Source: an uncultured Candidatus Saccharibacteria bacterium
Lineage (GTDB): Bacteria; Patescibacteriota; Andersenbacteria; UBA10190
Assembly: GCA_964371255.1 (NCBI GenBank)
Contig: CAYJKV010000005.1
Coordinates: forward strand, 13,816 to 77,815
DNA: 64,000 nt
Direction: 5' to 3'
Shown here: positions 1 through 64,000 of the stretch, piece after piece
Layout of the letters: the number at the start of each line of letters is the position of its first letter
How positions within the stretch are numbered: the first letter of the stretch is position 1
Made by a program: the position numbers and the translations under genes
The notes under the pieces: generated by a model
The model's input: the letters and a program-made list of their open reading frames with translations, nothing else
What the model was told of the DNA's origin: nothing
The model's database searches: none

Positions 1-17
1 CAAAATTGAATCGGAGC

Positions 18-587
18 TTACTTAGCCTCGCTTTTATCCGTACTTTCCGCTTTTCCAGTTTCTTGAGCCTCGTCTGTCTTCTCCCCTTCTGTGCTGACTT
101 CCTTCTGCTCTTCCTTCGCTTCCGCAGCTGCTTTCTCTGCCGCAATCTTTTTCCTTTCTTCCTTGGCCTGCGCTTCGGCTTCTCGCTTAACCTTGTCCTC
201 TGCTAATCGTTTCTTTTCACCCTCTTCCTTAATCAAGCGCTGCATGGACTTTACGTCTTCCGCAAATCGGCGTCGTCCCATTTGTCTTAGATACAATAGC
301 TTCGCCCGTCTAACCTTTTGTCTCTTCACAATAACAATATTCTGGATCAAAGGACTGTACAGCGGGAAAACTCTTTCTACTCCAAAACCACCCGTCTCGC
401 GGCGCACGGTAAATGTAGTCGATGGCCCGCTGCCGCGTATTCCCAACACCGTTCCCTCAAAGGCTTGTAGTCGCGACTTTTCGCCTTCCTGCACCTTTGT
501 TTCTACTCTGACAATATCGCCAGCTTTAAGAACCGGCCGTTCTACGCCGACGATCTGCTTCTTTTCAAAATATCTTAATAAATCCAT
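18..587 (-). CDS. rplS: 50S ribosomal protein L19 with a Lys/Glu/Ala-rich C-terminal extension of about 80 aa
   Basis: N-terminal 110 aa read as canonical L19 (..GDIVRVETKVQEGEKSRLQAFEGTVLGIRG..FTVRRE..GVERVFPLYSPLI..IVKRQKVRRAKLLYLR). The C-terminal half is low-complexity KEEA repeats. Confidence 0.85.
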   Translation of the reverse strand: MDLLRYFEKKQIVGVERPVLKAGDIVRVETKVQEGEKSRLQAFEGTVLGIRGSGPSTTFTVRRETGGFGVERVFPLYSPLIQNIVIVKRQKVRRAKLLYLRQMGRRRFAEDVKSMQRLIKEEGEKKRLAEDKVKREAEAQAKEERKKIAAEKAAAEAKEEQKEVSTEGEKTDEAQETGKAESTDKSEAK

Positions 588-723
588 AGCTAACTCTCGC
601 TTTGTAGTAATTAAAATCTACACTAAAGGGTAAACAACATAATAATCACTAAGCTATTATAAGTCAATATTATTGACCTATATTCACAGCCTGCCCGGTT
701 TTTCCCATTCGTATCTCGATTAT

Positions 724-1311
724 TTAGGGCAGAAACACCACTGTCATCTCTTGAGCTCTCACGCCATGTGCCAGCGCTTCCTGTCGGCTTGGTTTCCATA
801 TATCAACCACATACTTATTATTAAACCTCTCATTCATACGGTCCTGAACAACGTAGACCTTACCATCAAGTTTAACTTTGCTCCCCAGTGGCAAAAAGTT
901 TGCCGCCATGATTCCTGGACCAACTATCGCGCCGCTAGCCGTTATAAACGGATTACCGTCTGTCTGATCAACCGTTGAGGAATAAGCTGTCACCAGCACC
1001 CTGACTGCACTGCCTTCGGCTAAAGAGGATCTTACTTGGAAAGGTTCAGCCCGTAAGACCCGCTCAAATGTTCTGGCCTGCGGCCACTCATCAATACCTA
1101 CAACCGCCATCCCCTCCAGTGCTGGGTCGCGTTGAAACTCCAGGCTTGAGCCTGATATCCCAAGTTTAGTATTAAAAGCCAGCGTTTGTGCCGGGAATAT
1201 GCTCACACCAGCAAAGATCAGTAAGATAGTTAACTCTAATCCGTCCAAAAACCTTGCTCCTGCCTTATGGAGAAGTTGACCCCCCTTTGTTTGGGTCAGG
1301 GAGTTAGTCAT
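724..1311 (-). CDS. 3D-domain (DPBB fold) cell-wall-associated protein with an N-terminal signal anchor
   Basis: The C-terminal segment VLVTAYSSTVDQTDGNPFITASG..GPGIMAANFLPLGSKVKLDGKVYVVQDRMN matches the 3D / MltA-like motif pattern. An N-terminal hydrophobic segment is present. Confidence 0.55.
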   Translation of the reverse strand: MTNSLTQTKGGQLLHKAGARFLDGLELTILLIFAGVSIFPAQTLAFNTKLGISGSSLEFQRDPALEGMAVVGIDEWPQARTFERVLRAEPFQVRSSLAEGSAVRVLVTAYSSTVDQTDGNPFITASGAIVGPGIMAANFLPLGSKVKLDGKVYVVQDRMNERFNNKYVVDIWKPSRQEALAHGVRAQEMTVVFLP

Positions 1312-1486
1312 ATTTATTTATAAAAAGCTTGATTGTTGCGAATCAAGCTCACCTTTTATATTATCATATTTATGTCCACTAGTCAATGACGTATGAACAA
1401 CAATAGTGCACACATCAATCTATCCACGTTCCTTCGACTAATTATTGTTCTCACTCTCAATCTTATAGGTCGCCAAGCAAAATGCC

Positions 1487-2194
1487 TTAATACACTTCGA
1501 CCCGAACATGTCCTAATCCCCCGCTTATACCAATGGCCTGTTTAGTCGCGATCGTTAAGTCGGCCACACGGTTTCCGTATTTGCTTTGGTAAAAGCCGCC
1601 TGTATCCGTGATCAACACATCTACCGACTGCCCAGAGTTAATATTAGTAACTTTGGCCCTATAACCAACTAAGTGTTTTTTATCGGCGCCGATAGCCATA
1701 GTGAGGGCATGGTCGTTCAATGGTTGCCCATTAGCCATGATTCTAAGCGGGTTACAGCCTAAACAGCCGGCCCGGCTATAATAACTGGCTTCACCTTGCA
1801 GCACCACAGGAGCGCCCCCGCGAGGCAATACCCGCTCCGTCACATATGATTCGTTATCGGCCGATGCCAGTTTCCTAGAGGTCCAATCACCTTTCTTTGT
1901 TTCCACCATGGAATTTGCCGTTACCGATCCAGCCGTTCTTTGGGTATATTCCGGTTCACGCACCACCTCCGCGCCATCCTGCCAATCCTCGCTATGCAAG
2001 AGCTGCACTTGTGCCACCAGCTTTTTAGCCGGGGCTTGAGTGTAATCTACTTCAAAAGCCAGCCCGACCTGCGGTACTAACGAATAAGCCAGCACTGCAG
2101 CCATTAAGGTTATTAAGTTTATTCTTTCTGCGATGGATTTTCTTGTTTTGTGTTTGTTTCCTAAAATGCATATCGCTGCCAATAATAAGGCCAT
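1487..2194 (-). CDS. RlpA-like double-psi beta-barrel domain protein (secreted)
   Basis: The C-terminal GEASYYSRAGCLGCNP..IMANGQPLND..LTMA...V.NINSGQSVDVLITDTGGF resembles the RlpA/expansin-like DPBB core (ASWYG..G..TA.G). An N-terminal signal or TM segment is present. Confidence 0.5.
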   Translation of the reverse strand: MALLLAAICILGNKHKTRKSIAERINLITLMAAVLAYSLVPQVGLAFEVDYTQAPAKKLVAQVQLLHSEDWQDGAEVVREPEYTQRTAGSVTANSMVETKKGDWTSRKLASADNESYVTERVLPRGGAPVVLQGEASYYSRAGCLGCNPLRIMANGQPLNDHALTMAIGADKKHLVGYRAKVTNINSGQSVDVLITDTGGFYQSKYGNRVADLTIATKQAIGISGGLGHVRVEVY

Positions 2195-2627
2195 AAAAGC
2201 ATTTAAGGATTAACACAGTAAGGTTTTCCCAAAGGGACCCTGGTGGGAGCGAATATGGCATTTCGCCTATTTCGCTAAAACTGTCCTGGGCTGCCTATAA
2301 CTCATTAATTGGCTGTTTGGGGCTTAGGGGCCCGCCCAGCCACCCCTAAATGGGGTTAATGAGGGCAACAAAAAAGCCTGATAGAACTATTCCTATCAGG
2401 CAAAACAGAGCATAATACCATAACCACATAATATGTCAAGACACGTTTTCTGGCCCTCGTCAAACCCTGGAAACGCGAAAAAACGACCTGAATTTCGCTG
2501 AAGACATCACTCTCTTGTTACTAATGCCTAACTGTCAGCTGGATTATTGACCTCGATAAAATCAAAAGCTAGAGATACAATCAAAAATCATTCTTCATCC
2601 TCATCCGCTCGTGATATAATATAACCA

Positions 2628-3473
2628 ATGATCAAACATTATCTTTCTATACTTGGTATCAGTTTACTGATTGGTGTGTCTTCTTCGACGGCTCAGGCGC
2701 AAACACCTAGCCAAGCACTTCTCTCCTCCCCTACTGCCGAGTCGAATAGTGTCACCGCAGATTCAGCTATTGAAGAGCTATCAGACTCAGATCTTTCCGT
2801 CGATCTGGCCGCTGAAGCCCTGCCCACCCAAAATCAATTTACTTACCGCTGGGAGAACATGCGCAACAGTGTCCTTCGTTTCTTTACGCTGAAAGCGGAA
2901 AATAAAGTCGAACTCTACGAGCGTCATTTGCATACCCTGGATCGCAAACTGGCTGCCTGCGCAGAAATTGGCGATGAGCAATGTACGGAGGCGATAGAAG
3001 CCCGTATTGAGTCACTCACCGCGCGTGCCACAAACTACTTGGAACGTCGCGAGGAACTTCGGGACAAACTGCAGGATAAATTCCAGGCCTGGCGCCAGCA
3101 TCGCGAAGCCATGATCACTGAACGCCAACAGCGGGTCGCTGAACTTAAAGACAAACGCGAAGAATTAGTCGCTGCTCGTCAGGCAGTTACGGAACAAGCC
3201 CGTCAAAACCGAGCTGCTCGGCAAGAGGAGATAAAGACCAACATACAGGAACAGCGCGAACTGATTGAACAAAATATTGATCAGCGTCAAGAGATCCGTC
3301 AGGAGATCCGACAAGACGCCCAAGAACAAAAACAGCTTAATCTTGAACAGCGGCGCGAAAATCAGGAGCAGCTAATTGAGATGCGAAGCCAAAACGTTAA
3401 AGACAAATTGGATAACACCCGCGCTAAAGTCGAGGCTCGCCAGGAAGCTGCTGCCACTCTCGACGCTGAATAA
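2628..3473 (+). CDS. Secreted coiled-coil protein rich in Q/E/R (hypothetical)
   Basis: Signal peptide MIKHYLSILGISLLIGVSSSTAQAQ, followed by a long heptad-like Q/E/R/K-rich sequence. No catalytic motif is visible. Confidence 0.5.
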   Translation: MIKHYLSILGISLLIGVSSSTAQAQTPSQALLSSPTAESNSVTADSAIEELSDSDLSVDLAAEALPTQNQFTYRWENMRNSVLRFFTLKAENKVELYERHLHTLDRKLAACAEIGDEQCTEAIEARIESLTARATNYLERREELRDKLQDKFQAWRQHREAMITERQQRVAELKDKREELVAARQAVTEQARQNRAARQEEIKTNIQEQRELIEQNIDQRQEIRQEIRQDAQEQKQLNLEQRRENQEQLIEMRSQNVKDKLDNTRAKVEARQEAAATLDAE

Positions 3474-3476
3474 CAA

Positions 3477-4085
3477 CTACCCCTGTTTCATTCCGCTCTT
3501 TTTCTTCCTGCTTACCCACCACTCATCGTTCTTGTCCGCAAACCACCAGTGATCAGAATCTGTTTTTAGGATGCGTAAAGCCAGCCGCTTGGCTGGTTTT
3601 GTTATCAGACGTTTAACTGCTGATGGAATCCATGTCTTGGCCCTGGCGTTTCCAGTATCCGCCTGTTCTTTCAAGGATAATATCCAGTCAAGATTATCTG
3701 CATCCTTAGCCAGCCTGGCCTCCTTGGTCCGCCGTTCCTTATATTCCCGGATTATTTCTAGAATATCCTGTCCAAATGGTAAAGTTGCCGCCAAATCTTC
3801 CACCGCCTTTTGCTCATCTGCCTGTGCGTACTTCTGATGCACATAATTCAAGTCTGATGTCCTGGCTTCTGCCAGGTCATGAAAGAGACACATTTTCAAT
3901 ACCTTCTCCATATTTACCCCCTTTTCCATTTGTGCCAGCGCGTAGCCGATAAACACATCACGACAAATATGTTCCGCCACAGACTGCTTACCGCTGCCCA
4001 GAAAATAAAAGCCGCTGCGCGGCGTTTCCGCCAATATCCCAACCTCAAACAGAAAATCCACTATTTGTGCCGTGTCTTTAGACAT
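3477..4085 (-). CDS. HD-domain phosphohydrolase (YfbR-like 5'-deoxynucleotidase family)
   Basis: Carries the H..HD..E metal-binding pattern (SVAEHI....LFHDLAEARTSD) typical of HD hydrolases. Confidence 0.7.
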   Translation of the reverse strand: MSKDTAQIVDFLFEVGILAETPRSGFYFLGSGKQSVAEHICRDVFIGYALAQMEKGVNMEKVLKMCLFHDLAEARTSDLNYVHQKYAQADEQKAVEDLAATLPFGQDILEIIREYKERRTKEARLAKDADNLDWILSLKEQADTGNARAKTWIPSAVKRLITKPAKRLALRILKTDSDHWWFADKNDEWWVSRKKKSGMKQG

Positions 4086-4135
4086 CTAGTCAGCTTAGGG
4101 ATTTTCTCGAAATAAAAAAAGCCCTAGCGTTTATG

Positions 4136-4396
4136 CTAGGGATTTATCGCGATTTTATCCTTCTTACGGTCTCGCCAGAACCAGATATAAATCCCGTAAA
4201 TCCAATTCATTGTATAAGCAATGTTTAGGAGAAATACTCCCCACTGGTCATTCAGATAAGATGTAATAAACCAAAAAGGAGCACTCACCAACCCAATCAC
4301 AAATCCCCACTTATTTTTCCGTGCCACCAAGAAAATAGCCGTCACACCGGTCACGGTTATCATTATTTGGCTGATTAAATCGAGCGTCATCATCAT
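4136..4396 (-). CDS. Small integral membrane protein (2-3 TM, Trp-rich)
   Basis: 86-aa ORF that is mostly hydrophobic helices. No recognisable family. Confidence 0.4.
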   Translation of the reverse strand: MMMTLDLISQIMITVTGVTAIFLVARKNKWGFVIGLVSAPFWFITSYLNDQWGVFLLNIAYTMNWIYGIYIWFWRDRKKDKIAINP

Positions 4397-4424
4397 TCCT
4401 TAAATAAATATTACCACTGCTTCT

Positions 4425-5963
4425 CTACCTTCCGCCAAATCGCCTCAGGTCTCTGGCCAGCAACCACTCTACCGGCGCATAATCATCGGTAAAAATTACC
4501 GTATTCTCACTCGGTTCTTCTAATCCTTCAATTAATTGCGCGGGCAATGACGATAGTATACTGCCAGGCATTAAATTTTCCGGTTCCGCTATCTCCACCC
4601 GCTTGCTAGTCTTAAACCCCACAGCCGCGATGTTTTGAATGTCTTTCGTATCCGGATCTACCGCCGCAAAAAAATAACTGTTCGGCCATACCTTACGCCA
4701 GGTCGCAATTTGCGCCGTCGCGTAGGTTGTCTCTTCTACACCTACATTACCAATCAAATTAGCCACCATAACGCCATTAGCGCTGGTTTTATCTCGCGCT
4801 AACTGTAGAAACTCAAAGGTTGCTAAATGCGGAGGCACATTCCATCCTCGATACGCGTCCAGGTAAATTAAGTCGTATTCACCCGGCGATTTATGCAAAT
4901 ACCTCCGGCCGTCCTCAATGACTACCCTTAAACGCTCACTATCTGGCACTTGAAAATAACGCCTTGCTAAACCAAATAACCTCGGCTCGATTTCCGCCAC
5001 GTCGACTCTAACAGCCGGATCATTTTCTAATAACATCTTAGGCACTATCATCGCTCCCCCGCCGATTACCAGCGCCTTGTTCAATTCCGGCCTGGTCAAT
5101 TTATATAATTCAAAATACTTGTTAAACCCAAACGCCGTTTCCCCGTCCGGCAACAAAATAGCGCTTTCCGCCGTCGCGTCCTGCCAAAGTATACGGGCTA
5201 GCCTGCCTTCATAGATCGTATCGGTTATCGTTATCCGGTCATACAAACCATCTATCATATAAACTACCTTATCCGACCATCTTCCCTGTTGTATTACCCA
5301 CAAAGACATGCCGACCATTACAGCCATTACCACAAAATTAGTCGTCCTTTTCCTACTGCTAAACAATCTTTGGCTATTACCGAGCAGCCCTATACCAAGT
5401 AGCAACAAAGCCACCCCGGTGACAATTAGTCTGAGGCCATAATGTGGGATTAGGTAAAATCCAGTTAAGAAGGTGCCGACAATACTGCCTGCCGTCCCCC
5501 AAAAAAATATACTACCGGCCACCGTCCCGGCCCCCTCCTCGGGCTGTGATTTATGCTGCAAAGCCACCGCGTATGGTGATACCATACCCAGCAATAACGC
5601 TGGGCCAAAAAACAGCAGCACGCTAAATACTGGCGGGCCGCTTACCATTGAGAAAAAATTCACGCTCATAGGCAAGAGGAAGGCTAGTAACAGTTGCAGC
5701 GCCAGCACACTCAAACCACTCAGAATAATTATATTAAACAGATATTCCTCTTTAGTGTACTTATCCGCTATCCGTCCCCCTAAATAATAACCGACACTCA
5801 GTGCGGCTAAAACCACACCAATCACACTCGAGACAGTAAATATGGTCGTGCCAAAAAACGGTGCCAGGATTCTAGTTGCCACCACTTCGACTACGAGTAC
5901 GCAGCCGCCCGTCAAAAAAACCACTGCTTTGAGCTTATTGTTCTTCACCCAGTTAATTAGCAT
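4425..5963 (-). CDS. Fused polytopic membrane domain plus spermidine synthase-like (PABS) aminopropyl/methyltransferase domain
   Basis: N-terminal half has about 8 TM helices. The C-terminal half carries a Rossmann GxGxG-type motif (VIGGGAM) and the spermidine-synthase-like block DLIYLDAY. Confidence 0.7.
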   Translation of the reverse strand: MLINWVKNNKLKAVVFLTGGCVLVVEVVATRILAPFFGTTIFTVSSVIGVVLAALSVGYYLGGRIADKYTKEEYLFNIIILSGLSVLALQLLLAFLLPMSVNFFSMVSGPPVFSVLLFFGPALLLGMVSPYAVALQHKSQPEEGAGTVAGSIFFWGTAGSIVGTFLTGFYLIPHYGLRLIVTGVALLLLGIGLLGNSQRLFSSRKRTTNFVVMAVMVGMSLWVIQQGRWSDKVVYMIDGLYDRITITDTIYEGRLARILWQDATAESAILLPDGETAFGFNKYFELYKLTRPELNKALVIGGGAMIVPKMLLENDPAVRVDVAEIEPRLFGLARRYFQVPDSERLRVVIEDGRRYLHKSPGEYDLIYLDAYRGWNVPPHLATFEFLQLARDKTSANGVMVANLIGNVGVEETTYATAQIATWRKVWPNSYFFAAVDPDTKDIQNIAAVGFKTSKRVEIAEPENLMPGSILSSLPAQLIEGLEEPSENTVIFTDDYAPVEWLLARDLRRFGGR

Positions 5964-6083
5964 ATCTCATGATTATGCGGTAGTAGCCAAGTACAGCGCA
6001 ATCCTACCGTACTGATCTGTTAAGCTGTTCATTACATCCTTAAAAAGGATTATGCTTAACATAAATTATCTCTTTTACTCATT

Positions 6084-6569
6084 ATGACTATCAAACGGCT
6101 CCCTATTCTGCTGTCCTTGTTGGCATTCTCCGTGATTGTTATGGTGGCTTTAGCCTCGTCGCCACAATCCGGCGTTATCTTATCTGCTAGTATCCCGCGC
6201 GAATATTCCGTCCCCAAGTGGCAATGCGACGTCATCTGCAAATGTTCCGCCCCAAGCATGATGTCCGAAATCTTCTATGAGGTAATTGGCACCACCTCTG
6301 GACAGGAAGTAGTTTGTGCTTTGACTGATCCCGCTCCTAACTCCAGCAACCCGGGTAATTATGGCATTCGCAATAGTAGTAACTGTAACACCGAATGCCA
6401 AGCAGCATATCCCAACCGCAACGATGTAAGAGGGGCTTCCATCGTCAGCAGCCGGCAGGCTTGTCACAGAATTGGCGAATGTCTTGTGCCCACTCTGATT
6501 AAATCAAGTTCACAACAAATCCGACCCGCCGAAAATCCGTCTTTGCCGATAAGTCTTTCATCCAGCTAA
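6084..6569 (+). CDS. Secreted Cys-rich hypothetical protein
   Basis: N-terminal signal peptide. At least 10 cysteines in 161 aa. S/N-rich. Confidence 0.4.
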   Translation: MTIKRLPILLSLLAFSVIVMVALASSPQSGVILSASIPREYSVPKWQCDVICKCSAPSMMSEIFYEVIGTTSGQEVVCALTDPAPNSSNPGNYGIRNSSNCNTECQAAYPNRNDVRGASIVSSRQACHRIGECLVPTLIKSSSQQIRPAENPSLPISLSSS

Positions 6570-6966
6570 TACATTCCTTTTAGTCCAAACCAGGCCTACT
6601 CTGGCACTGATTAATTAACAGACCATCCATACGCCAGCGGCGCGATTACTTTATTTATTATGAGTCAGTTCTGGGTTTTACTAGCAAACTGATGTCGCCT
6701 GGTGGCGTCGGAGCAGTGAAGCGATAAGGGAAGGGGTACCTACCCTCCTTCATATAATGAGCTCCTTCGTAAAACCGCATTCGAAGCTTTTAGCAGACTA
6801 CTACAGCTAATTTTTAATTAGCTAATTTTGGTACAAGAATTGCTAAAATGCACGATTTTAGCCTCTGCAAGGCTGCACTTGACTATTTATCAAAAAAAGA
6901 GTATCATATAAAGTCAGTTTTGACCATTCTTTGACAACCTATACCTCCCACTGAAAGGGGTTCACC

Positions 6967-7578
6967 GTGTCCACAATTCAGAGCATTCTGTCAGTGGTCG
7001 CTGGTCTGCTGTTCTTGGCTGGGTTCGTTCCCTACATTATCGCCATCGTTCGTGGCGAAACGAAACCTGCCAAAGCGTCCTGGGTCATTTGGGCATCACT
7101 CGACACCATCACACTCGTCGGTATGTATGTCTCTAACGCCATGAATGGACAAATCATCGGTGCAATGCTCGGTGCCTGGGTTGTGGTTGCACTGGCCATT
7201 AGGTACGGAAAGCCTGGATGGACAAAGCTGGACGCGTTCTGCTTGGTTGGAGCCGTTGTTGGCATCGTTCTCTGGCAAACGTTCAGTAACCCTGTTCTGG
7301 CAATCCTGACGAGCCAATGCGTCGTATTTATCGGTTCGATCCCAACGTTCGTGTCAGCTTGGCATGATCCCAGCAAGGAGGATCGGACTGCCTGGACGAT
7401 CTTTTGGCTGTCCTGTGTGGCTGCTGTGATTGCGATTCATTCGTGGACTCTACAAGACGCAGCCCAGCCTGTCACTTTCTTCACGATTGAGACAGTGATG
7501 ATGTATCTTCTGTACTTACGGTCTAGAGCTTCAAAGCTTCCTGAGAAGAGTGAGCCTATAAGTCCCAATTATGAATGA
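6967..7578 (+). CDS. Polytopic membrane protein (about 6 TM), hypothetical; GTG start
   Basis: Hydrophobic helices throughout. Locally GC-rich compared with the flanks. Preceded by an AT-rich region containing a 12-bp palindrome, aattagctaatt. Confidence 0.45.
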   Translation: MSTIQSILSVVAGLLFLAGFVPYIIAIVRGETKPAKASWVIWASLDTITLVGMYVSNAMNGQIIGAMLGAWVVVALAIRYGKPGWTKLDAFCLVGAVVGIVLWQTFSNPVLAILTSQCVVFIGSIPTFVSAWHDPSKEDRTAWTIFWLSCVAAVIAIHSWTLQDAAQPVTFFTIETVMMYLLYLRSRASKLPEKSEPISPNYE

Positions 7579-7613
7579 GTCGAGAACCGAACACCCCTAC
7601 AAAGGAGAGTAAG

Positions 7614-7826
7614 ATGACTCTACGTGTCGTCGGGTGGGGATGTCAGGCAGGCGAGATGTGTGAGCTCTGTTTCGAAAACAGAGCGACCGTCTACGTCACG
7701 GACACACAAGACAAAGGCATGGATTTGATTCCTGCCTGCAACTCCTGTGTGCCTCCTGGCTCTTGCCCAGACCCCATCGCTGATGTCTTCGCCCGAGTTC
7801 TGGAAAAAGCTTCCGCCAACCAGTAA
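7614..7826 (+). CDS. Small Cys-rich protein (two CxxC-type clusters), hypothetical
   Basis: AAGGAG ribosome-binding site 8 nt upstream of the ATG. Cysteine pattern GCQAGEMCELC ... ACNSCVPPGSC. Same GC-rich patch as the upstream membrane protein. Confidence 0.35.
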   Translation: MTLRVVGWGCQAGEMCELCFENRATVYVTDTQDKGMDLIPACNSCVPPGSCPDPIADVFARVLEKASANQ

Positions 7827-7942
7827 CAAAAGCGTCGATGTCAGACACCCCTAGTAGCTTACGAGCGAACGGGGTTTTCTTTACTCAAATTCCAAATAAA
7901 TAGGGTCAGGTAAATGGGTAAATGAAGTTCAGCCAACGTTTC

Positions 7943-8002
7943 TGCAATTTGCCGAACTTGCAGGCTTTGCCTGCAAACTGAGACCACTGTGTGGTGAAGG
8001 AG
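7943..8002. repeat. 60-bp direct repeat, copy 1 (59/60 identical to 9001-9060); contains an 8-bp-stem hairpin TTGCAGGC-ttt-GCCTGCAA and ends in GGTGAAGGAG
   Basis: Read directly from the sequence. A few partially similar bases also lie immediately upstream (cagccaac vs cagccacc). Confidence 0.9.
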
Positions 8003-8399
8003 TAGAAAAATCACGAAGTGGTGGAATGCAGGCGTCAGGTACTTTTATTCATTAGTCCCACTTCGCTTCCGCCAGTTAGCGGATGGTGGAGCTTCGCGGG
8101 ACCCTTCTTCGCATCTGTCTATGAAGTATCAGACAAGAAGAAATGGCTTTCCCGTCCTTCTTCGCCAAGGCTTCGAAGAACACTTCTTCTAAACTGGTCT
8201 GAAAATTGAATGTTATACCAAAGAAGGGCTTACGCTTCGAAGCTCCTGCGTCAGCAGGAGTGAAGAAGTGAGCTGGCACCAAAAATACACAGCGATGACA
8301 TATATTAATCATGAGAGATATCAATCTTCCGTCTTCCGTCAAAAGCGGGGCACGAGACAGCTAGTCGTGGTTCACCTAGTGCGCTAAACTGTTTCTTGT

Positions 8400-8957
8400 A
8401 TGTTTTATAATGTCTTGTTAGCTGCGGGATCGACCTCTAATCCGGCCCTCGAAGCAGCCATTGCCGTGGAAACTCATAGCTGGTGGTACTACTTCCTTAA
8501 TCCTTTATTGCTGCCAAATCTGGTACCTAGTGGTTACTTTTATTTAGAGAGCGTGTTGTGGATACTTCTAGTGATTGGTTTTGTTCTGCAAAAGAAACCT
8601 CGTCGCTACTATATAAGAAGAATGTCAATTGGAATGGGTATTGCTATAGTCATGGTTGGTTTAGGGCTAATAGTTCCCTCAGCGATAATTCTATTTACAT
8701 TGCCAATATCGCTGTGGATTATGGCGCATGCTCCTTATGTTTATCACTATAATCGTTATCCTGAAGGAATTGGTGATCAGCTGCTAATTATACATGCAAT
8801 TCTAGCGAATGTTCCTATTGCTGGTATATTTTCTGGTGCACTGGGTCACAGTAGTCGTATATATAAGTGGCTTTTTGTAATTGCTTTCCTTTTGCTTTGT
8901 GCCTACAGTTTGTTGATCCTGTTTATGTTTAGGTTTGCTGCTTCTGCTTACGGATAG
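8400..8957 (+). CDS. Polytopic membrane protein, hypothetical (AT-rich)
   Basis: 185 aa with 5-6 hydrophobic helices. Lies between the two 60-bp repeats. Confidence 0.45.
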   Translation: MFYNVLLAAGSTSNPALEAAIAVETHSWWYYFLNPLLLPNLVPSGYFYLESVLWILLVIGFVLQKKPRRYYIRRMSIGMGIAIVMVGLGLIVPSAIILFTLPISLWIMAHAPYVYHYNRYPEGIGDQLLIIHAILANVPIAGIFSGALGHSSRIYKWLFVIAFLLLCAYSLLILFMFRFAASAYG

Positions 8958-9000
8958 GAAACGTGGGGTCAATGATGAATATGCGGGCAGCCACCACTTA

Positions 9001-9060
9001 TGCAATTTGCCGAATTTGCAGGCTTTGCCTGCAAACTGAGACCACTGTGTGGTGAAGGAG
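9001..9060. repeat. 60-bp direct repeat, copy 2
   Basis: tgcaatttgccgaatttgcaggctttgcctgcaaactgagaccactgtgtggtgaaggag, differing from copy 1 by a single base. Confidence 0.9.
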
Positions 9061-9469
9061 CTAGAACAGACCGATCGGGGCGAACCTCAACCTGCTGGTC
9101 GGGCCTCGCTTTTATTATAGCGGGCCGCCCAGCCCTTGGCTGGAGCGAGCCTCGCTCAAAAATCGCTAGCAATTTTTGAGCTCCTTTTTGAGTGACGTGC
9201 TAACTGCGGTTAAGGATATGAAGGTTGTATTCTTTGTGCCTAACTATAGCAGTTCTGCCGCCTATTAGCCCATCTTGGGCAAGAGTAGAGCAACCACCCA
9301 CAACGGGGATTGTGACGTGGCGATGGCTCGTGGAGTGAGCGGCAAGCTGCTTCCTCTCTCTCCACTCGGACTGATGTAGACAGGAGGGATGGGAGCACCC
9401 TAAGACACTCTGCGCGTGTAGGGGTGGTGTTCCATTCGCGCTCGCATTTATATCAAATCCAACAACTAC

Positions 9470-9940
9470 CTAAATTATTCGAGCATCAAGACGTTTTTCG
9501 CTCGCGTCATATGTTATCCAAACAATCTTACCTTGCCACTCACTCGGTGGATTTTTCAGTCTCTCGCTCAACTCGCTCCACATTGCTTCTAGTTCCTTCT
9601 CTTGCTCTGGCAAGATAATGTTCAAGGATTGAGCGAACTCCACTTTGGTTACCGTCATCCATCCACGAAGGTGTTTCTTTGGCCTCATTCGCTTCATTAA
9701 TTTCCAGAGCGCAAGAAGTGTGCCCTGGAAAGCAGTCCACAGCGTCCCATCTCGCAGAAAAGCAACAATATCAAAATTAGCGAAAACAATTTTGACTACT
9801 TCCTGCAAATCACCGTAGGCCTCCGTTCGATACTGATATATGTCAACATTAAAGTTAACCGAACTAAAAATATCCTTTACTTCCTTGAGCTCGGCTGACG
9901 AAATATCACTGATGGCTAATTGGAATTTGTCTTTCTTCAT
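9470..9940 (-). CDS. Hypothetical 156-aa protein; downstream partner of the 766-aa membrane protein
   Basis: Sits 3 bp downstream of the preceding ORF on the same strand. AT-rich. No recognisable motif. Confidence 0.5.
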   Translation of the reverse strand: MKKDKFQLAISDISSAELKEVKDIFSSVNFNVDIYQYRTEAYGDLQEVVKIVFANFDIVAFLRDGTLWTAFQGTLLALWKLMKRMRPKKHLRGWMTVTKVEFAQSLNIILPEQEKELEAMWSELSERLKNPPSEWQGKIVWITYDASEKRLDARII

Positions 9941-9943
9941 TTG

Positions 9944-12241
9944 TTATGAATCCTTATCGTTAGTAATCTGGCGTAGTTCTGCAACCCCTACCCTCACCTC
10001 ATTGTAATTGAGAGTCGAGGCAACCTTCGATTGTGCTTCATTAATACCAGGAATACGGTGCAAAAGATTATAATATTCCTCTTCTAAATTACGAATGCCA
10101 CGGAAGAAATCGAGGCCTATTTTATCATCTTCCTCGCGAAACTTTTTCTTATATTCAGAATAAAGCGCGGATATTTTATCTGACGCGAGTTTTTTGGCAT
10201 CGTTATCTCCCTTTTTTCCTGCATAGAGAACAATGTAGGCAAGTTTATCTGCTATACGTGGTACGCGATAAAAAGCTTCCATATCCTTTTCTAGAATCTT
10301 TTTAGCAGCATAAGCAAGGGAATGTATGGCCGCATCAGTAATTTCTTTAGACTTAATATCAATTCCGTTCATTGCCGAGGTTGCCAGCAGGTCATCAAAA
10401 CCCCAACCTTCCTGCCCCGTAAAATTTGTAAGCTCCTTATATAATTTCTGGAAGTAATAGATTAGCCAGGATGCATCACCCTCGATTTTCTTTTTGTCAG
10501 CCATATTCTCGCCTCGCAGTAGCTCAAAGTAGATTAGTAGAATACTGCGGATATTCATCCCGATTTGATGCAGAAGAAAGGAACCATTCCTCACAATAGG
10601 TATCAGGTCACGGTAGAAGCGATGGCTTAATTCCTCACTGAATTCATAAAAGATATGATGATACTGGTCATAAAGTTCTTCGTTATTTGCACCAATCTTT
10701 TGAGCTAGACCGTAGAATGTATCCACTAAAGTTGTTTCGCCTGCGCCACTCATTATTGGTTCATAAGCGTGCGAAATATCAACTCGTCCCTTTAGGGTGC
10801 CAGTCTCTAATTGCGGTAATGACACAGAAATGAGGGCCTGAATATGTTGTAGTGTAGGTTGCAGTATTTGAGCCGCTATAAAGGGCTCCTGAATCGTGGC
10901 TACGCGCAAGATGCCTCCAAGTCCCTTTAGCGCATATGTAGTTAAATACCACTGCTGGTGAACCAAACCCAGCAGTCCCAATTCCTTTAGTTTTTCTTGG
11001 ATGGTTAAAACGGTAAGATATGACTTCTGTTGAACAAGAAATGCAGCAGTTGCGCCTAAAATACCTGAACCCTGAAGGCCAACATCATACATACCCTTGT
11101 GAATACACGTTTTGATGCTATCAAATAAGAAGCTTATCGCCATCGCAGCGACGCTATTTTCTACATTTTGTTTTGGTATTGGCTTTACCGCAGTAGCCGT
11201 GTAAGCAATTTCAGCAAATTCAGCAATAATCACCGAGGCCATTTCCTTGTCTTTGTTGCTGACTGCAATCTCAACAACGGAATGGAGGCGGTCATACACT
11301 TGTTCCATAAATCGGGAACTGGCAGTGCGAGGAATGCTGGAAGTAAAAAACATCCCCGTAAAATCCATAAAATTATTGAGTCGAATAGCAAGATATTGCC
11401 TAACTAAAATGGCAATGTAGTGCACTCCTGTCTTTACGACATCTAACCGTCGTTGTTCAGCAAAATGCTTAGTTATCTCAAAAATTTCATTGAGGTTGTA
11501 CTCAAATCCTTGCGTAAACTCTTTGGCATTATCGTAAACAAATGCTTGTCTTTCTTCCTTGCTTGGCGCAGGCATTGTTGTGTCCTTTGACGTAACACCG
11601 CCGAATAAAATAAATCTCTCAATATGTAGTGGCAGTTTTCGCAAATGTTTTATGCTGGGTAGAAAGTATAATTCTCGTATTTGGGTCGAGGGGTTAGCCA
11701 TTTTTGCTGCATAAGAAAAGACAGCCCACCAGAGCCCAAAACTTTCGATAAGAAAGAGACAGGCAAAGATTACAATAGGGAGGACAGTATATTTATTGAT
11801 TGGTATGAAGGTGAGAGCAAAAGATGCAAAAGCAATAATCGTCAGCGAAATAAACGCTAGGTAAAAAAGAGGCTTACGGCGAATTGCTTCGGCTGTACCA
11901 ACCGTTGATTTCTCAAGTGTTTGTTGTAAGGCAAATTGAGCCAAGCCAAAGACAATGACAGAGCCAGCGCCTAGAACAGTCCCGATGCCAATGGCAAGTT
12001 GTTGTAAGAGGCCTTCATTAGTTAAGCGGTACAGCAAATAACCTGTTATTGCTTCCTGGTAAAAGCCGAGCAGTACAAGTAGCAAGGCAAACAATGAAAG
12101 GGCAGATGAAAATAGCAATAGTTGCCTATGCGCATATAGCAGGCGCAGAATCTTCCAATAGCCATAAAACCAGGCCTTCAAGGCAGCTATACGAAAACGG
12201 TGCCAAATTCTGTTCTGATGCGGCATAAGCTTATTATGCAT
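9944..12241 (-). CDS. Large 4-TM membrane-anchored all-alpha protein (766 aa), hypothetical
   Basis: After the first ATG (12241) there are four hydrophobic helices, then about 550 aa that look predominantly helical. No Walker, nuclease or known catalytic motif seen. Low GC. Confidence 0.6.
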   Translation of the reverse strand: MHNKLMPHQNRIWHRFRIAALKAWFYGYWKILRLLYAHRQLLLFSSALSLFALLLVLLGFYQEAITGYLLYRLTNEGLLQQLAIGIGTVLGAGSVIVFGLAQFALQQTLEKSTVGTAEAIRRKPLFYLAFISLTIIAFASFALTFIPINKYTVLPIVIFACLFLIESFGLWWAVFSYAAKMANPSTQIRELYFLPSIKHLRKLPLHIERFILFGGVTSKDTTMPAPSKEERQAFVYDNAKEFTQGFEYNLNEIFEITKHFAEQRRLDVVKTGVHYIAILVRQYLAIRLNNFMDFTGMFFTSSIPRTASSRFMEQVYDRLHSVVEIAVSNKDKEMASVIIAEFAEIAYTATAVKPIPKQNVENSVAAMAISFLFDSIKTCIHKGMYDVGLQGSGILGATAAFLVQQKSYLTVLTIQEKLKELGLLGLVHQQWYLTTYALKGLGGILRVATIQEPFIAAQILQPTLQHIQALISVSLPQLETGTLKGRVDISHAYEPIMSGAGETTLVDTFYGLAQKIGANNEELYDQYHHIFYEFSEELSHRFYRDLIPIVRNGSFLLHQIGMNIRSILLIYFELLRGENMADKKKIEGDASWLIYYFQKLYKELTNFTGQEGWGFDDLLATSAMNGIDIKSKEITDAAIHSLAYAAKKILEKDMEAFYRVPRIADKLAYIVLYAGKKGDNDAKKLASDKISALYSEYKKKFREEDDKIGLDFFRGIRNLEEEYYNLLHRIPGINEAQSKVASTLNYNEVRVGVAELRQITNDKDS

Positions 12242-12254
12242 ATATAATGACGGT

Positions 12255-12638
12255 ATGGCACAAAATTTGACGGTTAAACAGCGCAGATTTGTTTCCGCCC
12301 TGGTAGAGCACGGTAATGCCACGCAAGCTGCTATTGATGCTGGCTACGAAGTACAAGACAGGATGTCAGCCAAAGTTATCGCCAGCCAGAACCTGGATAA
12401 GCCGAACATTCGCACAGCCCTTGATGCTGCCCTCTCACAGCGTGGCCTGGATGAGACTGCTATCGTTCAAGGACTTGCACGGCTTCTGGAATCCGAAAAC
12501 TTGGCTCACGTTGCCAGAGGCGTTGAGCTCCTATTAAAAATTAGAGGTGATGCCGCACCAAAACGAAGTATGCACGTACGTATGAGCTATGCCGAGCGAA
12601 TTAGGGAGGAATTAACCAGAAACGACCAACAAAACTGA
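12255..12638 (+). CDS. Phage terminase small-subunit-like protein (Terminase_2-type N-terminal HTH), orphan
   Basis: LTVKQRRFVSALVEHGNATQAAIDAGYEVQDRMSAKVIASQNL matches the conserved N-terminus of P27-family TerS (LT.KQ..F..Y...NATQAA..AGYS). No TerL, portal or capsid genes nearby. Confidence 0.7.
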   Translation: MAQNLTVKQRRFVSALVEHGNATQAAIDAGYEVQDRMSAKVIASQNLDKPNIRTALDAALSQRGLDETAIVQGLARLLESENLAHVARGVELLLKIRGDAAPKRSMHVRMSYAERIREELTRNDQQN

Positions 12639-12703
12639 CAACTGCCCATCCAAACTAAAATCCTGGAGGTCAATCTATGGAATCTGCAGAAATGTGGAAT
12701 TTT

Positions 12704-13474
12704 CTACTCATTATTTTTTACCCAGAAAATCACTCGTTTCTCTAAAAGGACAACCACCCAGAAAAATAAAATTCCAGCCAGTGCCGCCGCAATGACTGCA
12801 CTAAACATTTTTACTATCTCCAAGTGATAGGAGTTAACTAGAATTAAATACCCAATGCCTCTATTTGCACCAACAAACTCACCAACAATTGCCCCAACGA
12901 CAGCGAGCGAGGTTGATATTTTAAGAGCCGAAAAGATATAGGGTAAGGCATTTGGTAATCGCAGCTTAGTAAAAATTTGCCATTTGGTTGCCGACAGGCT
13001 GCGTAGTAGGTCTAATGCTTCAGTATCCACCGCCTTAAGCCCCTTTGTTGTATTAACTATGGCAGGAAAGAAAGCGATTAGGGCTGCCGCAGCAACTTTG
13101 GATGATATACCGTTACCGAACCATAGCAGGAGTAATGGAGCCATTGCGATAATAGGAGTTGTTTTAAGGGCAATAGCATAGGGATATAACCCTTTTTCAA
13201 GCGTAGATGAGTGAGCAAAGACAATAGCGACAAGTACACCAATGGCGTTAGCAAGTGCAAAACCAAGAAAAGCCTCCCAAAGAGTAATACCTGTATGAAA
13301 AGCAAGGGTGTGAATGTTGACGATGAAATCTATAACAATTGCCGATGGCGCAGGAAGAAGATACTGTGGCACCTCAAGTGCACGAACAGTAAACTCCCAA
13401 GCAATGAGTATTGCCACGAAGGCAACAGCAGGAGCAAGGAAGTATGTTATTCGTGAAGTTGATTTCGTAGCCAT
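12704..13474 (-). CDS. ABC transporter permease, NitT/TauT family
   Basis: About 6 TM helices. Genomic context is an ATPase and NMT1-like binding proteins. Confidence 0.8.
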   Translation of the reverse strand: MATKSTSRITYFLAPAVAFVAILIAWEFTVRALEVPQYLLPAPSAIVIDFIVNIHTLAFHTGITLWEAFLGFALANAIGVLVAIVFAHSSTLEKGLYPYAIALKTTPIIAMAPLLLLWFGNGISSKVAAAALIAFFPAIVNTTKGLKAVDTEALDLLRSLSATKWQIFTKLRLPNALPYIFSALKISTSLAVVGAIVGEFVGANRGIGYLILVNSYHLEIVKMFSAVIAAALAGILFFWVVVLLEKRVIFWVKNNE

Positions 13475-14187
13475 TGGATTTGGTCTAAATATTCTTTACT
13501 GCTTTTTGTCTCAATTGCACGGGGACGAGGTAGCTGTATGTCTCTTACTGCCGCGATAGTCGCGGGTCGGTCTGATAAAACTATCACCTTATCTGATAGA
13601 AAAACTGATTCGGATAATGAGTGGGTAACAAAGAGAATAGTTTTCTTAGTCTTCTGCCAAATGTCTAGCAAGACCAAATTCATTCTTTCTCGCGTAAGTT
13701 CATCTAAAGCTCCAAACGGCTCATCCATTAACAGAATGTCGGGATTAAAAACTAGCGCACGAGCTAGGGATACTCGTTGCTTCATTCCACCAGACAACGC
13801 ATCAGGATAGTAGCCCGCAAACTCTTTCAGTCCAATTAGCTCAATGAGCTCTTGTGCTTCGGCAAGAGGAGAAGTATCCCCAATAATCTCTAACGGGAGT
13901 TCTACATTCTTTAATACCGTCCGCCAGGGAAATAAAACGGGGTTCTGGAACACAAAACCAAGTTCTCTTTTTTTAACTGCTACATCAAGCGAACTCTCTT
14001 TGATGCTTATGTGCCCGCGCAGTGGAGGAAGGAGACCCCCAACTATTTTAAGTAGTGTTGTTTTACCACAGCCAGAGGGGCCGACAATACTGACAAACTC
14101 CCCCTCCTGTATTTGGAAATTAATATCACGCAGGACGTGGAGAGAATCATAGGAATGATAAACATTCTGGGCTGCAATGAACGACAT
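13447..14187 (-). CDS. ABC transporter ATP-binding protein, NitT/TauT family
   Basis: Walker A GPSGCGKTT, signature LSGGMKQR, Walker B LLMDEPFGALD. Confidence 0.9.
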   Translation of the reverse strand: MSFIAAQNVYHSYDSLHVLRDINFQIQEGEFVSIVGPSGCGKTTLLKIVGGLLPPLRGHISIKESSLDVAVKKRELGFVFQNPVLFPWRTVLKNVELPLEIIGDTSPLAEAQELIELIGLKEFAGYYPDALSGGMKQRVSLARALVFNPDILLMDEPFGALDELTRERMNLVLLDIWQKTKKTILFVTHSLSESVFLSDKVIVLSDRPATIAAVRDIQLPRPRAIETKSSKEYLDQIQWLRNQLHE

Positions 14188-15197
14188 TATGGTAAAAACT
14201 CATTAGTGAATACCTGACGAGGGTCTAATTCTTGTTTAAGCAATTCCTGCTGCTTTAGAATCTCTGTTGTAGACTCCCACACTGAAGCCTCCATCAAACC
14301 AACCTTTGATTTTGCAGGCTGAACCAGAAGCTTGGTTGCAGAAAAGCTATCTTGCTCAAATTGCTCATTAAGTTGCGGGTCATATTTTCTTGCTAGTGCG
14401 TGTGCCTCTTGCTCATTATTAACTGCATATTCCCACCCACGAATAGTGGCATTGAGAAATTTTTGCACCGTTTCGGGATGTTCATTAATAAAGTCCTCAC
14501 GGGCAAAGATAACCTGGGCATACATAGGAATTCCATAGTCTTTCGGGAAAATGAGATTTGTCTCGAACCCCTGCGCCCTGGCAATGATGGGCTCAACATT
14601 GATGAAGCCTGGCCAGACATCAACTTCCCTTCTAAAGAAAAGGGTCATATCAAATTTTACAGGCACCTCCGTAACATCGCTGGACTTGATATTAAACTGG
14701 CTCAGGAGAGCTCGGTAAAGGATTTCTGTATCAAGGCCAGTCTTAACGCCAATTTTCTTTCCTCTAAAATCGCTAGGTGTGGTTATGCCAGAATCTTTGT
14801 GCGAGAAATAAACGATAGGATTTTCTTTGTAAATCGCTGCTATCGCTTTAATCGGGATGTCTTTATTTCTTGCCTGCAGAACTTCTACTGCCCCAGCCAT
14901 TCCGAAAGTATCAGAGCCGCTAGCAACCAGCAGGATAGAATTATGGTCTACACCTCCTGGGTGAATATCAACCTTTAGTCCTTCGTTTTCATACAATCCT
15001 CTTTCTTGCGCGGCATAATATCCCTCAAATCCTGCACCGTGCAGCCAAGCCAGCCTCAAAGAAATATTTTCTGCGTTATCGCTTTGTTCAGTCCGATTCC
15101 ACCAGAGAGTAGCAGTAATAAGAGCGACGAATACGATAAGAAGTATAGTTGCTTTTGAGCCAGTTATCTTAGGAAATAGTGGCATATTATTGCACAA
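14187..15197 (-). CDS. ABC substrate-binding protein, NMT1/THI5/SsuA-like (paralog 1)
   Basis: Signal anchor, then LRLAWLHGAGFEGYYAAQERGLYENEGLKVD...VASGSDTFG, typical of NMT1-like periplasmic binding proteins. Confidence 0.8.
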   Translation of the reverse strand: MCNNMPLFPKITGSKATILLIVFVALITATLWWNRTEQSDNAENISLRLAWLHGAGFEGYYAAQERGLYENEGLKVDIHPGGVDHNSILLVASGSDTFGMAGAVEVLQARNKDIPIKAIAAIYKENPIVYFSHKDSGITTPSDFRGKKIGVKTGLDTEILYRALLSQFNIKSSDVTEVPVKFDMTLFFRREVDVWPGFINVEPIIARAQGFETNLIFPKDYGIPMYAQVIFAREDFINEHPETVQKFLNATIRGWEYAVNNEQEAHALARKYDPQLNEQFEQDSFSATKLLVQPAKSKVGLMEASVWESTTEILKQQELLKQELDPRQVFTNEFLP

Positions 15198-16194
15198 ACT
15201 CTGTAGTAAAAGTCTTGTCTATTTCTACCGCATTTTTCATAAAGCCTTGCTCCAATAGTAATGTTTGTATTGACCGCCAAGTGGCATCATCCATAAAACC
15301 GACAGGGTTACTGTCTGGCTTCACCAGTGGAATACTTGCTTTCATCATTTTGGTTTCGTGTTCCTGATTAAGCTTGTCGCTAGACTGCAATGTATAAACC
15401 ACCGCCTGTTCAGGATTTTGCAAAGCAGCCTCCCACCCCTCAATAGTTGCTTGGACAACTCGCTGCACCACATCGGGCTTGTTCTTAATCATCTCCTCGG
15501 TAGTGAACAAAGTATCAGCATAGAGATTCACACCATAATCACTCGGCCAAATTAAATTGACCTGATGACCTTGTTCTTCAGCAGTAAGCGGTTCATTAAT
15601 GGCATAACCTGGCCAAACGTCTACCTGCCTGGTAAGGAGCGGCGTAATATCAAACTTTACAGGAACTTCCTGAAAGGACTTAGAATCAACACCCGCTTTC
15701 TTAAGTACAGCACGATACGTTAATTCCTCATTGCCGCCCAACTTCACACCCACCTTCTTGCCAACAAAATCTTTCGGCGAAGTAATATCAGAATCTTTTA
15801 GTGAAAATAGTACAAAGGGACTTTTTCGGTAAATAACCGCAAGTGCCACGACAGGAATTTCCTTTTCTCGCGCCAGCAAAATCTGGTCTGCCCCTGTTAC
15901 ACCAAATTGGTCTGACCCGCTAGCAACCATCTGAATTGCAGGAAAATCAACACCCCCTGGCTGAAGTGTGACGTTTAGATTTTTATCCTTGTAGAATCCT
16001 CCTTTATCGGCAAAGTAGAAACCTGCAAATTGAGCTTGGTTTAGCCACTTAAGACGAATAGAGACATTTTCTCCGTTTCCTGTCTCTAATAATGAATTAT
16101 TTTTACGAGCTGAAATTCCCCACCACAGAAGGGCACCTATTCCCATCACTATTATTGCGGCAATCAAAGTTTTCTTACTTGAGTTCATTATCAT
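15187..16194 (-). CDS. ABC substrate-binding protein, NMT1/THI5/SsuA-like (paralog 2)
   Basis: Paralogous to 14187-15197 (IRLKWLNQAQFAGFYFADKGGFYKDKNLNVTLQPGGVD..MVASGSDQFG). Confidence 0.8.
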   Translation of the reverse strand: MIMNSSKKTLIAAIIVMGIGALLWWGISARKNNSLLETGNGENVSIRLKWLNQAQFAGFYFADKGGFYKDKNLNVTLQPGGVDFPAIQMVASGSDQFGVTGADQILLAREKEIPVVALAVIYRKSPFVLFSLKDSDITSPKDFVGKKVGVKLGGNEELTYRAVLKKAGVDSKSFQEVPVKFDITPLLTRQVDVWPGYAINEPLTAEEQGHQVNLIWPSDYGVNLYADTLFTTEEMIKNKPDVVQRVVQATIEGWEAALQNPEQAVVYTLQSSDKLNQEHETKMMKASIPLVKPDSNPVGFMDDATWRSIQTLLLEQGFMKNAVEIDKTFTTEFVQ

Positions 16195-16265
16195 ATTTGC
16201 TATTTATAAAATGCAGTGGTTTCAGGAAAAAGTCCACTTTTCCTGTACCCTAAAGAGCAAATATT

Positions 16266-16484
16266 TTAATGCAGTCCTCGGAAGAGTTCTGCTAAAGAGA
16301 CTCCTAAAGCTCTAGCAATTTTCTCAATGTTAATGATGGATACGTTCTGCTCACCACGCTCAACAGAGCCAATGTAGGTGCGGTGTATTTTAGCTTTCAT
16401 CCCCAAGTCCTCTTGCGAGAAGCCACGCTGTAGCCGTAGCTGCCGCACTCGTTCCCCTAAGTAATAACGTATATCCCGTGCCAT
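16266..16484 (-). CDS. XRE-family helix-turn-helix transcriptional regulator (cI/Cro-like)
   Basis: LRLQRGFSQEDLGMKAKIHRTYIGSVERGEQNVSIINIEKIARALGVSLAEL is a classic HTH_3 sequence. Divergent from the downstream + strand gene block. Confidence 0.8.
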   Translation of the reverse strand: MARDIRYYLGERVRQLRLQRGFSQEDLGMKAKIHRTYIGSVERGEQNVSIINIEKIARALGVSLAELFRGLH

Positions 16485-16589
16485 ATCTGTATGGTCGGGC
16501 TGATGCAGTCAATGAATCTACAGACAATAACTAGCATTAGCATTGAGCTAGTGATACGGTAGTAATGATGACTATAACTAGCGTTCTTT

Positions 16590-16958
16590 ATGCCGCTTCG
16601 TAATATATTCATAACCCTGGCTATAATTGTTTTAGGCTGTTTGGTGCTGGGGTGGCTGTTTGGTTCAATCACAAGTGCTGCATATTCTTACAGAAAACGG
16701 ATAGACCCTGTTGGGCAATATTATCTGGATATTTTGTGGTGGAAACAGCAAGGGTGGGACTTGCTTAGATACGGCATAGGCGGATTCTTTATCTGTGTAC
16801 CGATGATTTTTGCTTTCTTTTTTCTGTTTGATAGTTTTAATGACTTGTTCAATCAAAATCCGCTTTCGCCAGTATTCCTCGGCAAGATGTTAATTCTATT
16901 TTTCGTGTCGGGTTTTTTGATGTATTCAGCCAACTCAATTCTTGAAAGCAGAGAATAA
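16590..16958 (+). CDS. Small membrane protein, hypothetical
   Basis: 122 aa with 3-4 hydrophobic helices. Confidence 0.45.
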   Translation: MPLRNIFITLAIIVLGCLVLGWLFGSITSAAYSYRKRIDPVGQYYLDILWWKQQGWDLLRYGIGGFFICVPMIFAFFFLFDSFNDLFNQNPLSPVFLGKMLILFFVSGFLMYSANSILESRE

Positions 16959-17342
16959 ATGACAAAAAAGCACGGTATCGTTCGCCTCGCCTTTCTTGAC
17001 GACGGCCTATCATCGCTGGCGTATGTCCTACACACGCTACAATCAGCCCAGCCTGTGTTGGAGAGTCAGGGAGTAATAATAGCCCTCACCATCCTGCCTA
17101 AGTCCTTACCCCAAACCAGGCACTACGTTGAAACAATGATACTGCGGCAGCAAGATATTCTCTTGTATAACCAGGAGCATCTAAAAAATGACACAGCCAC
17201 CTTATTTGGGGTTAAAGAAGTACAACCATACAGACTATGGCTACGGGAAGGTCAAGAGCACAATTCTGACGACTACGGCACGCTCCAAGAAGCCCTGCAA
17301 GCCGTGTTTGCTCACCTTAAAGTACAAACCCCAGCACTATGA
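16959..17342 (+). CDS. Hypothetical protein
   Basis: Starts at the stop of the previous ORF. No recognisable motif. Confidence 0.4.
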   Translation: MTKKHGIVRLAFLDDGLSSLAYVLHTLQSAQPVLESQGVIIALTILPKSLPQTRHYVETMILRQQDILLYNQEHLKNDTATLFGVKEVQPYRLWLREGQEHNSDDYGTLQEALQAVFAHLKVQTPAL

Positions 17343-17508
17343 TTACTCTCGAACAAGCCCGTAAATTTTATCCCAAAGACCAGTGTCCGCCTGACGACGT
17401 GATACTCCGCGTTCTCGCTTCATCTTACCGCCTCGCAGAAATGGAGTGGGACATTATGATGGACGAAAAAGCAGCAGAACGAAAAAAGAAAGATGGTAAG
17501 AAAAACCT

Positions 17509-17715
17509 ATGACTGTTGCCGAAGCACGCAAGTACCTTACTCCCGAAGATAACCAACGTCTGTCAGACGCAGAGGTGCAAAAACTCTTGGCCGAGGATTA
17601 TACTCTGGCAGATATAGCCATTGATGAAGTGCTGAACAATGGGCCGTTTTACAGGAAGTTGAAAAAGGAGAAAGATAAAAACAATGCCAAAGACTATCCG
17701 CATTCTGTTACTTGA
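17509..17715 (+). CDS. Hypothetical small protein
   Basis: 68 aa. Overlaps the next ORF. Confidence 0.3.
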   Translation: MTVAEARKYLTPEDNQRLSDAEVQKLLAEDYTLADIAIDEVLNNGPFYRKLKKEKDKNNAKDYPHSVT

Positions 17716-18097
17716 GGACGACCTGGCAACAGTTTCGGCTATCGCCCAAAAGCTGGCTGAGTTGGAACAGGATTTGCAGGAGCGCGGCACCGACATCGCC
17801 TTAACTGTACTATCTGAATACACGCAGGTGGAGCAATACATCAACACTGATAAAGTTCATCAATATGATATTGTCCTCCTTGACCGCGACTGCAAAGCTG
17901 GCGGGTCTTTCCACGCCCTGGATTTTGAGAGGATTGGCGTTGAGAAAATAATCTCCATTTCATCTACCCCGCAGTGGAACGAAGAAGCGCAAGCGCGAGG
18001 TATAACTAACGTTGTTTGGAAGGATTATAGCAACCTTGAAAACTTTGCAGCCGAACTATCGCACATTATCAGGAGCACCATAGCTGACTTGGCGTAA
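17684..18097 (+). CDS. Stand-alone CheY-like receiver-domain protein
   Basis: IRILLLEDD...DIVLLDRDC...IISISS resembles the acidic pocket, phospho-acceptor Asp and conserved Ser/Thr of REC domains. No output domain. Confidence 0.5.
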   Translation: MPKTIRILLLEDDLATVSAIAQKLAELEQDLQERGTDIALTVLSEYTQVEQYINTDKVHQYDIVLLDRDCKAGGSFHALDFERIGVEKIISISSTPQWNEEAQARGITNVVWKDYSNLENFAAELSHIIRSTIADLA

Positions 18098-18144
18098 CTG
18101 CTTTTCAGAGCCACACTAAAATTGGTTGCGTAAGGCGGCCACTA

Positions 18145-18909
18145 ATGAAAATGACGATGAAAGAACACGATAAAACTTTAGCTGACTATTATGCTGATGT
18201 AGTGCGGCGGATTAGCGAGCAGGCGGCGATTGAGGGGTATGGCAGTGAAATGATGGTTACTTTGCATCCGCCAAAACAAAAGACAGAAGCAGACATTATC
18301 TACAATTTGCATAATCGCGGAGCCCTGTGCATTACTGACAACAGCCAAGACACGATAACCCTGATAGCTTTACCTGAATTACAACGCTTACTTACTCCAA
18401 CGAACCGTGACATTAAATCCACCCGTGACCTCGCGACCATTGACTACGCTTTGCCACGGCCATCTGACGAGCGCAAGACATCGCCTGTTATGCAAAGCAG
18501 TGGCAACGCTTCAATTAAGTACCGAGACGAACCGCCCAAACCCAAACAAAAGCTGGGCTGGAAAGATACTTATTATCAACCAGGACACGCCGTATTTGAG
18601 CGCACTGCTGACAATAAAGGAGCCCTGAAAATTGTCGGCTACCAATCACTTTCATTTGAGAACATCCCCGCAGATATTGTTGAGTTTTTCTGTGCTCTAC
18701 CCCACCCCGACTCAAAGAAGCCGCGAACTTATGGTGACCTTCCAACAAGGATAAGGGACAAATGTAATAGTGAGCGGTATAGGAAAGCCATCGCAGAAAT
18801 TAACAAACGGTTCCGCAGGCATACGGAAGAAAAGTTTGGTGACCTAATCCATCGGGTAAAAAAAGAGCCTGGATACAACGAAGCCAACGAATACTATTGG
18901 GGATTATAG
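18145..18909 (+). CDS. Hypothetical protein (254 aa)
   Basis: No recognisable motif. Confidence 0.45.
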   Translation: MKMTMKEHDKTLADYYADVVRRISEQAAIEGYGSEMMVTLHPPKQKTEADIIYNLHNRGALCITDNSQDTITLIALPELQRLLTPTNRDIKSTRDLATIDYALPRPSDERKTSPVMQSSGNASIKYRDEPPKPKQKLGWKDTYYQPGHAVFERTADNKGALKIVGYQSLSFENIPADIVEFFCALPHPDSKKPRTYGDLPTRIRDKCNSERYRKAIAEINKRFRRHTEEKFGDLIHRVKKEPGYNEANEYYWGL

Positions 18910-19433
18910 TCCGTCGGGTGGTCGTCGGGTGTAGATAACTTTTGATTGAAAGGCTACATAAGCTTTCAATTTTTTGGCTAAAAATTACGTAAGCGTCCTG
19001 TTCCCGTCCGACGAGACGCGACCCTACCGTTGTAGGTAATGACACGAAGCATTACCTCAACTCAACACTGGACGACCAGCGACCTCGCAATGGCTGCTGC
19101 TATTTCGTTATGGGAACCAATTGAGGACATTGATACTTCGCGACCACGAGCAGTTTTCAAGTTTGCAAACTGTCAGCGAGTACAAGAACTGGCAGACAAA
19201 TACCACCGTGGAGTAATTCGCATCGAGCCACGCCAATTTTTTGACCAAATCCGCGCCGTCAAAGCGCGGATATACGCCTAATTTTATGCAGCCCACTGCC
19301 ACACAGGTTGCCCGTTACCAAGAACTGTACCGCCGCTACGGTATTGAAATTACCGAACAGCAAGCCCGCGAGGAAGGTGCAGCCCTAATGCAGCTTGTGT
19401 CGCGTATTTACCGACCCTTAACGCAAAAGGAAT

Positions 19434-19910
19434 ATGAACACTACCGACCAACCAAGCGATAATACAAAAAAAGAACCGCTCCCAACCACGGAAACGGTTT
19501 CTTCTATTTCCAGTGTACCGCAGGAGGACTACTACGCAAGCCGAGGTACTAAAGAGTGGCGTCAGGAACAAATTAGGAGCCTACGGGAGCGGCTGACTGA
19601 CCCGCGCTGGCACGTTCGTATGCCTGGAACGCTCTTTACGACCAAATGGCGAGAACTGTTAGGAAAAGGTACCTGTTATCAACTTTTAGCGGTGTTGATG
19701 CGAACGTGTAGCTGGGAACGCCGTGAGTGGCACGGGAACATCTTTCAGTTGGCAGCAGTTATGGGGTTATCCGAGCGGACGGTGCGCTATCAACTCAACA
19801 AACTAAAGCAGATTGATGGTTTCAAGGTACACCGTCACCCGTGGTCAATCACGATTTATATGCCTGACCGCATTTTTCCCAAAGATAAACGAGAGGGAAA
19901 GAAGGTATGA
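19434..19910 (+). CDS. Winged-helix DNA-binding protein (replication-initiator / DnaD-like?)
   Basis: The C-terminal region LAAVMGLSERTVRYQLNKLKQIDGF looks like a wHTH recognition helix. Confidence 0.4.
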   Translation: MNTTDQPSDNTKKEPLPTTETVSSISSVPQEDYYASRGTKEWRQEQIRSLRERLTDPRWHVRMPGTLFTTKWRELLGKGTCYQLLAVLMRTCSWERREWHGNIFQLAAVMGLSERTVRYQLNKLKQIDGFKVHRHPWSITIYMPDRIFPKDKREGKKV

Positions 19911-20190
19911 CCAGCTTACTAAAATGCGCGGCAATGGACTTCCAGCGTGCGGCAACCATACAAACACACATCGGCAATCGTCGTCCAGTGAACGGCAACA
20001 TAACGGATTTTGACAGCTTTTTTCCTTTTGGAAAAGTTACTCAATTTAGCCAGGAAATAAGGGTGAACGGCAATTTTTGTGCGCGCTGTACTAACTCCTT
20101 ATCGAATACGAATATCCAGCTCTTTTTAACAACTCATTCGAGAGGTGCGCAGATTTTTCTGAAGAAAAATCTGCTGCCCCAGGGGGCTTT

Positions 20191-20469
20191 ATGGAAAAAA
20201 TGACGGATAATCGTCCCAATCGCAATCGCATCCCCGTAAGCAAGTTTCAACCTCGCACACGGGAGGAACGGGTGATATACGAAATCGCGCAAGCGTTGAA
20301 CGAACCGTACATTGATTTTATTAAAAGTATCAAAGACCGCTTTGGTTTCGACCTCATTTGGGATGCGTGGCAGGAATACAAGGAAGTAATGAAGCGGGGC
20401 GCGCCTATTGAGCACCCGCGCGGTTTCTTTAACTACCTTATCAAAATCAGGCGGCCTGATAGGAAGTGA
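20191..20469 (+). CDS. Hypothetical protein
   Basis: 92-aa basic protein. Confidence 0.35.
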   Translation: MEKMTDNRPNRNRIPVSKFQPRTREERVIYEIAQALNEPYIDFIKSIKDRFGFDLIWDAWQEYKEVMKRGAPIEHPRGFFNYLIKIRRPDRK

Positions 20470-20777
20470 CTTGCCATTACTTAACCCTATGACGGCAGAA
20501 AAACTATCGAATCTATATAAACAGAGGAGGTGATGCGTACACGCAGTAAGCTCTTAAAAGAATTGAGAACGGCAATTTACTGCCGAACTGGACTTAGCAC
20601 CAAATGCAATGATATTATTAAAGCGTTGTCCCAGAGTCCGTTGTCATATCCGAAGTTTTTTTATTGGCCTTCCTGTCGCCAAAAGGGCGGTTCTGCCAGG
20701 AAGCCAACTCTTCGGAGAAAGCGGACTGGGACAACCAGAACCGTCCTTTTAGTTTGTAATGACTTGAAATAACTACT

Positions 20778-22388
20778 ATGGAAAATAAAAAAATGCGGTA
20801 CGTTATGTACCTTCGTAAAAGTACTGATGAGGATAATCGCCAGGTGCAGTCAATTGACGACCAGAAAAAAGAACTCGACCGCGTGGTGGAGCAGCACGGC
20901 TTAAATATTGTGGAGATTATCAGTGAGTCGCGGTCAGCCAAAAAACTTGGGCGGTCAGGCTTCAATAAAATGATTGAAATGATTGTAAGTGGCAGTGCCG
21001 ATGCAATTTTATGCTGGGAGGCAACCCGCCTCGCGCGTAATCCCGTTGATGGTGGAAAAATCCAGTGGCTTATGCTGGAAGGGAAAATTAAAGTGGTGCA
21101 CACCCCGCAACGAAAATACCTCTGTACTGACAATGTCATTATGATGGCTGTGGAGTTTGGTATGTCCACCCAGTTCAGTGTTGACCTGGCAAAAAATGTG
21201 AAGCGCGGAATGTTAAGCAAAGCAGAAAAAGGCTGGCGGCCAGGACAGGCTCCACTTGGCTATCTGAACGATAAGGTAGAAGAAAAAGGCAATAAGCGTA
21301 TCTACACGGATAATGAAAAGTTCCCTATTGTTCGTAAGCTATGGGACTTATTGCTATCAGGCAATTACACCGTCCCTGCGCTCGTCACTATTGCTAACGA
21401 GCAGCTTGGCCTGCGTACCAAGCGAGGCAAGAAAATCAGCCTGGGCAGCCTGTATCACCTGTTCAATGATAAGTTCTACTACGGTGAATACACTTTTGAC
21501 GGTGAAGTCTACCAGGGCAAGCACAAGCCAATGATTTCTGCCGAGGAGTTTGACCGCACCCAAAAGATTTTAGGCCGTGCGGGACGGCCGCGACCAAAGT
21601 ACAAGCGGCTACCATTTAATGGGTTAATCCAATGCGCTGCCTGCGGTCGCACTATCACCTGCGATGAGCGGGTCAAGGTCATTAAGCGTACAGGCGAAAC
21701 CAAAAGTTTTATGTACCATCGCTGCACGCATAAAACTAGGAACCACTACTGCCCGCAGCCGCCCGTGACATTTGGCAACTTGGTCGAGCAGGTGCAGCAG
21801 TACCTGGGTAACATCACTATCCCGCCAGAGTTCTTAGAGTGGGCCGTACAGTCACTACGCGAGCAGCAGAAGCTGGAAGAAACGAACCGCAACCAAATCC
21901 TCGCCAACCTACGGAACAACCACCAGAACGTGATTGACCGCATTGATAGTCTGGTCAACAACTATATCGCGCCAGAAAATGCCAAGCGCGAACTAATTAG
22001 CGACGATGATATGAAGCGGCAAAAGGCTGCGCTCCTGCAAGAGAAGTCAGTGATTGAGCGGGAGTTGAGTAACACAAGTCTGCGCGTTAATGAGTGGGTG
22101 GACTTAACCATCAAAACTTTTCACTTCGCCACCTACGCCAAAGCCTGGTTTGATAAAGGCGACTACGAAACCAAGACTGCTATTCTCCGCGCGCTTGGCG
22201 TGACATTCACACTCAAAGACCGTAGCCTCCTGTTGGACTTGAAAGGGCCGTACGTCGTCATTAAAAAAGGTGTTGCAGCAGGATTGTTTGAGAACCCCGT
22301 ACTCGGACTGGTCAGGAAGGCTCTGCAAGAGCCTGCGCTGGCTCAACAGCCTGAAATTGCATCCGTATTATCCAGTTGGAGCGGGTAA
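20778..22388 (+). CDS. Large serine recombinase (resolvase catalytic domain + recombinase domain + Zn ribbon)
   Basis: N-terminal YVMYLRKSTDEDNRQ..SIDDQ is the catalytic-Ser motif region. Mid-section matches the recombinase domain. C-terminal CAACGR..C...YHRCTHK..HYC is a Zn ribbon. The stop codon lies inside the tRNA-Gly 3' end. Confidence 0.9.
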   Translation: MENKKMRYVMYLRKSTDEDNRQVQSIDDQKKELDRVVEQHGLNIVEIISESRSAKKLGRSGFNKMIEMIVSGSADAILCWEATRLARNPVDGGKIQWLMLEGKIKVVHTPQRKYLCTDNVIMMAVEFGMSTQFSVDLAKNVKRGMLSKAEKGWRPGQAPLGYLNDKVEEKGNKRIYTDNEKFPIVRKLWDLLLSGNYTVPALVTIANEQLGLRTKRGKKISLGSLYHLFNDKFYYGEYTFDGEVYQGKHKPMISAEEFDRTQKILGRAGRPRPKYKRLPFNGLIQCAACGRTITCDERVKVIKRTGETKSFMYHRCTHKTRNHYCPQPPVTFGNLVEQVQQYLGNITIPPEFLEWAVQSLREQQKLEETNRNQILANLRNNHQNVIDRIDSLVNNYIAPENAKRELISDDDMKRQKAALLQEKSVIERELSNTSLRVNEWVDLTIKTFHFATYAKAWFDKGDYETKTAILRALGVTFTLKDRSLLLDLKGPYVVIKKGVAAGLFENPVLGLVRKALQEPALAQQPEIASVLSSWSG

Positions 22389-22451
22389 CGGGAGTCGAAC
22401 CCGTATCTCTACCTTGGCAAGGTAGTGTAAAAGCCATTATACGATACCCGC
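22377..22451 (-). tRNA. tRNA-Gly (anticodon GCC), CCA encoded
   Basis: Reverse-complement folds as acceptor GCGGGTA/TACCCGC, anticodon stem CTACC/GGTAG with loop TTGCCAA, T-arm ACGGG-TTCGACT-CCCGT, discriminator T, then CCA. Confidence 0.85.
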
Positions 22452-22520
22452 AGGTGATATTATTTGTACCTAATTATTATCAATGCATCAATAGCGTGTA
22501 AACAAATCGCCTGCACGCAA

Positions 22521-22560
22521 TGTTTTTCATTTTTCGCTTTACGCTTTTCGTTTCTCTTGT
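22521..22560. repeat. Conserved T-rich tRNA-trailer motif, copy A (gtttttcatttttcgctttacgcttttcg)
   Basis: About 25/29 identical to the motif at 63731-63779, and similar to the one at 58616-58668. Confidence 0.7.
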
Positions 22561-22631
22561 GCCGCGGGTCAGAGTTGAACTGACTACGCCGACCTCTTCA
22601 GGGTCGCGCTCTACCGATGAGCTACCGCGGC
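22560..22631 (-). tRNA. tRNA-Phe (anticodon GAA)
   Basis: Reverse-complement GCCGCGGTAGCTCATCGGTAGAGCGCGACCCTGAAGAGGTCGGCGTAGTCAGTTCAACTCTGACCCGCGGCA. Anticodon loop is CTGAAGA. Confidence 0.8.
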
Positions 22632-22860
22632 GTTTAAACAATTATTAGTTGTATCTCTGAGGATAAGAGAAAGAGCAATTAATATCAATTATTTCCCTGT
22701 CCAACCCTTAAAGCTAGCCAACCTATACGTAGGCGTAGCCAGCTGATCAAAGATTGACAAGATTAATAATAGCTACTAATTTTATAGGTCATGCATGAGG
22801 CTGTTTTTTCGTCAGCAAGGAAGTACTTTTTACAACTCTTTTTGTGGAAGGAAGTGAGAC

Positions 22861-23865
22861 GTGGGACGACCAGTAACTTTGTTCACAGGACAATGGGCAG
22901 ATCTGAAACTTGAGGAGCTAGCCGCCAAAGCAGCCAATTTCGGCTACGATGGGCTGGAACTCGCTTGTTGGGGAGACCATTTCGAAGTAGATCGAGCCAT
23001 CAATGAAGATGGCTACTGTGCCAAGCAACGCGCGATACTGGAGCGTTATGGATTGAAGTGTTACGCCATCAGCGCTCACCTGGTTGGTCAAGCCGTGTGT
23101 GACCTCATCGACGAACGTCATAAAAGCATCCTGCCTGAAGATGTATGGGGAGATGGTGATCCCGCGGGTGTGCGTTGGCGAGCTGCGGAGAAGATGAAGC
23201 AAACAGCCATAGCGGCCAAGAGATTCGGTGTCGAAGTAGTTAACGGCTTCGTGGGCAGCTCAATTTGGCACTTACTTTATTCTTTCCCACCAGCCTCGAG
23301 AGAAACGATCGCCGCCGGCTTCACCGATTTCAAAGAAAGGTGGACTCCAATTCTCGATCACTTTCGGGCAGTAGGCGTTAAGTTTGCTCTGGAGGTTCAC
23401 CCCACCGAAATCGCCTTTGATATTGCCTCAGCCAGTCGAGCCTTACAAGCTGTTGACTGGCACCGATCTTTCGGATTCAATTATGACCCGTCTCATCTCG
23501 CCTATCAAGGAGTAGACTACGTCAGATTCATCCGTGAGTTTGGGCAACGTGTCTTCCATGTACACATGAAGGACGTCTGGTGGAACCACGGTGACGGCAG
23601 CGTAGGAGTGTTTGGCGGACACACAGCCTTCGGTGATCCACGACGTTATTGGGACTTCCGCTCGCTTGGGCATGGCGATGTTAATTTCGAAGAGATCATC
23701 GTAGCGCTCAATGATGCTGGTTACCAAGGACCGCTTTCGGTGGAATGGGAAGACATGCGCATGGATCGTGAGCACGGGGCAGCAGAAGCCTGCCAGTTTG
23801 TGAGACGAGCAGACTTCAAACCATCAAACGTCGCTTTTGACGCCGCCTTCGATAAGGAATCATGA
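22861..23865 (+). CDS. Sugar phosphate isomerase/epimerase (xylose-isomerase-like TIM barrel family)
   Basis: GTG start. [17 protein letters not shown]...H.KD..W is characteristic of the AP-endonuclease-2/XylA-like TIM barrel. GC-rich. A TTGACA(17)TAATTT-like promoter lies upstream. Confidence 0.75.
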
Positions 23866-23964
23866 CCATCACCACCTATCGGTTGATGCTAGTAGCATTA
23901 ACCGATTTTTTATGCCGATATTTACAATCATAATATGTTAAGGTAAAACCATTATATCCATGCG

Positions 23965-24036
23965 GGGCGGTTAGCTCAGTGGTAGAGCAGTGCGTTTACA
24001 TCGCAAAGGTCGGGGGTTCGAACCCCTCACCGCCCA
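23965..24036 (+). tRNA. tRNA-Val (anticodon TAC)
   Basis: GGGCGGTTAGCTCAGTGGTAGAGCAGTGCGTTTACATCGCAAAGGTCGGGGGTTCGAACCCCTCACCGCCCA. Anticodon loop is TTTACAT. Confidence 0.85.
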
Positions 24037-24137
24037 CCTTACACAGCGTCCTCGCCTAACACGGCATATCCAATATTTACTACCTAAAAGCTTTAGCCAG
24101 AACAACTAAAGACTATATCCACTGTTAATATCATTAG

Positions 24138-24222
24138 TGCGGACGGTGGGATTTGAACCCACAACCTCGTAATGAGGCACAGCCCCTCAAGCTGCTGCGT
24201 AAACCAATTCCGCCACGTCCGC
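24138..24222 (-). tRNA. tRNA-Leu (anticodon GAG), long variable arm
   Basis: Reverse-complement GCGGACGTGGCGGAATTGGTTTACGCAGCAGCTTGAGGGGCTGTGCCTCATTACGAGGTTGTGGGTTCAAATCCCACCGTCCGCA. Anticodon loop is TTGAGGG. Confidence 0.8.
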
Positions 24223-24256
24223 ATAGTGAAGAGAGTAGCTTTGTTCTCATGATGTT

Positions 24257-24967
24257 TCAAGCGATTCGCAATATCGACCCGCCCTTTTTGTAGCCTTTGG
24301 GTTGCTGTCCTTTCTGGGCGAGGTAATTAGCTGCCCATTGGCGATCAAGTTTTGCTTTTTTGCGCTGAAGACATGCGATGCAATCAGAGTAATACATTGC
24401 CTGGTAAATCTTCAGTGAGTTTTGTTTTGCATATTTCAAACAATATACCTTGGAGCCACGACGAACATGTCCAGATATTCCAGCTAATTTATTGACTGTT
24501 TGGTCAAGCCATACTAAATGTTTTTTACTAGCACAGGCAAAGCTAATGTAAAGCGAAACACTACTGTGCCATCGAGTATCCCAGTAGGCATGTGATGATC
24601 CATCGCCATCAAATTCTCCGCGTAAATAATCAAAAAAATATTGGTCTGGGATTTGTACTTTACCAATAGTGTGAGTTTTACGAGGAGTAATGCCTATAGA
24701 AACAAACCACTCGTAAAGGGTTACGTCACCAAATTGCACTTGTGAGCAACGATTTCCGTCACCCGAGGGCTTGCTGCTTATCTTAACATTTAAACTTAAG
24801 CATTTTTTAAATGTTTCTAATAATTGAGTATCCTTAGAAGTTAGGCTCAAGTGTCTACCGTCAGAATATAGGCATCCGTCAGTAGCCATAAGACCACAAG
24901 CGTAAGCTAACTCTGGTGTCCATTCTGGAATTCGTAGGCGCCTTGGTTTTGAACCTCTTTTCCCCAT
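24257..24967 (-). CDS. Free-standing double-motif LAGLIDADG homing endonuclease
   Basis: Motif 1 LAYACGLMATDGCL. Motif 2 YLRGEFDGDGSS, about 100 aa later. 236 aa with a basic C-terminus. Confidence 0.8.
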   Translation of the reverse strand: MGKRGSKPRRLRIPEWTPELAYACGLMATDGCLYSDGRHLSLTSKDTQLLETFKKCLSLNVKISSKPSGDGNRCSQVQFGDVTLYEWFVSIGITPRKTHTIGKVQIPDQYFFDYLRGEFDGDGSSHAYWDTRWHSSVSLYISFACASKKHLVWLDQTVNKLAGISGHVRRGSKVYCLKYAKQNSLKIYQAMYYSDCIACLQRKKAKLDRQWAANYLAQKGQQPKGYKKGGSILRIA

Positions 24968-25107
24968 ATGTAAAAGAATTCAAAGTCACTTATTTTTATT
25001 GTACGCCTCTTGTTTACACGATCACATGGTTAAAAAAGCTGAGCTAAAATATGCCATTTTCTGCGTCGATTAGCTGTATACAACCAGAACACAGTAAAAT
25101 ATGTTTT

Positions 25108-25746
25108 TCAAAATAACGCTGCCTGCTTTTGTTGGGACAATATTTCTTTTTGGCTCTCCTCTTCTTTGTTTATTGGATTACCTTGTTTCAGTAATTTCAG
25201 TACTTTAGGAATATTTTGAAAATCAGTCAACAGTACCGGTCGTAAATTCCCCCGGTAAAGCGCTGCGGCCGGATGATACATAGGAATTACCACTTGGTCC
25301 TTCTTGTTTCTTTTTGGCTGCCCATGAATTTTTGAGATCGATAAAGTTTCACCCAAAAAATGAGCCATTGAGTACCTGCCTAAAGTCACAATCAATTTTG
25401 GCTGTATGATCGCTACTTGTCCATCCAGCCATGGTGCATAAGCTATTAACTCCTCCGGTAGCGGATCTCGATTTCCCGGCGGTCTATGCTTTACCATATT
25501 CGCAATAAAGACATCTTCCCTCTTGAGCCCGATACTGCCAATCAACTCCGTTAAAAATCGGCCTGCCGCCCCGACAAACGGCCTGCCTTGTTCATCTTCA
25601 TCTTTGCCGGGTCCTTCCCCGACAAATAAGAGTGCGGCGTCTGGATCCCCCTCCCCCGGGACCCCTTGGGTAGCCGTGGCCTTGAGCGGCAACTCCTTAG
25701 CTATCCATTCTTTGTTTAACTCTTCTAGTTGTTGCTGTTTGGACAT
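25108..25746 (-). CDS. Uracil-DNA glycosylase, family 4
   Basis: GEGPGKDEDEQGRPFVGAAGRFL and the HPAA region match UDG family 4 motifs. The start is taken at MSKQQQ. Confidence 0.85.
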   Translation of the reverse strand: MSKQQQLEELNKEWIAKELPLKATATQGVPGEGDPDAALLFVGEGPGKDEDEQGRPFVGAAGRFLTELIGSIGLKREDVFIANMVKHRPPGNRDPLPEELIAYAPWLDGQVAIIQPKLIVTLGRYSMAHFLGETLSISKIHGQPKRNKKDQVVIPMYHPAAALYRGNLRPVLLTDFQNIPKVLKLLKQGNPINKEEESQKEILSQQKQAALF

Positions 25747-25764
25747 ACAGAATATAATTATAAA

Positions 25765-26005
25765 TCCAAATTCCAAAGCTCAAATGCCAAATTAATATCA
25801 AATGACTAAACGACAAAATCTCAGACATTAGTCATTTGGATTTTGATTAATCATCGAAATTTGGCCTCTAAGAGGTCCCATAAGGATCATTGATCATTAT
25901 AAACCTTGTTTGAAATTTGGTCTTTGTAAATTGAAAAGTGTTGCTCCTTGTTTGAAATTTGGTCATTCGGATTTGATTGGGATTTGGGATTTGGACATTG
26001 GGATT
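25765..26005. repeat. Array of CCAAAT (x4, 25765-25792) and inverted ATTTGG-type (x7 or more, 25855-26005) hexamer motifs, with an 11-bp perfect inverted repeat caaatgactaa/ttagtcatttg (25799-25809 / 25828-25838) and a 19-bp direct repeat cttgtttgaaatttggtc (x2)
   Basis: Read directly from the sequence. Intergenic between the nfo stop and the UDG start, and extending into the nfo 3' end. Confidence 0.8.
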
Positions 26006-26871
26006 TTTTTCACTGTTCTCCATTCCTTTAGCCTCTCCAAATCCTGTCCAATCAGTTCGTCCTGTTTCGTCTCCAGCACAAAATTGACCTGTTGAAAATA
26101 TGGATGGGCTAATATGGCCTTAAATCCATCCTCTCCAATCTTGCCTAGTCCGATATGTTCATGGCGGTCCTTTTGTTCACCTAAGCCAGCCTTTGAATCA
26201 TTGATATGCACCAGTTTCAACCGCTCAATGCCTAAAGATTGCTTAAATTGAACCATTGTTTCATCTAGCGCCGCTCTTGTTCTTATATCATAACCGCTGG
26301 CAAACATATGACACGTATCTAAACAAACCTGCATGTCTTTCTTACCTAAACCTTTGATAATATACGCTAGCTCTTCGAATGAATTGCCAATCAACGCTCC
26401 AGCACCCGCGGAAATCTCCAACAACAAGCGCGCGGTAAACTTTGGGTTGCCGTGTAGCACCGCCCGCAGTCCCTTGATCGTTCGTTTTAATGCCCCACCG
26501 GGTGTTTTACCCTTTTCCACACCTGGCCAATCCCTGGCGCTGCCCAAATGCGTTACCACGTATTTTACTCCCAATAAACTAGCTCTCTCCATCTCCTCTC
26601 GTACCACCCTGACAGTATTCTCCGCCAACTCCTTCTTGGGAGCAGCAAAGTTAATGTAGTAAGGCGTATGCATATAACTTTCCATCTCATACTGCTGGCA
26701 GCGTTGCCTGAATAGCAATGCATCATCTTCGCTTATTTGGGGAGCTACTCCACCGCGCGGACTGCGCGAAAAAAACTGGAAACACTCCGCGCCGACCTCT
26801 TTCGCTCGGTCCGGTGCCTTGGCCACTCCCCCGGCCGCCGATACATGTAATCCTACTTGCTGGTATTTCAT
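25963..26871 (-). CDS. nfo: Endonuclease IV (AP endonuclease family 2)
   Basis: YMHTPYYINFA...HLGSA...CLDTCHMFASGYD are the conserved Nfo metal-binding blocks. The C-terminal tail of about 20 aa is encoded by the repeat array. Confidence 0.9.
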   Translation of the reverse strand: MKYQQVGLHVSAAGGVAKAPDRAKEVGAECFQFFSRSPRGGVAPQISEDDALLFRQRCQQYEMESYMHTPYYINFAAPKKELAENTVRVVREEMERASLLGVKYVVTHLGSARDWPGVEKGKTPGGALKRTIKGLRAVLHGNPKFTARLLLEISAGAGALIGNSFEELAYIIKGLGKKDMQVCLDTCHMFASGYDIRTRAALDETMVQFKQSLGIERLKLVHINDSKAGLGEQKDRHEHIGLGKIGEDGFKAILAHPYFQQVNFVLETKQDELIGQDLERLKEWRTVKKIPMSKSQIPIKSE

Positions 26872-26881
26872 ACCCTCTATC

Positions 26882-27205
26882 TTATTCCTGACCAGAAATT
26901 CCGCTTAAGCACATCTCATAATCTTCACAATTCCTGATCCCCTGGGTTTTGCATTGGTCTTTCACTATATTGCATAGCTCAACATCGGCGGCGATCCTCG
27001 GCGCCCCTTCAAATTCTATCGCGTATTCTTCCAGCGCGACCTGTTCTAAAGGTTGGGGAATCTCTGGTGCCATAGTCGGCCCCGCTGCCTCTTGTTGTGC
27101 CAGTTGTTTACCACTATCCTTCTGCGCGTTAAACCAAAGCGCGGCCCCTGCCAGCACCACCATTAATACTGCCACCGCCAAGATCACTTTCAATAATCCG
27201 TTCAT
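26882..27205 (-). CDS. Small secreted/membrane-anchored protein, hypothetical
   Basis: N-terminal TM segment. 107 aa. 4 Cys. Confidence 0.4.
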   Translation of the reverse strand: MNGLLKVILAVAVLMVVLAGAALWFNAQKDSGKQLAQQEAAGPTMAPEIPQPLEQVALEEYAIEFEGAPRIAADVELCNIVKDQCKTQGIRNCEDYEMCLSGISGQE

Positions 27206-27229
27206 AATATACTTGCCTGTTATAATAAC

Positions 27230-28246
27230 TTATAAACCGCGCGGTTTTTGCGGACTGGCGGCCCGCCAAAACTTCATCACTGTTCTTAGGCGGTCTTCTG
27301 TGCCTATTGCCTCACGGCGGTTTGGCTGCGCGACCAGTCTGGGTGCATAGTACGACCAAATATCCCAGGTGACAAATCGCTCTCCCAACTCTTCCCGAAT
27401 AATAGCGTTCAGCCTGGGCAGCAATTTTGCGCCCGTTGTTTTAGCTCCTTTGACAACTCCGCTTTGCGGCGCTCTGATTTTATCCAACTTTGGGTCGGTA
27501 CTAAGAGCCCAGGCATCGATAAAGAAATTGCGGTCGGTCACCTCGTTTGTTACGTCCTGTCTATCATAAACATCATTGATAAACTTAAAACTAATCTCGC
27601 TGCCCGCGAAACTCCGCAGTAAACCCACTTGGTGTATGCGGTATTTATTATCCCCTTGCTCCATGGTTAAAACCTTCCACGCTTGCCCGTCTATATATAC
27701 CGCCACCTGGACCGGTTCCGGTTGATCATGGCGAGCGGTGATGTACAACCAATAGTTCTCACGCGTCACCCGAACAACCTTACTAACCGTTGACGTGTTC
27801 CCGGCCAGTCTTGCTACCACCCGTTCCTGGTCTTCAACGATAGTTGTATTACTGCCGCTGGTCTGATGCCCCCGTTCCGGCGCAAATGGATAAGTAACGA
27901 TATTGATGCTGGCTGCCGCGTCACCCCCGACACCGCCCGATCCCCCTCCGCCTTCATCGCCGCTCGTTTCTTCCCCGCTATCTGTCGGCCCCAGTACTTT
28001 TATTGTCACCGGTTCGCTTTGTGCCAGCGTGTCACCAATCTGCCCATCTTCCACTGTAATATTAAACGTATGATCACCTGGAGGGGCATCGGCGGGAATG
28101 GTAATAGCTACTTTCTGCTCCAAGATTGTTTCTGAAACAACTGAGGTCGTTATAAATTTTTGTATTTCTGGCACACTAAGTACGATGCTTCCCGTGATCA
28201 CCGCCCCGGCTAATAGAAATAAATACAGTTTAGATGTTTTTTTCAT
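27230..28246 (-). CDS. Secreted protein with a Gly/Ser-rich linker, hypothetical
   Basis: Signal peptide MKKTSKLYLFLLAGAV. Linker GGGGSGGVGG. No recognisable catalytic motif. Confidence 0.5.
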   Translation of the reverse strand: MKKTSKLYLFLLAGAVITGSIVLSVPEIQKFITTSVVSETILEQKVAITIPADAPPGDHTFNITVEDGQIGDTLAQSEPVTIKVLGPTDSGEETSGDEGGGGSGGVGGDAAASINIVTYPFAPERGHQTSGSNTTIVEDQERVVARLAGNTSTVSKVVRVTRENYWLYITARHDQPEPVQVAVYIDGQAWKVLTMEQGDNKYRIHQVGLLRSFAGSEISFKFINDVYDRQDVTNEVTDRNFFIDAWALSTDPKLDKIRAPQSGVVKGAKTTGAKLLPRLNAIIREELGERFVTWDIWSYYAPRLVAQPNRREAIGTEDRLRTVMKFWRAASPQKPRGL

Positions 28247-31059
28247 TATTTAATTTCACTGAAGTAGATATTAACTGTCATCTTCAACAGCAAACGGGCC
28301 TTGTCTAAAATATTTGACCTAACTGTAAAAGGTACTTCAATGGTCTGCCCAGGCCTGGCTTCTAATCTAGTCTGTCCTGGAATATTGATTGTTGCTTGGC
28401 GGGACACCGCCCTTACTATTGTCTCGTCATAAGCCGTCAGATTACCGTCATTGGCCATTAATCTTAAAACATATTCCCCTTCTTGCCTGAAGATTGCGTT
28501 AGTGGTTGCTGTTTGGCTATCACTTAACTCCATCTGTCCCGCTGGCCCACTGACCTGAGCCCATTCTACCAGCAGCGGGTTTGCTCCTGATATTCCATCA
28601 TCACTGACCACCCCCGTCATCTGAACAGGTTCATTGATCAGAAGCTGCAGGTCTTCCCCGGCCGAAACTTGCGGAGCATTATGGACAATCACCGCCACCT
28701 CATCAGCTGCCAACAGTTCACCGTCACTGGCACTGAGCCGTAGTATATAACGACCAGGTAAAGTAAAATCAACCGACGTGGCAGCCTGGTCGTATCCATT
28801 TATACTCACTTCGCCCGGTCCGCTAATTTTACTCCACAGGAGGTTCACCTGTCCTGGCTCCGTTGGTTTTCCGTCATCGGTCACCACTCCGGACAGCTGC
28901 ACTGCACTGCCCCATTCGGCGATAATATCATTTCCCGCGCTTACCTGGGGAGCTGCGTTGCGTACAATCACGGACACCTCGACTGTGCTAATAGATGAAC
29001 TCGCCTTACTATCTGAAGACACGTAAGTGAAAGTATCTTTCCCTGCAAAAAATCGATCCGACAAGTAAAGAAAGGAGCCGTTCGCATTGAGTGTCACATT
29101 ACCATGCTGTGACTCTTGTACTAGTTGTGCTGTTAAAATGTCGCTGTCTTCATCTGTGTCATTCGCCAATACGCCAGGTGCGGGGATCGTTAATTCCTCG
29201 TATTGAAAAGCCTCATAACTATCATTCTGGCCCACCGGCACCGTGTTCACTTGCACGATGATTTCGTCGGAAGATATTAATTCCCCATCACCTGCCTGCA
29301 ATCTTAAAGTATAATCTCCAGCTTCACTGAATGTAGCGCTAGTCGCAGCCAAAGTATCGTCTATAAACACCACTTCACCTGTCCCGCTTACTTTGCTCCA
29401 CATTATTTGCTGGGGCTGCCCCGGCGGCTCACCGTCGTCTTCCACTGTCCCAAGCAGTATTGCGGCATCGGGTAGATTAATTATCATATCCTCTCCCGCC
29501 TGTACCACTGGCGCGGCATTTCTGACCGCTACGGTTATTTCTACTGTGACCGGCTGTGATGTGGTTACTCCATCAAATGCCTGATAAGTAAAACTATCTA
29601 CCCCCCGCCAGTCGCTATTAGATGTATAACTAAACGAACCGTTGGCACTTAACGCTAATTCACCATGTTGCACATTATCGACCAGCTGTGCGGATAATTG
29701 ATCTCCGTCTGGATCGGTATCATTCTGTAATACGCCATTAGACATTTCTATCTGCAACGATTCACCTCTCCAGGCGTCATATTCTTCGTCATTAGCGCTC
29801 GGTGCTTGATTTTCCGCCTTGACCGTTATTACTACATCGTCGGTAGATGTCAAAGTTCCGTCTCCTGCTGACAATTCCAACACGTACACCCCTGCTTCCA
29901 AAAACGTGGCTGTTGTTGTCAATGCGGTCGCATCACCGAAAATCACCCCGTCAGGCCCGTTTACCTTACTCCATGCTACCGCTACGCTCGCTGGAGGATC
30001 CGGCAAGCCGTCGTCTGACATAGTACCATTCAGATTAACCTGACTAAGCGGCAACCTTATTTGTTGATCAACGCCGGCATTCACTGCCGGTGGAGAATTT
30101 TCCACCAAGACATTAATCACCGCTTCTCCGGTAACAATATCAGGGATGATTTCGTAACTGTCTGTCTCTATTAAAACATTGCCAAAAGGCTTACTAGATG
30201 ACTTATTGGCTGTCGTGACTGTTGTTTGTCCCACCCCCACTGCTTTGAAAGTGAATATCCCTAAAGTACCGGCGCCGCTATTATTATTGGCTAGGCTAAA
30301 ACCGCCCGATCTCACCTCTCCGGAACTGTTAATCGTACTCAAGCCCCGCGTATCAGCAATAAAAGTCGCAAAGTCCCCACTCTGTTGATCGACCAATGCC
30401 AGTTTAGTCTGGTCGAACCTCAAATATTGCGCCCAGTTCGCAAATGGAGTTGCTTCCTCCAGCCTTACTCTAATTTCTACGTTATCGCCCAAAGCCAGCT
30501 TTGTCTTGTTTGTTTGCAATGATAAATCTGGCGCCGGTGGTGCCGCCTCAACCGTTAAGATGATTTCATCGCTGCCGCTGGTTTGCCCGTCATTGGCTGT
30601 CAGTGCTAATGCGTACGTTCCGGCGACAGAAAAAGCGGCCGTTGTTTGCAATGCGTTTACAGATCCAAACGCCACATCACCAGGACCAGATATTTTGCTC
30701 CAATTAATTGTCATTTCGCCCGGCACTATGGGTAACCCATCATCGGTAGCTGTACCTGCCAAATTCGCTTCTTGAGGTAGACGAACAGTACTATCGTCTC
30801 CGGCTGCGACTGTTGGCGGCACATTCTTGGCCGTCACCACCACTTTCACGGGATCACTGGAAAAAGTATCAATACTGTCATTGGCGGTAAACTGGATTGA
30901 ATGTTCACCAATCAAACTTAGGTCATCAGGCACCGTATAGTGAAATATCTTTTGTATTTCCTGCTCGGGGGGCAAGACCTGTGTTCTAATATATTGCGTC
31001 AGCATACTGCCGGCAGCGACCAGCAACAGTAAGCCAGCTGCCACTACTATACCAGTCAT
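28246..31059 (-). CDS. Giant surface protein: N-terminal TM anchor, a cohesin-like domain, and at least 7 PKD/K319L-like Ig-fold repeats
   Basis: Repeating unit of about 95 aa: P.V.AG.D....LP.....L.G...DDG.P.......WSK.SGPG.V.F........A.FS..G.Y.L.L.A.DG.L...DE. Cohesin-like segment VRLEEATPFANWAQYLRFD...GGFSLANNNSGAGTLGIFTF. Start taken at MTGIVVAAG (31059). Confidence 0.7.
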   Translation of the reverse strand: MTGIVVAAGLLLLVAAGSMLTQYIRTQVLPPEQEIQKIFHYTVPDDLSLIGEHSIQFTANDSIDTFSSDPVKVVVTAKNVPPTVAAGDDSTVRLPQEANLAGTATDDGLPIVPGEMTINWSKISGPGDVAFGSVNALQTTAAFSVAGTYALALTANDGQTSGSDEIILTVEAAPPAPDLSLQTNKTKLALGDNVEIRVRLEEATPFANWAQYLRFDQTKLALVDQQSGDFATFIADTRGLSTINSSGEVRSGGFSLANNNSGAGTLGIFTFKAVGVGQTTVTTANKSSSKPFGNVLIETDSYEIIPDIVTGEAVINVLVENSPPAVNAGVDQQIRLPLSQVNLNGTMSDDGLPDPPASVAVAWSKVNGPDGVIFGDATALTTTATFLEAGVYVLELSAGDGTLTSTDDVVITVKAENQAPSANDEEYDAWRGESLQIEMSNGVLQNDTDPDGDQLSAQLVDNVQHGELALSANGSFSYTSNSDWRGVDSFTYQAFDGVTTSQPVTVEITVAVRNAAPVVQAGEDMIINLPDAAILLGTVEDDGEPPGQPQQIMWSKVSGTGEVVFIDDTLAATSATFSEAGDYTLRLQAGDGELISSDEIIVQVNTVPVGQNDSYEAFQYEELTIPAPGVLANDTDEDSDILTAQLVQESQHGNVTLNANGSFLYLSDRFFAGKDTFTYVSSDSKASSSISTVEVSVIVRNAAPQVSAGNDIIAEWGSAVQLSGVVTDDGKPTEPGQVNLLWSKISGPGEVSINGYDQAATSVDFTLPGRYILRLSASDGELLAADEVAVIVHNAPQVSAGEDLQLLINEPVQMTGVVSDDGISGANPLLVEWAQVSGPAGQMELSDSQTATTNAIFRQEGEYVLRLMANDGNLTAYDETIVRAVSRQATINIPGQTRLEARPGQTIEVPFTVRSNILDKARLLLKMTVNIYFSEIK

Positions 31060-31170
31060 TACCTCGCCCTTGTTTAACACCGATGCCTCAAGGTTACCTG
31101 GCCGGCAGCCTGTCGGCTCTCTCTTTACTCTCTGCCCTGGGCTATGCAGTAAATTAATCATCAGCCTTGA

Positions 31171-32376
31171 TTATTCAAATATTGAATCGGTAAACACTTG
31201 CGGACTGTCCGTTATAAAGTTGAATAATAAACTTGTCAGGTCCACATTACGACCTCTGACCGTAATTGGTATTGCAGCGTTACTGCCAATTTCTACATAA
31301 ACAACATCCGGGGCGACAAAGTACACTTCCGGTGCCGGTTGAACCGATATTGTTACTTCGTCTGTCGTGTTCAGCGCCCCGTCATTAGCTGTTAGTCGCA
31401 GCACGTATGTTCCATCCGTGCTGAATGTCGCTGTAGTGGTTGTCTTATCACCAGAGCCAAAAGTCACCGTGCCTGGCCCGGACACTTTGCTCCATTGCTT
31501 AGTTACCAGCGCTGGTGGTGTAGGCAAGCCATCGTCGGACACCGCCCCTATTAAAGTTATTGAGTTAGGTAGTCTGATTGTCTTATCCTCCCCCGCTGCC
31601 ACCACCGGAGCAGTATTATGCGGCCAGACATTTATTACTAATTCTCCTCCGCCTACCGTTGGAACAAAATCTGTTCCGCCGGTATCGCTAAATCGGTTAC
31701 CAAACAAGTTGGACGCGGAATAATTCTCAGTCGTAATCTTGACTGGCACCGGCACGGTTGCTGCCGCCGGCAAACTAGACTCAACCCTAAACGTAAAACT
31801 GCCTAATGTCCCGCTCCCCCCCTCGTTATTGGTCAAGCTAAAGCCACCGGCTCTAATCTCGTCCGTTTGGTTGATTGTTTGCAGACTTCTTGAATCCGGG
31901 ACAAACGTTGGCCAACTGCCGCCATTTTGTTGTTCCAGTTTTAGCAACCGATTATCGCCATTAAAGCCCAGCCATTCTTGCCAGCTGGCAAACGCAGCAG
32001 CGTCCGCCAGGTTCATGGTCACTGTCACGGCCTCACCAACAGTCACATTCTCTTTATCAACGCTAATTGTTAAATTAGTGTCACCTTCTCGGGCAAAATT
32101 GGCAATCACGATCATTAAGTCAGTATTATTAACCGCTCCGTCGCTATTAGCATCGGCGCGGCCATCCAAGTCTGGATCTCCCGTTGTTTTGCCAAAGTTA
32201 GCTGAAACTAGCATTAGGTCGGTAATATTCACTACCCCATCACCATTCAAATCGCCTAAAGTCCCAGCCGCTTCCGCCTTGATCGCCTGACCCCATATTA
32301 TGGCTAGCACAAATAGCCCTTTCAGAACGACCGAAGATTTCCAAGAAGCATTCATAAGGACAACAAAAGTATGCAT
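31171..32376 (-). CDS. Surface protein with signal peptide, type-I dockerin repeats, a cohesin-like domain and one PKD-like repeat (paralog of 28246-31059)
   Basis: Dockerin-like GDLNGDGVVNITDLMLVSANFG and ADANSDGAVNNTDLMIVIANFA. Cohesin-like VTMNLADAAAFASWQEWLGFN..GGFSLTNNEGGSGTLGSFTF. PKD-like APVVAAGEDKTIRLP..SDDGLP..WSKVSGPG. Confidence 0.7.
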   Translation of the reverse strand: MHTFVVLMNASWKSSVVLKGLFVLAIIWGQAIKAEAAGTLGDLNGDGVVNITDLMLVSANFGKTTGDPDLDGRADANSDGAVNNTDLMIVIANFAREGDTNLTISVDKENVTVGEAVTVTMNLADAAAFASWQEWLGFNGDNRLLKLEQQNGGSWPTFVPDSRSLQTINQTDEIRAGGFSLTNNEGGSGTLGSFTFRVESSLPAAATVPVPVKITTENYSASNLFGNRFSDTGGTDFVPTVGGGELVINVWPHNTAPVVAAGEDKTIRLPNSITLIGAVSDDGLPTPPALVTKQWSKVSGPGTVTFGSGDKTTTTATFSTDGTYVLRLTANDGALNTTDEVTISVQPAPEVYFVAPDVVYVEIGSNAAIPITVRGRNVDLTSLLFNFITDSPQVFTDSIFE

Positions 32377-32483
32377 TTATTGTACTATACCGCCTATTAA
32401 AAAGCAGTATGCCAATATGGGCGACTAAGCTGGTTTGATTGCTTTTTTCGCTTAAAGTTGTGTTGTTCGGCTTAATTTTTTCT

Positions 32484-34013
32484 CTAACGGGCGACGGCGC
32501 TTGTTCTTGTCTCTCTGATTACGTTTACCCTGACATCACCCGGATAAGTTAACTCTTGCTCAATTCTCTTTGCGATCCCCTGCGCCAGTTTGATGGCCTG
32601 TAAATCATCGATATCGCTCGGTTTAACGAATACTCGCACTTCCCGTCCCGCGTAAATCGCGTAAGCTTTTTCCACCCCTTCAAAACTGCTCGCAATATTT
32701 TCCAGATCCTCCATGCGTTTGATGTATTTTTCTGCCGTGTCTCGTCGGGCACCAGGCCGGGCGGCTGAAATGGCATCGGCTACCTGTACGATCACTGCTT
32801 CCACCGTCTCGAAGGGATAATCCTCGTGGTGTGCTGACGCCGCTTTAATAATTTCATCTGCGATGCCGAACTTCTTCATGATCTTCTCCCCAATCTCAAC
32901 GTGGTTGCCTTCCACTTCGTGGTCGATAGCTTTACCAATGTCGTGTAACAAAGTTGCTCTCTTGGCAATATTGACGTCCGCGCCAAGTTCTTCGGCCAGC
33001 ATCGTCGCAATATGAGCGGCTTCCCAACTGTGCTTAAGAATGTTTTGCCGATAGCTTGTTCGATACTTTAAGCGGCCAATCAGCTGGACTAACTGTTCTG
33101 GCAAATCCATCAAACCTAAATCATAAACAACCGCTTCGCCCGCCTCTTTAATATCGTCATTGATTTTCTTTTTCGCCTCTTCTACTACCTCTTCAATTCG
33201 GCCGGGATGGATGCGCCCATCAGTCAGCAATTTTTCCAGGGCCGTTTTCGCCACTTGCCGGCGGACCGGTGAAAAACCCGACACCATTATCGAGTTAGGC
33301 GTCTCGTCTATCACTACTTCACAGCCGGTTAAACGCTCTAAATGTTGGATATTCCTGCCTTCTTTGCCTATCACCCGACCTATCATGCTCTCATCTTCCA
33401 CATGGACATGTGTGGTTGTTGTTTCTGACACATGTGATGCTGCGTAGCGTTGTATAATGCTCGCAAGAATATTACGAGCCTCATCCTCCAGACGTTTTTC
33501 GCCTTCTTTCTCTAATTTACGGACCCTGCGCACAATCTCTTCTGATGTCCTCTCTTCCGCCAATTCCAGTACTCGCTTCTCTGCCTGGTCGGGTGTTAAA
33601 CCGGAAATTTCGGCCAGTTGATGTTCTTCCTCGGTCTTTAATTCTACTAATCGCTGTTTCTGCTTGTCGAGCTCGGCTTGGGTATTCTTAATAGTTGTAT
33701 CTTTCTTATCGAGCTCCATAATTTTTGTTTCCAGTGACTCCTCGCGGTCTGCTACCCGCTTCTCCAAATTCACTAATTGGTCGCGGCGCTTATCCAAGTC
33801 TTTCTCTGCCCTTGTCTTTATTTCCCGCGCATCTTTCTCGGCTTTTTCCCGTAAAGCCACCACTTTTTTCTTTGCTTCGGCTAATTTCTGTTCCAGTTTA
33901 TTCTCTAGTGATTTGGCAGACTTCACGCCAAAGCGTTTTCGCCAAACATAATCAATCACTGCTCCCAGGCCAGCTGCCACCACCGCTATCGCAAGAGCTG
34001 CTATAGTCGTCAT
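32484..34013 (-). CDS. rny: Ribonuclease Y
   Basis: N-terminal TM, coiled coil, KH domain (GRVIGKEGRNI), and HD domain (HVEIGEKIM...LLHDIGKA). Confidence 0.9.
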   Translation of the reverse strand: MTTIAALAIAVVAAGLGAVIDYVWRKRFGVKSAKSLENKLEQKLAEAKKKVVALREKAEKDAREIKTRAEKDLDKRRDQLVNLEKRVADREESLETKIMELDKKDTTIKNTQAELDKQKQRLVELKTEEEHQLAEISGLTPDQAEKRVLELAEERTSEEIVRRVRKLEKEGEKRLEDEARNILASIIQRYAASHVSETTTTHVHVEDESMIGRVIGKEGRNIQHLERLTGCEVVIDETPNSIMVSGFSPVRRQVAKTALEKLLTDGRIHPGRIEEVVEEAKKKINDDIKEAGEAVVYDLGLMDLPEQLVQLIGRLKYRTSYRQNILKHSWEAAHIATMLAEELGADVNIAKRATLLHDIGKAIDHEVEGNHVEIGEKIMKKFGIADEIIKAASAHHEDYPFETVEAVIVQVADAISAARPGARRDTAEKYIKRMEDLENIASSFEGVEKAYAIYAGREVRVFVKPSDIDDLQAIKLAQGIAKRIEQELTYPGDVRVNVIRETRTSAVAR

Positions 34014-34447
34014 AATATATTTACTCCTTCTTCCACGTAATTATCGTGGATTAATTATCAAGTTAAGAAGGGCCCTGATTGTTTTAGCGAGCTGCTTACC
34101 TGTCTGATAACTTTGACGGTTTTAGTAATGTCGCTGCCTTCTATGCTCTCTCTGCTCTCATTCAAGTCTTAGCATGATTGGTAGCGGCCATATCCTTGCT
34201 ATTCCCGGGTTAATTTCTTTAAGTGGGAACAACCGTGAGTTTTTAATTATTACGCAAACTTGCTAGACCTACCATTCCATCAGTTCTTATTATCAGACTC
34301 GTAAGCGCTTACTGAACAAATCGAGCTCCTATCAAAGACTTCGCTATTTATCGTTCAACACCAACATGTCTTTGCGCAGAGTAATGCGCCGAGTACAAAC
34401 TGTTATTGATTTTGTTAACCCTGCACCGTTTGACCTGTCGTCACTTT

Positions 34448-35053
34448 TTAAGACTTTGCGGCCTGGCGTGCAATCGGGATAATAATTTCATCAATCAGCC
34501 CATACTCCTTAGCTTCCTCCGCAGACATATAATAGTCTCGATCAGAATCTTTTTCCACTTTTTTTACAGGCTGACCAGTATGTAGAGCCAAAATTTTATT
34601 CAAACGCTCTTTAATCTTCAAAATATGTCGCGCGTTTATTTCAATATCTGATGCTTGTCCCTCGGCGCCTCCCATGACCTGGTGGATCATCACCTCTGCG
34701 TTTTGCAGTATTAATCGCTTACCCGCGGTCCCTCCTGCCAGCAAAGTGGCCGCCATACTGGCTGCCATGCCCACACAAATCGTCGATATATCTGGGGTGA
34801 TGAATTGCATGGTGTCATATATTGCCATGCCAGACGTTACTGAACCGCCTGGTGAGTTAATGTACAACTTTATATCCTTTTTAGGATCCTCGTGTTCCAA
34901 GAATATTAATTGCGCGATTATTAAATTAGCTACATCGTCACCGATCGGTCCTCCGAGAAAAATAATTCTCTCTTTTAGCAGCCTTGAGTAAATATCATAC
35001 GCCCTTTCTCCGAACTGTGATTTTTCCAGCACGGTTGGAATTAAATACGACAT
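34448..35053 (-). CDS. clpP: ATP-dependent Clp protease proteolytic subunit
   Basis: [21 protein letters not shown]...[12 protein letters not shown]...MIHQ carries the ClpP Ser-His-Asp triad blocks. Confidence 0.9.
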
Positions 35054-35193
35054 ATAGAATGAATTTAGCAAATGAAATAAACTACTCTCCACCTATACTA
35101 TACAACAATCCCCTCCTCTTTCGCTAAGCTTATCCGCAGAGACCTTTAACTAGCGGCCAAACATTACCGCCACAATTCCCTTCTACTCAGCTA

Positions 35194-35748
35194 TCATTCC
35201 CGTGATTGAACAAATACTCGCTTAAGATACCTTTCATTGCTGGTGAAAGCCAGCGTCTCGGGCTTATAGTCCGTCACGTCAAGCCACTTTATACTCTTTA
35301 TCTCACTTGGATCTGCCCGATAAGGCTTCCCTTTAGATATTCGTGCTAACCATCCCACCGTCAATGTCGTTTCCCAAATACCTTGGTAAAAATAGTGGTC
35401 GATTTCGAACCCCAGCAAGTTTATCAATTCCACCTCCACACCAATTTCTTCTCGAGCTTCCCTGATTGCAGCGTTCCTCGGGTGTTCACCAAGCTTCATG
35501 AAGCCTCCCGGCAAATCCAATTTACCTTTATCCGGCTCTATGCCCCTTTCCGTCATTAGTACTCGCCCTTTATCGTCCTGGATAACCGTTACCACGCAAG
35601 GCTTTGAATTCTGCCAGAAAATGAAGCCACAGGCCTCATTCTGGCAGGTCGGCATTAGCTCTTCTCCCTGCTCTCTTGGCACCATTTTGCTGCCGCACTT
35701 CGGACAAAATTTATATGCTTTTAGAAAATCTCTATCTGTCTGTTGCAT
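35194..35748 (-). CDS. NUDIX hydrolase with N-terminal zinc ribbon (NudC-like)
   Basis: CPKCGS...C....CG zinc ribbon. Nudix box GGFMKLGEHPRNAAIREAREEIGVEV. Confidence 0.8.
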   Translation of the reverse strand: MQQTDRDFLKAYKFCPKCGSKMVPREQGEELMPTCQNEACGFIFWQNSKPCVVTVIQDDKGRVLMTERGIEPDKGKLDLPGGFMKLGEHPRNAAIREAREEIGVEVELINLLGFEIDHYFYQGIWETTLTVGWLARISKGKPYRADPSEIKSIKWLDVTDYKPETLAFTSNERYLKRVFVQSRE

Positions 35749-35795
35749 TCTACGGTGTTATTTTCCCTTTTCCCTTGATGTTTTACTGTTTCAAT

Positions 35796-37100
35796 CTAAG
35801 CCGCTTTTGCCTCTTTAACTGTCACTTTTGTTTCCAGTAATTCCATCGCCTTTTGGTTCCTCAGCAAGTAAGTTAAATGCTCACGTAATTCTTCCGGGTC
35901 AATTTTTTTCGCCGCTTCTTTGCTGGAACCAAAGCGTTTTAAATAGTCTTGAATCTTCTCTTCCAGTTCATTTTCATCAATCACCACTCCCTCTTGCTTG
36001 GCAAATGACCGCAGCGCCAGTCCGACTTTAACGCTTTTCTCGGCGTTAGGTTTCATTTCTTCTCGTATTTGTTCTATCGTTCGGCTTTTTTCCAGGCAAT
36101 AATCATTAATTGTTTTTTGTTGCCACTGCAGCATTTGCTCAAATTCTCCCAATAAACGATCGATTTCTTTATCGATCAACACTTCATGGATTTTCGAAAA
36201 AGTAGCGCCTGCAGCCAGTTTCTCTGTCATCTCGCCTTGCCGGCGCTCTTCTTCTCGATGTAACCTCTCGTGCTGTAAATTATCCTTCATATGTTTCTTG
36301 AGATCATCCAAGTCCGTAAACTTACCGAGCTGCTTAGCAAAAGCATCATTCACTTCCGGCACCATCCTTTTTTGCACCGCCTTAGCCTGCACCCAAGCCT
36401 CTGCCTCTTTGCCCGCTAAATTACCTTTCTTGTAGTCCTCCGGAAACTTAATTTTGAATTCGCGCACATCACCGGCTGCAATCCCCACTAATTTCTCCTC
36501 AAAGTCCGGTACAAAATGACCTTCCCCCAATTGCACGGTTTGGTCTTTGCCTTCTCCGCCCTCCAGCATTACGCCTCCCACGGAAATCTTGAAATCAACT
36601 ACTATTGTGTCGCCCTTGCCGGCCGGTCGCGCTACTTCCAGGGCTGAACTGCGCATTTTAGCAAGGCGTTCCAGCTCTTTGTCTACCTCGCTGTCCGTGA
36701 CTTCCACTGTTCTTTTCTCGATCTCTATTTTGCTCAAGTCGCCTAGCGTAACCGTGGGCAGAACAGCGGCTGTAGCCGTAAATTTTATGCCCTTGTCTCG
36801 GCCAATTTCCTCAACAGCCACCTTCGGGCGGGCAATGGCATCAATATCATTATCCAATACCGCTTCTATAAAAAAGCGTGGAATAGCTCGATCCATCGCC
36901 TCGTTTAACAATCGCCCCGTACCGAATACTTCCTCTACTACCTCTACTGGCGCTTTACCCGGTCGAAAACCCTTAATTGATTTTTCTTTGGATAATTTCT
37001 TAGCCGCGTCTTTTACGTACGGCGCAAAGTCGTCCGCTGAGGCGCTAATCTTCAGTTCAACTTCTGACTTTTCCTGGTTTGGTTTGATGTCAACTTTCAT
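35796..37100 (-). CDS. tig: Trigger factor
   Basis: N-terminal ribosome-binding domain (GFRPGKAPVEVVEE), a central PPIase-like domain, and a C-terminal helical arm. 434 aa. Confidence 0.85.
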   Translation of the reverse strand: MKVDIKPNQEKSEVELKISASADDFAPYVKDAAKKLSKEKSIKGFRPGKAPVEVVEEVFGTGRLLNEAMDRAIPRFFIEAVLDNDIDAIARPKVAVEEIGRDKGIKFTATAAVLPTVTLGDLSKIEIEKRTVEVTDSEVDKELERLAKMRSSALEVARPAGKGDTIVVDFKISVGGVMLEGGEGKDQTVQLGEGHFVPDFEEKLVGIAAGDVREFKIKFPEDYKKGNLAGKEAEAWVQAKAVQKRMVPEVNDAFAKQLGKFTDLDDLKKHMKDNLQHERLHREEERRQGEMTEKLAAGATFSKIHEVLIDKEIDRLLGEFEQMLQWQQKTINDYCLEKSRTIEQIREEMKPNAEKSVKVGLALRSFAKQEGVVIDENELEEKIQDYLKRFGSSKEAAKKIDPEELREHLTYLLRNQKAMELLETKVTVKEAKAA

Positions 37101-37193
37101 ATTAATGTTGTAAACAATAGGGGATTAATGGTCAAATTGCAACCCTGCACTCACTATTGTTAGAACTTACTCCTAACCATATACTTAGCTAAT

Positions 37194-37463
37194 ATGAATG
37201 AAGTAGACGAACTTGCCCAAATCACCAAGAAAAGCTTTGACCAAGTAGACAAGCAATTTATTGAAGTCAAGCAAGCCATTAAAGCTATTAGAAAGGAATT
37301 GAAAGTCAATCAAAAAGTTATCATTAACGAATTCAAAGTCTTAGCCGAAAACATTCACCAGGACGTAGCTGGTGCTAATCAAGATAAGATTTCCCTCATT
37401 GAACAAAAACAAGCTGTACTCGATAAGAGACTTACTAGAGTGGAACACAAAGTTGGCGTATAG
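37194..37463 (+). CDS. Small coiled-coil protein, hypothetical
   Basis: 89-aa helical, charged ORF. Confidence 0.35.
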   Translation: MNEVDELAQITKKSFDQVDKQFIEVKQAIKAIRKELKVNQKVIINEFKVLAENIHQDVAGANQDKISLIEQKQAVLDKRLTRVEHKVGV

Positions 37464-37586
37464 CCAGCTACATTCCGTCCGATATTACTTTCCGTAACCG
37501 ACAATTTTCGAATTGTGGCTTGGAAGAAGAGTGCCCACAACCAGCCGTCAGCATCAGCCATTTGCGGCATTCTTGATGGATTTTGT

Positions 37587-37642
37587 ATAAAAAAACGCCG
37601 TAGGGAACTCGTTATATAAGACAATAATTCACCTACGACGGC
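37587..37642 (-). terminator. Putative rho-independent terminator on the minus strand (stem gccgtcgtagg/cctacggcg plus T7 tract)
   Basis: Plus strand reads ataaaaaaacgccgtaggg...(26 nt)...cctacgacggc. On the minus strand this is a hairpin followed by TTTTTTT. Confidence 0.4.
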
Positions 37643-37662
37643 TAAAGAAACGCTACCAATGA

Positions 37663-37968
37663 CTAGTCCCAAGACGGATCCGGTCCTGGTCTATCCGGAA
37701 GCTTACGTGGGTTGTTTTGCCACCGAAAAAATCGACCAAAGGAATCTCCCCAGTAAGATGTCATCGGCCGTTTGTCGCTGCCAGGGCACCTTTTGTCTTC
37801 TCGCTTGTGTTCTCCGAAAGCCTCATTGGGTGGAGCCTCAGCCGCCCCTGGCCCAGCGGATAAAGATATGGGACCTCTTCTGTGGGCACTATCACAATCT
37901 TCGCAAACCAACCATTCTACAGCCATCGATACTTCCTTTCGTGCGGTAACCAAAATATTTATGAACAA
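37663..37968 (-). CDS. Hypothetical small protein (possible Zn-ribbon, CEDCD...CPG)
   Basis: The ORF ends just upstream of the putative minus-strand terminator, in an otherwise 617-bp gap. Confidence 0.3.
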   Translation of the reverse strand: MFINILVTARKEVSMAVEWLVCEDCDSAHRRGPISLSAGPGAAEAPPNEAFGEHKREDKRCPGSDKRPMTSYWGDSFGRFFRWQNNPRKLPDRPGPDPSWD

Positions 37969-38080
37969 ACGAACAAAACACTAGACAGTACCGCAAAATA
38001 ATACGGTAGTCAACAATAAATTCATTTAGTTTATTCAGTATATTAGCTCGCTCTTAGTTTCAAATTTTGCATTTCTATCC

Positions 38081-40063
38081 CTACAACAGCGGTGCGATAA
38101 TCAGCGCGACGATCGACATTAACTTGATCAATATGTTTAAGGCGGGACCGCTTGTATCTTTAAATGGATCACCAACCGTATCGCCTACTACCGCTGCCTT
38201 ATGCGTCGCTGATCCTTTGCCGCCGAGAGCTCCGGCTTCAATATATTTCTTGGCATTATCCCAAGCACCGCCTGAATTAGCCATCATTACGGCGAGCAAA
38301 AAACCTGTGACGATGCTGCCTGCCAGCACGCCGCCCAATGCCTCTGCGCCCAACGTAAACCCAATCACGACCGGTACAGCGATGGCTAACAGGCCTGGAA
38401 TTAACATTTCTCTTAAAGCCGCTTTAGTCGAAATATCCACACAGGCTTTATAGTCAGGCTTATTTTCTTTGGTCATGATTCCCGGAATTTCCTTGAACTG
38501 CCGCCTGACTTCTTCCACCATCTTAATTGCGGACTTGCCTACTGCCTGCATCGAAAAAGCGGAGAACAAAAAGGGCAGCATACCGCCGATAAATAATCCC
38601 GACATTACAGTTGGTGACAGCAAGTTTACTACTTCAATTTTAGCGACCGTCACGTAACTGACCATCAAAGCAATGGCTGTTAAGGCAGCTGATCCGATCG
38701 CAAACCCTTTACCAATAGCTGCCGTGGTATTACCCACTGCGTCCAGCGCTTCCGCTCGTTCCCTGGTCTCGGCTCCCATCCCTGCCATCTCAGCAATACC
38801 GGCCGCGTTATCAGCTACCGGACCGTAAGTATCAGAAGCTAATGTCATGCCTAAAGTCGAAAGCATCCCAACTGCCGCTACTGCGATACCATAAATACCA
38901 GCTATCTTGTATGACATTAATATTGCTACTACCACAATCACAACCGGCAACGCTGTTGAGAACATACCCAATGCCAAACCACTGATAATATTAGTAGCCG
39001 GTCCAGTCTGGGCTGCGTCCGCTACCCGGCGGACCGGTGCCCGGTCATGACTGGTGTAATATTCCGTCACTAGCCCGATCAAGACTCCGGCAATTAGACC
39101 AGTCACGACCGCCCAGAACAGAGACAATTCGCCAAACAAATTATCTGTCCACCACCACGCCCCCACAATCAATAAACCGGCCGACGTGAAAACGCCGCGA
39201 TTGAATGCCTGTTGTATTTTTTGCTCATTATTAGTCCGTACGAGTGCAATGCCTATCACACTAGCAATAATGCCTAGTGCCGCCACTCCCAGCGGGTAAA
39301 TCGCCCCCAGTGTTCCGTGTGTCGGCAGCGCCACTAAACCCAAAGCCATAGCGGCAATTAAGGTATCGACATAGCTTTCAAACAAATCGGCTCCCATGCC
39401 GGCCACATCCCCCACGTTATCGCCGACGTTATCGGCGATCACGGCTGGATTTCTGGGATCATCTTCCGGAATTCCTTGTTCTACCTTTCCAACCAAATCA
39501 GCTCCGACATCAGCTGCCTTAGTGTAAATACCTCCCCCGACGCGCGCGAACAAAGCTACCGCTGAAGCGCCAAAACCAAAACCATACACCATATTAGGAT
39601 CCTTAAATATCATCCATAGGATTACAACGCCCAGAAGCCCCAAGCTTACCACCGACAACCCCATGACAGAACCTGACGAAAAAGCGACTTTCAGTCCTTG
39701 TGCCAATCCTTTTTTGGCCGCTTCCGCTGTCCTGACATTGGCTAAAGTCGCCACCCGCATTCCGATATAACCGGTAATAACTGAGAAGATCGAACCCGTA
39801 ATAAAAGAAATTATAATTTGCGGTGCGATCGGTTGTTCTGTAAAAAATCTAGTTACCCACATTAGCAAGGCCACCGCCACTACTACCATTGCTAAAATCC
39901 TGTACTCACGATTTAGAAAAGCCATCGCTCCTTCTCTGATTGCCAGGGCGATACTGCTCGCTTCTTCGCTTTCCACCTTTTGCACCGATATCATCCAGGC
40001 CCGCCAGCCCGCGAAGATCAGTGCCACTATCGCTGCTCCGCCTATCCAAAATTCATATAACAT
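38081..40063 (-). CDS. hppA: Membrane-bound proton/sodium-translocating pyrophosphatase
   Basis: [53 protein letters not shown] are hallmark H+-PPase motifs. About 15 TM helices. Confidence 0.9.
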
Positions 40064-40318
40064 ATGACTCTATACGTTAAGTAATAAATAACAAATTAAT
40101 GTACATGATAATTTCTTTATAGTAAACCAACCACCTTGATTATGGAACGATCATTTATTTATCATATCCAATGATTATCTGCCCTCCGGCTTGCCGTCCA
40201 ATTCCAGAAAAAGGCTCATCCGCACCGTCTGCGTGCAGGGATTTTTCTGCTCACTCTCTATTACGCGGTTTCCTTCTTTATCGGCGCTTTAACCGTCTCA
40301 CCCTTTTCTCTTACCAGC

Positions 40319-41611
40319 CTACGCTTTCTCGTCGGTGGCCTCTGTCACTTCGTCACTAGCCTTTTTCTCAGTCAATACTGCTGGATCAGCCGCCGCCGTT
40401 TCCGTGCCATCGCCTACTGCCGGTTCGTTATCAACTGCCGCGGCTTCCTGCTCTTCCTCCTTCGCCACGTCACCTTTCTCTGTCTGGTCTGCGCTCTCTT
40501 CTTTTTTGTCGCTAGTTGCTCCTTCATCTGCTATTGCTTCCAATTCAACAGGTTCTTCTTCACCGGCCCGCACAATGTCGATTCTCCAGCCGGTTAACTT
40601 AGCGGCCAGTCGTACATTTTGACCTCGCTTACCGATCGCCAAACTCAACTGATGTTCTTCCACGTGTGCCACAGCGCGCTTTTCTTTCTCATAGACATCG
40701 ACTGCTACCACCCGTGCTGGCGACAAGGCGTTAGCAATGTATCGGGCCGGCTCCTCGTCCCATTGAATGATATCAATCTTTTCGCCAGATAATTCCGCAA
40801 TAATGGTTTGGATCCTAGTGCCCCGTTGTCCGATACACGCCCCGACCGGATCAATCCCTTCTTCTTTAGCCCAAACGGACACTTTTGATCGCTCCGATGC
40901 TTCCCGTGCAATTGCCTTAATATCAACGCTGCCGGCGAAAATTTCTGGTACTTCCAATTCAAATAAGCGGCGCAGCATACCGGGATGGCTACGCGATAAA
41001 ACAATTTCCGGTTCGCGGCTGGCGACATCCACCCGCACCACGAATACTCGGATTCTTTGGTTCGGCCGGTATCGTTCCCCTCGGACCTGCTCGTTGGACG
41101 GCAGCACTCCAGTCGTTCGGCCGATATCAACATAGACCGTGTCTCCCTCCACCCGCTGTACGATCCCTGAGATAATTTCGCCTTCCTTATCTTTAAATTC
41201 TTCAAACGTTGCGTCTCTCTCCGCTTCGCGAATTCGTTGAATAATCACTTGCTTGGCCGTCTGGGCCGCGACCCGGCCATAATGCGGATCTTCTGGAGTT
41301 ACATCCTCTACATACTCTTTGCCTGCTTCCGCCTCCTTGTCTTGCTCCTTCGCTTCCGTCAGCGCAATTTGAGCCGCGGCGTTTTCGATCGCGCCGTCTT
41401 CTACTACCGTCATCACTTTATACACCCTAGCCGACCCGTCCACCTCGTTAAACTCAGCCCGGACGTCCTGCCCTTTTTCACCATAATCTTTGCGGTAGGC
41501 CGCCGCTAAAGCCGCTTCAATTGTTTCTAATACTTTCTCTCGGCTAATACCCTTTTCTGCCACCAGCTGATCAATCGCCGAGCCAAAACTTACATTTTGT
41601 TCATCACTCAT
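40319..41611 (-). CDS. nusA: Transcription termination/antitermination factor NusA with an acidic C-terminal tail
   Basis: N-terminal domain, S1 domain (GEIISGIVQRVEGDTVYVDIG), tandem KH domains, and a Glu/Asp-rich tail. Confidence 0.9.
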   Translation of the reverse strand: MSDEQNVSFGSAIDQLVAEKGISREKVLETIEAALAAAYRKDYGEKGQDVRAEFNEVDGSARVYKVMTVVEDGAIENAAAQIALTEAKEQDKEAEAGKEYVEDVTPEDPHYGRVAAQTAKQVIIQRIREAERDATFEEFKDKEGEIISGIVQRVEGDTVYVDIGRTTGVLPSNEQVRGERYRPNQRIRVFVVRVDVASREPEIVLSRSHPGMLRRLFELEVPEIFAGSVDIKAIAREASERSKVSVWAKEEGIDPVGACIGQRGTRIQTIIAELSGEKIDIIQWDEEPARYIANALSPARVVAVDVYEKEKRAVAHVEEHQLSLAIGKRGQNVRLAAKLTGWRIDIVRAGEEEPVELEAIADEGATSDKKEESADQTEKGDVAKEEEQEAAAVDNEPAVGDGTETAAADPAVLTEKKASDEVTEATDEKA

Positions 41612-41831
41612 AACTCATTTATTTAATTGTTATTAAATTTTATCATCCGTTAAAAAACCGCGGGACTCACCGCGGTATCTGATGCCACCATAATACAAAA
41701 AAAAGACCCTCACTGTCAACTTTATCTATTACGCCTCCCCATCTCAATTTAAGAATCATTTACCGCAAATGTGCAGCTGTCTTGGTCCAAATAACAACAA
41801 TTATGCGCACTAGGTGCGTCATACCTTTTAT

Positions 41832-42245
41832 TTATGTGCCAAAAGCATCTTTAATATGCTCAATTTGCCACTTTTTATGCCCTTCGGGAATGACCGCCAC
41901 CACATCAAAACGCACATCACCCCACCAACCACTCTGCTGCAAATAAAACTTCGTCGCTTTAATTATCTTCACTTGTTTTTTATGATTAACCGTCTCAGTC
42001 GCTAATCCATACTCCGCTGATGCGCGCATGCGTACCTCCACTACTACCAGCGTTTCTCCGTCTTTCATGACTAAATCTAGTTCACCCCATCGGCAACCAA
42101 AATTTCGCGCCACAAATTTCATCCCCTGTGTTTGTAAATATAACCGCGCCTCTTCTTCACCCACACTCCCAGCTTTTTTTGGTTGTTGGCGTTCTTTTTT
42201 CTTTATTGGAAAAAACTTCATTCTGCGGCCAGTCCTTCTTCCCAT
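41832..42245 (-). CDS. YraN/UPF0102-family endonuclease-like protein
   Basis: EEEARLYLQTQGMKFVARNFGCRWGELDLVMKDGETLVVVEVRMR matches the YraN family core. Confidence 0.7.
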   Translation of the reverse strand: MGRRTGRRMKFFPIKKKERQQPKKAGSVGEEEARLYLQTQGMKFVARNFGCRWGELDLVMKDGETLVVVEVRMRASAEYGLATETVNHKKQVKIIKATKFYLQQSGWWGDVRFDVVAVIPEGHKKWQIEHIKDAFGT

Positions 42246-44944
42246 TTCTTCATCGGCGGACTGACTGCATCATCCACCCTGATGGCACTGCCTGCTAGCG
42301 GCCGCCATCCGTCGGAGACTGGCCATACAATTTTTCTTAGGTCAATCAGCACCACCGTGGTCAACGCCAGCCCGATAATGATATACCAGTCGCGTAATGA
42401 CAGTGGCACAGTATCAAAGATAAGTTGCATCTTTGGCACGTAAATCGCCAGTAAATGCAAGCTGGCTGATACCGCCATGGAGATTAATACCCATTTATTT
42501 CCCCATATTCCTCGTTTCCAGATAGACTCTTTTAGCGACCGAAAGCTCCACACCGACAACAAGGACACAAACGAAATAAATGTGAAGGACATGGTTCGGA
42601 CATATATCAAATTCTGTGAGATATCTCGGAGCAAGTAAACGTACAAACCCATCGTCATAGCCGTGACGACTGCTCCTGGCACCGCAATATGATAAAGCAT
42701 CTCGCGGTTAAGCAAAGCGGCATCAGGTTCTGTTGGTTTGCGTTTCATGACATCACGCTCCTTAGGTTCCAGCGACAAAGCAATGTCTGCCGTACCATCA
42801 GTCACCAGGTTCACCCACAATATCTGAGCCGGTAAAAGAGGCAATGGCATGCCCAACATCAAACTGACAAAAAAGATCGCTACCTCCGCGGCGTTCGTGG
42901 CCAGCAAAAAAGCCAAAACCTTCTTGATGTTGTCCCGCAGTATTCGTCCCTCTTTGATCGCTTCCACAATGGTCTCAAACCGATCGTCCAGTAGCACCAG
43001 ATCAGATGCTTCCTTGGCAATATCTTTACCGCTTCCCATTGCCACGCCGATATCAGCGCTCTTTAATGCGACCGCGTCATTGACCCCGTCACCTGTCATC
43101 GCCACCACATGCCCTTGTCGTTGTAAGGCCTTTATCACCCGCTGTTTATCGATAGGCGTAGCCCGGGCGATCACCGTCGTATTGTTAAGCACATCCATTA
43201 ATTCGTTGTCCGTCATTTTTTGTACATCGTCGCTTGTCAGCAGCGTGTCATCCGTCTCCATAATGCCTACTTCCCTCGCTACGGATTTCGCCGTTTCAAA
43301 ATGGTCTCCAGTAATTAAAATAACTTTGATCCCCGCTCTTCGGGCTTGCTGAATAACGGCCCCAACGCCTTCACGGGCGTCGTCATTAATAACTAATACT
43401 CCTAAAAACAAAAGTTCATTAATATCATCGTGATCGATATCTGTCTCCAGTACATTTCTCTTCACCCCGATGCCTAGCAGTCTCTTGCCTGTCGCTGCCA
43501 TATTCTCTACCTCCTGCTGAATCTCAAATCTGTCTTTATCTCGTATCTCCGTCACTTCACCGCTCGGCGCGATCCATGTGTTAGCCCTGGCCAAGATCGT
43601 TTCTGGCGCGCCGTTAACAAATAAATAACGCACTGGTTGACTGGGATGATCATTTAAAGTGGCGCGATATTTCCATTGCCTGTTAAAACTAATTTCATCT
43701 CTCTGCCGCCACAGTTTGCGGGCATCCTCCTGTTTTACTCCGCCTTTTTCTGCAAACTCTAACGCTGCCCTTTCCGTTGCTGATCCGATATACCTGATTA
43801 TTTTATCGTCCAAAGCCGCGCGATGGGCATCACTGGCCAGCGTTAAGCTGATCAATGCCAGATGATACCACGGATTATTGTCCTTTGTATCACTAATTAC
43901 CGCGTTGCCGTTCAATAACGCTATCTTAGAGGCCGTCATATTCCCATGAGTAATAGTGCCTGTCTTGTCGGTGCAAATTACCGTGGCTGATCCTAGGGTT
44001 TCTGCCGCGCTAAGCTCACGCACAACTCCTTGGTGGCGTAAAATTTTTGTGACTCCGACCGTTAACGCGATTGTTAAAATCATTGTCAGGTCCTCTGGTA
44101 CGGCACTAACTATTAATGTAATCGCCGTTACTATGGTCTCGAGCCAACCTTGCCCGGCCGCCACCCCAGCCACCATTAACACTGCGATCGCTGCTATTAC
44201 ACTCACACCGATCTGTATCCCGGTGCGGTTCAGTTGTCTGCTCAATAAGGATTTAGGCGACTTGCTGACTTTTAATACCTGGGCAATCTTACCAATTTCT
44301 GTCACTACTCCAGTGGCCGTTACAATCGCCAAGCCCGACCCGTCAGTCACTAATGTCCCCATATATAACATATTTTTTCGGTTGCTCACCGGCGTTCGTT
44401 TTTTTAGCACCAAAGCGTCTTTCTCGTTATCGTCTGATTCACCTGTCAAAGAAGCTTCCTGTGCTTTCAAGCCTCGAGTTTCAAATATCCTGGCATCAGC
44501 CGGCACTCGTTCCCCGGCTCGGACCTCAATTATATCTCCCGGTACCAATTTAGCGGCATCAATTTTTTTTATACTGCCTTCCCGTAAGACTATGGCTGTT
44601 GGCTGCAGCTGTTCTCGTAATTTTCTTAATGTATTCTCGGTTCGTAAAACCTGTGTGAAACTAAGTGTGGCATCAATCAAAATTACTATTCCGATTAACA
44701 GCGCGTCGCCATATCGGCCCAACACTAATGATGCAGCTGTACCTAACACCAACACCACTACCAACAAATCCCTGAATCTATCCAAAAATAACCAGACGTA
44801 AGATCGCTTGTTATCTGATGGTATGAAATTTTCACCGTATTTCTCCTGCCTCTTTTTCACTTCCTGCGTCGACAAGCCGCGGCTTTTCTCCACCATCAAC
44901 TCGCGTTCAATCTCGTACACTTGTTTTAAATGCCACTCATTCAT
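42218..44944 (-). CDS. Cation-transporting P-type ATPase (type IIA/IIB, Ca2+-ATPase-like)
   Basis: DKTGTIT phosphorylation motif. TGDHFETA and GDGVNDAVALKSADIGVAMG hinge motifs. 10 TM. Confidence 0.9.
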   Translation of the reverse strand: MNEWHLKQVYEIERELMVEKSRGLSTQEVKKRQEKYGENFIPSDNKRSYVWLFLDRFRDLLVVVLVLGTAASLVLGRYGDALLIGIVILIDATLSFTQVLRTENTLRKLREQLQPTAIVLREGSIKKIDAAKLVPGDIIEVRAGERVPADARIFETRGLKAQEASLTGESDDNEKDALVLKKRTPVSNRKNMLYMGTLVTDGSGLAIVTATGVVTEIGKIAQVLKVSKSPKSLLSRQLNRTGIQIGVSVIAAIAVLMVAGVAAGQGWLETIVTAITLIVSAVPEDLTMILTIALTVGVTKILRHQGVVRELSAAETLGSATVICTDKTGTITHGNMTASKIALLNGNAVISDTKDNNPWYHLALISLTLASDAHRAALDDKIIRYIGSATERAALEFAEKGGVKQEDARKLWRQRDEISFNRQWKYRATLNDHPSQPVRYLFVNGAPETILARANTWIAPSGEVTEIRDKDRFEIQQEVENMAATGKRLLGIGVKRNVLETDIDHDDINELLFLGVLVINDDAREGVGAVIQQARRAGIKVILITGDHFETAKSVAREVGIMETDDTLLTSDDVQKMTDNELMDVLNNTTVIARATPIDKQRVIKALQRQGHVVAMTGDGVNDAVALKSADIGVAMGSGKDIAKEASDLVLLDDRFETIVEAIKEGRILRDNIKKVLAFLLATNAAEVAIFFVSLMLGMPLPLLPAQILWVNLVTDGTADIALSLEPKERDVMKRKPTEPDAALLNREMLYHIAVPGAVVTAMTMGLYVYLLRDISQNLIYVRTMSFTFISFVSLLSVWSFRSLKESIWKRGIWGNKWVLISMAVSASLHLLAIYVPKMQLIFDTVPLSLRDWYIIIGLALTTVVLIDLRKIVWPVSDGWRPLAGSAIRVDDAVSPPMKKWEEGLAAE

Positions 44945-44953
44945 ATATATCCA

Positions 44954-45964
44954 TTATACATATTTTAACCGATATGTTCCGCTTACCTTGATTATGCTTA
45001 CCGCTATTATTAGGTACACAAGGGCTGCCAGCTTTGTGATGAAAAAATGATCAAGCAGAATAACTGGCACTAAAGCAGCCAATATTGTCATTGACGTTCT
45101 GCCTAAAGTCATCAGCATCCACAGTAAAATTCCAATAATTATCAAACTTCCGCTAATCGCTCCAATCTGCGATAAAATCATTAATGGAACTGAGTGTGCG
45201 TAATCAATCTCCCAGGGCTGATATGAAATATGTTCTGCATCCAAATAACTTCTCAGTTCCATTTTGTAGTTACGTACACCAAGGCCAGTCCAATCATTGT
45301 GTAATTTTATAATTTGTACACTCCACTCATATCCTCTTAATCTCTCCGGTTTAGCCAAATCGCGACTATCATTCAATCGTTGTGACAACAGGGGCCATAG
45401 AACGATCATGAATAAAACAATTATGTTTATTGATAAATAACGACGGTTGCTATTGTCCATCGCAAAAATACCTGATGCTAATAATATCCATCCCAATATT
45501 GCTGCGCGCGAAAAAGCCATACACAAACCAAAACCTAAAGTAAATACAATGATAACGAAAATTATCTTCGCGCCTCTTTCGCCCCAAAGGCGCTCTGTCA
45601 TAATTAATGCTAATAAACACAGGCCCCCTAAAATATTAGCGTGTTCAAATGGTCCATAGCCCCGCACAATTCCATTCCCGAATTTTGCCACGCCGCTCAT
45701 TGAACTGTTAATTACGGATTCCCCAATTAGCCTCAATCCCAAATCATGCTGCAATACAAATTGGGCTACACCCCATTGGGCAAAAATGCATATTATTAAT
45801 ATCATGATCCACCCCAAAACAATCTTCTCTTTCTTGTCCACGAAAGCGACGCTTGCCAGCACTGCGATGACTAATATCAATTTAGCCGCATAATTATCAA
45901 CAAATCCCAAACCAAACATTGCTAAGCCTCCAGTAATAACTAACCACATGTGTTGATAGCTCAT
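44954..45964 (-). CDS. O-antigen ligase-like polytopic membrane protein
   Basis: About 10 TM helices, with a Wzy_C-like loop (AFSRAAILGW, PFEHANILGG). Confidence 0.55.
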   Translation of the reverse strand: MSYQHMWLVITGGLAMFGLGFVDNYAAKLILVIAVLASVAFVDKKEKIVLGWIMILIICIFAQWGVAQFVLQHDLGLRLIGESVINSSMSGVAKFGNGIVRGYGPFEHANILGGLCLLALIMTERLWGERGAKIIFVIIVFTLGFGLCMAFSRAAILGWILLASGIFAMDNSNRRYLSINIIVLFMIVLWPLLSQRLNDSRDLAKPERLRGYEWSVQIIKLHNDWTGLGVRNYKMELRSYLDAEHISYQPWEIDYAHSVPLMILSQIGAISGSLIIIGILLWMLMTLGRTSMTILAALVPVILLDHFFITKLAALVYLIIAVSIIKVSGTYRLKYV

Positions 45965-46030
45965 ATAAACTCCTAATGATTATTGTTGTTTAATTTTACT
46001 GTTTTGTATAATGTGCCTATAATACTGTTT

Positions 46031-46104
46031 CGGGCCCATAGCTCAGTTGGCTAGAGCGTTCGCATGGCATGCGAAAGGTCGGGAGTTCGAGTCTCCCTGG
46101 GTCC
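46031..46104 (+). tRNA. tRNA-Ala (anticodon GGC), G3:U70 present
   Basis: GGGCCCATAGCTCAGTTGGCTAGAGCGTTCGCATGGCATGCGAAAGGTCGGGAGTTCGAGTCTCCCTGGGTCCA. Confidence 0.85.
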
Positions 46105-46269
46105 ACGATTCAACAGAGTGCCTCATGGCACCCCACATGCCTGGTCCGCTCGCCCTATTTGTTACACACTCCACCGCGACCTTGCTTAGTAGTCAGAACT
46201 TTCCATATCAATTTATATAGATTAATCGTTGATGAGATTGTATATACGGTGTAAAATCTGAAATGACTT

Positions 46270-46341
46270 GGGCCAGTAGCTCAGTGGTAGAGCGCTACAT
46301 TCGCATTGTAGAAGTCAGGGGTTCGAGTCCCCTCTGGTCCA
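46270..46341 (+). tRNA. tRNA-Ala (anticodon CGC), G3:U70 present
   Basis: GGGCCAGTAGCTCAGTGGTAGAGCGCTACATTCGCATTGTAGAAGTCAGGGGTTCGAGTCCCCTCTGGTCCA. Confidence 0.85.
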
Positions 46342-46397
46342 CAGTTAGATTCAGTACTCTTACCAATCTCATAGTCAATCAATTTTGGAGCGTCGCT

Positions 46398-46604
46398 ATG
46401 GCTAAAGAATCGGTTCCATCATACAAAACCGCAGACGAACTGATGCAGGGCGCAGAGAAATCAACTCTGTTACAAGATGTACGCAAACAGATTGCAGAAG
46501 AAAGTGCATTAGATCTGAGCGATTCAGACGTAGTTTATGAGTTGGAAGGTTGGAGTTTGATCGCCAATAAAATTGTCGGGCATGAAGATGAACCAACGCT
46601 ATAG
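46398..46604 (+). CDS. Small hypothetical protein (68 aa) between tRNA genes
   Basis: The track ORF 46263-46604 overlaps the tRNA, so it was trimmed to the internal ATG at 46398 (MAKESVPSYK...). Confidence 0.3.
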   Translation: MAKESVPSYKTADELMQGAEKSTLLQDVRKQIAEESALDLSDSDVVYELEGWSLIANKIVGHEDEPTL

Positions 46605-46784
46605 CCAGCTGTCTCAGACCTCAGGCATGTCTATGCACGATCCACTTTCAAAATTCTTCAATACCTTATCGCTCAACAGTGTTGAAACTTGAGGGCTATG
46701 GGGTTTTTTTTGGATCAGTAATATATCTGTACGATCAAAACCATTATTGTGTCATAATTAACTTACTGCTATTTTATTTCCAAT

Positions 46785-46856
46785 CGGGGATTAGCGCAGT
46801 GGTAGCGCGCAGCGTTCGGGACGCTGAGGCCGCGAGTTCGAATCTCGCATCCCCGA
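46785..46856 (+). tRNA. tRNA-Pro (anticodon CGG), C1:G72
   Basis: CGGGGATTAGCGCAGTGGTAGCGCGCAGCGTTCGGGACGCTGAGGCCGCGAGTTCGAATCTCGCATCCCCGA. Confidence 0.85.
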
Positions 46857-47036
46857 CAAATCTCAACATGTTTTATTGGGTGTCAAACCAAAAATAAACT
46901 TTTCATTGGTGAAATCGTATAGTCGATCAGCCCAGTATCATTGATTACAGGTACGCCAAACCACAAAATAATATCCTGATTCCAACCCATGGAGTCAAGA
47001 TTATAATAAGTCGTATGACGTAGAACGACCGGCCGA

Positions 47037-48164
47037 TTATTTTAAAGTCAATCCTAATCGATGCTCTTTTGGCTGAAGAGAAATAATTTTGAATTTAATT
47101 TTCTTGCCAACCTCTAAGACACTAGTTGGGTCAGTCGCAAATTCGGGGGGTAACTCTGATACATGGACCAGTCCATGAATGTCGTTATCAAGTTTAATAA
47201 AACCTCCAAACGGTGTTACCTTAATAACTTCACCTTTAACTTCGTCACCTACTTTATATCTATCCTCAACCTTGCTCCACGGATCATCCTGTAATTGCTT
47301 GATCGATAGCGAAATTCGTAATCCATCAACACCAATAACTCGAGCCTTAATCATTTCACCTACACTCACAATATCACCGGGATTATCAATGCGTTGCCAG
47401 GCTAATTCTGAGATATGTACTAGCCCCTCCAATTCGCTATCACCTTTGTTGAACTTAATAAATATTCCAAATTCAACTATGCCGCTTACCATACCTTCAA
47501 CAATGTCCCCCTCATTAATATCTTTCAATATATGACTCATCTCATCACCAATCGCTGCTTTTTCTGATACTATTAATTTTTCTGAATCACGTTCTGCGCC
47601 AATAATTTTCACTTTAAACTTTTCTCCAACGTAGCTTTTCAATCGTTCGAGAATTTTATTTTTATCCCCGCCTTCCACGCGAGGATAATGATCAGGCGCC
47701 AATTGTGAAACAGGTAGGAAACCTGTGACACCCTGAATCCTAACAATTAACCCTCCCTTATTGGCGTCCAAAATTTCAACCTCTAATATATTGCCAGATT
47801 CCAGCACAGATTTAATCTCGCTCCAGCTCTGCTCAATAGAGATAGACCGCAGCGACAACTCTATCAGTTCATCCTCATTATCAATACTTTGTACCGTTGC
47901 GTTCAGTTGATCACCAAGTTTGGTCTCGCGGAACTTTTCACTGTCTTCCAGCAGCTCACGGCCATAAATAACACCCACACCAAGGTGCCCCAAATCGAGA
48001 TATAAGGCATTACGTGCCTTATCGATTACCTGCCCAGTCACAATTTCCCCGACTTTTGGGACGTTGAGCATGTCTTCTCGTTGTTCTACGATTGATTTCA
48101 TTGCCTCACTCATAGCGCATATAATGCCATATCCATTCCATTGGTGCAAATTTATTTTTCTCAT
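47037..48164 (-). CDS. rpsA: 30S ribosomal protein S1 (four S1 domains)
   Basis: Four repeated S1/OB units (G.IV.G.V........G.....G..H.SE). The exact start is uncertain (48164 or 48113). Confidence 0.8.
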   Translation of the reverse strand: MRKINLHQWNGYGIICAMSEAMKSIVEQREDMLNVPKVGEIVTGQVIDKARNALYLDLGHLGVGVIYGRELLEDSEKFRETKLGDQLNATVQSIDNEDELIELSLRSISIEQSWSEIKSVLESGNILEVEILDANKGGLIVRIQGVTGFLPVSQLAPDHYPRVEGGDKNKILERLKSYVGEKFKVKIIGAERDSEKLIVSEKAAIGDEMSHILKDINEGDIVEGMVSGIVEFGIFIKFNKGDSELEGLVHISELAWQRIDNPGDIVSVGEMIKARVIGVDGLRISLSIKQLQDDPWSKVEDRYKVGDEVKGEVIKVTPFGGFIKLDNDIHGLVHVSELPPEFATDPTSVLEVGKKIKFKIISLQPKEHRLGLTLK

Positions 48165-48297
48165 TCTTAAAATTCATAGTAAGGCACAAACAGTCACCTT
48201 AAATTCCTTCATTATCAAGCAGTGACTAAACAAATATTTCCTAGTTTTACGACAAAAAAGATTGGATTAGTTATGAATTTTCATGTAGTATTTTTCC

Positions 48298-48930
48298 ATG
48301 ACTATCACCTGGGCCGGACACTATGCGGTAAAGCTATTCAACAGCTCTACCACTATTATTATCAACCCCTACTCACCAACTATTGGTCTGCCCCCATTTC
48401 GTTCCAAAGCTAACTTTGTTTTTCTGACAAATCCTACTGACCCAACCATGTCTCATCTTAATGGTATACAAGGTGACTATATTAATATTAATGTTGCCGG
48501 TGAATATTCCTTCGAAAATTTAACTGCCTACGGTATCGGTTGGTTTGCAGAAGCATCCAGCACTGAACAAATAATTTATCGGATAATATTTGATGATCTT
48601 TCCATTCTTTACCTGGGGTCACTAAGCAAGAAACTTAATCAGGCTGAGCTTCAGCTTATAGAACAATCGGACACAGATGTACTCATCGTTCCAATTGGAG
48701 GTTCCACTAGCATTGATACAGCGGCGGCTATCGACCTCGTTTCCACTATCGAGCCCAATGTTGTTATTCCTATCAATTACTTAATTCCCAAACTGAACCA
48801 CAAAGTAGATCCTGTGACTAAGTTTGCTAATGAGATGGGAGTCAGTCCAAAATCAGACTTAAAAAAGATCACGCTTTCTTCCAGCAAGATTGATCGTGAA
48901 AACATCACTACCATTATTCTCAACCCCTAG
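48298..48930 (+). CDS. MBL-fold metal-dependent hydrolase (Lactamase_B_3-like, short form)
   Basis: N-terminus MTITWAGHYAV..L resembles the ItwlGHss start of this family. 210 aa. Confidence 0.55.
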   Translation: MTITWAGHYAVKLFNSSTTIIINPYSPTIGLPPFRSKANFVFLTNPTDPTMSHLNGIQGDYININVAGEYSFENLTAYGIGWFAEASSTEQIIYRIIFDDLSILYLGSLSKKLNQAELQLIEQSDTDVLIVPIGGSTSIDTAAAIDLVSTIEPNVVIPINYLIPKLNHKVDPVTKFANEMGVSPKSDLKKITLSSSKIDRENITTIILNP

Positions 48931-49006
48931 CATATTTCCATCTGAGATTTTATTACGATTCCATCTATATAATAACCAACCACCAACCCAACACTAAAGT
49001 CAAAAC

Positions 49007-51478
49007 TTGATTATGGCTAACAAATCAAACACCGGATCAATTATCGGCCGGGACCTTTCTGAAGAAATCCAACAAAGTTATTTGGATTATGCCATGTCCG
49101 TGATCGTCTCACGCGCTCTGCCTGATGTTAGAGATGGCATGAAACCTGTTGCCCGCCGTATTTTATTCTCGATGTGGCAACAGGGCCTCCGATCCACCGC
49201 TAAATTTCGTAAATCCGCGAATGTCGTCGGTGACGTCTTGGGTAAATATCACCCTCATAGTGATACCGCTGTCTATGATGCCTTGGCTCGTTTAGCCCAG
49301 GACTTCTCTCTCCGCTATGAGCTAATTGAAGGGCAGGGGAACTGGGGAAGCCTGGACGGCGACGCCCCGGCGGCTATGCGTTATACCGAGGCGCGCCTGT
49401 CAAAGGTGGCTGACGAGATGATGATTAATATTGAAAAGGATACGGTTGATTTTACGGACAATTATGACGGTACCAGGCGCGAACCAATTGTTCTGCCCAG
49501 TGCGCTGCCGAATTTCATAATTAACGGCACTCTCGGCATTGCGGTCGGTATGGCCACCACAGTTCCGCCTCATAACCTAACAGAAGTGTGCGATGCTGCA
49601 ATTCACCTGATTGACCACCCCAATGCGACGGTAGAAAATTTGCTTCAATTTGTTAAAGGCCCCGACTTTCCTACTGGTGGCGCTATCTATGACCAACAAG
49701 AGATTATGCGCGCCTATGCTACCGGTAAAGGCAGTATTATTACACGCGCGCTGGCCGATATTGAAGAGGATAAAGGGCAGGCTTTTCGGATTATTGTTCG
49801 TGAAATTCCTTACCTCGTGAATAAGTCTGTCTTGGTCGCAAAAATTGCAGAGAGTGTCAAAACCAAAAAGATCGAGGGTATTCGGGACCTGCGGGATGAG
49901 TCGGATAAGGATGGCGTCCGCATCGTTATTGAATTAAAAAAGGATGCGTATCCGCGCAAAGTCCTTAACCGTTTGTTTGCCATTACAGACCTGCAAAAAA
50001 CTTTCCACGTTAACATGCTTGCCCTGGTGGACCAGGGCCGTCAACCCAAAGTTCTTTCCTTAAAGGAAGTACTTGAAGAACATATCAAGCATCGCCAGGT
50101 CGTTATAACCCGCCGGACCAAGTATGACCTCGATCGTGCTAAGGAACGAGCCCATATTCTCGAGGGCTTGAAAAAGGCGCTGGATCATATCAATGAAATA
50201 ATCTCCACCATTAGGAAAAGCCGCACCAAAGAAACTGCCCATGAGAATCTGCGCAAAAATTTCGTATTGTCCTCCGCGCAGGCCACTGCCATTTTGGAAA
50301 TGCGCTTGCAAACCCTGGCCGGCTTGGAGCGTCAGAAAGTCGAGGATGAATTAGCGGAAAAGAAAAAAATAATTGCCGAACTAGCGGCTATTTTAAAAGA
50401 TCCTAAAAAAGTATTGACGATGATCCGGTCAGATTATAAATCCCTTAAGGAAAACTATGGTGACGAACGGCGGACTCGCGTCTTTAAACAATCCATCAGC
50501 AACTTTTCCCAGGAGGATTTGATACCAGATGATCCGACCGTTATTATCGTCACTCGCGGCGGCTACATTAAACGTTTAGCCACTTCGGCCTATCGCGTCC
50601 AAAATCGCGGCGGCCAAGGAGTCAAAGGGATGGTTACTAAGGAAGAAGACATTGTGGATACTCTGCTGGCCACCACTACACATAAGGACCTCCTCTTCTT
50701 TACTAATCTGGGACGTGTCTTTACGACCAAGGCTTACGAAATACCGGCCACCACCCGAGCGGCTAGGGGACAGGCTTTGCCAAACTTTCTAGACTTATCG
50801 ACCGATGAGAAAGTCACTGCTGTGCAAGCGCTGCCCTCCAAGGACGAAAATGGAGAATATTTAGTCATGGCTACCCGCCAGGGGATTATCAAAAAAACAC
50901 CTCGCGAAGACTTTACGAATATCCGCCGCTCAGGACTCAAGGCCATCACGCTTAAAGACGGCGATACCTTAGAATGGGTCAGCGTCTCGTCAGGTAAGGA
51001 CGATATTTTACTTACCACCGGCGGGGGACAGGCTATTCACTTCTCAGAAAAGGACGTCCGTCCGATGGGCCGCACTGCGGCCGGCGTCCACGGTATGAAA
51101 CTTAAGCACTCTGATACTATAGTTACCATGCACGTCATACCTGCTGGTACAGCCAATAAACCACAGGTTCTGGTTATTACTGAGCAAGGTTATGGTAAGA
51201 GAACTCCACTGGCCAGCTATCGACGGCAACGTCGAGGTGGCAGTGGCATCAAAACTGCGCATATCACGGCTAAGACTGGCCGACTAGTGCAGGCTGCCAT
51301 CATTAATAAACAGAACCTATCAACGTCCGACCTCTTGATTATCTCCGAAAAGGGCCAAGTCATTCGCATCAACGCTGCCACTGTCAGTGAACAAAGTCGC
51401 GCTACTCAGGGTGTTAAAGTTATGAAGCCCACCGCTCAATCTGGCCGCATCGCCACCTTTACTACTTGGACCGACTAA
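49007..51478 (+). CDS. gyrA: DNA gyrase subunit A
   Basis: N-terminal breakage-reunion domain (AMSVIVSRALPDVRDGMKPVARRIL, active-site region ..AMRYTEARL). C-terminal beta-pinwheel with GyrA box QNRGGQGVKG. Confidence 0.9.
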   Translation: MIMANKSNTGSIIGRDLSEEIQQSYLDYAMSVIVSRALPDVRDGMKPVARRILFSMWQQGLRSTAKFRKSANVVGDVLGKYHPHSDTAVYDALARLAQDFSLRYELIEGQGNWGSLDGDAPAAMRYTEARLSKVADEMMINIEKDTVDFTDNYDGTRREPIVLPSALPNFIINGTLGIAVGMATTVPPHNLTEVCDAAIHLIDHPNATVENLLQFVKGPDFPTGGAIYDQQEIMRAYATGKGSIITRALADIEEDKGQAFRIIVREIPYLVNKSVLVAKIAESVKTKKIEGIRDLRDESDKDGVRIVIELKKDAYPRKVLNRLFAITDLQKTFHVNMLALVDQGRQPKVLSLKEVLEEHIKHRQVVITRRTKYDLDRAKERAHILEGLKKALDHINEIISTIRKSRTKETAHENLRKNFVLSSAQATAILEMRLQTLAGLERQKVEDELAEKKKIIAELAAILKDPKKVLTMIRSDYKSLKENYGDERRTRVFKQSISNFSQEDLIPDDPTVIIVTRGGYIKRLATSAYRVQNRGGQGVKGMVTKEEDIVDTLLATTTHKDLLFFTNLGRVFTTKAYEIPATTRAARGQALPNFLDLSTDEKVTAVQALPSKDENGEYLVMATRQGIIKKTPREDFTNIRRSGLKAITLKDGDTLEWVSVSSGKDDILLTTGGGQAIHFSEKDVRPMGRTAAGVHGMKLKHSDTIVTMHVIPAGTANKPQVLVITEQGYGKRTPLASYRRQRRGGSGIKTAHITAKTGRLVQAAIINKQNLSTSDLLIISEKGQVIRINAATVSEQSRATQGVKVMKPTAQSGRIATFTTWTD

Positions 51479-51673
51479 CACCGTCAGACAAGGCATCTCC
51501 AGGAGTAGCCAGGTTTAGCTTCAAATCAGCCTCTGGTCTGGGGACTTGATTGAACATTTAACGTTAGTCTTTTCATTAAGTTTATTTCTCGAACCAGAGC
51601 TTCCTCTCATTTCCAATTTATCTTGCTGTTTGTCGTAGTTGTTAGTGTCAGCCTCGTTTGGTATCTTATAAAC

Positions 51674-52219
51674 ATGGCTCAACCCGAATCGTTCCTTCGT
51701 CCTGATCAGTTTTGGTCTGATCTTGATCTCCGTACAAATCAAACCGTTATCCACCTAGGTTGTGGTCCTGGCTTTTTTCTCTTGCCAGCTGCTCGTATTG
51801 TCGGCAAGCATGGGCAAGTTATCGGTGTCGACATCCGTGAAGACATGCTGCGCGAAACAGAGGGGCAGGCTAGACGTGAAGGCTTGTCAGATATCGTTCA
51901 GACTATTCGATCCGACTTAGAGCAAGGACCTACCAAAAGTATTAAAGCTAATATTGCGGACTGGACCCTCTTAGTAAATATTCTCCCCCAGGCTGATCCC
52001 AAAAAAATACTTCGCGAGGCAAAACGCGTGACCAAAACAGGGGGAATCATTATTATTGTGGAGTGGCTGCTTTCCCAAGCAACAATTGGTCCTCCGGTTG
52101 CAAATCGCATTACCAGAAGCGAAATTTTGTCTATAATTGATGAATTAAAATTAACCTTATACAAAACCTTTAGTCCCAGTTCATATCACTATGGCCTCCT
52201 CATTAAGGTTGAAAATTAG
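51674..52219 (+). CDS. Class I SAM-dependent methyltransferase
   Basis: SAM-binding motif VIHLGCGPGFF. The acidic residue after beta-2 is in VIGVDIRED. Confidence 0.75.
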   Translation: MAQPESFLRPDQFWSDLDLRTNQTVIHLGCGPGFFLLPAARIVGKHGQVIGVDIREDMLRETEGQARREGLSDIVQTIRSDLEQGPTKSIKANIADWTLLVNILPQADPKKILREAKRVTKTGGIIIIVEWLLSQATIGPPVANRITRSEILSIIDELKLTLYKTFSPSSYHYGLLIKVEN

Positions 52220-53510
52220 CGCCTCGATATTAACAGTAATAAGTCTGTTTACCTTAACGGGTGTTAGTTGTAATCCATTTAGCGGTAATGGCGGAAATTC
52301 TAACACTGATACACCCTTAGTAGTTTGGGGTTTGTGGGAAGAAAGTGTTGCGCTAGAGCCTATCATCACCAGTTTTCAGGAAGAAACAGGTGTTAATGTT
52401 GAATATCGCAAAATCGCCTCAGTCGCTGATTACGAAAATGAATTATTATCAGCCATTGCCGAGGATCGTGGTCCGGACATTTTTGTCATTCATCATACCT
52501 GGGTCGAAACCAAGCGGGGTTTAATGAGCCCCGCGGACCCTACTATTATTGACGAGCGTGCCCTGCGCGAAGAATTTGTTGATGTTGTGGCCGATGATCT
52601 AATCCGCGATGGCCATGTCTATGCCTTGCCGACCTCTGTTGATACCTTGGCGCTTTATTACAATAAAGACCTCCTGAGCGCTGCTGGCGTTGCCAGACCG
52701 CCTCGCACCTGGGATGAATTTCTATCCGTTATTGAACGCATCACTCGCGTCAATCGATTAGGTGTGATTGAACAAAGTGCTGCGGCATTAGGTACTGCCG
52801 TCAATATCAGCCGTGCGACTGACATTATTCAGCTGCTCTTTTTGCAAAGCGGCATCTCTTTAACCAATGCTGATAAAAAAATCCAATTATCCAACGACAT
52901 TGGGGTCAACGCCCTCACTTTCTATACCGACTTCGCCAATAAATCAAAAACGGCCTACACCTGGAATTTACAACAAGAACATTCTTTAGATGCCTTTTCC
53001 CAAGGGAAAACAGCGATGATGATAAATTACTCTTATCACATCCCCACCGTCCGGGCGAAGAATCCACGTTTACGATTTGACATTGCGCCCGTTCCTCAAA
53101 TCGTCGACAGTAAAGTCCAAAATTTTGCTTCCTATTGGCCTTACGCAGTCTCAAATAAATCCAGCGCCCCTGATACAGCTTGGCAATTTTTACGCCGTCT
53201 GACTAACACGGATGGTGCGATGGCCATTATTCGTCATCACCAGATTCCGCCTGCCCGACGCGATGGCGTCGCGGCTCTAAGCCGCGATCCAATCTTAGGC
53301 GTCTTTTCCGAACAATCTTTAACTGCCGTCACCTGGCCAAGAGGGGACATTGTGGCCATTGATGCTATCATGAATGCCATGATCGACAATGTTGTTACTG
53401 GTGCCTCAACCATTAACGCCAGCCTTGTCCGCGCCCAGGAGCAAATTAACCTGATTCAACCCACGCCAGCTGTCGAGCCAGCCGACCAGCCACCAGTCGG
53501 CGGTCTGTAG
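52191..53510 (+). CDS. ABC transporter substrate-binding lipoprotein (solute-binding family 1, sugar-type), orphan
   Basis: Lipobox LTGVSC. SBP_bac_1-like sequence. No permease or ATPase adjacent. Confidence 0.7.
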   Translation: MASSLRLKISASILTVISLFTLTGVSCNPFSGNGGNSNTDTPLVVWGLWEESVALEPIITSFQEETGVNVEYRKIASVADYENELLSAIAEDRGPDIFVIHHTWVETKRGLMSPADPTIIDERALREEFVDVVADDLIRDGHVYALPTSVDTLALYYNKDLLSAAGVARPPRTWDEFLSVIERITRVNRLGVIEQSAAALGTAVNISRATDIIQLLFLQSGISLTNADKKIQLSNDIGVNALTFYTDFANKSKTAYTWNLQQEHSLDAFSQGKTAMMINYSYHIPTVRAKNPRLRFDIAPVPQIVDSKVQNFASYWPYAVSNKSSAPDTAWQFLRRLTNTDGAMAIIRHHQIPPARRDGVAALSRDPILGVFSEQSLTAVTWPRGDIVAIDAIMNAMIDNVVTGASTINASLVRAQEQINLIQPTPAVEPADQPPVGGL

Positions 53511-53537
53511 TAATATATCTACCGATTTTGAATTTTA

Positions 53538-53912
53538 ATGTATACTAAGCCCATGTCCATTATCACCCGTTATACCAAGCGATTATCCGTTATTCTGACC
53601 CTTGGGCTATTATTTTTGCCCCTTATCTCCCAGGCTCAGGCTACGCCCGCCAACTTTGAAAATCCCCTAGACCCTGTCAGGGACGTCCGGGTTCTAATTC
53701 AAAACCTAATTATTTGGCTTGTTGGATTATCGGCCCTCATCGCCCTTCTTGCTTTGGTTGTGGGAGGTATGCGTCTGATCGTTGGCGGTTTCGACAATGA
53801 ACAAGAAGCTGCCAAAGCAAAAAGAATTATTACCTGGGCTGTTATCGGCCTGGTTGTGGTAGCTATGGCGGCAGGCATTCTGTCTACACTCAGCGACGTA
53901 CTCGACATTTAA
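53538..53912 (+). CDS. TrbC/VirB2-like (CPR-type) pilin, single domain
   Basis: Signal peptide, then hydrophobic helix-GG-R-hydrophobic-acidic/basic loop-hydrophobic helix: LVVGGMRLIVGGFDNEQEAAKAKRIITWAVIGLVVVAMAAGI. Confidence 0.65.
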   Translation: MYTKPMSIITRYTKRLSVILTLGLLFLPLISQAQATPANFENPLDPVRDVRVLIQNLIIWLVGLSALIALLALVVGGMRLIVGGFDNEQEAAKAKRIITWAVIGLVVVAMAAGILSTLSDVLDI

Positions 53913-53930
53913 TCGATTAGATCATCACTT

Positions 53931-54563
53931 ATGCCTAAATTCCTGCCATCACTTATCATAATCCTGCTCGCTTGCGTCTTTTTAGTCTTACCCGTTCAAA
54001 TTCTTCATGCTCAAACGTCGTGCGACAACCTGTCCGCCTGCATAACCGAGACGTATTCTTGGGCCACCGAGACGGTTAGATTATCTCCATACACCATTAG
54101 TGAATTTCTGACTAACATCATAGTTTTTGTATCTTCCTTTGTTGCCATTGTGACAGCGGTCGTAATTTTGTTCGGTGGTCTCATGTACGTCTTTTCTGCT
54201 GGTGATGAAAGACGTGCCGCGCAAGCCAAAAACATTATTTTATTCGCCATTATTGGGCTAATCATTGCCGTCAATACCAGTATCATCGTCGGACTTATCC
54301 AAGACGTCGCTGGCGACCCTGCTGGTCCTGGTCTTGGGGTTGGGCCGATAATCGAACTGATTGGTCAGATTGGTATTATTATACTTGCTCCACTTGCTTT
54401 GATAGCCACTGGGGCCATCGTTTATGGCGGTTATATGTATATCACCTCGGCTGGTGAAGAAGATCGGGCTCGTCGTGGAAAACAAATAATTATCTACGCT
54501 CTCGTTGGTGTCTTTATTACCTTAATTTCAGCCTTAATAGTTAATGTTGTGATTTCGTTATAG
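53931..54563 (+). CDS. Tandem two-domain TrbC/VirB2-like pilin fusion
   Basis: Two copies of the pilin unit (..ILFGGLMYVFSAGDERRAAQAKNIILFAIIGL.. and ..IVYGGYMYITSAGEEDRARRGKQIIIYALVGV..) joined by a Gly/Pro linker. Confidence 0.65.
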   Translation: MPKFLPSLIIILLACVFLVLPVQILHAQTSCDNLSACITETYSWATETVRLSPYTISEFLTNIIVFVSSFVAIVTAVVILFGGLMYVFSAGDERRAAQAKNIILFAIIGLIIAVNTSIIVGLIQDVAGDPAGPGLGVGPIIELIGQIGIIILAPLALIATGAIVYGGYMYITSAGEEDRARRGKQIIIYALVGVFITLISALIVNVVISL

Positions 54564-54595
54564 CATTAAGCATCCTCACTAAAACTTTTAAGACC

Positions 54596-54985
54596 ATGCC
54601 TTTTAAGAACACCCTGCCCAAGTTACTGCAAACACGCATCTTATTATACGTCGTGTTCGTGTCATCTTTGTTTCCATTATCGACCTACGCCCAAGCTGTC
54701 AGGCCAGTGCCCAACCTGTGGTGTAGTCTGTGGGGAATCCGCTGCGGCGGTGGAGCGCCGCTTAATACTCTGTGGGGCATGCTGTGGTCAGTTGTCACCA
54801 TTGCTTTATCTTTTGTTGCCATTGTTGCTACTGCTTTTTTGGTCTATTATGGCTTTCTTTATGTAATGTCACGCGGCGAAGAGGACAACGCTCGTCGTGC
54901 CAAAGCCGGTATTGTTTATGCGATCCTGGGTATGATTGTTGCCGGTACAGCCGCTTGGCTGGTTAACGCTGTCATTAATATATAA
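54596..54985 (+). CDS. TrbC/VirB2-like pilin variant with a Cys pair in the mature N-terminus
   Basis: LWCSLWGIRCGG, then the pilin unit LVYYGFLYVMSRGEEDNARRAKAGIVYAILGM. Confidence 0.6.
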   Translation: MPFKNTLPKLLQTRILLYVVFVSSLFPLSTYAQAVRPVPNLWCSLWGIRCGGGAPLNTLWGMLWSVVTIALSFVAIVATAFLVYYGFLYVMSRGEEDNARRAKAGIVYAILGMIVAGTAAWLVNAVINI

Positions 54986-54987
54986 TT

Positions 54988-55812
54988 ATGGCCAGTATAG
55001 CAAAATCATTATTCTTTGTTGCCACCATCACTATCTTGGCCCTAAGCGTCTTCCCGGTTATCGCTCAAGTCCAACCAATTATTGCCCCCGATTGTGGTTT
55101 CTTGGGCATGAACTGTACGGGCGGTGAAACTTTTGGCGGCAATTTCGCTCCCTTTATGCTTACTCTCATCAACGTCGCTCTCGGCTTAATTGGTACCATA
55201 TCAACCGCCTTCATTGTTATTGGTGGCTACTTGTATGTCACCTCCACCGGTGACGAGCACAAGGCGGAAAGAGCTAAAAATCAGATTATTTACGCCATTC
55301 TTGGTCTTGTTGTTGCCGGTGGCGCATTTGCGCTAGTCAACACAGTCACTACTGTTACTTCCACTCCGCTCGTGTTTTACCTTGTGCCTTACGTTTTGAT
55401 GGCCTTATCTTTAGTTAGTATTATTGCCGCCATATACCTTGTTTATGCCGGATACTTATACATCACCTCCACCGGTGACGAGGAAAATTCTGCTCGCGCC
55501 AAACGGCAAATAGTCTACGCCATGCTCGGAATGTTTATTGCCAGTTCTGCTCTTGTTATCGTCAATGTTATCGCTAGTCGTGATGCCACGGGTCTAATCG
55601 TTAATATTCGCAGTGTTGTTAACACCCTTTTAACTATTCTGGGCGTCGCGGCGGCTGTGTATATTATTATCGCCGGCGCCATGTATATAACCTCTACTGG
55701 CGACCAAGACAAGTCGGCCAGGGCAAAAATGCAAATCGTCTACGCTCTGATCGGGATTGTTGTTATAATCTTGTCTGCCGTAGCTGTCAATCTCATCGTT
55801 AGGGCGGTCTAG
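54988..55812 (+). CDS. Tandem three-domain TrbC/VirB2-like pilin fusion
   Basis: Three pilin units (..GGYLYVTSTGDEHKAERAKNQIIYAILGL.. ; ..AGYLYITSTGDEENSARAKRQIVYAMLGM.. ; ..AGAMYITSTGDQDKSARAKMQIVYALIGI..). Starts 3 bp after the previous gene. Confidence 0.65.
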   Translation: MASIAKSLFFVATITILALSVFPVIAQVQPIIAPDCGFLGMNCTGGETFGGNFAPFMLTLINVALGLIGTISTAFIVIGGYLYVTSTGDEHKAERAKNQIIYAILGLVVAGGAFALVNTVTTVTSTPLVFYLVPYVLMALSLVSIIAAIYLVYAGYLYITSTGDEENSARAKRQIVYAMLGMFIASSALVIVNVIASRDATGLIVNIRSVVNTLLTILGVAAAVYIIIAGAMYITSTGDQDKSARAKMQIVYALIGIVVIILSAVAVNLIVRAV

Positions 55813-55890
55813 CCTCTCCCTTCCCGCGCCGTCCAAAATCCCTATTATCTAAATTTTATAAATAAGCTATATTAACATCACACCAAGGAG

Positions 55891-56250
55891 GTGAATTTTA
55901 TGAAAATAAAAACTACCCTTTTCGTTTTAGCGTTTCTCATGTTTCTGTTGGTCCCCACTGCATCTTTAGTTGCTAGCGGCCTGACGACAGTGACACCTTT
56001 TGAGGGTACTGCCACAAATAGGGATCCTATCGTGGCCATAACTAACCTGGTTAACGGTTTGCTGGTTGTTGTCGGTATTATCGCGGCTATTTTCGTTGTT
56101 ATTGGTGGTATGCGCTATATCTTCTCGCAAGGCGATGAAGACGCTCAGGTTCAGGCGCGTAACACAATTCTCGCGGCCGTGATAGGTATCGTTGTGGTTA
56201 TTCTATCCGCCGTGGTTGTGAACTTGGTGATCAGGGCTGCTCGAGGATAA
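55891..56250 (+). CDS. TrbC/VirB2-like pilin, single domain
   Basis: AGGAGGTGA ribosome-binding site. Signal peptide. VVIGGMRYIFSQGDEDAQVQARNTILAAVIGIVVV. Confidence 0.7.
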   Translation: MNFMKIKTTLFVLAFLMFLLVPTASLVASGLTTVTPFEGTATNRDPIVAITNLVNGLLVVVGIIAAIFVVIGGMRYIFSQGDEDAQVQARNTILAAVIGIVVVILSAVVVNLVIRAARG

Positions 56251-56548
56251 ACTATTACAATCTAAATCATTGTCTGGGTCGCTGACGGCTTCTGCGGCGA
56301 TTTTTGCTAAGCAAACAAGATATTTACTCAAGCAAACATCCAGTCACGCGCTTAGCGCAATTATTTACCTGCTAATTTAACAGACACCGATGGTCTCGGC
56401 ACAAACGTAGATAACCTACACTGGACTCTGCTGTTTTAACTCATGAAGACTGCCGGCAAAAATTTGCGACTATAGTTTACTCAAGAAAAGTGCTATATTT
56501 TTCATATAATCCACGCCCAGACAGAAGGCGTTATAAATTTTTCAGGAG

Positions 56549-56902
56549 GTGATACAAATGATTTGCAAAAAAACTATACTAACCATCTCGCTCGTGAGTT
56601 TAGTGCTTCCTCTGGTCGTCAGCGCCCAAGGATTCTCGCCTGTCACACCGTTTGCTGGCACTTCTACTGGCACCTTGATTCAGGCCATCACCAACATAGT
56701 TAACGCGTTATTAGCCCTCGCTGCTGTTATCGCTGCTATTTTCGTCATTATTGGCGGAGTTCGTTATGTTACCTCCCAAGGCGACGAGGATGCTTCCGAG
56801 CAGGCTAAAGGCACTGTCCTTTATGCAATAGTCGGCATTATCATAATCGCCCTGTCAGCTGTTATTGTGAACTATATTATTGCCGCTGTCCCAGCGGGAT
56901 AA
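56549..56902 (+). CDS. TrbC/VirB2-like pilin, single domain (close paralog of 60036-60377)
   Basis: AGGAGGTGA ribosome-binding site. QGFSPVTPFAGTSTGTLIQAITNIVNALLALAAVIAAIFVIIGGVRYVTSQGDEDASEQAKG. Confidence 0.7.
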   Translation: MIQMICKKTILTISLVSLVLPLVVSAQGFSPVTPFAGTSTGTLIQAITNIVNALLALAAVIAAIFVIIGGVRYVTSQGDEDASEQAKGTVLYAIVGIIIIALSAVIVNYIIAAVPAG

Positions 56903-57222
56903 TATTCTTTGGTCAGAAAGTAAACAACCAATTTAGCTGTCTCAATTTTCCGGCCATCGCCATCTGTTAGTACGTGATTCGGTGAGTCGCGTACTTTTGT
57001 GTATACACCAGAAAAATACCAGACAAAAAAGAGTCATGGGTTGTCAGGTGGCACCTGGCATTGATTTGCCCTCTCTCAGGAGCATTTCCGCTTTGGTATT
57101 TGGACTTTGTGTCCCCGTGCTTGAAACTTATATGATTGGTTATTAATTGAAAATTGAATCCTTTCTAATTCTAACGCACTGTACTTTGTATCCTTTTTCT
57201 AATTTACTTATAAGTATCACCT

Positions 57223-58416
57223 ATGTGCTCATCTCCCACCCGCGTCCTGATTATCGCTCCCACCCCCTTCTTCGCCGACCGGGGTTGCCATATTCATATC
57301 GCCGAACAAGCCTTGGCGCTGCAGCGCCAAGGGCTTGTCACACTAATGGTCACATATGGTCTCGGCCGGGATGTTGACGGTATTAAAACCATGCGTACAT
57401 GGCGGTTGCCCTGGTATAAACAAGAAGCCATCGGCCCCAGTTGGCATAAGTTCTATCTTGACGTGTTTTTGTTTATTGTAGCCCTTCTAGCCGTCCGGCG
57501 ATTTAAGCCTCAGGTAATCCACGGCCATTTACATGAAGGCTGCCTGATCGCATGGAGCATTAGCCGCCTTTTTAAAATCCCCTTTGTTTTTGATTGCCAG
57601 GGGAGTTTAACAGGGGAATTACTTGTCCATAATTTCATTCTGGCCAAAACCAACTGGTTAAAAGGCTTCTGGTACGCGTTAGAACAAGCCATCGATCATT
57701 TGCCCAATATTATCCTCGCTCAATCAACGGAAATGCGTCGTGAGCTCATTGTGCGTTTTAAGATTGATCCCAGTCGTATTGTGATGGCTTACGACGGTGT
57801 TAATACTCACGTCTTTCACCCCCAACAAAAAGACCCACAACTTCTCCGGGAATTAAAACTGCCTGCCGACCAACCAATTATCGTGTATCTAGGGGGGCTA
57901 AGTCCGCACAAAGGAGTTGATGTATTGCTTAAAGCCTTTCAGGTTGTGTTGCAGACCCACCCTGCTGTTTTCCTGTTGCTTATGGGCTATCCCCACGAAG
58001 CCAACTACCAACAGTTAGCGCAATCGCTTCGGATAAATCATCGCACTCGGATCACGGGCCGTGTCCGCTACCAAGACGCTCCGCGCTATCTTGCCCTTGG
58101 TGACATCGCGGTTGCTCCCAAGCGTACCCAGACTGAAGCCAATGGGAAAATCTATAACTACATGGCCACCGGATTGCCCACTGTTGCTTTTGATACGGTG
58201 GTCAACCGTGACATCTTAGGTGATATCGGCGTTTATACCAATCCATCTGATGATTATCGTGGTCTGGCCCAAGCCCTGAACAAATTATTAAATGATCCGT
58301 CAGCAGCGCGTCTTATTGCCGGTCAAGTACGTACCAAAGCTGTCGCTCGCTATTCGTGGGATCGTGTTGCTGATCGTATAATAGCTGCTTATCAGCGCAT
58401 TCAAGCTCCCTTTTAG
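57223..58416 (+). CDS. Glycosyltransferase family 4 (GT-B, RfaG-like)
   Basis: The C-terminal domain (GGLSPHKGVDVLLKAF ... E...G.P) is GT4-like. Confidence 0.8.
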   Translation: MCSSPTRVLIIAPTPFFADRGCHIHIAEQALALQRQGLVTLMVTYGLGRDVDGIKTMRTWRLPWYKQEAIGPSWHKFYLDVFLFIVALLAVRRFKPQVIHGHLHEGCLIAWSISRLFKIPFVFDCQGSLTGELLVHNFILAKTNWLKGFWYALEQAIDHLPNIILAQSTEMRRELIVRFKIDPSRIVMAYDGVNTHVFHPQQKDPQLLRELKLPADQPIIVYLGGLSPHKGVDVLLKAFQVVLQTHPAVFLLLMGYPHEANYQQLAQSLRINHRTRITGRVRYQDAPRYLALGDIAVAPKRTQTEANGKIYNYMATGLPTVAFDTVVNRDILGDIGVYTNPSDDYRGLAQALNKLLNDPSAARLIAGQVRTKAVARYSWDRVADRIIAAYQRIQAPF

Positions 58417-58615
58417 TTTCTCCACATGTCAAACTGGTAGGGGACATGCCCCTAGTGAGAATGGGCAACCTTAGAAACACAAAAGGAAAAACGGAAAGTG
58501 AAAATCGCTGTGTAAAAAAATACATCGATATAATCCGCATAAACTAAGTAGTAACAGAGTGATAGACATTATAAATACAGACTGGGATCCTCAATTAGCT
58601 AAAAATACCAAGCTA

Positions 58616-58668
58616 TTTTTTGAATTTTTAATTGTTGTTTTTCGTTTTTAGCTTTACGTTTTTCGTTC
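58616..58668. repeat. Conserved T-rich motif, copy B (aattgttgtttttcgtttttagctttacgtttttcg), not next to a tRNA
   Basis: Shares the 14-mers aattgttgtttttc and ctttacgtttttcg with copy C at 63731-63779. Confidence 0.7.
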
Positions 58669-58768
58669 TTTCAGATTTCCTTCAGTTTATCCCTAGGGAA
58701 CCCCATCGGGGGATTTCGGATTTAACTCATTAGTCTTTTAACCCTTCTTACGATATTGTTCTTAATAA

Positions 58769-59929
58769 ATGACAACAAAATTCAACCCCCACCTCTTTTT
58801 AGCTGTCTTTTTAGTCTCCTTTCTGATTCATTCCAGCTATTTTCGGTTAATAACTTTTGCGGACTATGACAAATGGGTCGCACGAACCATTAACTTGTCA
58901 GAGGACATATTGACCCCATCACCGCAAATACGTTTTTTTGACGTGAATCACGAATACCGTTATGGTTCGCATCCCGGCACAACCTTTCTTCTGCCCGCTG
59001 CCTCTTTATATAAACTTGGCCTGCCTGGTCCCACCAGCCTCTTCCTCAGCATTACATTCATTTCTTCTTTCTTGACCGCTTCTATTGCAGCTGCCTGCCA
59101 TCACTTAAGGCCCAGAAGTCCCTGGTGGCTGATATCGTCGATTATTCTCTTTATCCACCCGCTCTACTTCTACAGCACACCGACTAATGCTATTATCGGG
59201 CCCATCACTGCCTTGCTTTTCCTCTTAGCCCTAATTGTGTACGAGCAAAGGAAGCAATCGTTGTCTGTTGGTTTAATATTGTTTATATCATTCATTTTTG
59301 GGCTAGGCTTATCTACTCGCTTGCACGATACAGTATTCATTGGTGCTCCCCTGATCACTTTTATAGGTGCCTATGTGCGTAAAAAACACCTTATCTTAAT
59401 GATCTTGGCAGCGGCTTTATTCGCTTTCGTCCTTAACCCGTTCCTCTGGTTCATTCCCCTGGAATATCTGAAGACCGCCATTCTACGCACCTCTTCTCAT
59501 CTCGCCTACACTGGGATGCCTGGTTTCAACCTTACTCTTCTTTGGGCGCTTTATTATACGCCGCTGACCATTATCTCTATTGCCCTCGCGGTCGTGTCCT
59601 TTATCTTTGCCCGAAAAAAACTACCCGTTTCTTCTCCCTTTCTTCTCACTCTGTTTCTCATTACTGCCATCACCATCGGTCTGTTCCGAAGCGCCAACTT
59701 TAAAACGCTTCGCTATTTCTACCCATTAATTTTTACTTGGGATATTTTCTTGCCGCTATTTCTCCTTTGCTTGTCTGACAATATTTACTTTCCTTTTATT
59801 TCTTCAGTGCGTTCTGCCCTCTACGCCCGTCATTTAACGCGCCTCGTGCTAATGGTAATCGTCGTTTTTGGCTTTGCTTTTCTGACCGCCTATAACTTGC
59901 TTTTGCCTGGTTCTCAAGGACTTATTTAA
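58769..59929 (+). CDS. Polytopic membrane protein (about 11 TM), possible glycosyl/oligosaccharyl-transferase-like
   Basis: Hydrophobic throughout, with short loops. The only functional hint is its position next to the GT4 gene and the pilin genes. Confidence 0.45.
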   Translation: MTTKFNPHLFLAVFLVSFLIHSSYFRLITFADYDKWVARTINLSEDILTPSPQIRFFDVNHEYRYGSHPGTTFLLPAASLYKLGLPGPTSLFLSITFISSFLTASIAAACHHLRPRSPWWLISSIILFIHPLYFYSTPTNAIIGPITALLFLLALIVYEQRKQSLSVGLILFISFIFGLGLSTRLHDTVFIGAPLITFIGAYVRKKHLILMILAAALFAFVLNPFLWFIPLEYLKTAILRTSSHLAYTGMPGFNLTLLWALYYTPLTIISIALAVVSFIFARKKLPVSSPFLLTLFLITAITIGLFRSANFKTLRYFYPLIFTWDIFLPLFLLCLSDNIYFPFISSVRSALYARHLTRLVLMVIVVFGFAFLTAYNLLLPGSQGLI

Positions 59930-60035
59930 ACACAAAAATGTGTATGGAGAATAATATGACAATTAACCAGTTAGTGTGTTATTATTTATGCATACCTAAA
60001 CGTCTAACATTACCAGAGAAGGAGGTGAGGAGGAC

Positions 60036-60377
60036 ATGAACATTAAGAAAGTATTAGCTACCACAGCCGCTGTCGGTTTGATAGCGATTCCAATGATTGC
60101 CTCTGCTCAAGGATTTGCACCGGTGACTCCATTTGAAGGGACTTCAACCGGCACACTGATTCAAGCCATCACCAACATTGTTAACGCTCTACTCACCTTG
60201 GCTGCTGTTATCGCCGCTATCTTTGTCATCATCGGTGGCGTGCGGTACATAACCGCTCAAGGAGATGAAGATGCAGTCGCAGCTGCGAAGAACACAGTTA
60301 TCTATGCCGTCATCGGTATAGTCGTGATTGCTTTATCAGCCGTAGTCGTCAACTTCATTATTGCTGCCATCCCGTAA
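60036..60377 (+). CDS. TrbC/VirB2-like pilin, single domain
   Basis: AAGGAGGTGAGGAGG ribosome-binding site. QGFAPVTPFEGTSTGTLIQAITNIVNALLTLAAVIAAIFVIIGGVRYITAQGDEDAVAAAKN. Confidence 0.7.
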   Translation: MNIKKVLATTAAVGLIAIPMIASAQGFAPVTPFEGTSTGTLIQAITNIVNALLTLAAVIAAIFVIIGGVRYITAQGDEDAVAAAKNTVIYAVIGIVVIALSAVVVNFIIAAIP

Positions 60378-60397
60378 GTTTGGCGTTATTTATACAA

Positions 60398-60432
60398 GGC
60401 GCTCGATTCAACTAGGAATCGCGCGCTTTTGT
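60398..60432 (+). terminator. Putative rho-independent terminator after the last pilin gene
   Basis: GGCGCTCGATTC-aactag-GAATCGCGCGC stem-loop followed by TTTTG. Confidence 0.5.
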
Positions 60433-60662
60433 AATTAAGCAACGAATCGTTCAAAATAAATTTTTTAAAAATAACCCATCTCCATTATTTTGTGGGCAGG
60501 AACAGCCATTGCCTAATACCTGATTTCTAATATATCAATTAGGACTTAAGAGCTGCTTAGCCTGCCTGCCGATAGGGAGGCCTGTGGATAGGCCGGGACT
60601 TCTTCGTTTCTAACTCCTGATTTATATTTTCTTAAGAATCCGCATTAAGATACACTACACCT

Positions 60663-60890
60663 ATGACCATTCTTCCCCCTGAAGTTATTTTAGCTGTCAA
60701 CGCCGCCTTGTTGCTTATATCTGGCATCATTACGATGCTTTTGCTACGCACCGGCGTCCATTACGCCCATAGTGTCGGAGATTCCGCCGCCCAAGACACT
60801 CAAAAGAAGGCTATCTTAATATTCGTCTTGTCCCTTTTCGCTCTCAGCCTTCTGGCCGCCTCGTTTAACGTCCTGGTTTCCTCCGTCTAA
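60663..60890 (+). CDS. Small membrane protein, hypothetical
   Basis: 75 aa, 2 TM. Confidence 0.3.
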   Translation: MTILPPEVILAVNAALLLISGIITMLLLRTGVHYAHSVGDSAAQDTQKKAILIFVLSLFALSLLAASFNVLVSSV

Positions 60891-61013
60891 TAATAATCAG
60901 AACAAATACGCGCGTTTCTTATGATCGGGTATTCACGACTAGCCTTTATAACCAATAAAAAAAGCCTCAGATAAATTCCAAGGCTTTCAAAGAACGAATA
61001 AACGTACAACAAC

Positions 61014-62255
61014 TTACTTACTCTCTGCGTCCGCTACCGGGAAGAAAACTTCCCAATAAACTAACGCCGGCGTTGGTGGCTGGAAGTAAACAACCGCCCG
61101 CTCAACCTGTTCATCCGGATTTCCTTCCCAGAACCTCCTCACCTCAGCTGACGTGACAGTGAAACTGTCACGTGTCGGGCTCTCTCTCGCGGGAAATAAA
61201 GGCCGGAGCTCTTTCCTGAACACAGACACAGCGTCCATACCCGCTTTAAGCGCTTCTGGGTTCGAATTGTCCAGAGTAACGTTCTCGGGCATCAACCACA
61301 ACCTCGGCTGCTGTGTGTCATAGAAGCCTGGAACAGTAATTGTCTCCTTAAGTTCCCACGCTCCCGGTGCAACAGGTTCCGACGGAATAAAGGTTATTCG
61401 CATCGTCCAACTCACTTCCTCCCCATCAACCCTAAACGGTACCACGCCTGGTACCTGGAGAGAGTTCGGCATGCACGTACTGTACGAACCAACCCAAAGA
61501 ACACTGTCATTTGGCAGTTTTGTCACAGTTGCTGTGCATTCCAAACCGTTCACGCCAACTGTTCTACCAAAATTAGGATGTCTTGAGTATCCGGAAGTAC
61601 TCCGAACCTCTAAGAACAACGCCACTTCGTTGGTACCTATGCGGTTTTCATCACCACATACTTGGAATGGTTCCTGATCCTGCCTAGTAATCCACCACGC
61701 GGGTGTTGCTGGCAGCGAACTTCCTCCTAACCTGGTTTCCACCATCGCGCCTTGTAATAGCGGTCCAATTGGCAGCGGTAGATATCCGTGCTTATCAATC
61801 GAACCTGTCCATTCCCTGCGCATCCTGTTCCATCCTTCGTCTGGTCCAGTCATAGACCGTAGCATCCAATCATTTATCTGGTCAGGCGCAACATTCGTCA
61901 TCACCGTCTTTGGACCACCAACAATAGTTCCGTCAGCACCATCTTCAGCAATAGGGGGTATAGCATGTATCTCCCTCCCATTTTCCACTGCTGTTGAAAT
62001 TGCGTCAGGTTTTTCGTCGGACAGTTCGTCGCTACATCCTTTCGGGAAGAACATCCAACACAGAATCAATAAGAGGATGATTGTCATGCGTCCCAGATAG
62101 CGTTGAATCCAGCCTAGCACACTTAAAAACGCCGCTGGTCCTAGTCTGGGGATATGCGCACCGAACGCTCTGGTAATTTTCACGATCACGATCACGATCA
62201 CAGCCACGATGAATAAAGCGCATATCACGGCAATGAAATGTAGTACCACGCTCAT
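61014..62255 (-). CDS. Membrane-anchored extracytoplasmic protein, hypothetical
   Basis: Two N-terminal TM helices followed by an extracellular domain of about 330 aa. Same strand as, and 12 bp downstream of, the SPFH gene. Confidence 0.5.
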   Translation of the reverse strand: MSVVLHFIAVICALFIVAVIVIVIVKITRAFGAHIPRLGPAAFLSVLGWIQRYLGRMTIILLLILCWMFFPKGCSDELSDEKPDAISTAVENGREIHAIPPIAEDGADGTIVGGPKTVMTNVAPDQINDWMLRSMTGPDEGWNRMRREWTGSIDKHGYLPLPIGPLLQGAMVETRLGGSSLPATPAWWITRQDQEPFQVCGDENRIGTNEVALFLEVRSTSGYSRHPNFGRTVGVNGLECTATVTKLPNDSVLWVGSYSTCMPNSLQVPGVVPFRVDGEEVSWTMRITFIPSEPVAPGAWELKETITVPGFYDTQQPRLWLMPENVTLDNSNPEALKAGMDAVSVFRKELRPLFPARESPTRDSFTVTSAEVRRFWEGNPDEQVERAVVYFQPPTPALVYWEVFFPVADAESK

Positions 62256-62267
62256 TCTAGCTCTCCT

Positions 62268-63413
62268 TTAGGGGTTTTCTTTTTTCAGGAATCCTTCAAT
62301 GGCTGATAGCACATCCGCTGCGTCTTTCACGTTTATGGCAGATAATTTTATTTCGCCTGCCTTGCTGCGAATCACATCCATTAGGAATGCTTTCTGTTTG
62401 TCATCTGTCAGACCCAGCTTATCTGCCAGTGCTTCGATACCTTCCGCTTCACCAATGCGACGCAGTCTTTCGATCGCCTGTTGTTTTAAGCCTTCCTGAT
62501 GGCCAATAAAACTTAGATCAATCGCTCTGGATGCCTCAGCATCGTCTGGGGAAGCGGGTTGAAGCTGAATTTTCTCAACTACGATATTGCACACTAACAG
62601 AGAATCACCGGTCTCAAATGTATCATCATCAGGAGTAGGTCCAGGAATACGTCTAAGCAGCTTGCCCTGGATGAAGATGGTGTCGTCATCTTCGGTAAGC
62701 GCTTTACGCACTTTCCTCTCAAATAGACCCCTTTCTCTGATTATGTCATTGTTCACAACATCTCCCGCTGCCGGAAACACAGAAAAAGTGAAGAACGTAG
62801 CCGCTTCTCGCATAGCTTCCTTCATTGGCTTATTTACTACCCGGAAAAAACGTGCAGCAATTCGTTTGACTGACTCTTCCACCCCGTTCTCCTGAATAAG
62901 CACCTCGTGGTTAGTCAAATCCCTCGCACTCTTTGACAGGTAGTAATTCAGATCCTGCTTAAACAGGGAGAAAACTATCCCCAGATGCACCGGGTTTTCT
63001 GACAAACGGATTTGAAGAGTGGCGTCTCCTTCAACTCTTACTCTTGGATACTGCGTATTTGATGAGTCTGTGTACATCATTGAGGCATGGATAGGCACCT
63101 CAAACTGATCTGTCGGTACGCGATATCCAAGGTAAAGCGGCCACAAGCCGAAAGCCCAACTGCCCTTCCAAAAGGCCAACTTAACGGTATCTTGGTCAGG
63201 CACCTTAGCTCGGTTGCTGATGTTTTGGTCTCCAGCCCATGATTCGTCCCAATAGGAACGACCCAGCACCGTTCTCTCATACTGACCAAAGCGGTAAAAC
63301 ACAATTTTTTCATTAGCCCTCAGCATGTACAACGACTGGTAGATGATCACAGCCGCAACCATTGCTAGAGCCAACCCCACAACAGCCAATTCCACGATCG
63401 TTAACGTGTCCAT
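62268..63413 (-). CDS. SPFH/band-7 (stomatin/flotillin-like) membrane protein
   Basis: N-terminal TM, then IVFYRFGQYERTVLG (SPFH core start), and a C-terminal coiled coil. Confidence 0.65.
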   Translation of the reverse strand: MDTLTIVELAVVGLALAMVAAVIIYQSLYMLRANEKIVFYRFGQYERTVLGRSYWDESWAGDQNISNRAKVPDQDTVKLAFWKGSWAFGLWPLYLGYRVPTDQFEVPIHASMMYTDSSNTQYPRVRVEGDATLQIRLSENPVHLGIVFSLFKQDLNYYLSKSARDLTNHEVLIQENGVEESVKRIAARFFRVVNKPMKEAMREAATFFTFSVFPAAGDVVNNDIIRERGLFERKVRKALTEDDDTIFIQGKLLRRIPGPTPDDDTFETGDSLLVCNIVVEKIQLQPASPDDAEASRAIDLSFIGHQEGLKQQAIERLRRIGEAEGIEALADKLGLTDDKQKAFLMDVIRSKAGEIKLSAINVKDAADVLSAIEGFLKKENP

Positions 63414-63730
63414 TTCTTAACTCCTGTTCGGGTAGGTTAGATTGTCAACGAGCTGCCAAAACAGCCCAAAAGCACACAAAAACTACAACACTTTACTATA
63501 TGTCATAATAACCGTCATGTCAAGTTATTAACCGTCAGTTCTCAACAGTCAAGAAAAACCGTGTATTGACCCCAGAAAAGATGAATGAAGGGGGTTTCAT
63601 TTCCAGACATTAGCGACAAACCCTTCTAACTGTCAGAATATCTATGCGAATATACCCTCAACCGGTGAGCGCTTACTTTCAGTCATTATTCGGACCCTTA
63701 CCTTATCAATAACTCACAAAACCAGAGAAT

Positions 63731-63779
63731 CTTTTAATTTTCAATTGTTGTTTTTCACTTTTCACTTTACGTTTTTCGC
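63731..63779. repeat. Conserved T-rich tRNA-trailer motif, copy C
   Basis: cttttaattttcaattgttgtttttcacttttcactttacgtttttcgc, immediately 3' of tRNA-Leu(TAG). Confidence 0.7.
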
Positions 63780-63787
63780 TGTCTAAG

Positions 63788-63869
63788 TGCGGATGAGAGG
63801 ACTCGAACCTCCAAGGGTTGCCCCACATGGTCCTAAACCATGCGCCTTTACCAATTTGGCCACATCCGC
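63788..63869 (-). tRNA. tRNA-Leu (anticodon TAG), long variable arm
   Basis: Reverse-complement GCGGATGTGGCCAAATTGGTAAAGGCGCATGGTTTAGGACCATGTGGGGCAACCCTTGGAGGTTCGAGTCCTCTCATCCGCA. Anticodon loop is TTTAGGA. Confidence 0.8.
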
Positions 63870-64000
63870 AGAAAACCTATCTACCAACCATACTAACCAT
63901 AACCTCTAAACGTCGCAGCGCCAAGCAACCAGCCTATGCACGTCAAGCATCCATGCATCAGTCTGAGCAGTAAAACTACCCTAGGTGTAAAGCTTGGCAA

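Follow-up and report, generated by a model that had tools for sequence, protein, structure and literature searches.

Fused chains of VirB2-like pilin units encoded by single genes of a patescibacterial pilin array

Conserved chains of pilin units within single proteins raise the question of how such chains are built into a pilus. Canonical conjugative pilins are polymerised as monomers, mostly with bound phospholipid, and some of them are cyclised. In the locus considered here, the original prediction was that a pilin unit occurs twice in one gene (53931-54563) and three times in another (54988-55812); both open reading frames are complete on the + strand and these coordinates are exact. Two questions precede any account of function: (i) to which family the units belong; and (ii) whether the fusions are genuine. 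Throughout, the window is the whole stretch of 64,000 nucleotides that was analysed.

The two genes are the multi-unit members (g2 and g4) of an array of seven VirB2-like genes, which occupies 53538-56902 and 60036-60377. The host is an ultra-small bacterium, a patescibacterium from the lineage Andersenbacteria. All seven match PF18895 above its cut-off of 26.6 bits.

53538..53912, + strand: g1, single-unit VirB2-like pilin (PF18895 E 2.4e-14; PF04956 TrbC 29.6 bits)
53931..54563, + strand: g2, two-unit pilin, 210 aa (PF18895 in 2 stretches)
54596..54985, + strand: g3, the 'Cys-variant', a single-unit pilin whose N-terminal part has a Cys-x6-Cys segment (PF18895 E 5.1e-07)
54988..55812, + strand: g4, three-unit pilin, 274 aa (PF18895 in 3 stretches, E 4.9e-28)
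55891..56250, + strand: g5, single-unit pilin (PF18895 E 1.4e-10)
56549..56902, + strand: g6, single-unit pilin (PF18895 E 2.5e-13; PF04956 TrbC 28.8 bits)
60036..60377, + strand: g7, single-unit pilin (PF18895 E 8.2e-13), with the strong Shine-Dalgarno sequence GAAGGAGGTGAGGAGG

The likely true start of g1 is ATG 53553 (119 aa), as in the gene call on identical contigs. For g5 it is probably ATG 55900, from the sequence and the gene call, with an AAGGAGG Shine-Dalgarno 5′ of it, and for g6 ATG 56558, with AGGAGG ahead of it. Strong ribosome-binding sites are present on g5-g7. Shine-Dalgarno motifs are absent from g1-g4, and from that absence we infer that g1-g4 may encode minor subunits. The start of g4 lies 2 nt behind the stop of g3 (TAA-tt-ATG), rather than the 3 bp first reported, and tight spacing, with the genes 2 nt apart or overlapping by 4 nt, is kept in three other lineages, which is consistent with the proposed translational coupling of the two genes. 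A GT4 glycosyltransferase gene and a gene for a ~10-TM protein separate g6 from g7. In a promoter/terminator scan, promoter-like sites were as numerous as expected from shuffled sequence, and the sole notable element was a terminator-like hairpin 3′ of g6 (56969-56995). The array stands amid housekeeping genes, over 8 kb away from one end of the window and over 50 kb away from the opposite end, its neighbours being an orphan solute-binding protein and glycosyltransferases.

Each repeated unit is a helical hairpin of ~71 aa. Unit boundaries were taken from an HMM of the window's own units, which is circular for significance and served for boundaries only.

54093..54305, + strand: g2 unit 1 (aa 55-125), helical hairpin with the loop VFSAGDERRAAQAKNII (window-unit HMM)
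54345..54557, + strand: g2 unit 2 (aa 139-209), helical hairpin with the loop ITSAGEEDRARRGKQII (window-unit HMM, BLASTP)
55141..55353, + strand: g4 unit 1 (aa 52-122) (window-unit HMM, BLASTP)
55366..55578, + strand: g4 unit 2 (aa 127-197) (window-unit HMM, BLASTP)
55591..55803, + strand: g4 unit 3 (aa 202-272) (window-unit HMM, BLASTP)

The repeats align to each other, as had been proposed, with BLASTP E values of 5e-22 (g4 units 1 and 2), 7e-19 (g4 units 2 and 3) and 2e-13 (the two g2 units). The recurring motif is also real and can be written G-G/A-x-x-Y-[IV]-x-S-x-G-[DE]-E...A-K...Y-A-x-x-G; unit positions G29, Y32, G37, E39, A45, K46, A52 and G55 are invariant or nearly so, and the conserved residues of the family are kept in first, middle and last units alike. 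Identity among the fused units is 28-46%, and no tandem repeat was found at the DNA level, so that a recent duplication or a repeat-collapse artefact was rejected. Judged by these identities, the BLASTP values and the lack of a DNA repeat, the chain units are homologous but old. They are orthologous by position across species, and in clustering the last unit falls among the single-unit pilins; g4 unit 3 is the closest to them, at 51% identity to g5 and 48% to g6.

The family assignment rests on PF18895, for which g2 scores 45.1 bits (E 1.1e-11) and g4 97.5 bits. The TrbC model PF04956 (cut-off 27.9 bits) is passed by g1 and g6. A third model, NF045849, describes the Mbov_0395/MMCAP2_0565 pilin-like conjugal transfer proteins of Mycoplasma ICEs; it is an 80-position single-unit profile built from those proteins, and its name is silent on concatenation. 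It matches g4 at 79.8 bits in three stretches and g2 at 34.3 bits in two, and the single-unit genes score 21.6-31.6 bits; g2 and the single-unit genes are thus below the cut-off of 40 bits, which g4 exceeds only because the scores of its three units add up. A four-unit homologue of g4 already carries this family name at NCBI, and a search of the Mbov_0395/MMCAP2_0565 literature, largely outside subscription journals, returned nothing on intragenic concatenation. A pilin of the type IV pilus was ruled out by the lack of the prepilin motif (PF07963 N_methyl, no match at E ≤ 1), by Sec-like leaders with predicted cleavage between A and Q, and by the presence of two helices per unit. The word 'pilin' in the original prediction therefore stands in the sense of pilin-family units, of the VirB2/TrbC type of type IV secretion (PF18895) and not of the type IV pilus.

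Structure models add little to the assignment. An AlphaFold2 (AF2) model of g4 unit 1 alone is a two-helix hairpin (helices at residues 2-34 and 39-70; pLDDT 89.3). Its Foldseek matches in the PDB are non-specific, with ATP synthase subunit c at the top, PsbZ and chemoreceptor hairpins (E ≥ 0.8) and no VirB2, TraA or TrbC chain among the top 50, so that the fold neither supports nor contradicts the Pfam assignment. A profile search of PDB sequences with the unit alignment returned a designed coiled coil and PsbZ only. The model of whole g4, from a 9-sequence alignment, contains six long helices, and at a pLDDT of 57.8 its secondary structure is usable but not its hairpin packing; the Foldseek matches of the three-unit model (14-3-3 and BAR-type helical proteins, E > 0.2) are meaningless.

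In canonical VirB2, TrbC and TraA (PF04956 and relatives) a cleaved N-terminal leader precedes one hairpin per polypeptide, in which a short charged loop connects two hydrophobic helices and both ends of the chain face outward. Hydropathy, the AF2 unit model and the K/R-rich loops show the leader and the paired helices around a short charged loop here as well. The single hairpin is the trait from which g2 (two) and g4 (three) depart, and this departure defines the finding. Each protein has one hydrophobic N-terminal leader, followed in g2 by four and in g4 by six hydrophobic segments of TM length. From its N-terminus, g2 consists of a leader, a Cys-x5-Cys segment and the two units with a Gly/Pro linker between them; g4 consists of a leader, a conserved Cys-x6-Cys segment and three hairpins at a 75-aa period. 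Calls of leader and topology are from simple hydropathy and charge counts, and cleavage sites were read by eye, the A-Q pattern being common to g1-g4, g6 and g7.

53931..54011, + strand: g2, predicted Sec signal peptide (aa 1-27), cleavage between ...ILHA and QTSC (hydropathy peak aa 4-22)
54306..54344, + strand: g2, inter-unit linker VAGDPAGPGLGVG (aa 126-138), without K/R, predicted outside
54988..55065, + strand: g4, predicted Sec signal peptide (aa 1-26), cleavage between ...PVIA and QVQP (hydropathy; conserved in homologues)
55066..55140, + strand: g4, mature N-terminal segment QVQPIIAPDCGFLGMNCTGGETFGG, once per protein, with a conserved Cys pair

The mature N-terminal segment of g4 has a majority-residue fraction of 0.72 in six homologues. 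The density of K+R per residue is 0.172 in 664 intra-unit loops versus 0.043 in 488 linkers, and in the window's proteins there are 3-4 K/R per loop versus 0-1 per linker. This distribution fits an N-out polytopic topology, with K/R-rich loops inside and short linkers outside. The polytopic arrangement suggested at the outset is accordingly also what hydropathy and loop charge predict, with four TM helices in g2 and six in g4.

An assembly error, a frameshift or read-through could in principle have joined neighbouring single pilin genes, and that possibility had been raised along with the prediction. Beyond the general risk of metagenome assembly we found nothing in its favour. The interval 53931-55812 is base-for-base identical in four separately assembled contigs, and the exact protein is present on at least 23 contigs. 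In-frame fusions, with unit numbers of 4/2 and 2/4, are also retained at the syntenic loci (gyrA, methyltransferase, solute-binding protein, pilins) of GCA_001001305.1, GCA_001817065.1 and GCA_043811915.1. The g2 orthologue has four units in Ca. Andersenbacteria (382 aa) and two in another syntenic locus (198 aa), and orthologues of g4 have two, three or four. The junctions between units contain no stop codon, no start or Shine-Dalgarno signal and no second signal peptide, the leader being absent from the downstream units. Relative to the nearest available relative, pN is 0.18-0.25 and pS ~0.75, a comparison in which synonymous sites are saturated, so that it can be stated only that pN is much lower than pS; this pattern indicates that purifying selection acts on the fused genes. 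Hundreds of multi-unit relatives exist as well. With units that are divergent, no repeat in the DNA, four identical assemblies and orthologues fused with differing unit numbers, we consider an artefact excluded, its probability being negligible. That g2 and g4 encode real fused VirB2-like units with an N-out polytopic topology is, in our judgement, very likely.

The fused architecture had been called unusual. It is genuine but extends well beyond this locus, being conserved and common in metagenomes: among 1.84 billion proteins, a profile search gave multi-unit relatives in at least ~180 cluster representatives (50% identity) with 2-17 fused units, the longest having 15-17 hairpins, equivalent to 30 or more TM helices. 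Such chains occur in Patescibacteria and in Altiarchaeales archaea. One two-unit relative belongs to a pilin array that has VirB4-like, PrgI and TrbL_3 (VirB6-like) genes next to it, multi-unit members are also found inside T4SS loci of cultivable Saccharibacteria, and the Andersenbacteria genomes with the syntenic locus are listed as VirB4-positive. Of 1948 assemblies, 1135 have the family co-located with virB4 (PMC12102498). Within the 64-kb window, a scan of all ORFs of at least 500 aa found no gene of the T4SS machinery (virB4, virB3/prgI or virB6), and the unassigned 792-, 413-, 381- and 386-aa ORFs lack both a Pfam match at E ≤ 1 and a Walker A motif. That a monoderm-type T4SS builds a pilus is suspected mainly on account of its VirB2-like pilins (PMC10633639, PMC12857230), and a pilus has so far been seen for no patescibacterial T4SS (PMC12857230). 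This last observation, like the lack of machinery genes in the window, speaks against the co-assembly model outlined below.

The array resembles the patescibacterial VirB2 arrays described by Quinonero-Coronel et al. 2025 (PMC12102498), which are likewise chromosomal and composed of PF18895 with or without PF04956, contain 2-11 divergent genes of low pairwise identity (here seven genes, with unit identities of 22-58%) and are at times broken by a non-pilin gene (here by two, ahead of g7). It differs in that virB4 does not adjoin it within the window, and in that published descriptions of such arrays are of separate genes, whereas two intragenic chains are present here. For example, each member of the array SEML1_0014-0019 of Ca. 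Southlakia epibionticum has one PF18895 stretch; that array of single-unit pilins is essential in this cultured species (Wang et al. 2023, PMC10633639). Unlike the hosts of canonical systems, the present one is of the monoderm type, and its T4SS is MPF-FATA-like (PMC12102498). In Bartonella and Anaplasma, as cited in PMC12102498, virB2 paralogues are amplified in tandem and are proposed to vary surface or host interaction. VirB2 units are multiplied and diversified at one locus there as here, but the copies are separate genes of diderm pathogens without the covalent linkage of g2 and g4. A second parallel is the rotor of V- and A-type ATPases, in which the hairpin protomer of a membrane homo-oligomer has been concatenated by gene duplication to variable length, the V-type having two hairpins and Methanopyrus kandleri as many as 13 (PMC3639240). 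The analogy is mechanistic only: g2 and g4 have no sequence homology to the rotor subunits (E about 1) and lack a carboxylate ion site, and the rotor is a closed ring of unrelated function, whereas a pilus is an open helical filament.

Once the one Sec-type leader of each chain is cleaved, the mature N-terminus is predicted to be outside. Both helices of each unit are predicted to span the membrane, which puts the K/R-rich S-x-G-D-E...A-K loop on the cytoplasmic side, and the short linkers between successive units, uncharged or acidic, lie outside; the totals are 4 and 6 TM helices. The chains arose by internal duplication and loss of units, since unit positions are orthologous across species and unit number differs between orthologues. 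As a possible mechanism, they would stay uncut, as covalently pre-linked and probably low-abundance building blocks, and co-assemble with g5-g7 in the pilus-like conduit ascribed to the T4SS of Patescibacteria, where the fused hairpins might fill successive positions on one helical strand, like the ATPase rotor fusions. As an overall explanation, we regard fused VirB2-like chains that co-assemble uncut with single-unit pilins as the best available, with the balance of belief about even; co-assembly of pre-linked chains with single-unit pilins, taken as a mechanism, is possible at somewhat below even. To our knowledge, extraction of a chain of 4-6 helices (30 or more in the relatives) from the membrane is without precedent in VirB2 pilus biogenesis. 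A bolder and doubtful proposal is that such 'poly-VirB2' proteins, with 2 to more than 15 hairpins, are an unrecognised class of covalent protofilament segments that are threaded in one piece into, or nucleate, a conjugation-type pilus; the chains may then take the tip or nucleator role of VirB5 in lineages without VirB5. If true, it would require many TM helices to be extracted at once, which current models of VirB2 biogenesis do not accommodate.

It is also conceivable, although unlikely, that the multi-hairpin proteins never leave the membrane and form a polytopic base, a nucleation template or a channel lining, or serve the T4SS in a role other than a filament. Four to six predicted TM helices would suit such a platform, relatives with 15-17 hairpins would be hard to pull from a bilayer, and monoderm T4SSs are normally without pili (PMC12102498); in addition, a Cys-loop segment at the N-terminus, distinct and conserved, is present in g2, g3 and g4 but absent from g5-g7. 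However, orthologues have two, three or four units in otherwise identical loci, which argues against a scaffold of fixed stoichiometry, and all units keep the conserved residues of free pilins, with the last of them still 48-51% identical to single-unit pilins. A polyprotein is improbable on our assessment: here a single insertion by one signal peptide would be followed by cutting of the linkers outside, with an enzyme of the signal-peptidase or TraF type as one candidate, and would yield several different mature pilins in a fixed ratio. Canonical TrbC/VirB2 pilins do mature by proteolysis, variable unit number would be easily tolerated, and each second helix resembles an internal signal sequence because it runs in-to-out after a K/R-rich cytoplasmic loop. 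Yet the linkers are the least conserved segments, inspection of them found no conserved small-x-small or other signal-peptidase-like motif, and candidate -1 residues include N, F, R and Q. In the g4 family their length is invariant (75-aa period), which suggests that they serve as geometric tethers and not as sites of cleavage, and no peptidase gene was found adjoining the array.

The remaining alternative, which we hold to be quite improbable, is that PF18895 hairpins are generic small membrane proteins, for instance associated with the envelope or glycans, and that the name 'pilin' misleads. The housekeeping, solute-binding and glycosyltransferase neighbours, the window's lack of T4SS genes and the fold-search matches to ATP synthase subunit c and other generic hairpins would all be expected if this were so. 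It is opposed by the passing of the TrbC/VirB2 cut-off in Pfam by g1 and g6, by the frequent co-location of the family with virB4 noted above, and by the two-unit relative inside a bona fide T4SS locus.

Finally, we consider what is new and what would follow. Arrays of VirB2-like genes were already published for Patescibacteria; for intragenic chaining of VirB2-type pilins, no description was found in a literature search that covered only a minority of subscription-journal papers. Surveys of pilin arrays by gene count undercount units when intragenic copies are ignored. Current models of conjugative-pilus growth have single two-helix pilins drawn from the membrane and added one by one, so that conserved chains of 2-17 hairpins are informative under any outcome. 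If intact chains are built into the filament, the assembly machine has to cope with substrates of many helices, and covalent connections along a strand have to be compatible with the pilus lattice. If they are cut, they would be the first pilin polyproteins; and if they remain in the membrane, they would be a new structural component of the machine.

The pilins of the window are encoded by seven genes (g1-g7), all on the same strand:

53538-56902, + strand: g1-g6, six closely spaced genes of the VirB2/TrbC-like family
53931-54563, + strand: g2, 210 aa, with two PF18895 stretches
54988-55812, + strand: g4, 274 aa, with three PF18895 stretches (E 4.9e-28)
60036-60377, + strand: g7, a seventh pilin gene beyond two intervening genes

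The original prediction held that a pilin unit is repeated two and three times within the single ORFs g2 and g4, and the ORFs are exactly as claimed, with NCBIfam NF045849 giving the same counts as PF18895 (two and three). Unit boundaries drawn with an HMM of the window's units lie at aa 55-125 and 139-209 of g2, and at aa 52-122, 127-197 and 202-272 of g4. The units are 28-46% identical and align with one another without gaps over their full length (BLASTP E 5e-22, 7e-19 and 2e-13), and the predicted recurrence of a motif is also seen, in the form G-G/A-x-x-Y-[IV]-x-S-x-G-[DE]-E ... A-K ... Y-A-x-x-G. What needs changing is the label: no protein of the cluster matches the type IV pilus N_methyl motif, and the units are VirB2-type T4SS pilins (PF18895), with g1 (29.6 bits) and g6 (28.8) also passing the cut-off of PF04956 TrbC/VirB2 (27.9). 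We conclude that g2 and g4 are genuine fused VirB2-like hairpins with a predicted polytopic, N-out topology, position-specific conservation and a variable number of units.

The covalent fusions and polytopic topology of the original prediction are retained. Both g2 and g4 have a single hydrophobic N-terminal leader, followed by four (g2) or six (g4) membrane-length hydrophobic segments. Across the array (g1-g4, g6 and g7) the leaders end in a common A|Q pattern (ILHA|Q, PVIA|Q, STYA|Q, VVSA|Q, IASA|Q; cleavage sites read by eye), and in g2, g3 and g4 a conserved Cys-x5/6-Cys segment follows the leader, once per protein rather than once per unit. Modelled alone, the 71-residue unit is a confident two-helix hairpin (pLDDT 89.3; helices 2-34 and 39-70); the three-unit model, of low confidence (pLDDT 57.8), has six long helices arranged as three pairs. 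In 182 multi-unit proteins, K+R per residue is 0.172 in 664 intra-unit loops compared with 0.043 in 488 inter-unit linkers, and g2 and g4 have 3-4 K/R per loop and 0-1 per linker. Because K/R-rich loops mark the cytoplasmic side under the positive-inside rule, the loops are predicted to be cytoplasmic, and the linkers, mature N-terminus and C-terminus to lie outside. Membrane-stored VirB2/TraA pilins have a cytoplasmic loop and external N- and C-termini, a topology that head-to-tail fusion would keep for every unit.

The possibility that separate genes were joined by an assembly error is excluded. The unit junctions of g2 and g4 contain no stop codon, leader, or start codon with a Shine-Dalgarno (SD) sequence, and the fusions recur in orthologous loci. 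Repeat collapse or mis-joining is implausible, and the duplication old, because the fused-gene region has no DNA-level tandem repeat and the units are only ~30-45% identical. Four contigs, assembled separately from four ENA samples, agree at every base of 53931-55812, and the exact 274-aa g4 protein occurs on at least 23 contigs; the four samples probably share one population, so that this identity speaks for assembly reproducibility rather than biological independence. One otherwise identical contig (L004, 9468-9931) is longer by ~155 bases between g5 and g6 (56250-56558 in the window).

Orthologous loci that share the window's flanks (gyrA, methyltransferase, solute-binding protein, pilins, glycosyltransferase) support the fusions independently. 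The g2 and g4 orthologues comprise four (382 aa) and two units (202 aa), respectively, in the Ca. Andersenbacteria genomes GCA_001001305.1 and GCA_001817065.1, and two (198 aa) and four (375 aa) in GCA_043811915.1. With a GyrA 94% identical to that of GCA_001817065.1, the window falls in that lineage. Identity of the pilin genes is 59-72%, and their pN of 0.18-0.25 against pS of ~0.75 indicates purifying selection on fast-evolving genes. In a neighbour-joining tree, unit positions are orthologous between species: all last units form one clade that includes the single-unit g5-g7, penultimate units a second, and first units a third. A first-type unit is missing from the two-unit Andersenbacteria g4 and duplicated in a four-unit homologue (P0002), and the units of g2 match units 3 and 4 of its four-unit orthologue. 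From this pattern, unit number changes through gain and loss of internal or N-proximal units, with the leader, N-terminal Cys-loop segment and C-terminal unit remaining fixed. No unit looks degenerate, since conserved family residues are kept equally in first, middle and last units.

Strong AGGAGG SD sites and upstream regions of their own are found at g5, g6 and g7 (55880-55900, 56540-56558, 60015-60036), and no SD sequence precedes g1-g4 (53915-53931, 54575-54596 and 54975-54988 inspected), which are tightly packed with 2-32 nt between genes. This weakly suggests that the single-unit g5-g7 encode major subunits and g1-g4 minor ones. Other lineages keep the close spacing of g3, the Cys-variant, and g4, which are 2 nt apart here, with a gap of 2 nt or an overlap of 4 nt.

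Several neighbouring genes deserve mention. A gene for a family-1 extracellular solute-binding protein (52191-53510, +), which overlaps the methyltransferase gene on its upstream side and lacks neighbouring permease or ATPase genes, directly precedes the pilin array in the window and all syntenic loci (L005-L008). Between g6 and g7, adjoining a GT4 glycosyltransferase (as also in the syntenic locus L007), is a 386-aa protein (58769-59929, +) with ~10 hydrophobic segments and no Pfam hit at E<=1, which could be a membrane glycosyltransferase acting on pilins or the envelope. Downstream of g7, a 74-aa ORF (60664-60887, +) has two hydrophobic segments and a weak unit-HMM match (E 4e-5) with no leader peptide or Pfam hit; it could represent a pilin-like hairpin that is degenerate or lacks a leader. 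Elsewhere, a 536-aa large serine recombinase gene (20778-22451; Resolvase and Recombinase domains) ends inside an opposite-strand tRNA-Gly gene and adjoins a four-tRNA cluster (22377-24222), possibly marking an integrated element. A run of three predicted surface proteins (27230-32376, -) comprises one of 971 aa that combines PKD with cadherin-like repeats, one with dockerin and PKD, and one whose CBM60 match is below threshold. Three further ORFs, of 792, 413 and 381 aa (9944-12322, 61014-62255 and 62268-63413, all -) have N-terminal hydrophobic segments, and no Pfam match at E<=1 or Walker A motif.

The fused architecture extends well beyond this lineage. When 1.84 billion cluster representatives were scored with a profile of the window's ten units, 62,349 matched at E<=1e-3; the best 150 of these all have at least two matched stretches, with a maximum of 17 in a 1775-aa protein, a lower bound rather than a frequency because scores sum over units and bias the ranking. 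On re-analysis of 182 retrieved proteins, three had one unit, 42 two, 76 three, 26 four, 11 five, six had six, 10 had seven and eight had 8-15. Their units are preceded by a single N-terminal lead of ~51 aa and followed by a C-terminal tail of ~4 aa, and the median linker length is 17 aa. P0050 (1775 aa), P0057 (1147), P0060 (1039), P0071 (966) and P0121 (1382) carry 10-17 fused VirB2-like hairpins, with linkers that contain Cys. As the members with a named source, P0060 (10 units) and the P0121 cluster (9-11 units), are from Candidatus Altiarchaeales archaea, poly-hairpin chains occur on both sides of the divide between bacteria and archaea.

A function unrelated to type IV secretion is a rival reading. 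The 64-kb window contains no T4SS machinery, its ORFs of at least 500 aa being housekeeping genes, surface proteins or without a P-loop; the ties are indirect, through PF18895 membership of g1-g7 and the listing of VirB4 as present in both Andersenbacteria genomes that share the locus. A third indirect tie is the Saccharibacteria-type T4SS locus L013 (206-10108), whose pilin array has a two-unit, 228-aa protein (P0028) as its first clear member; VirB4-like, TraC-like, PrgI and TrbL_3 genes lie divergent from the array, and Hsp20 is found downstream. The Ca. Southlakia T4SS locus (SEML1_0008-0020) has the same layout, Hsp20 included. Its SEML1_0015, with a PF18895 match at aa 115-180, might conceal a degenerate second unit. 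In another retrieved locus (L011, 4129-8913), a 1594-aa protein with a weak PF18895 match and many PKD domains is encoded immediately after two multi-unit pilin genes and is a candidate pilin-anchored adhesin.

We favour a model in which intact g2 and g4 chains would co-assemble with the single-unit pilins, because the conserved residues of free pilins are present in every unit and the last g4 unit is 48-51% identical to g5 and g6. Alternatively, the multi-hairpin proteins could form a membrane-resident platform or nucleator, a reading favoured by the large number of helices in long relatives; however, orthologues differ in unit number, which is tolerable for a linear strand but not for a fixed scaffold. 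A polyprotein cut in its linkers is disfavoured by the linkers themselves: in the g4 family, where 14 proteins keep a 75-aa period, hairpins are joined by a connection of unvarying length that has no cleavage-type motif, again in keeping with co-assembly. This connection is also the least conserved part of the sequence, and constant length with poor conservation is the signature of a geometrically constrained tether. A precedent, by analogy and not homology, is the rotor ring of V/A-type ATPases, an oligomeric membrane assembly in which chains of up to 13 fused hairpins replace monomers (PMC3639240).

Arrays of 2-11 separate VirB2-like genes occur in 383 patescibacterial assemblies (PMC12102498), Ca. 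Southlakia epibionticum has an essential six-gene pilin array (PMC10633639), and it has been speculated that patescibacterial T4SSs build a pilus (PMC12857230). Neither these three papers nor targeted literature searches yielded any mention of intragenic concatenation of VirB2-like pilins. One four-unit homologue already carries the NCBI name "MMCAP2_0565 family pilin-like conjugal transfer protein", so that multi-unit proteins are annotated yet undiscussed. The fused-unit architecture, apparently undescribed but widespread, extends the recently described patescibacterial VirB2 arrays, and fused pilin chains present a concrete, testable problem for models of pilus assembly.
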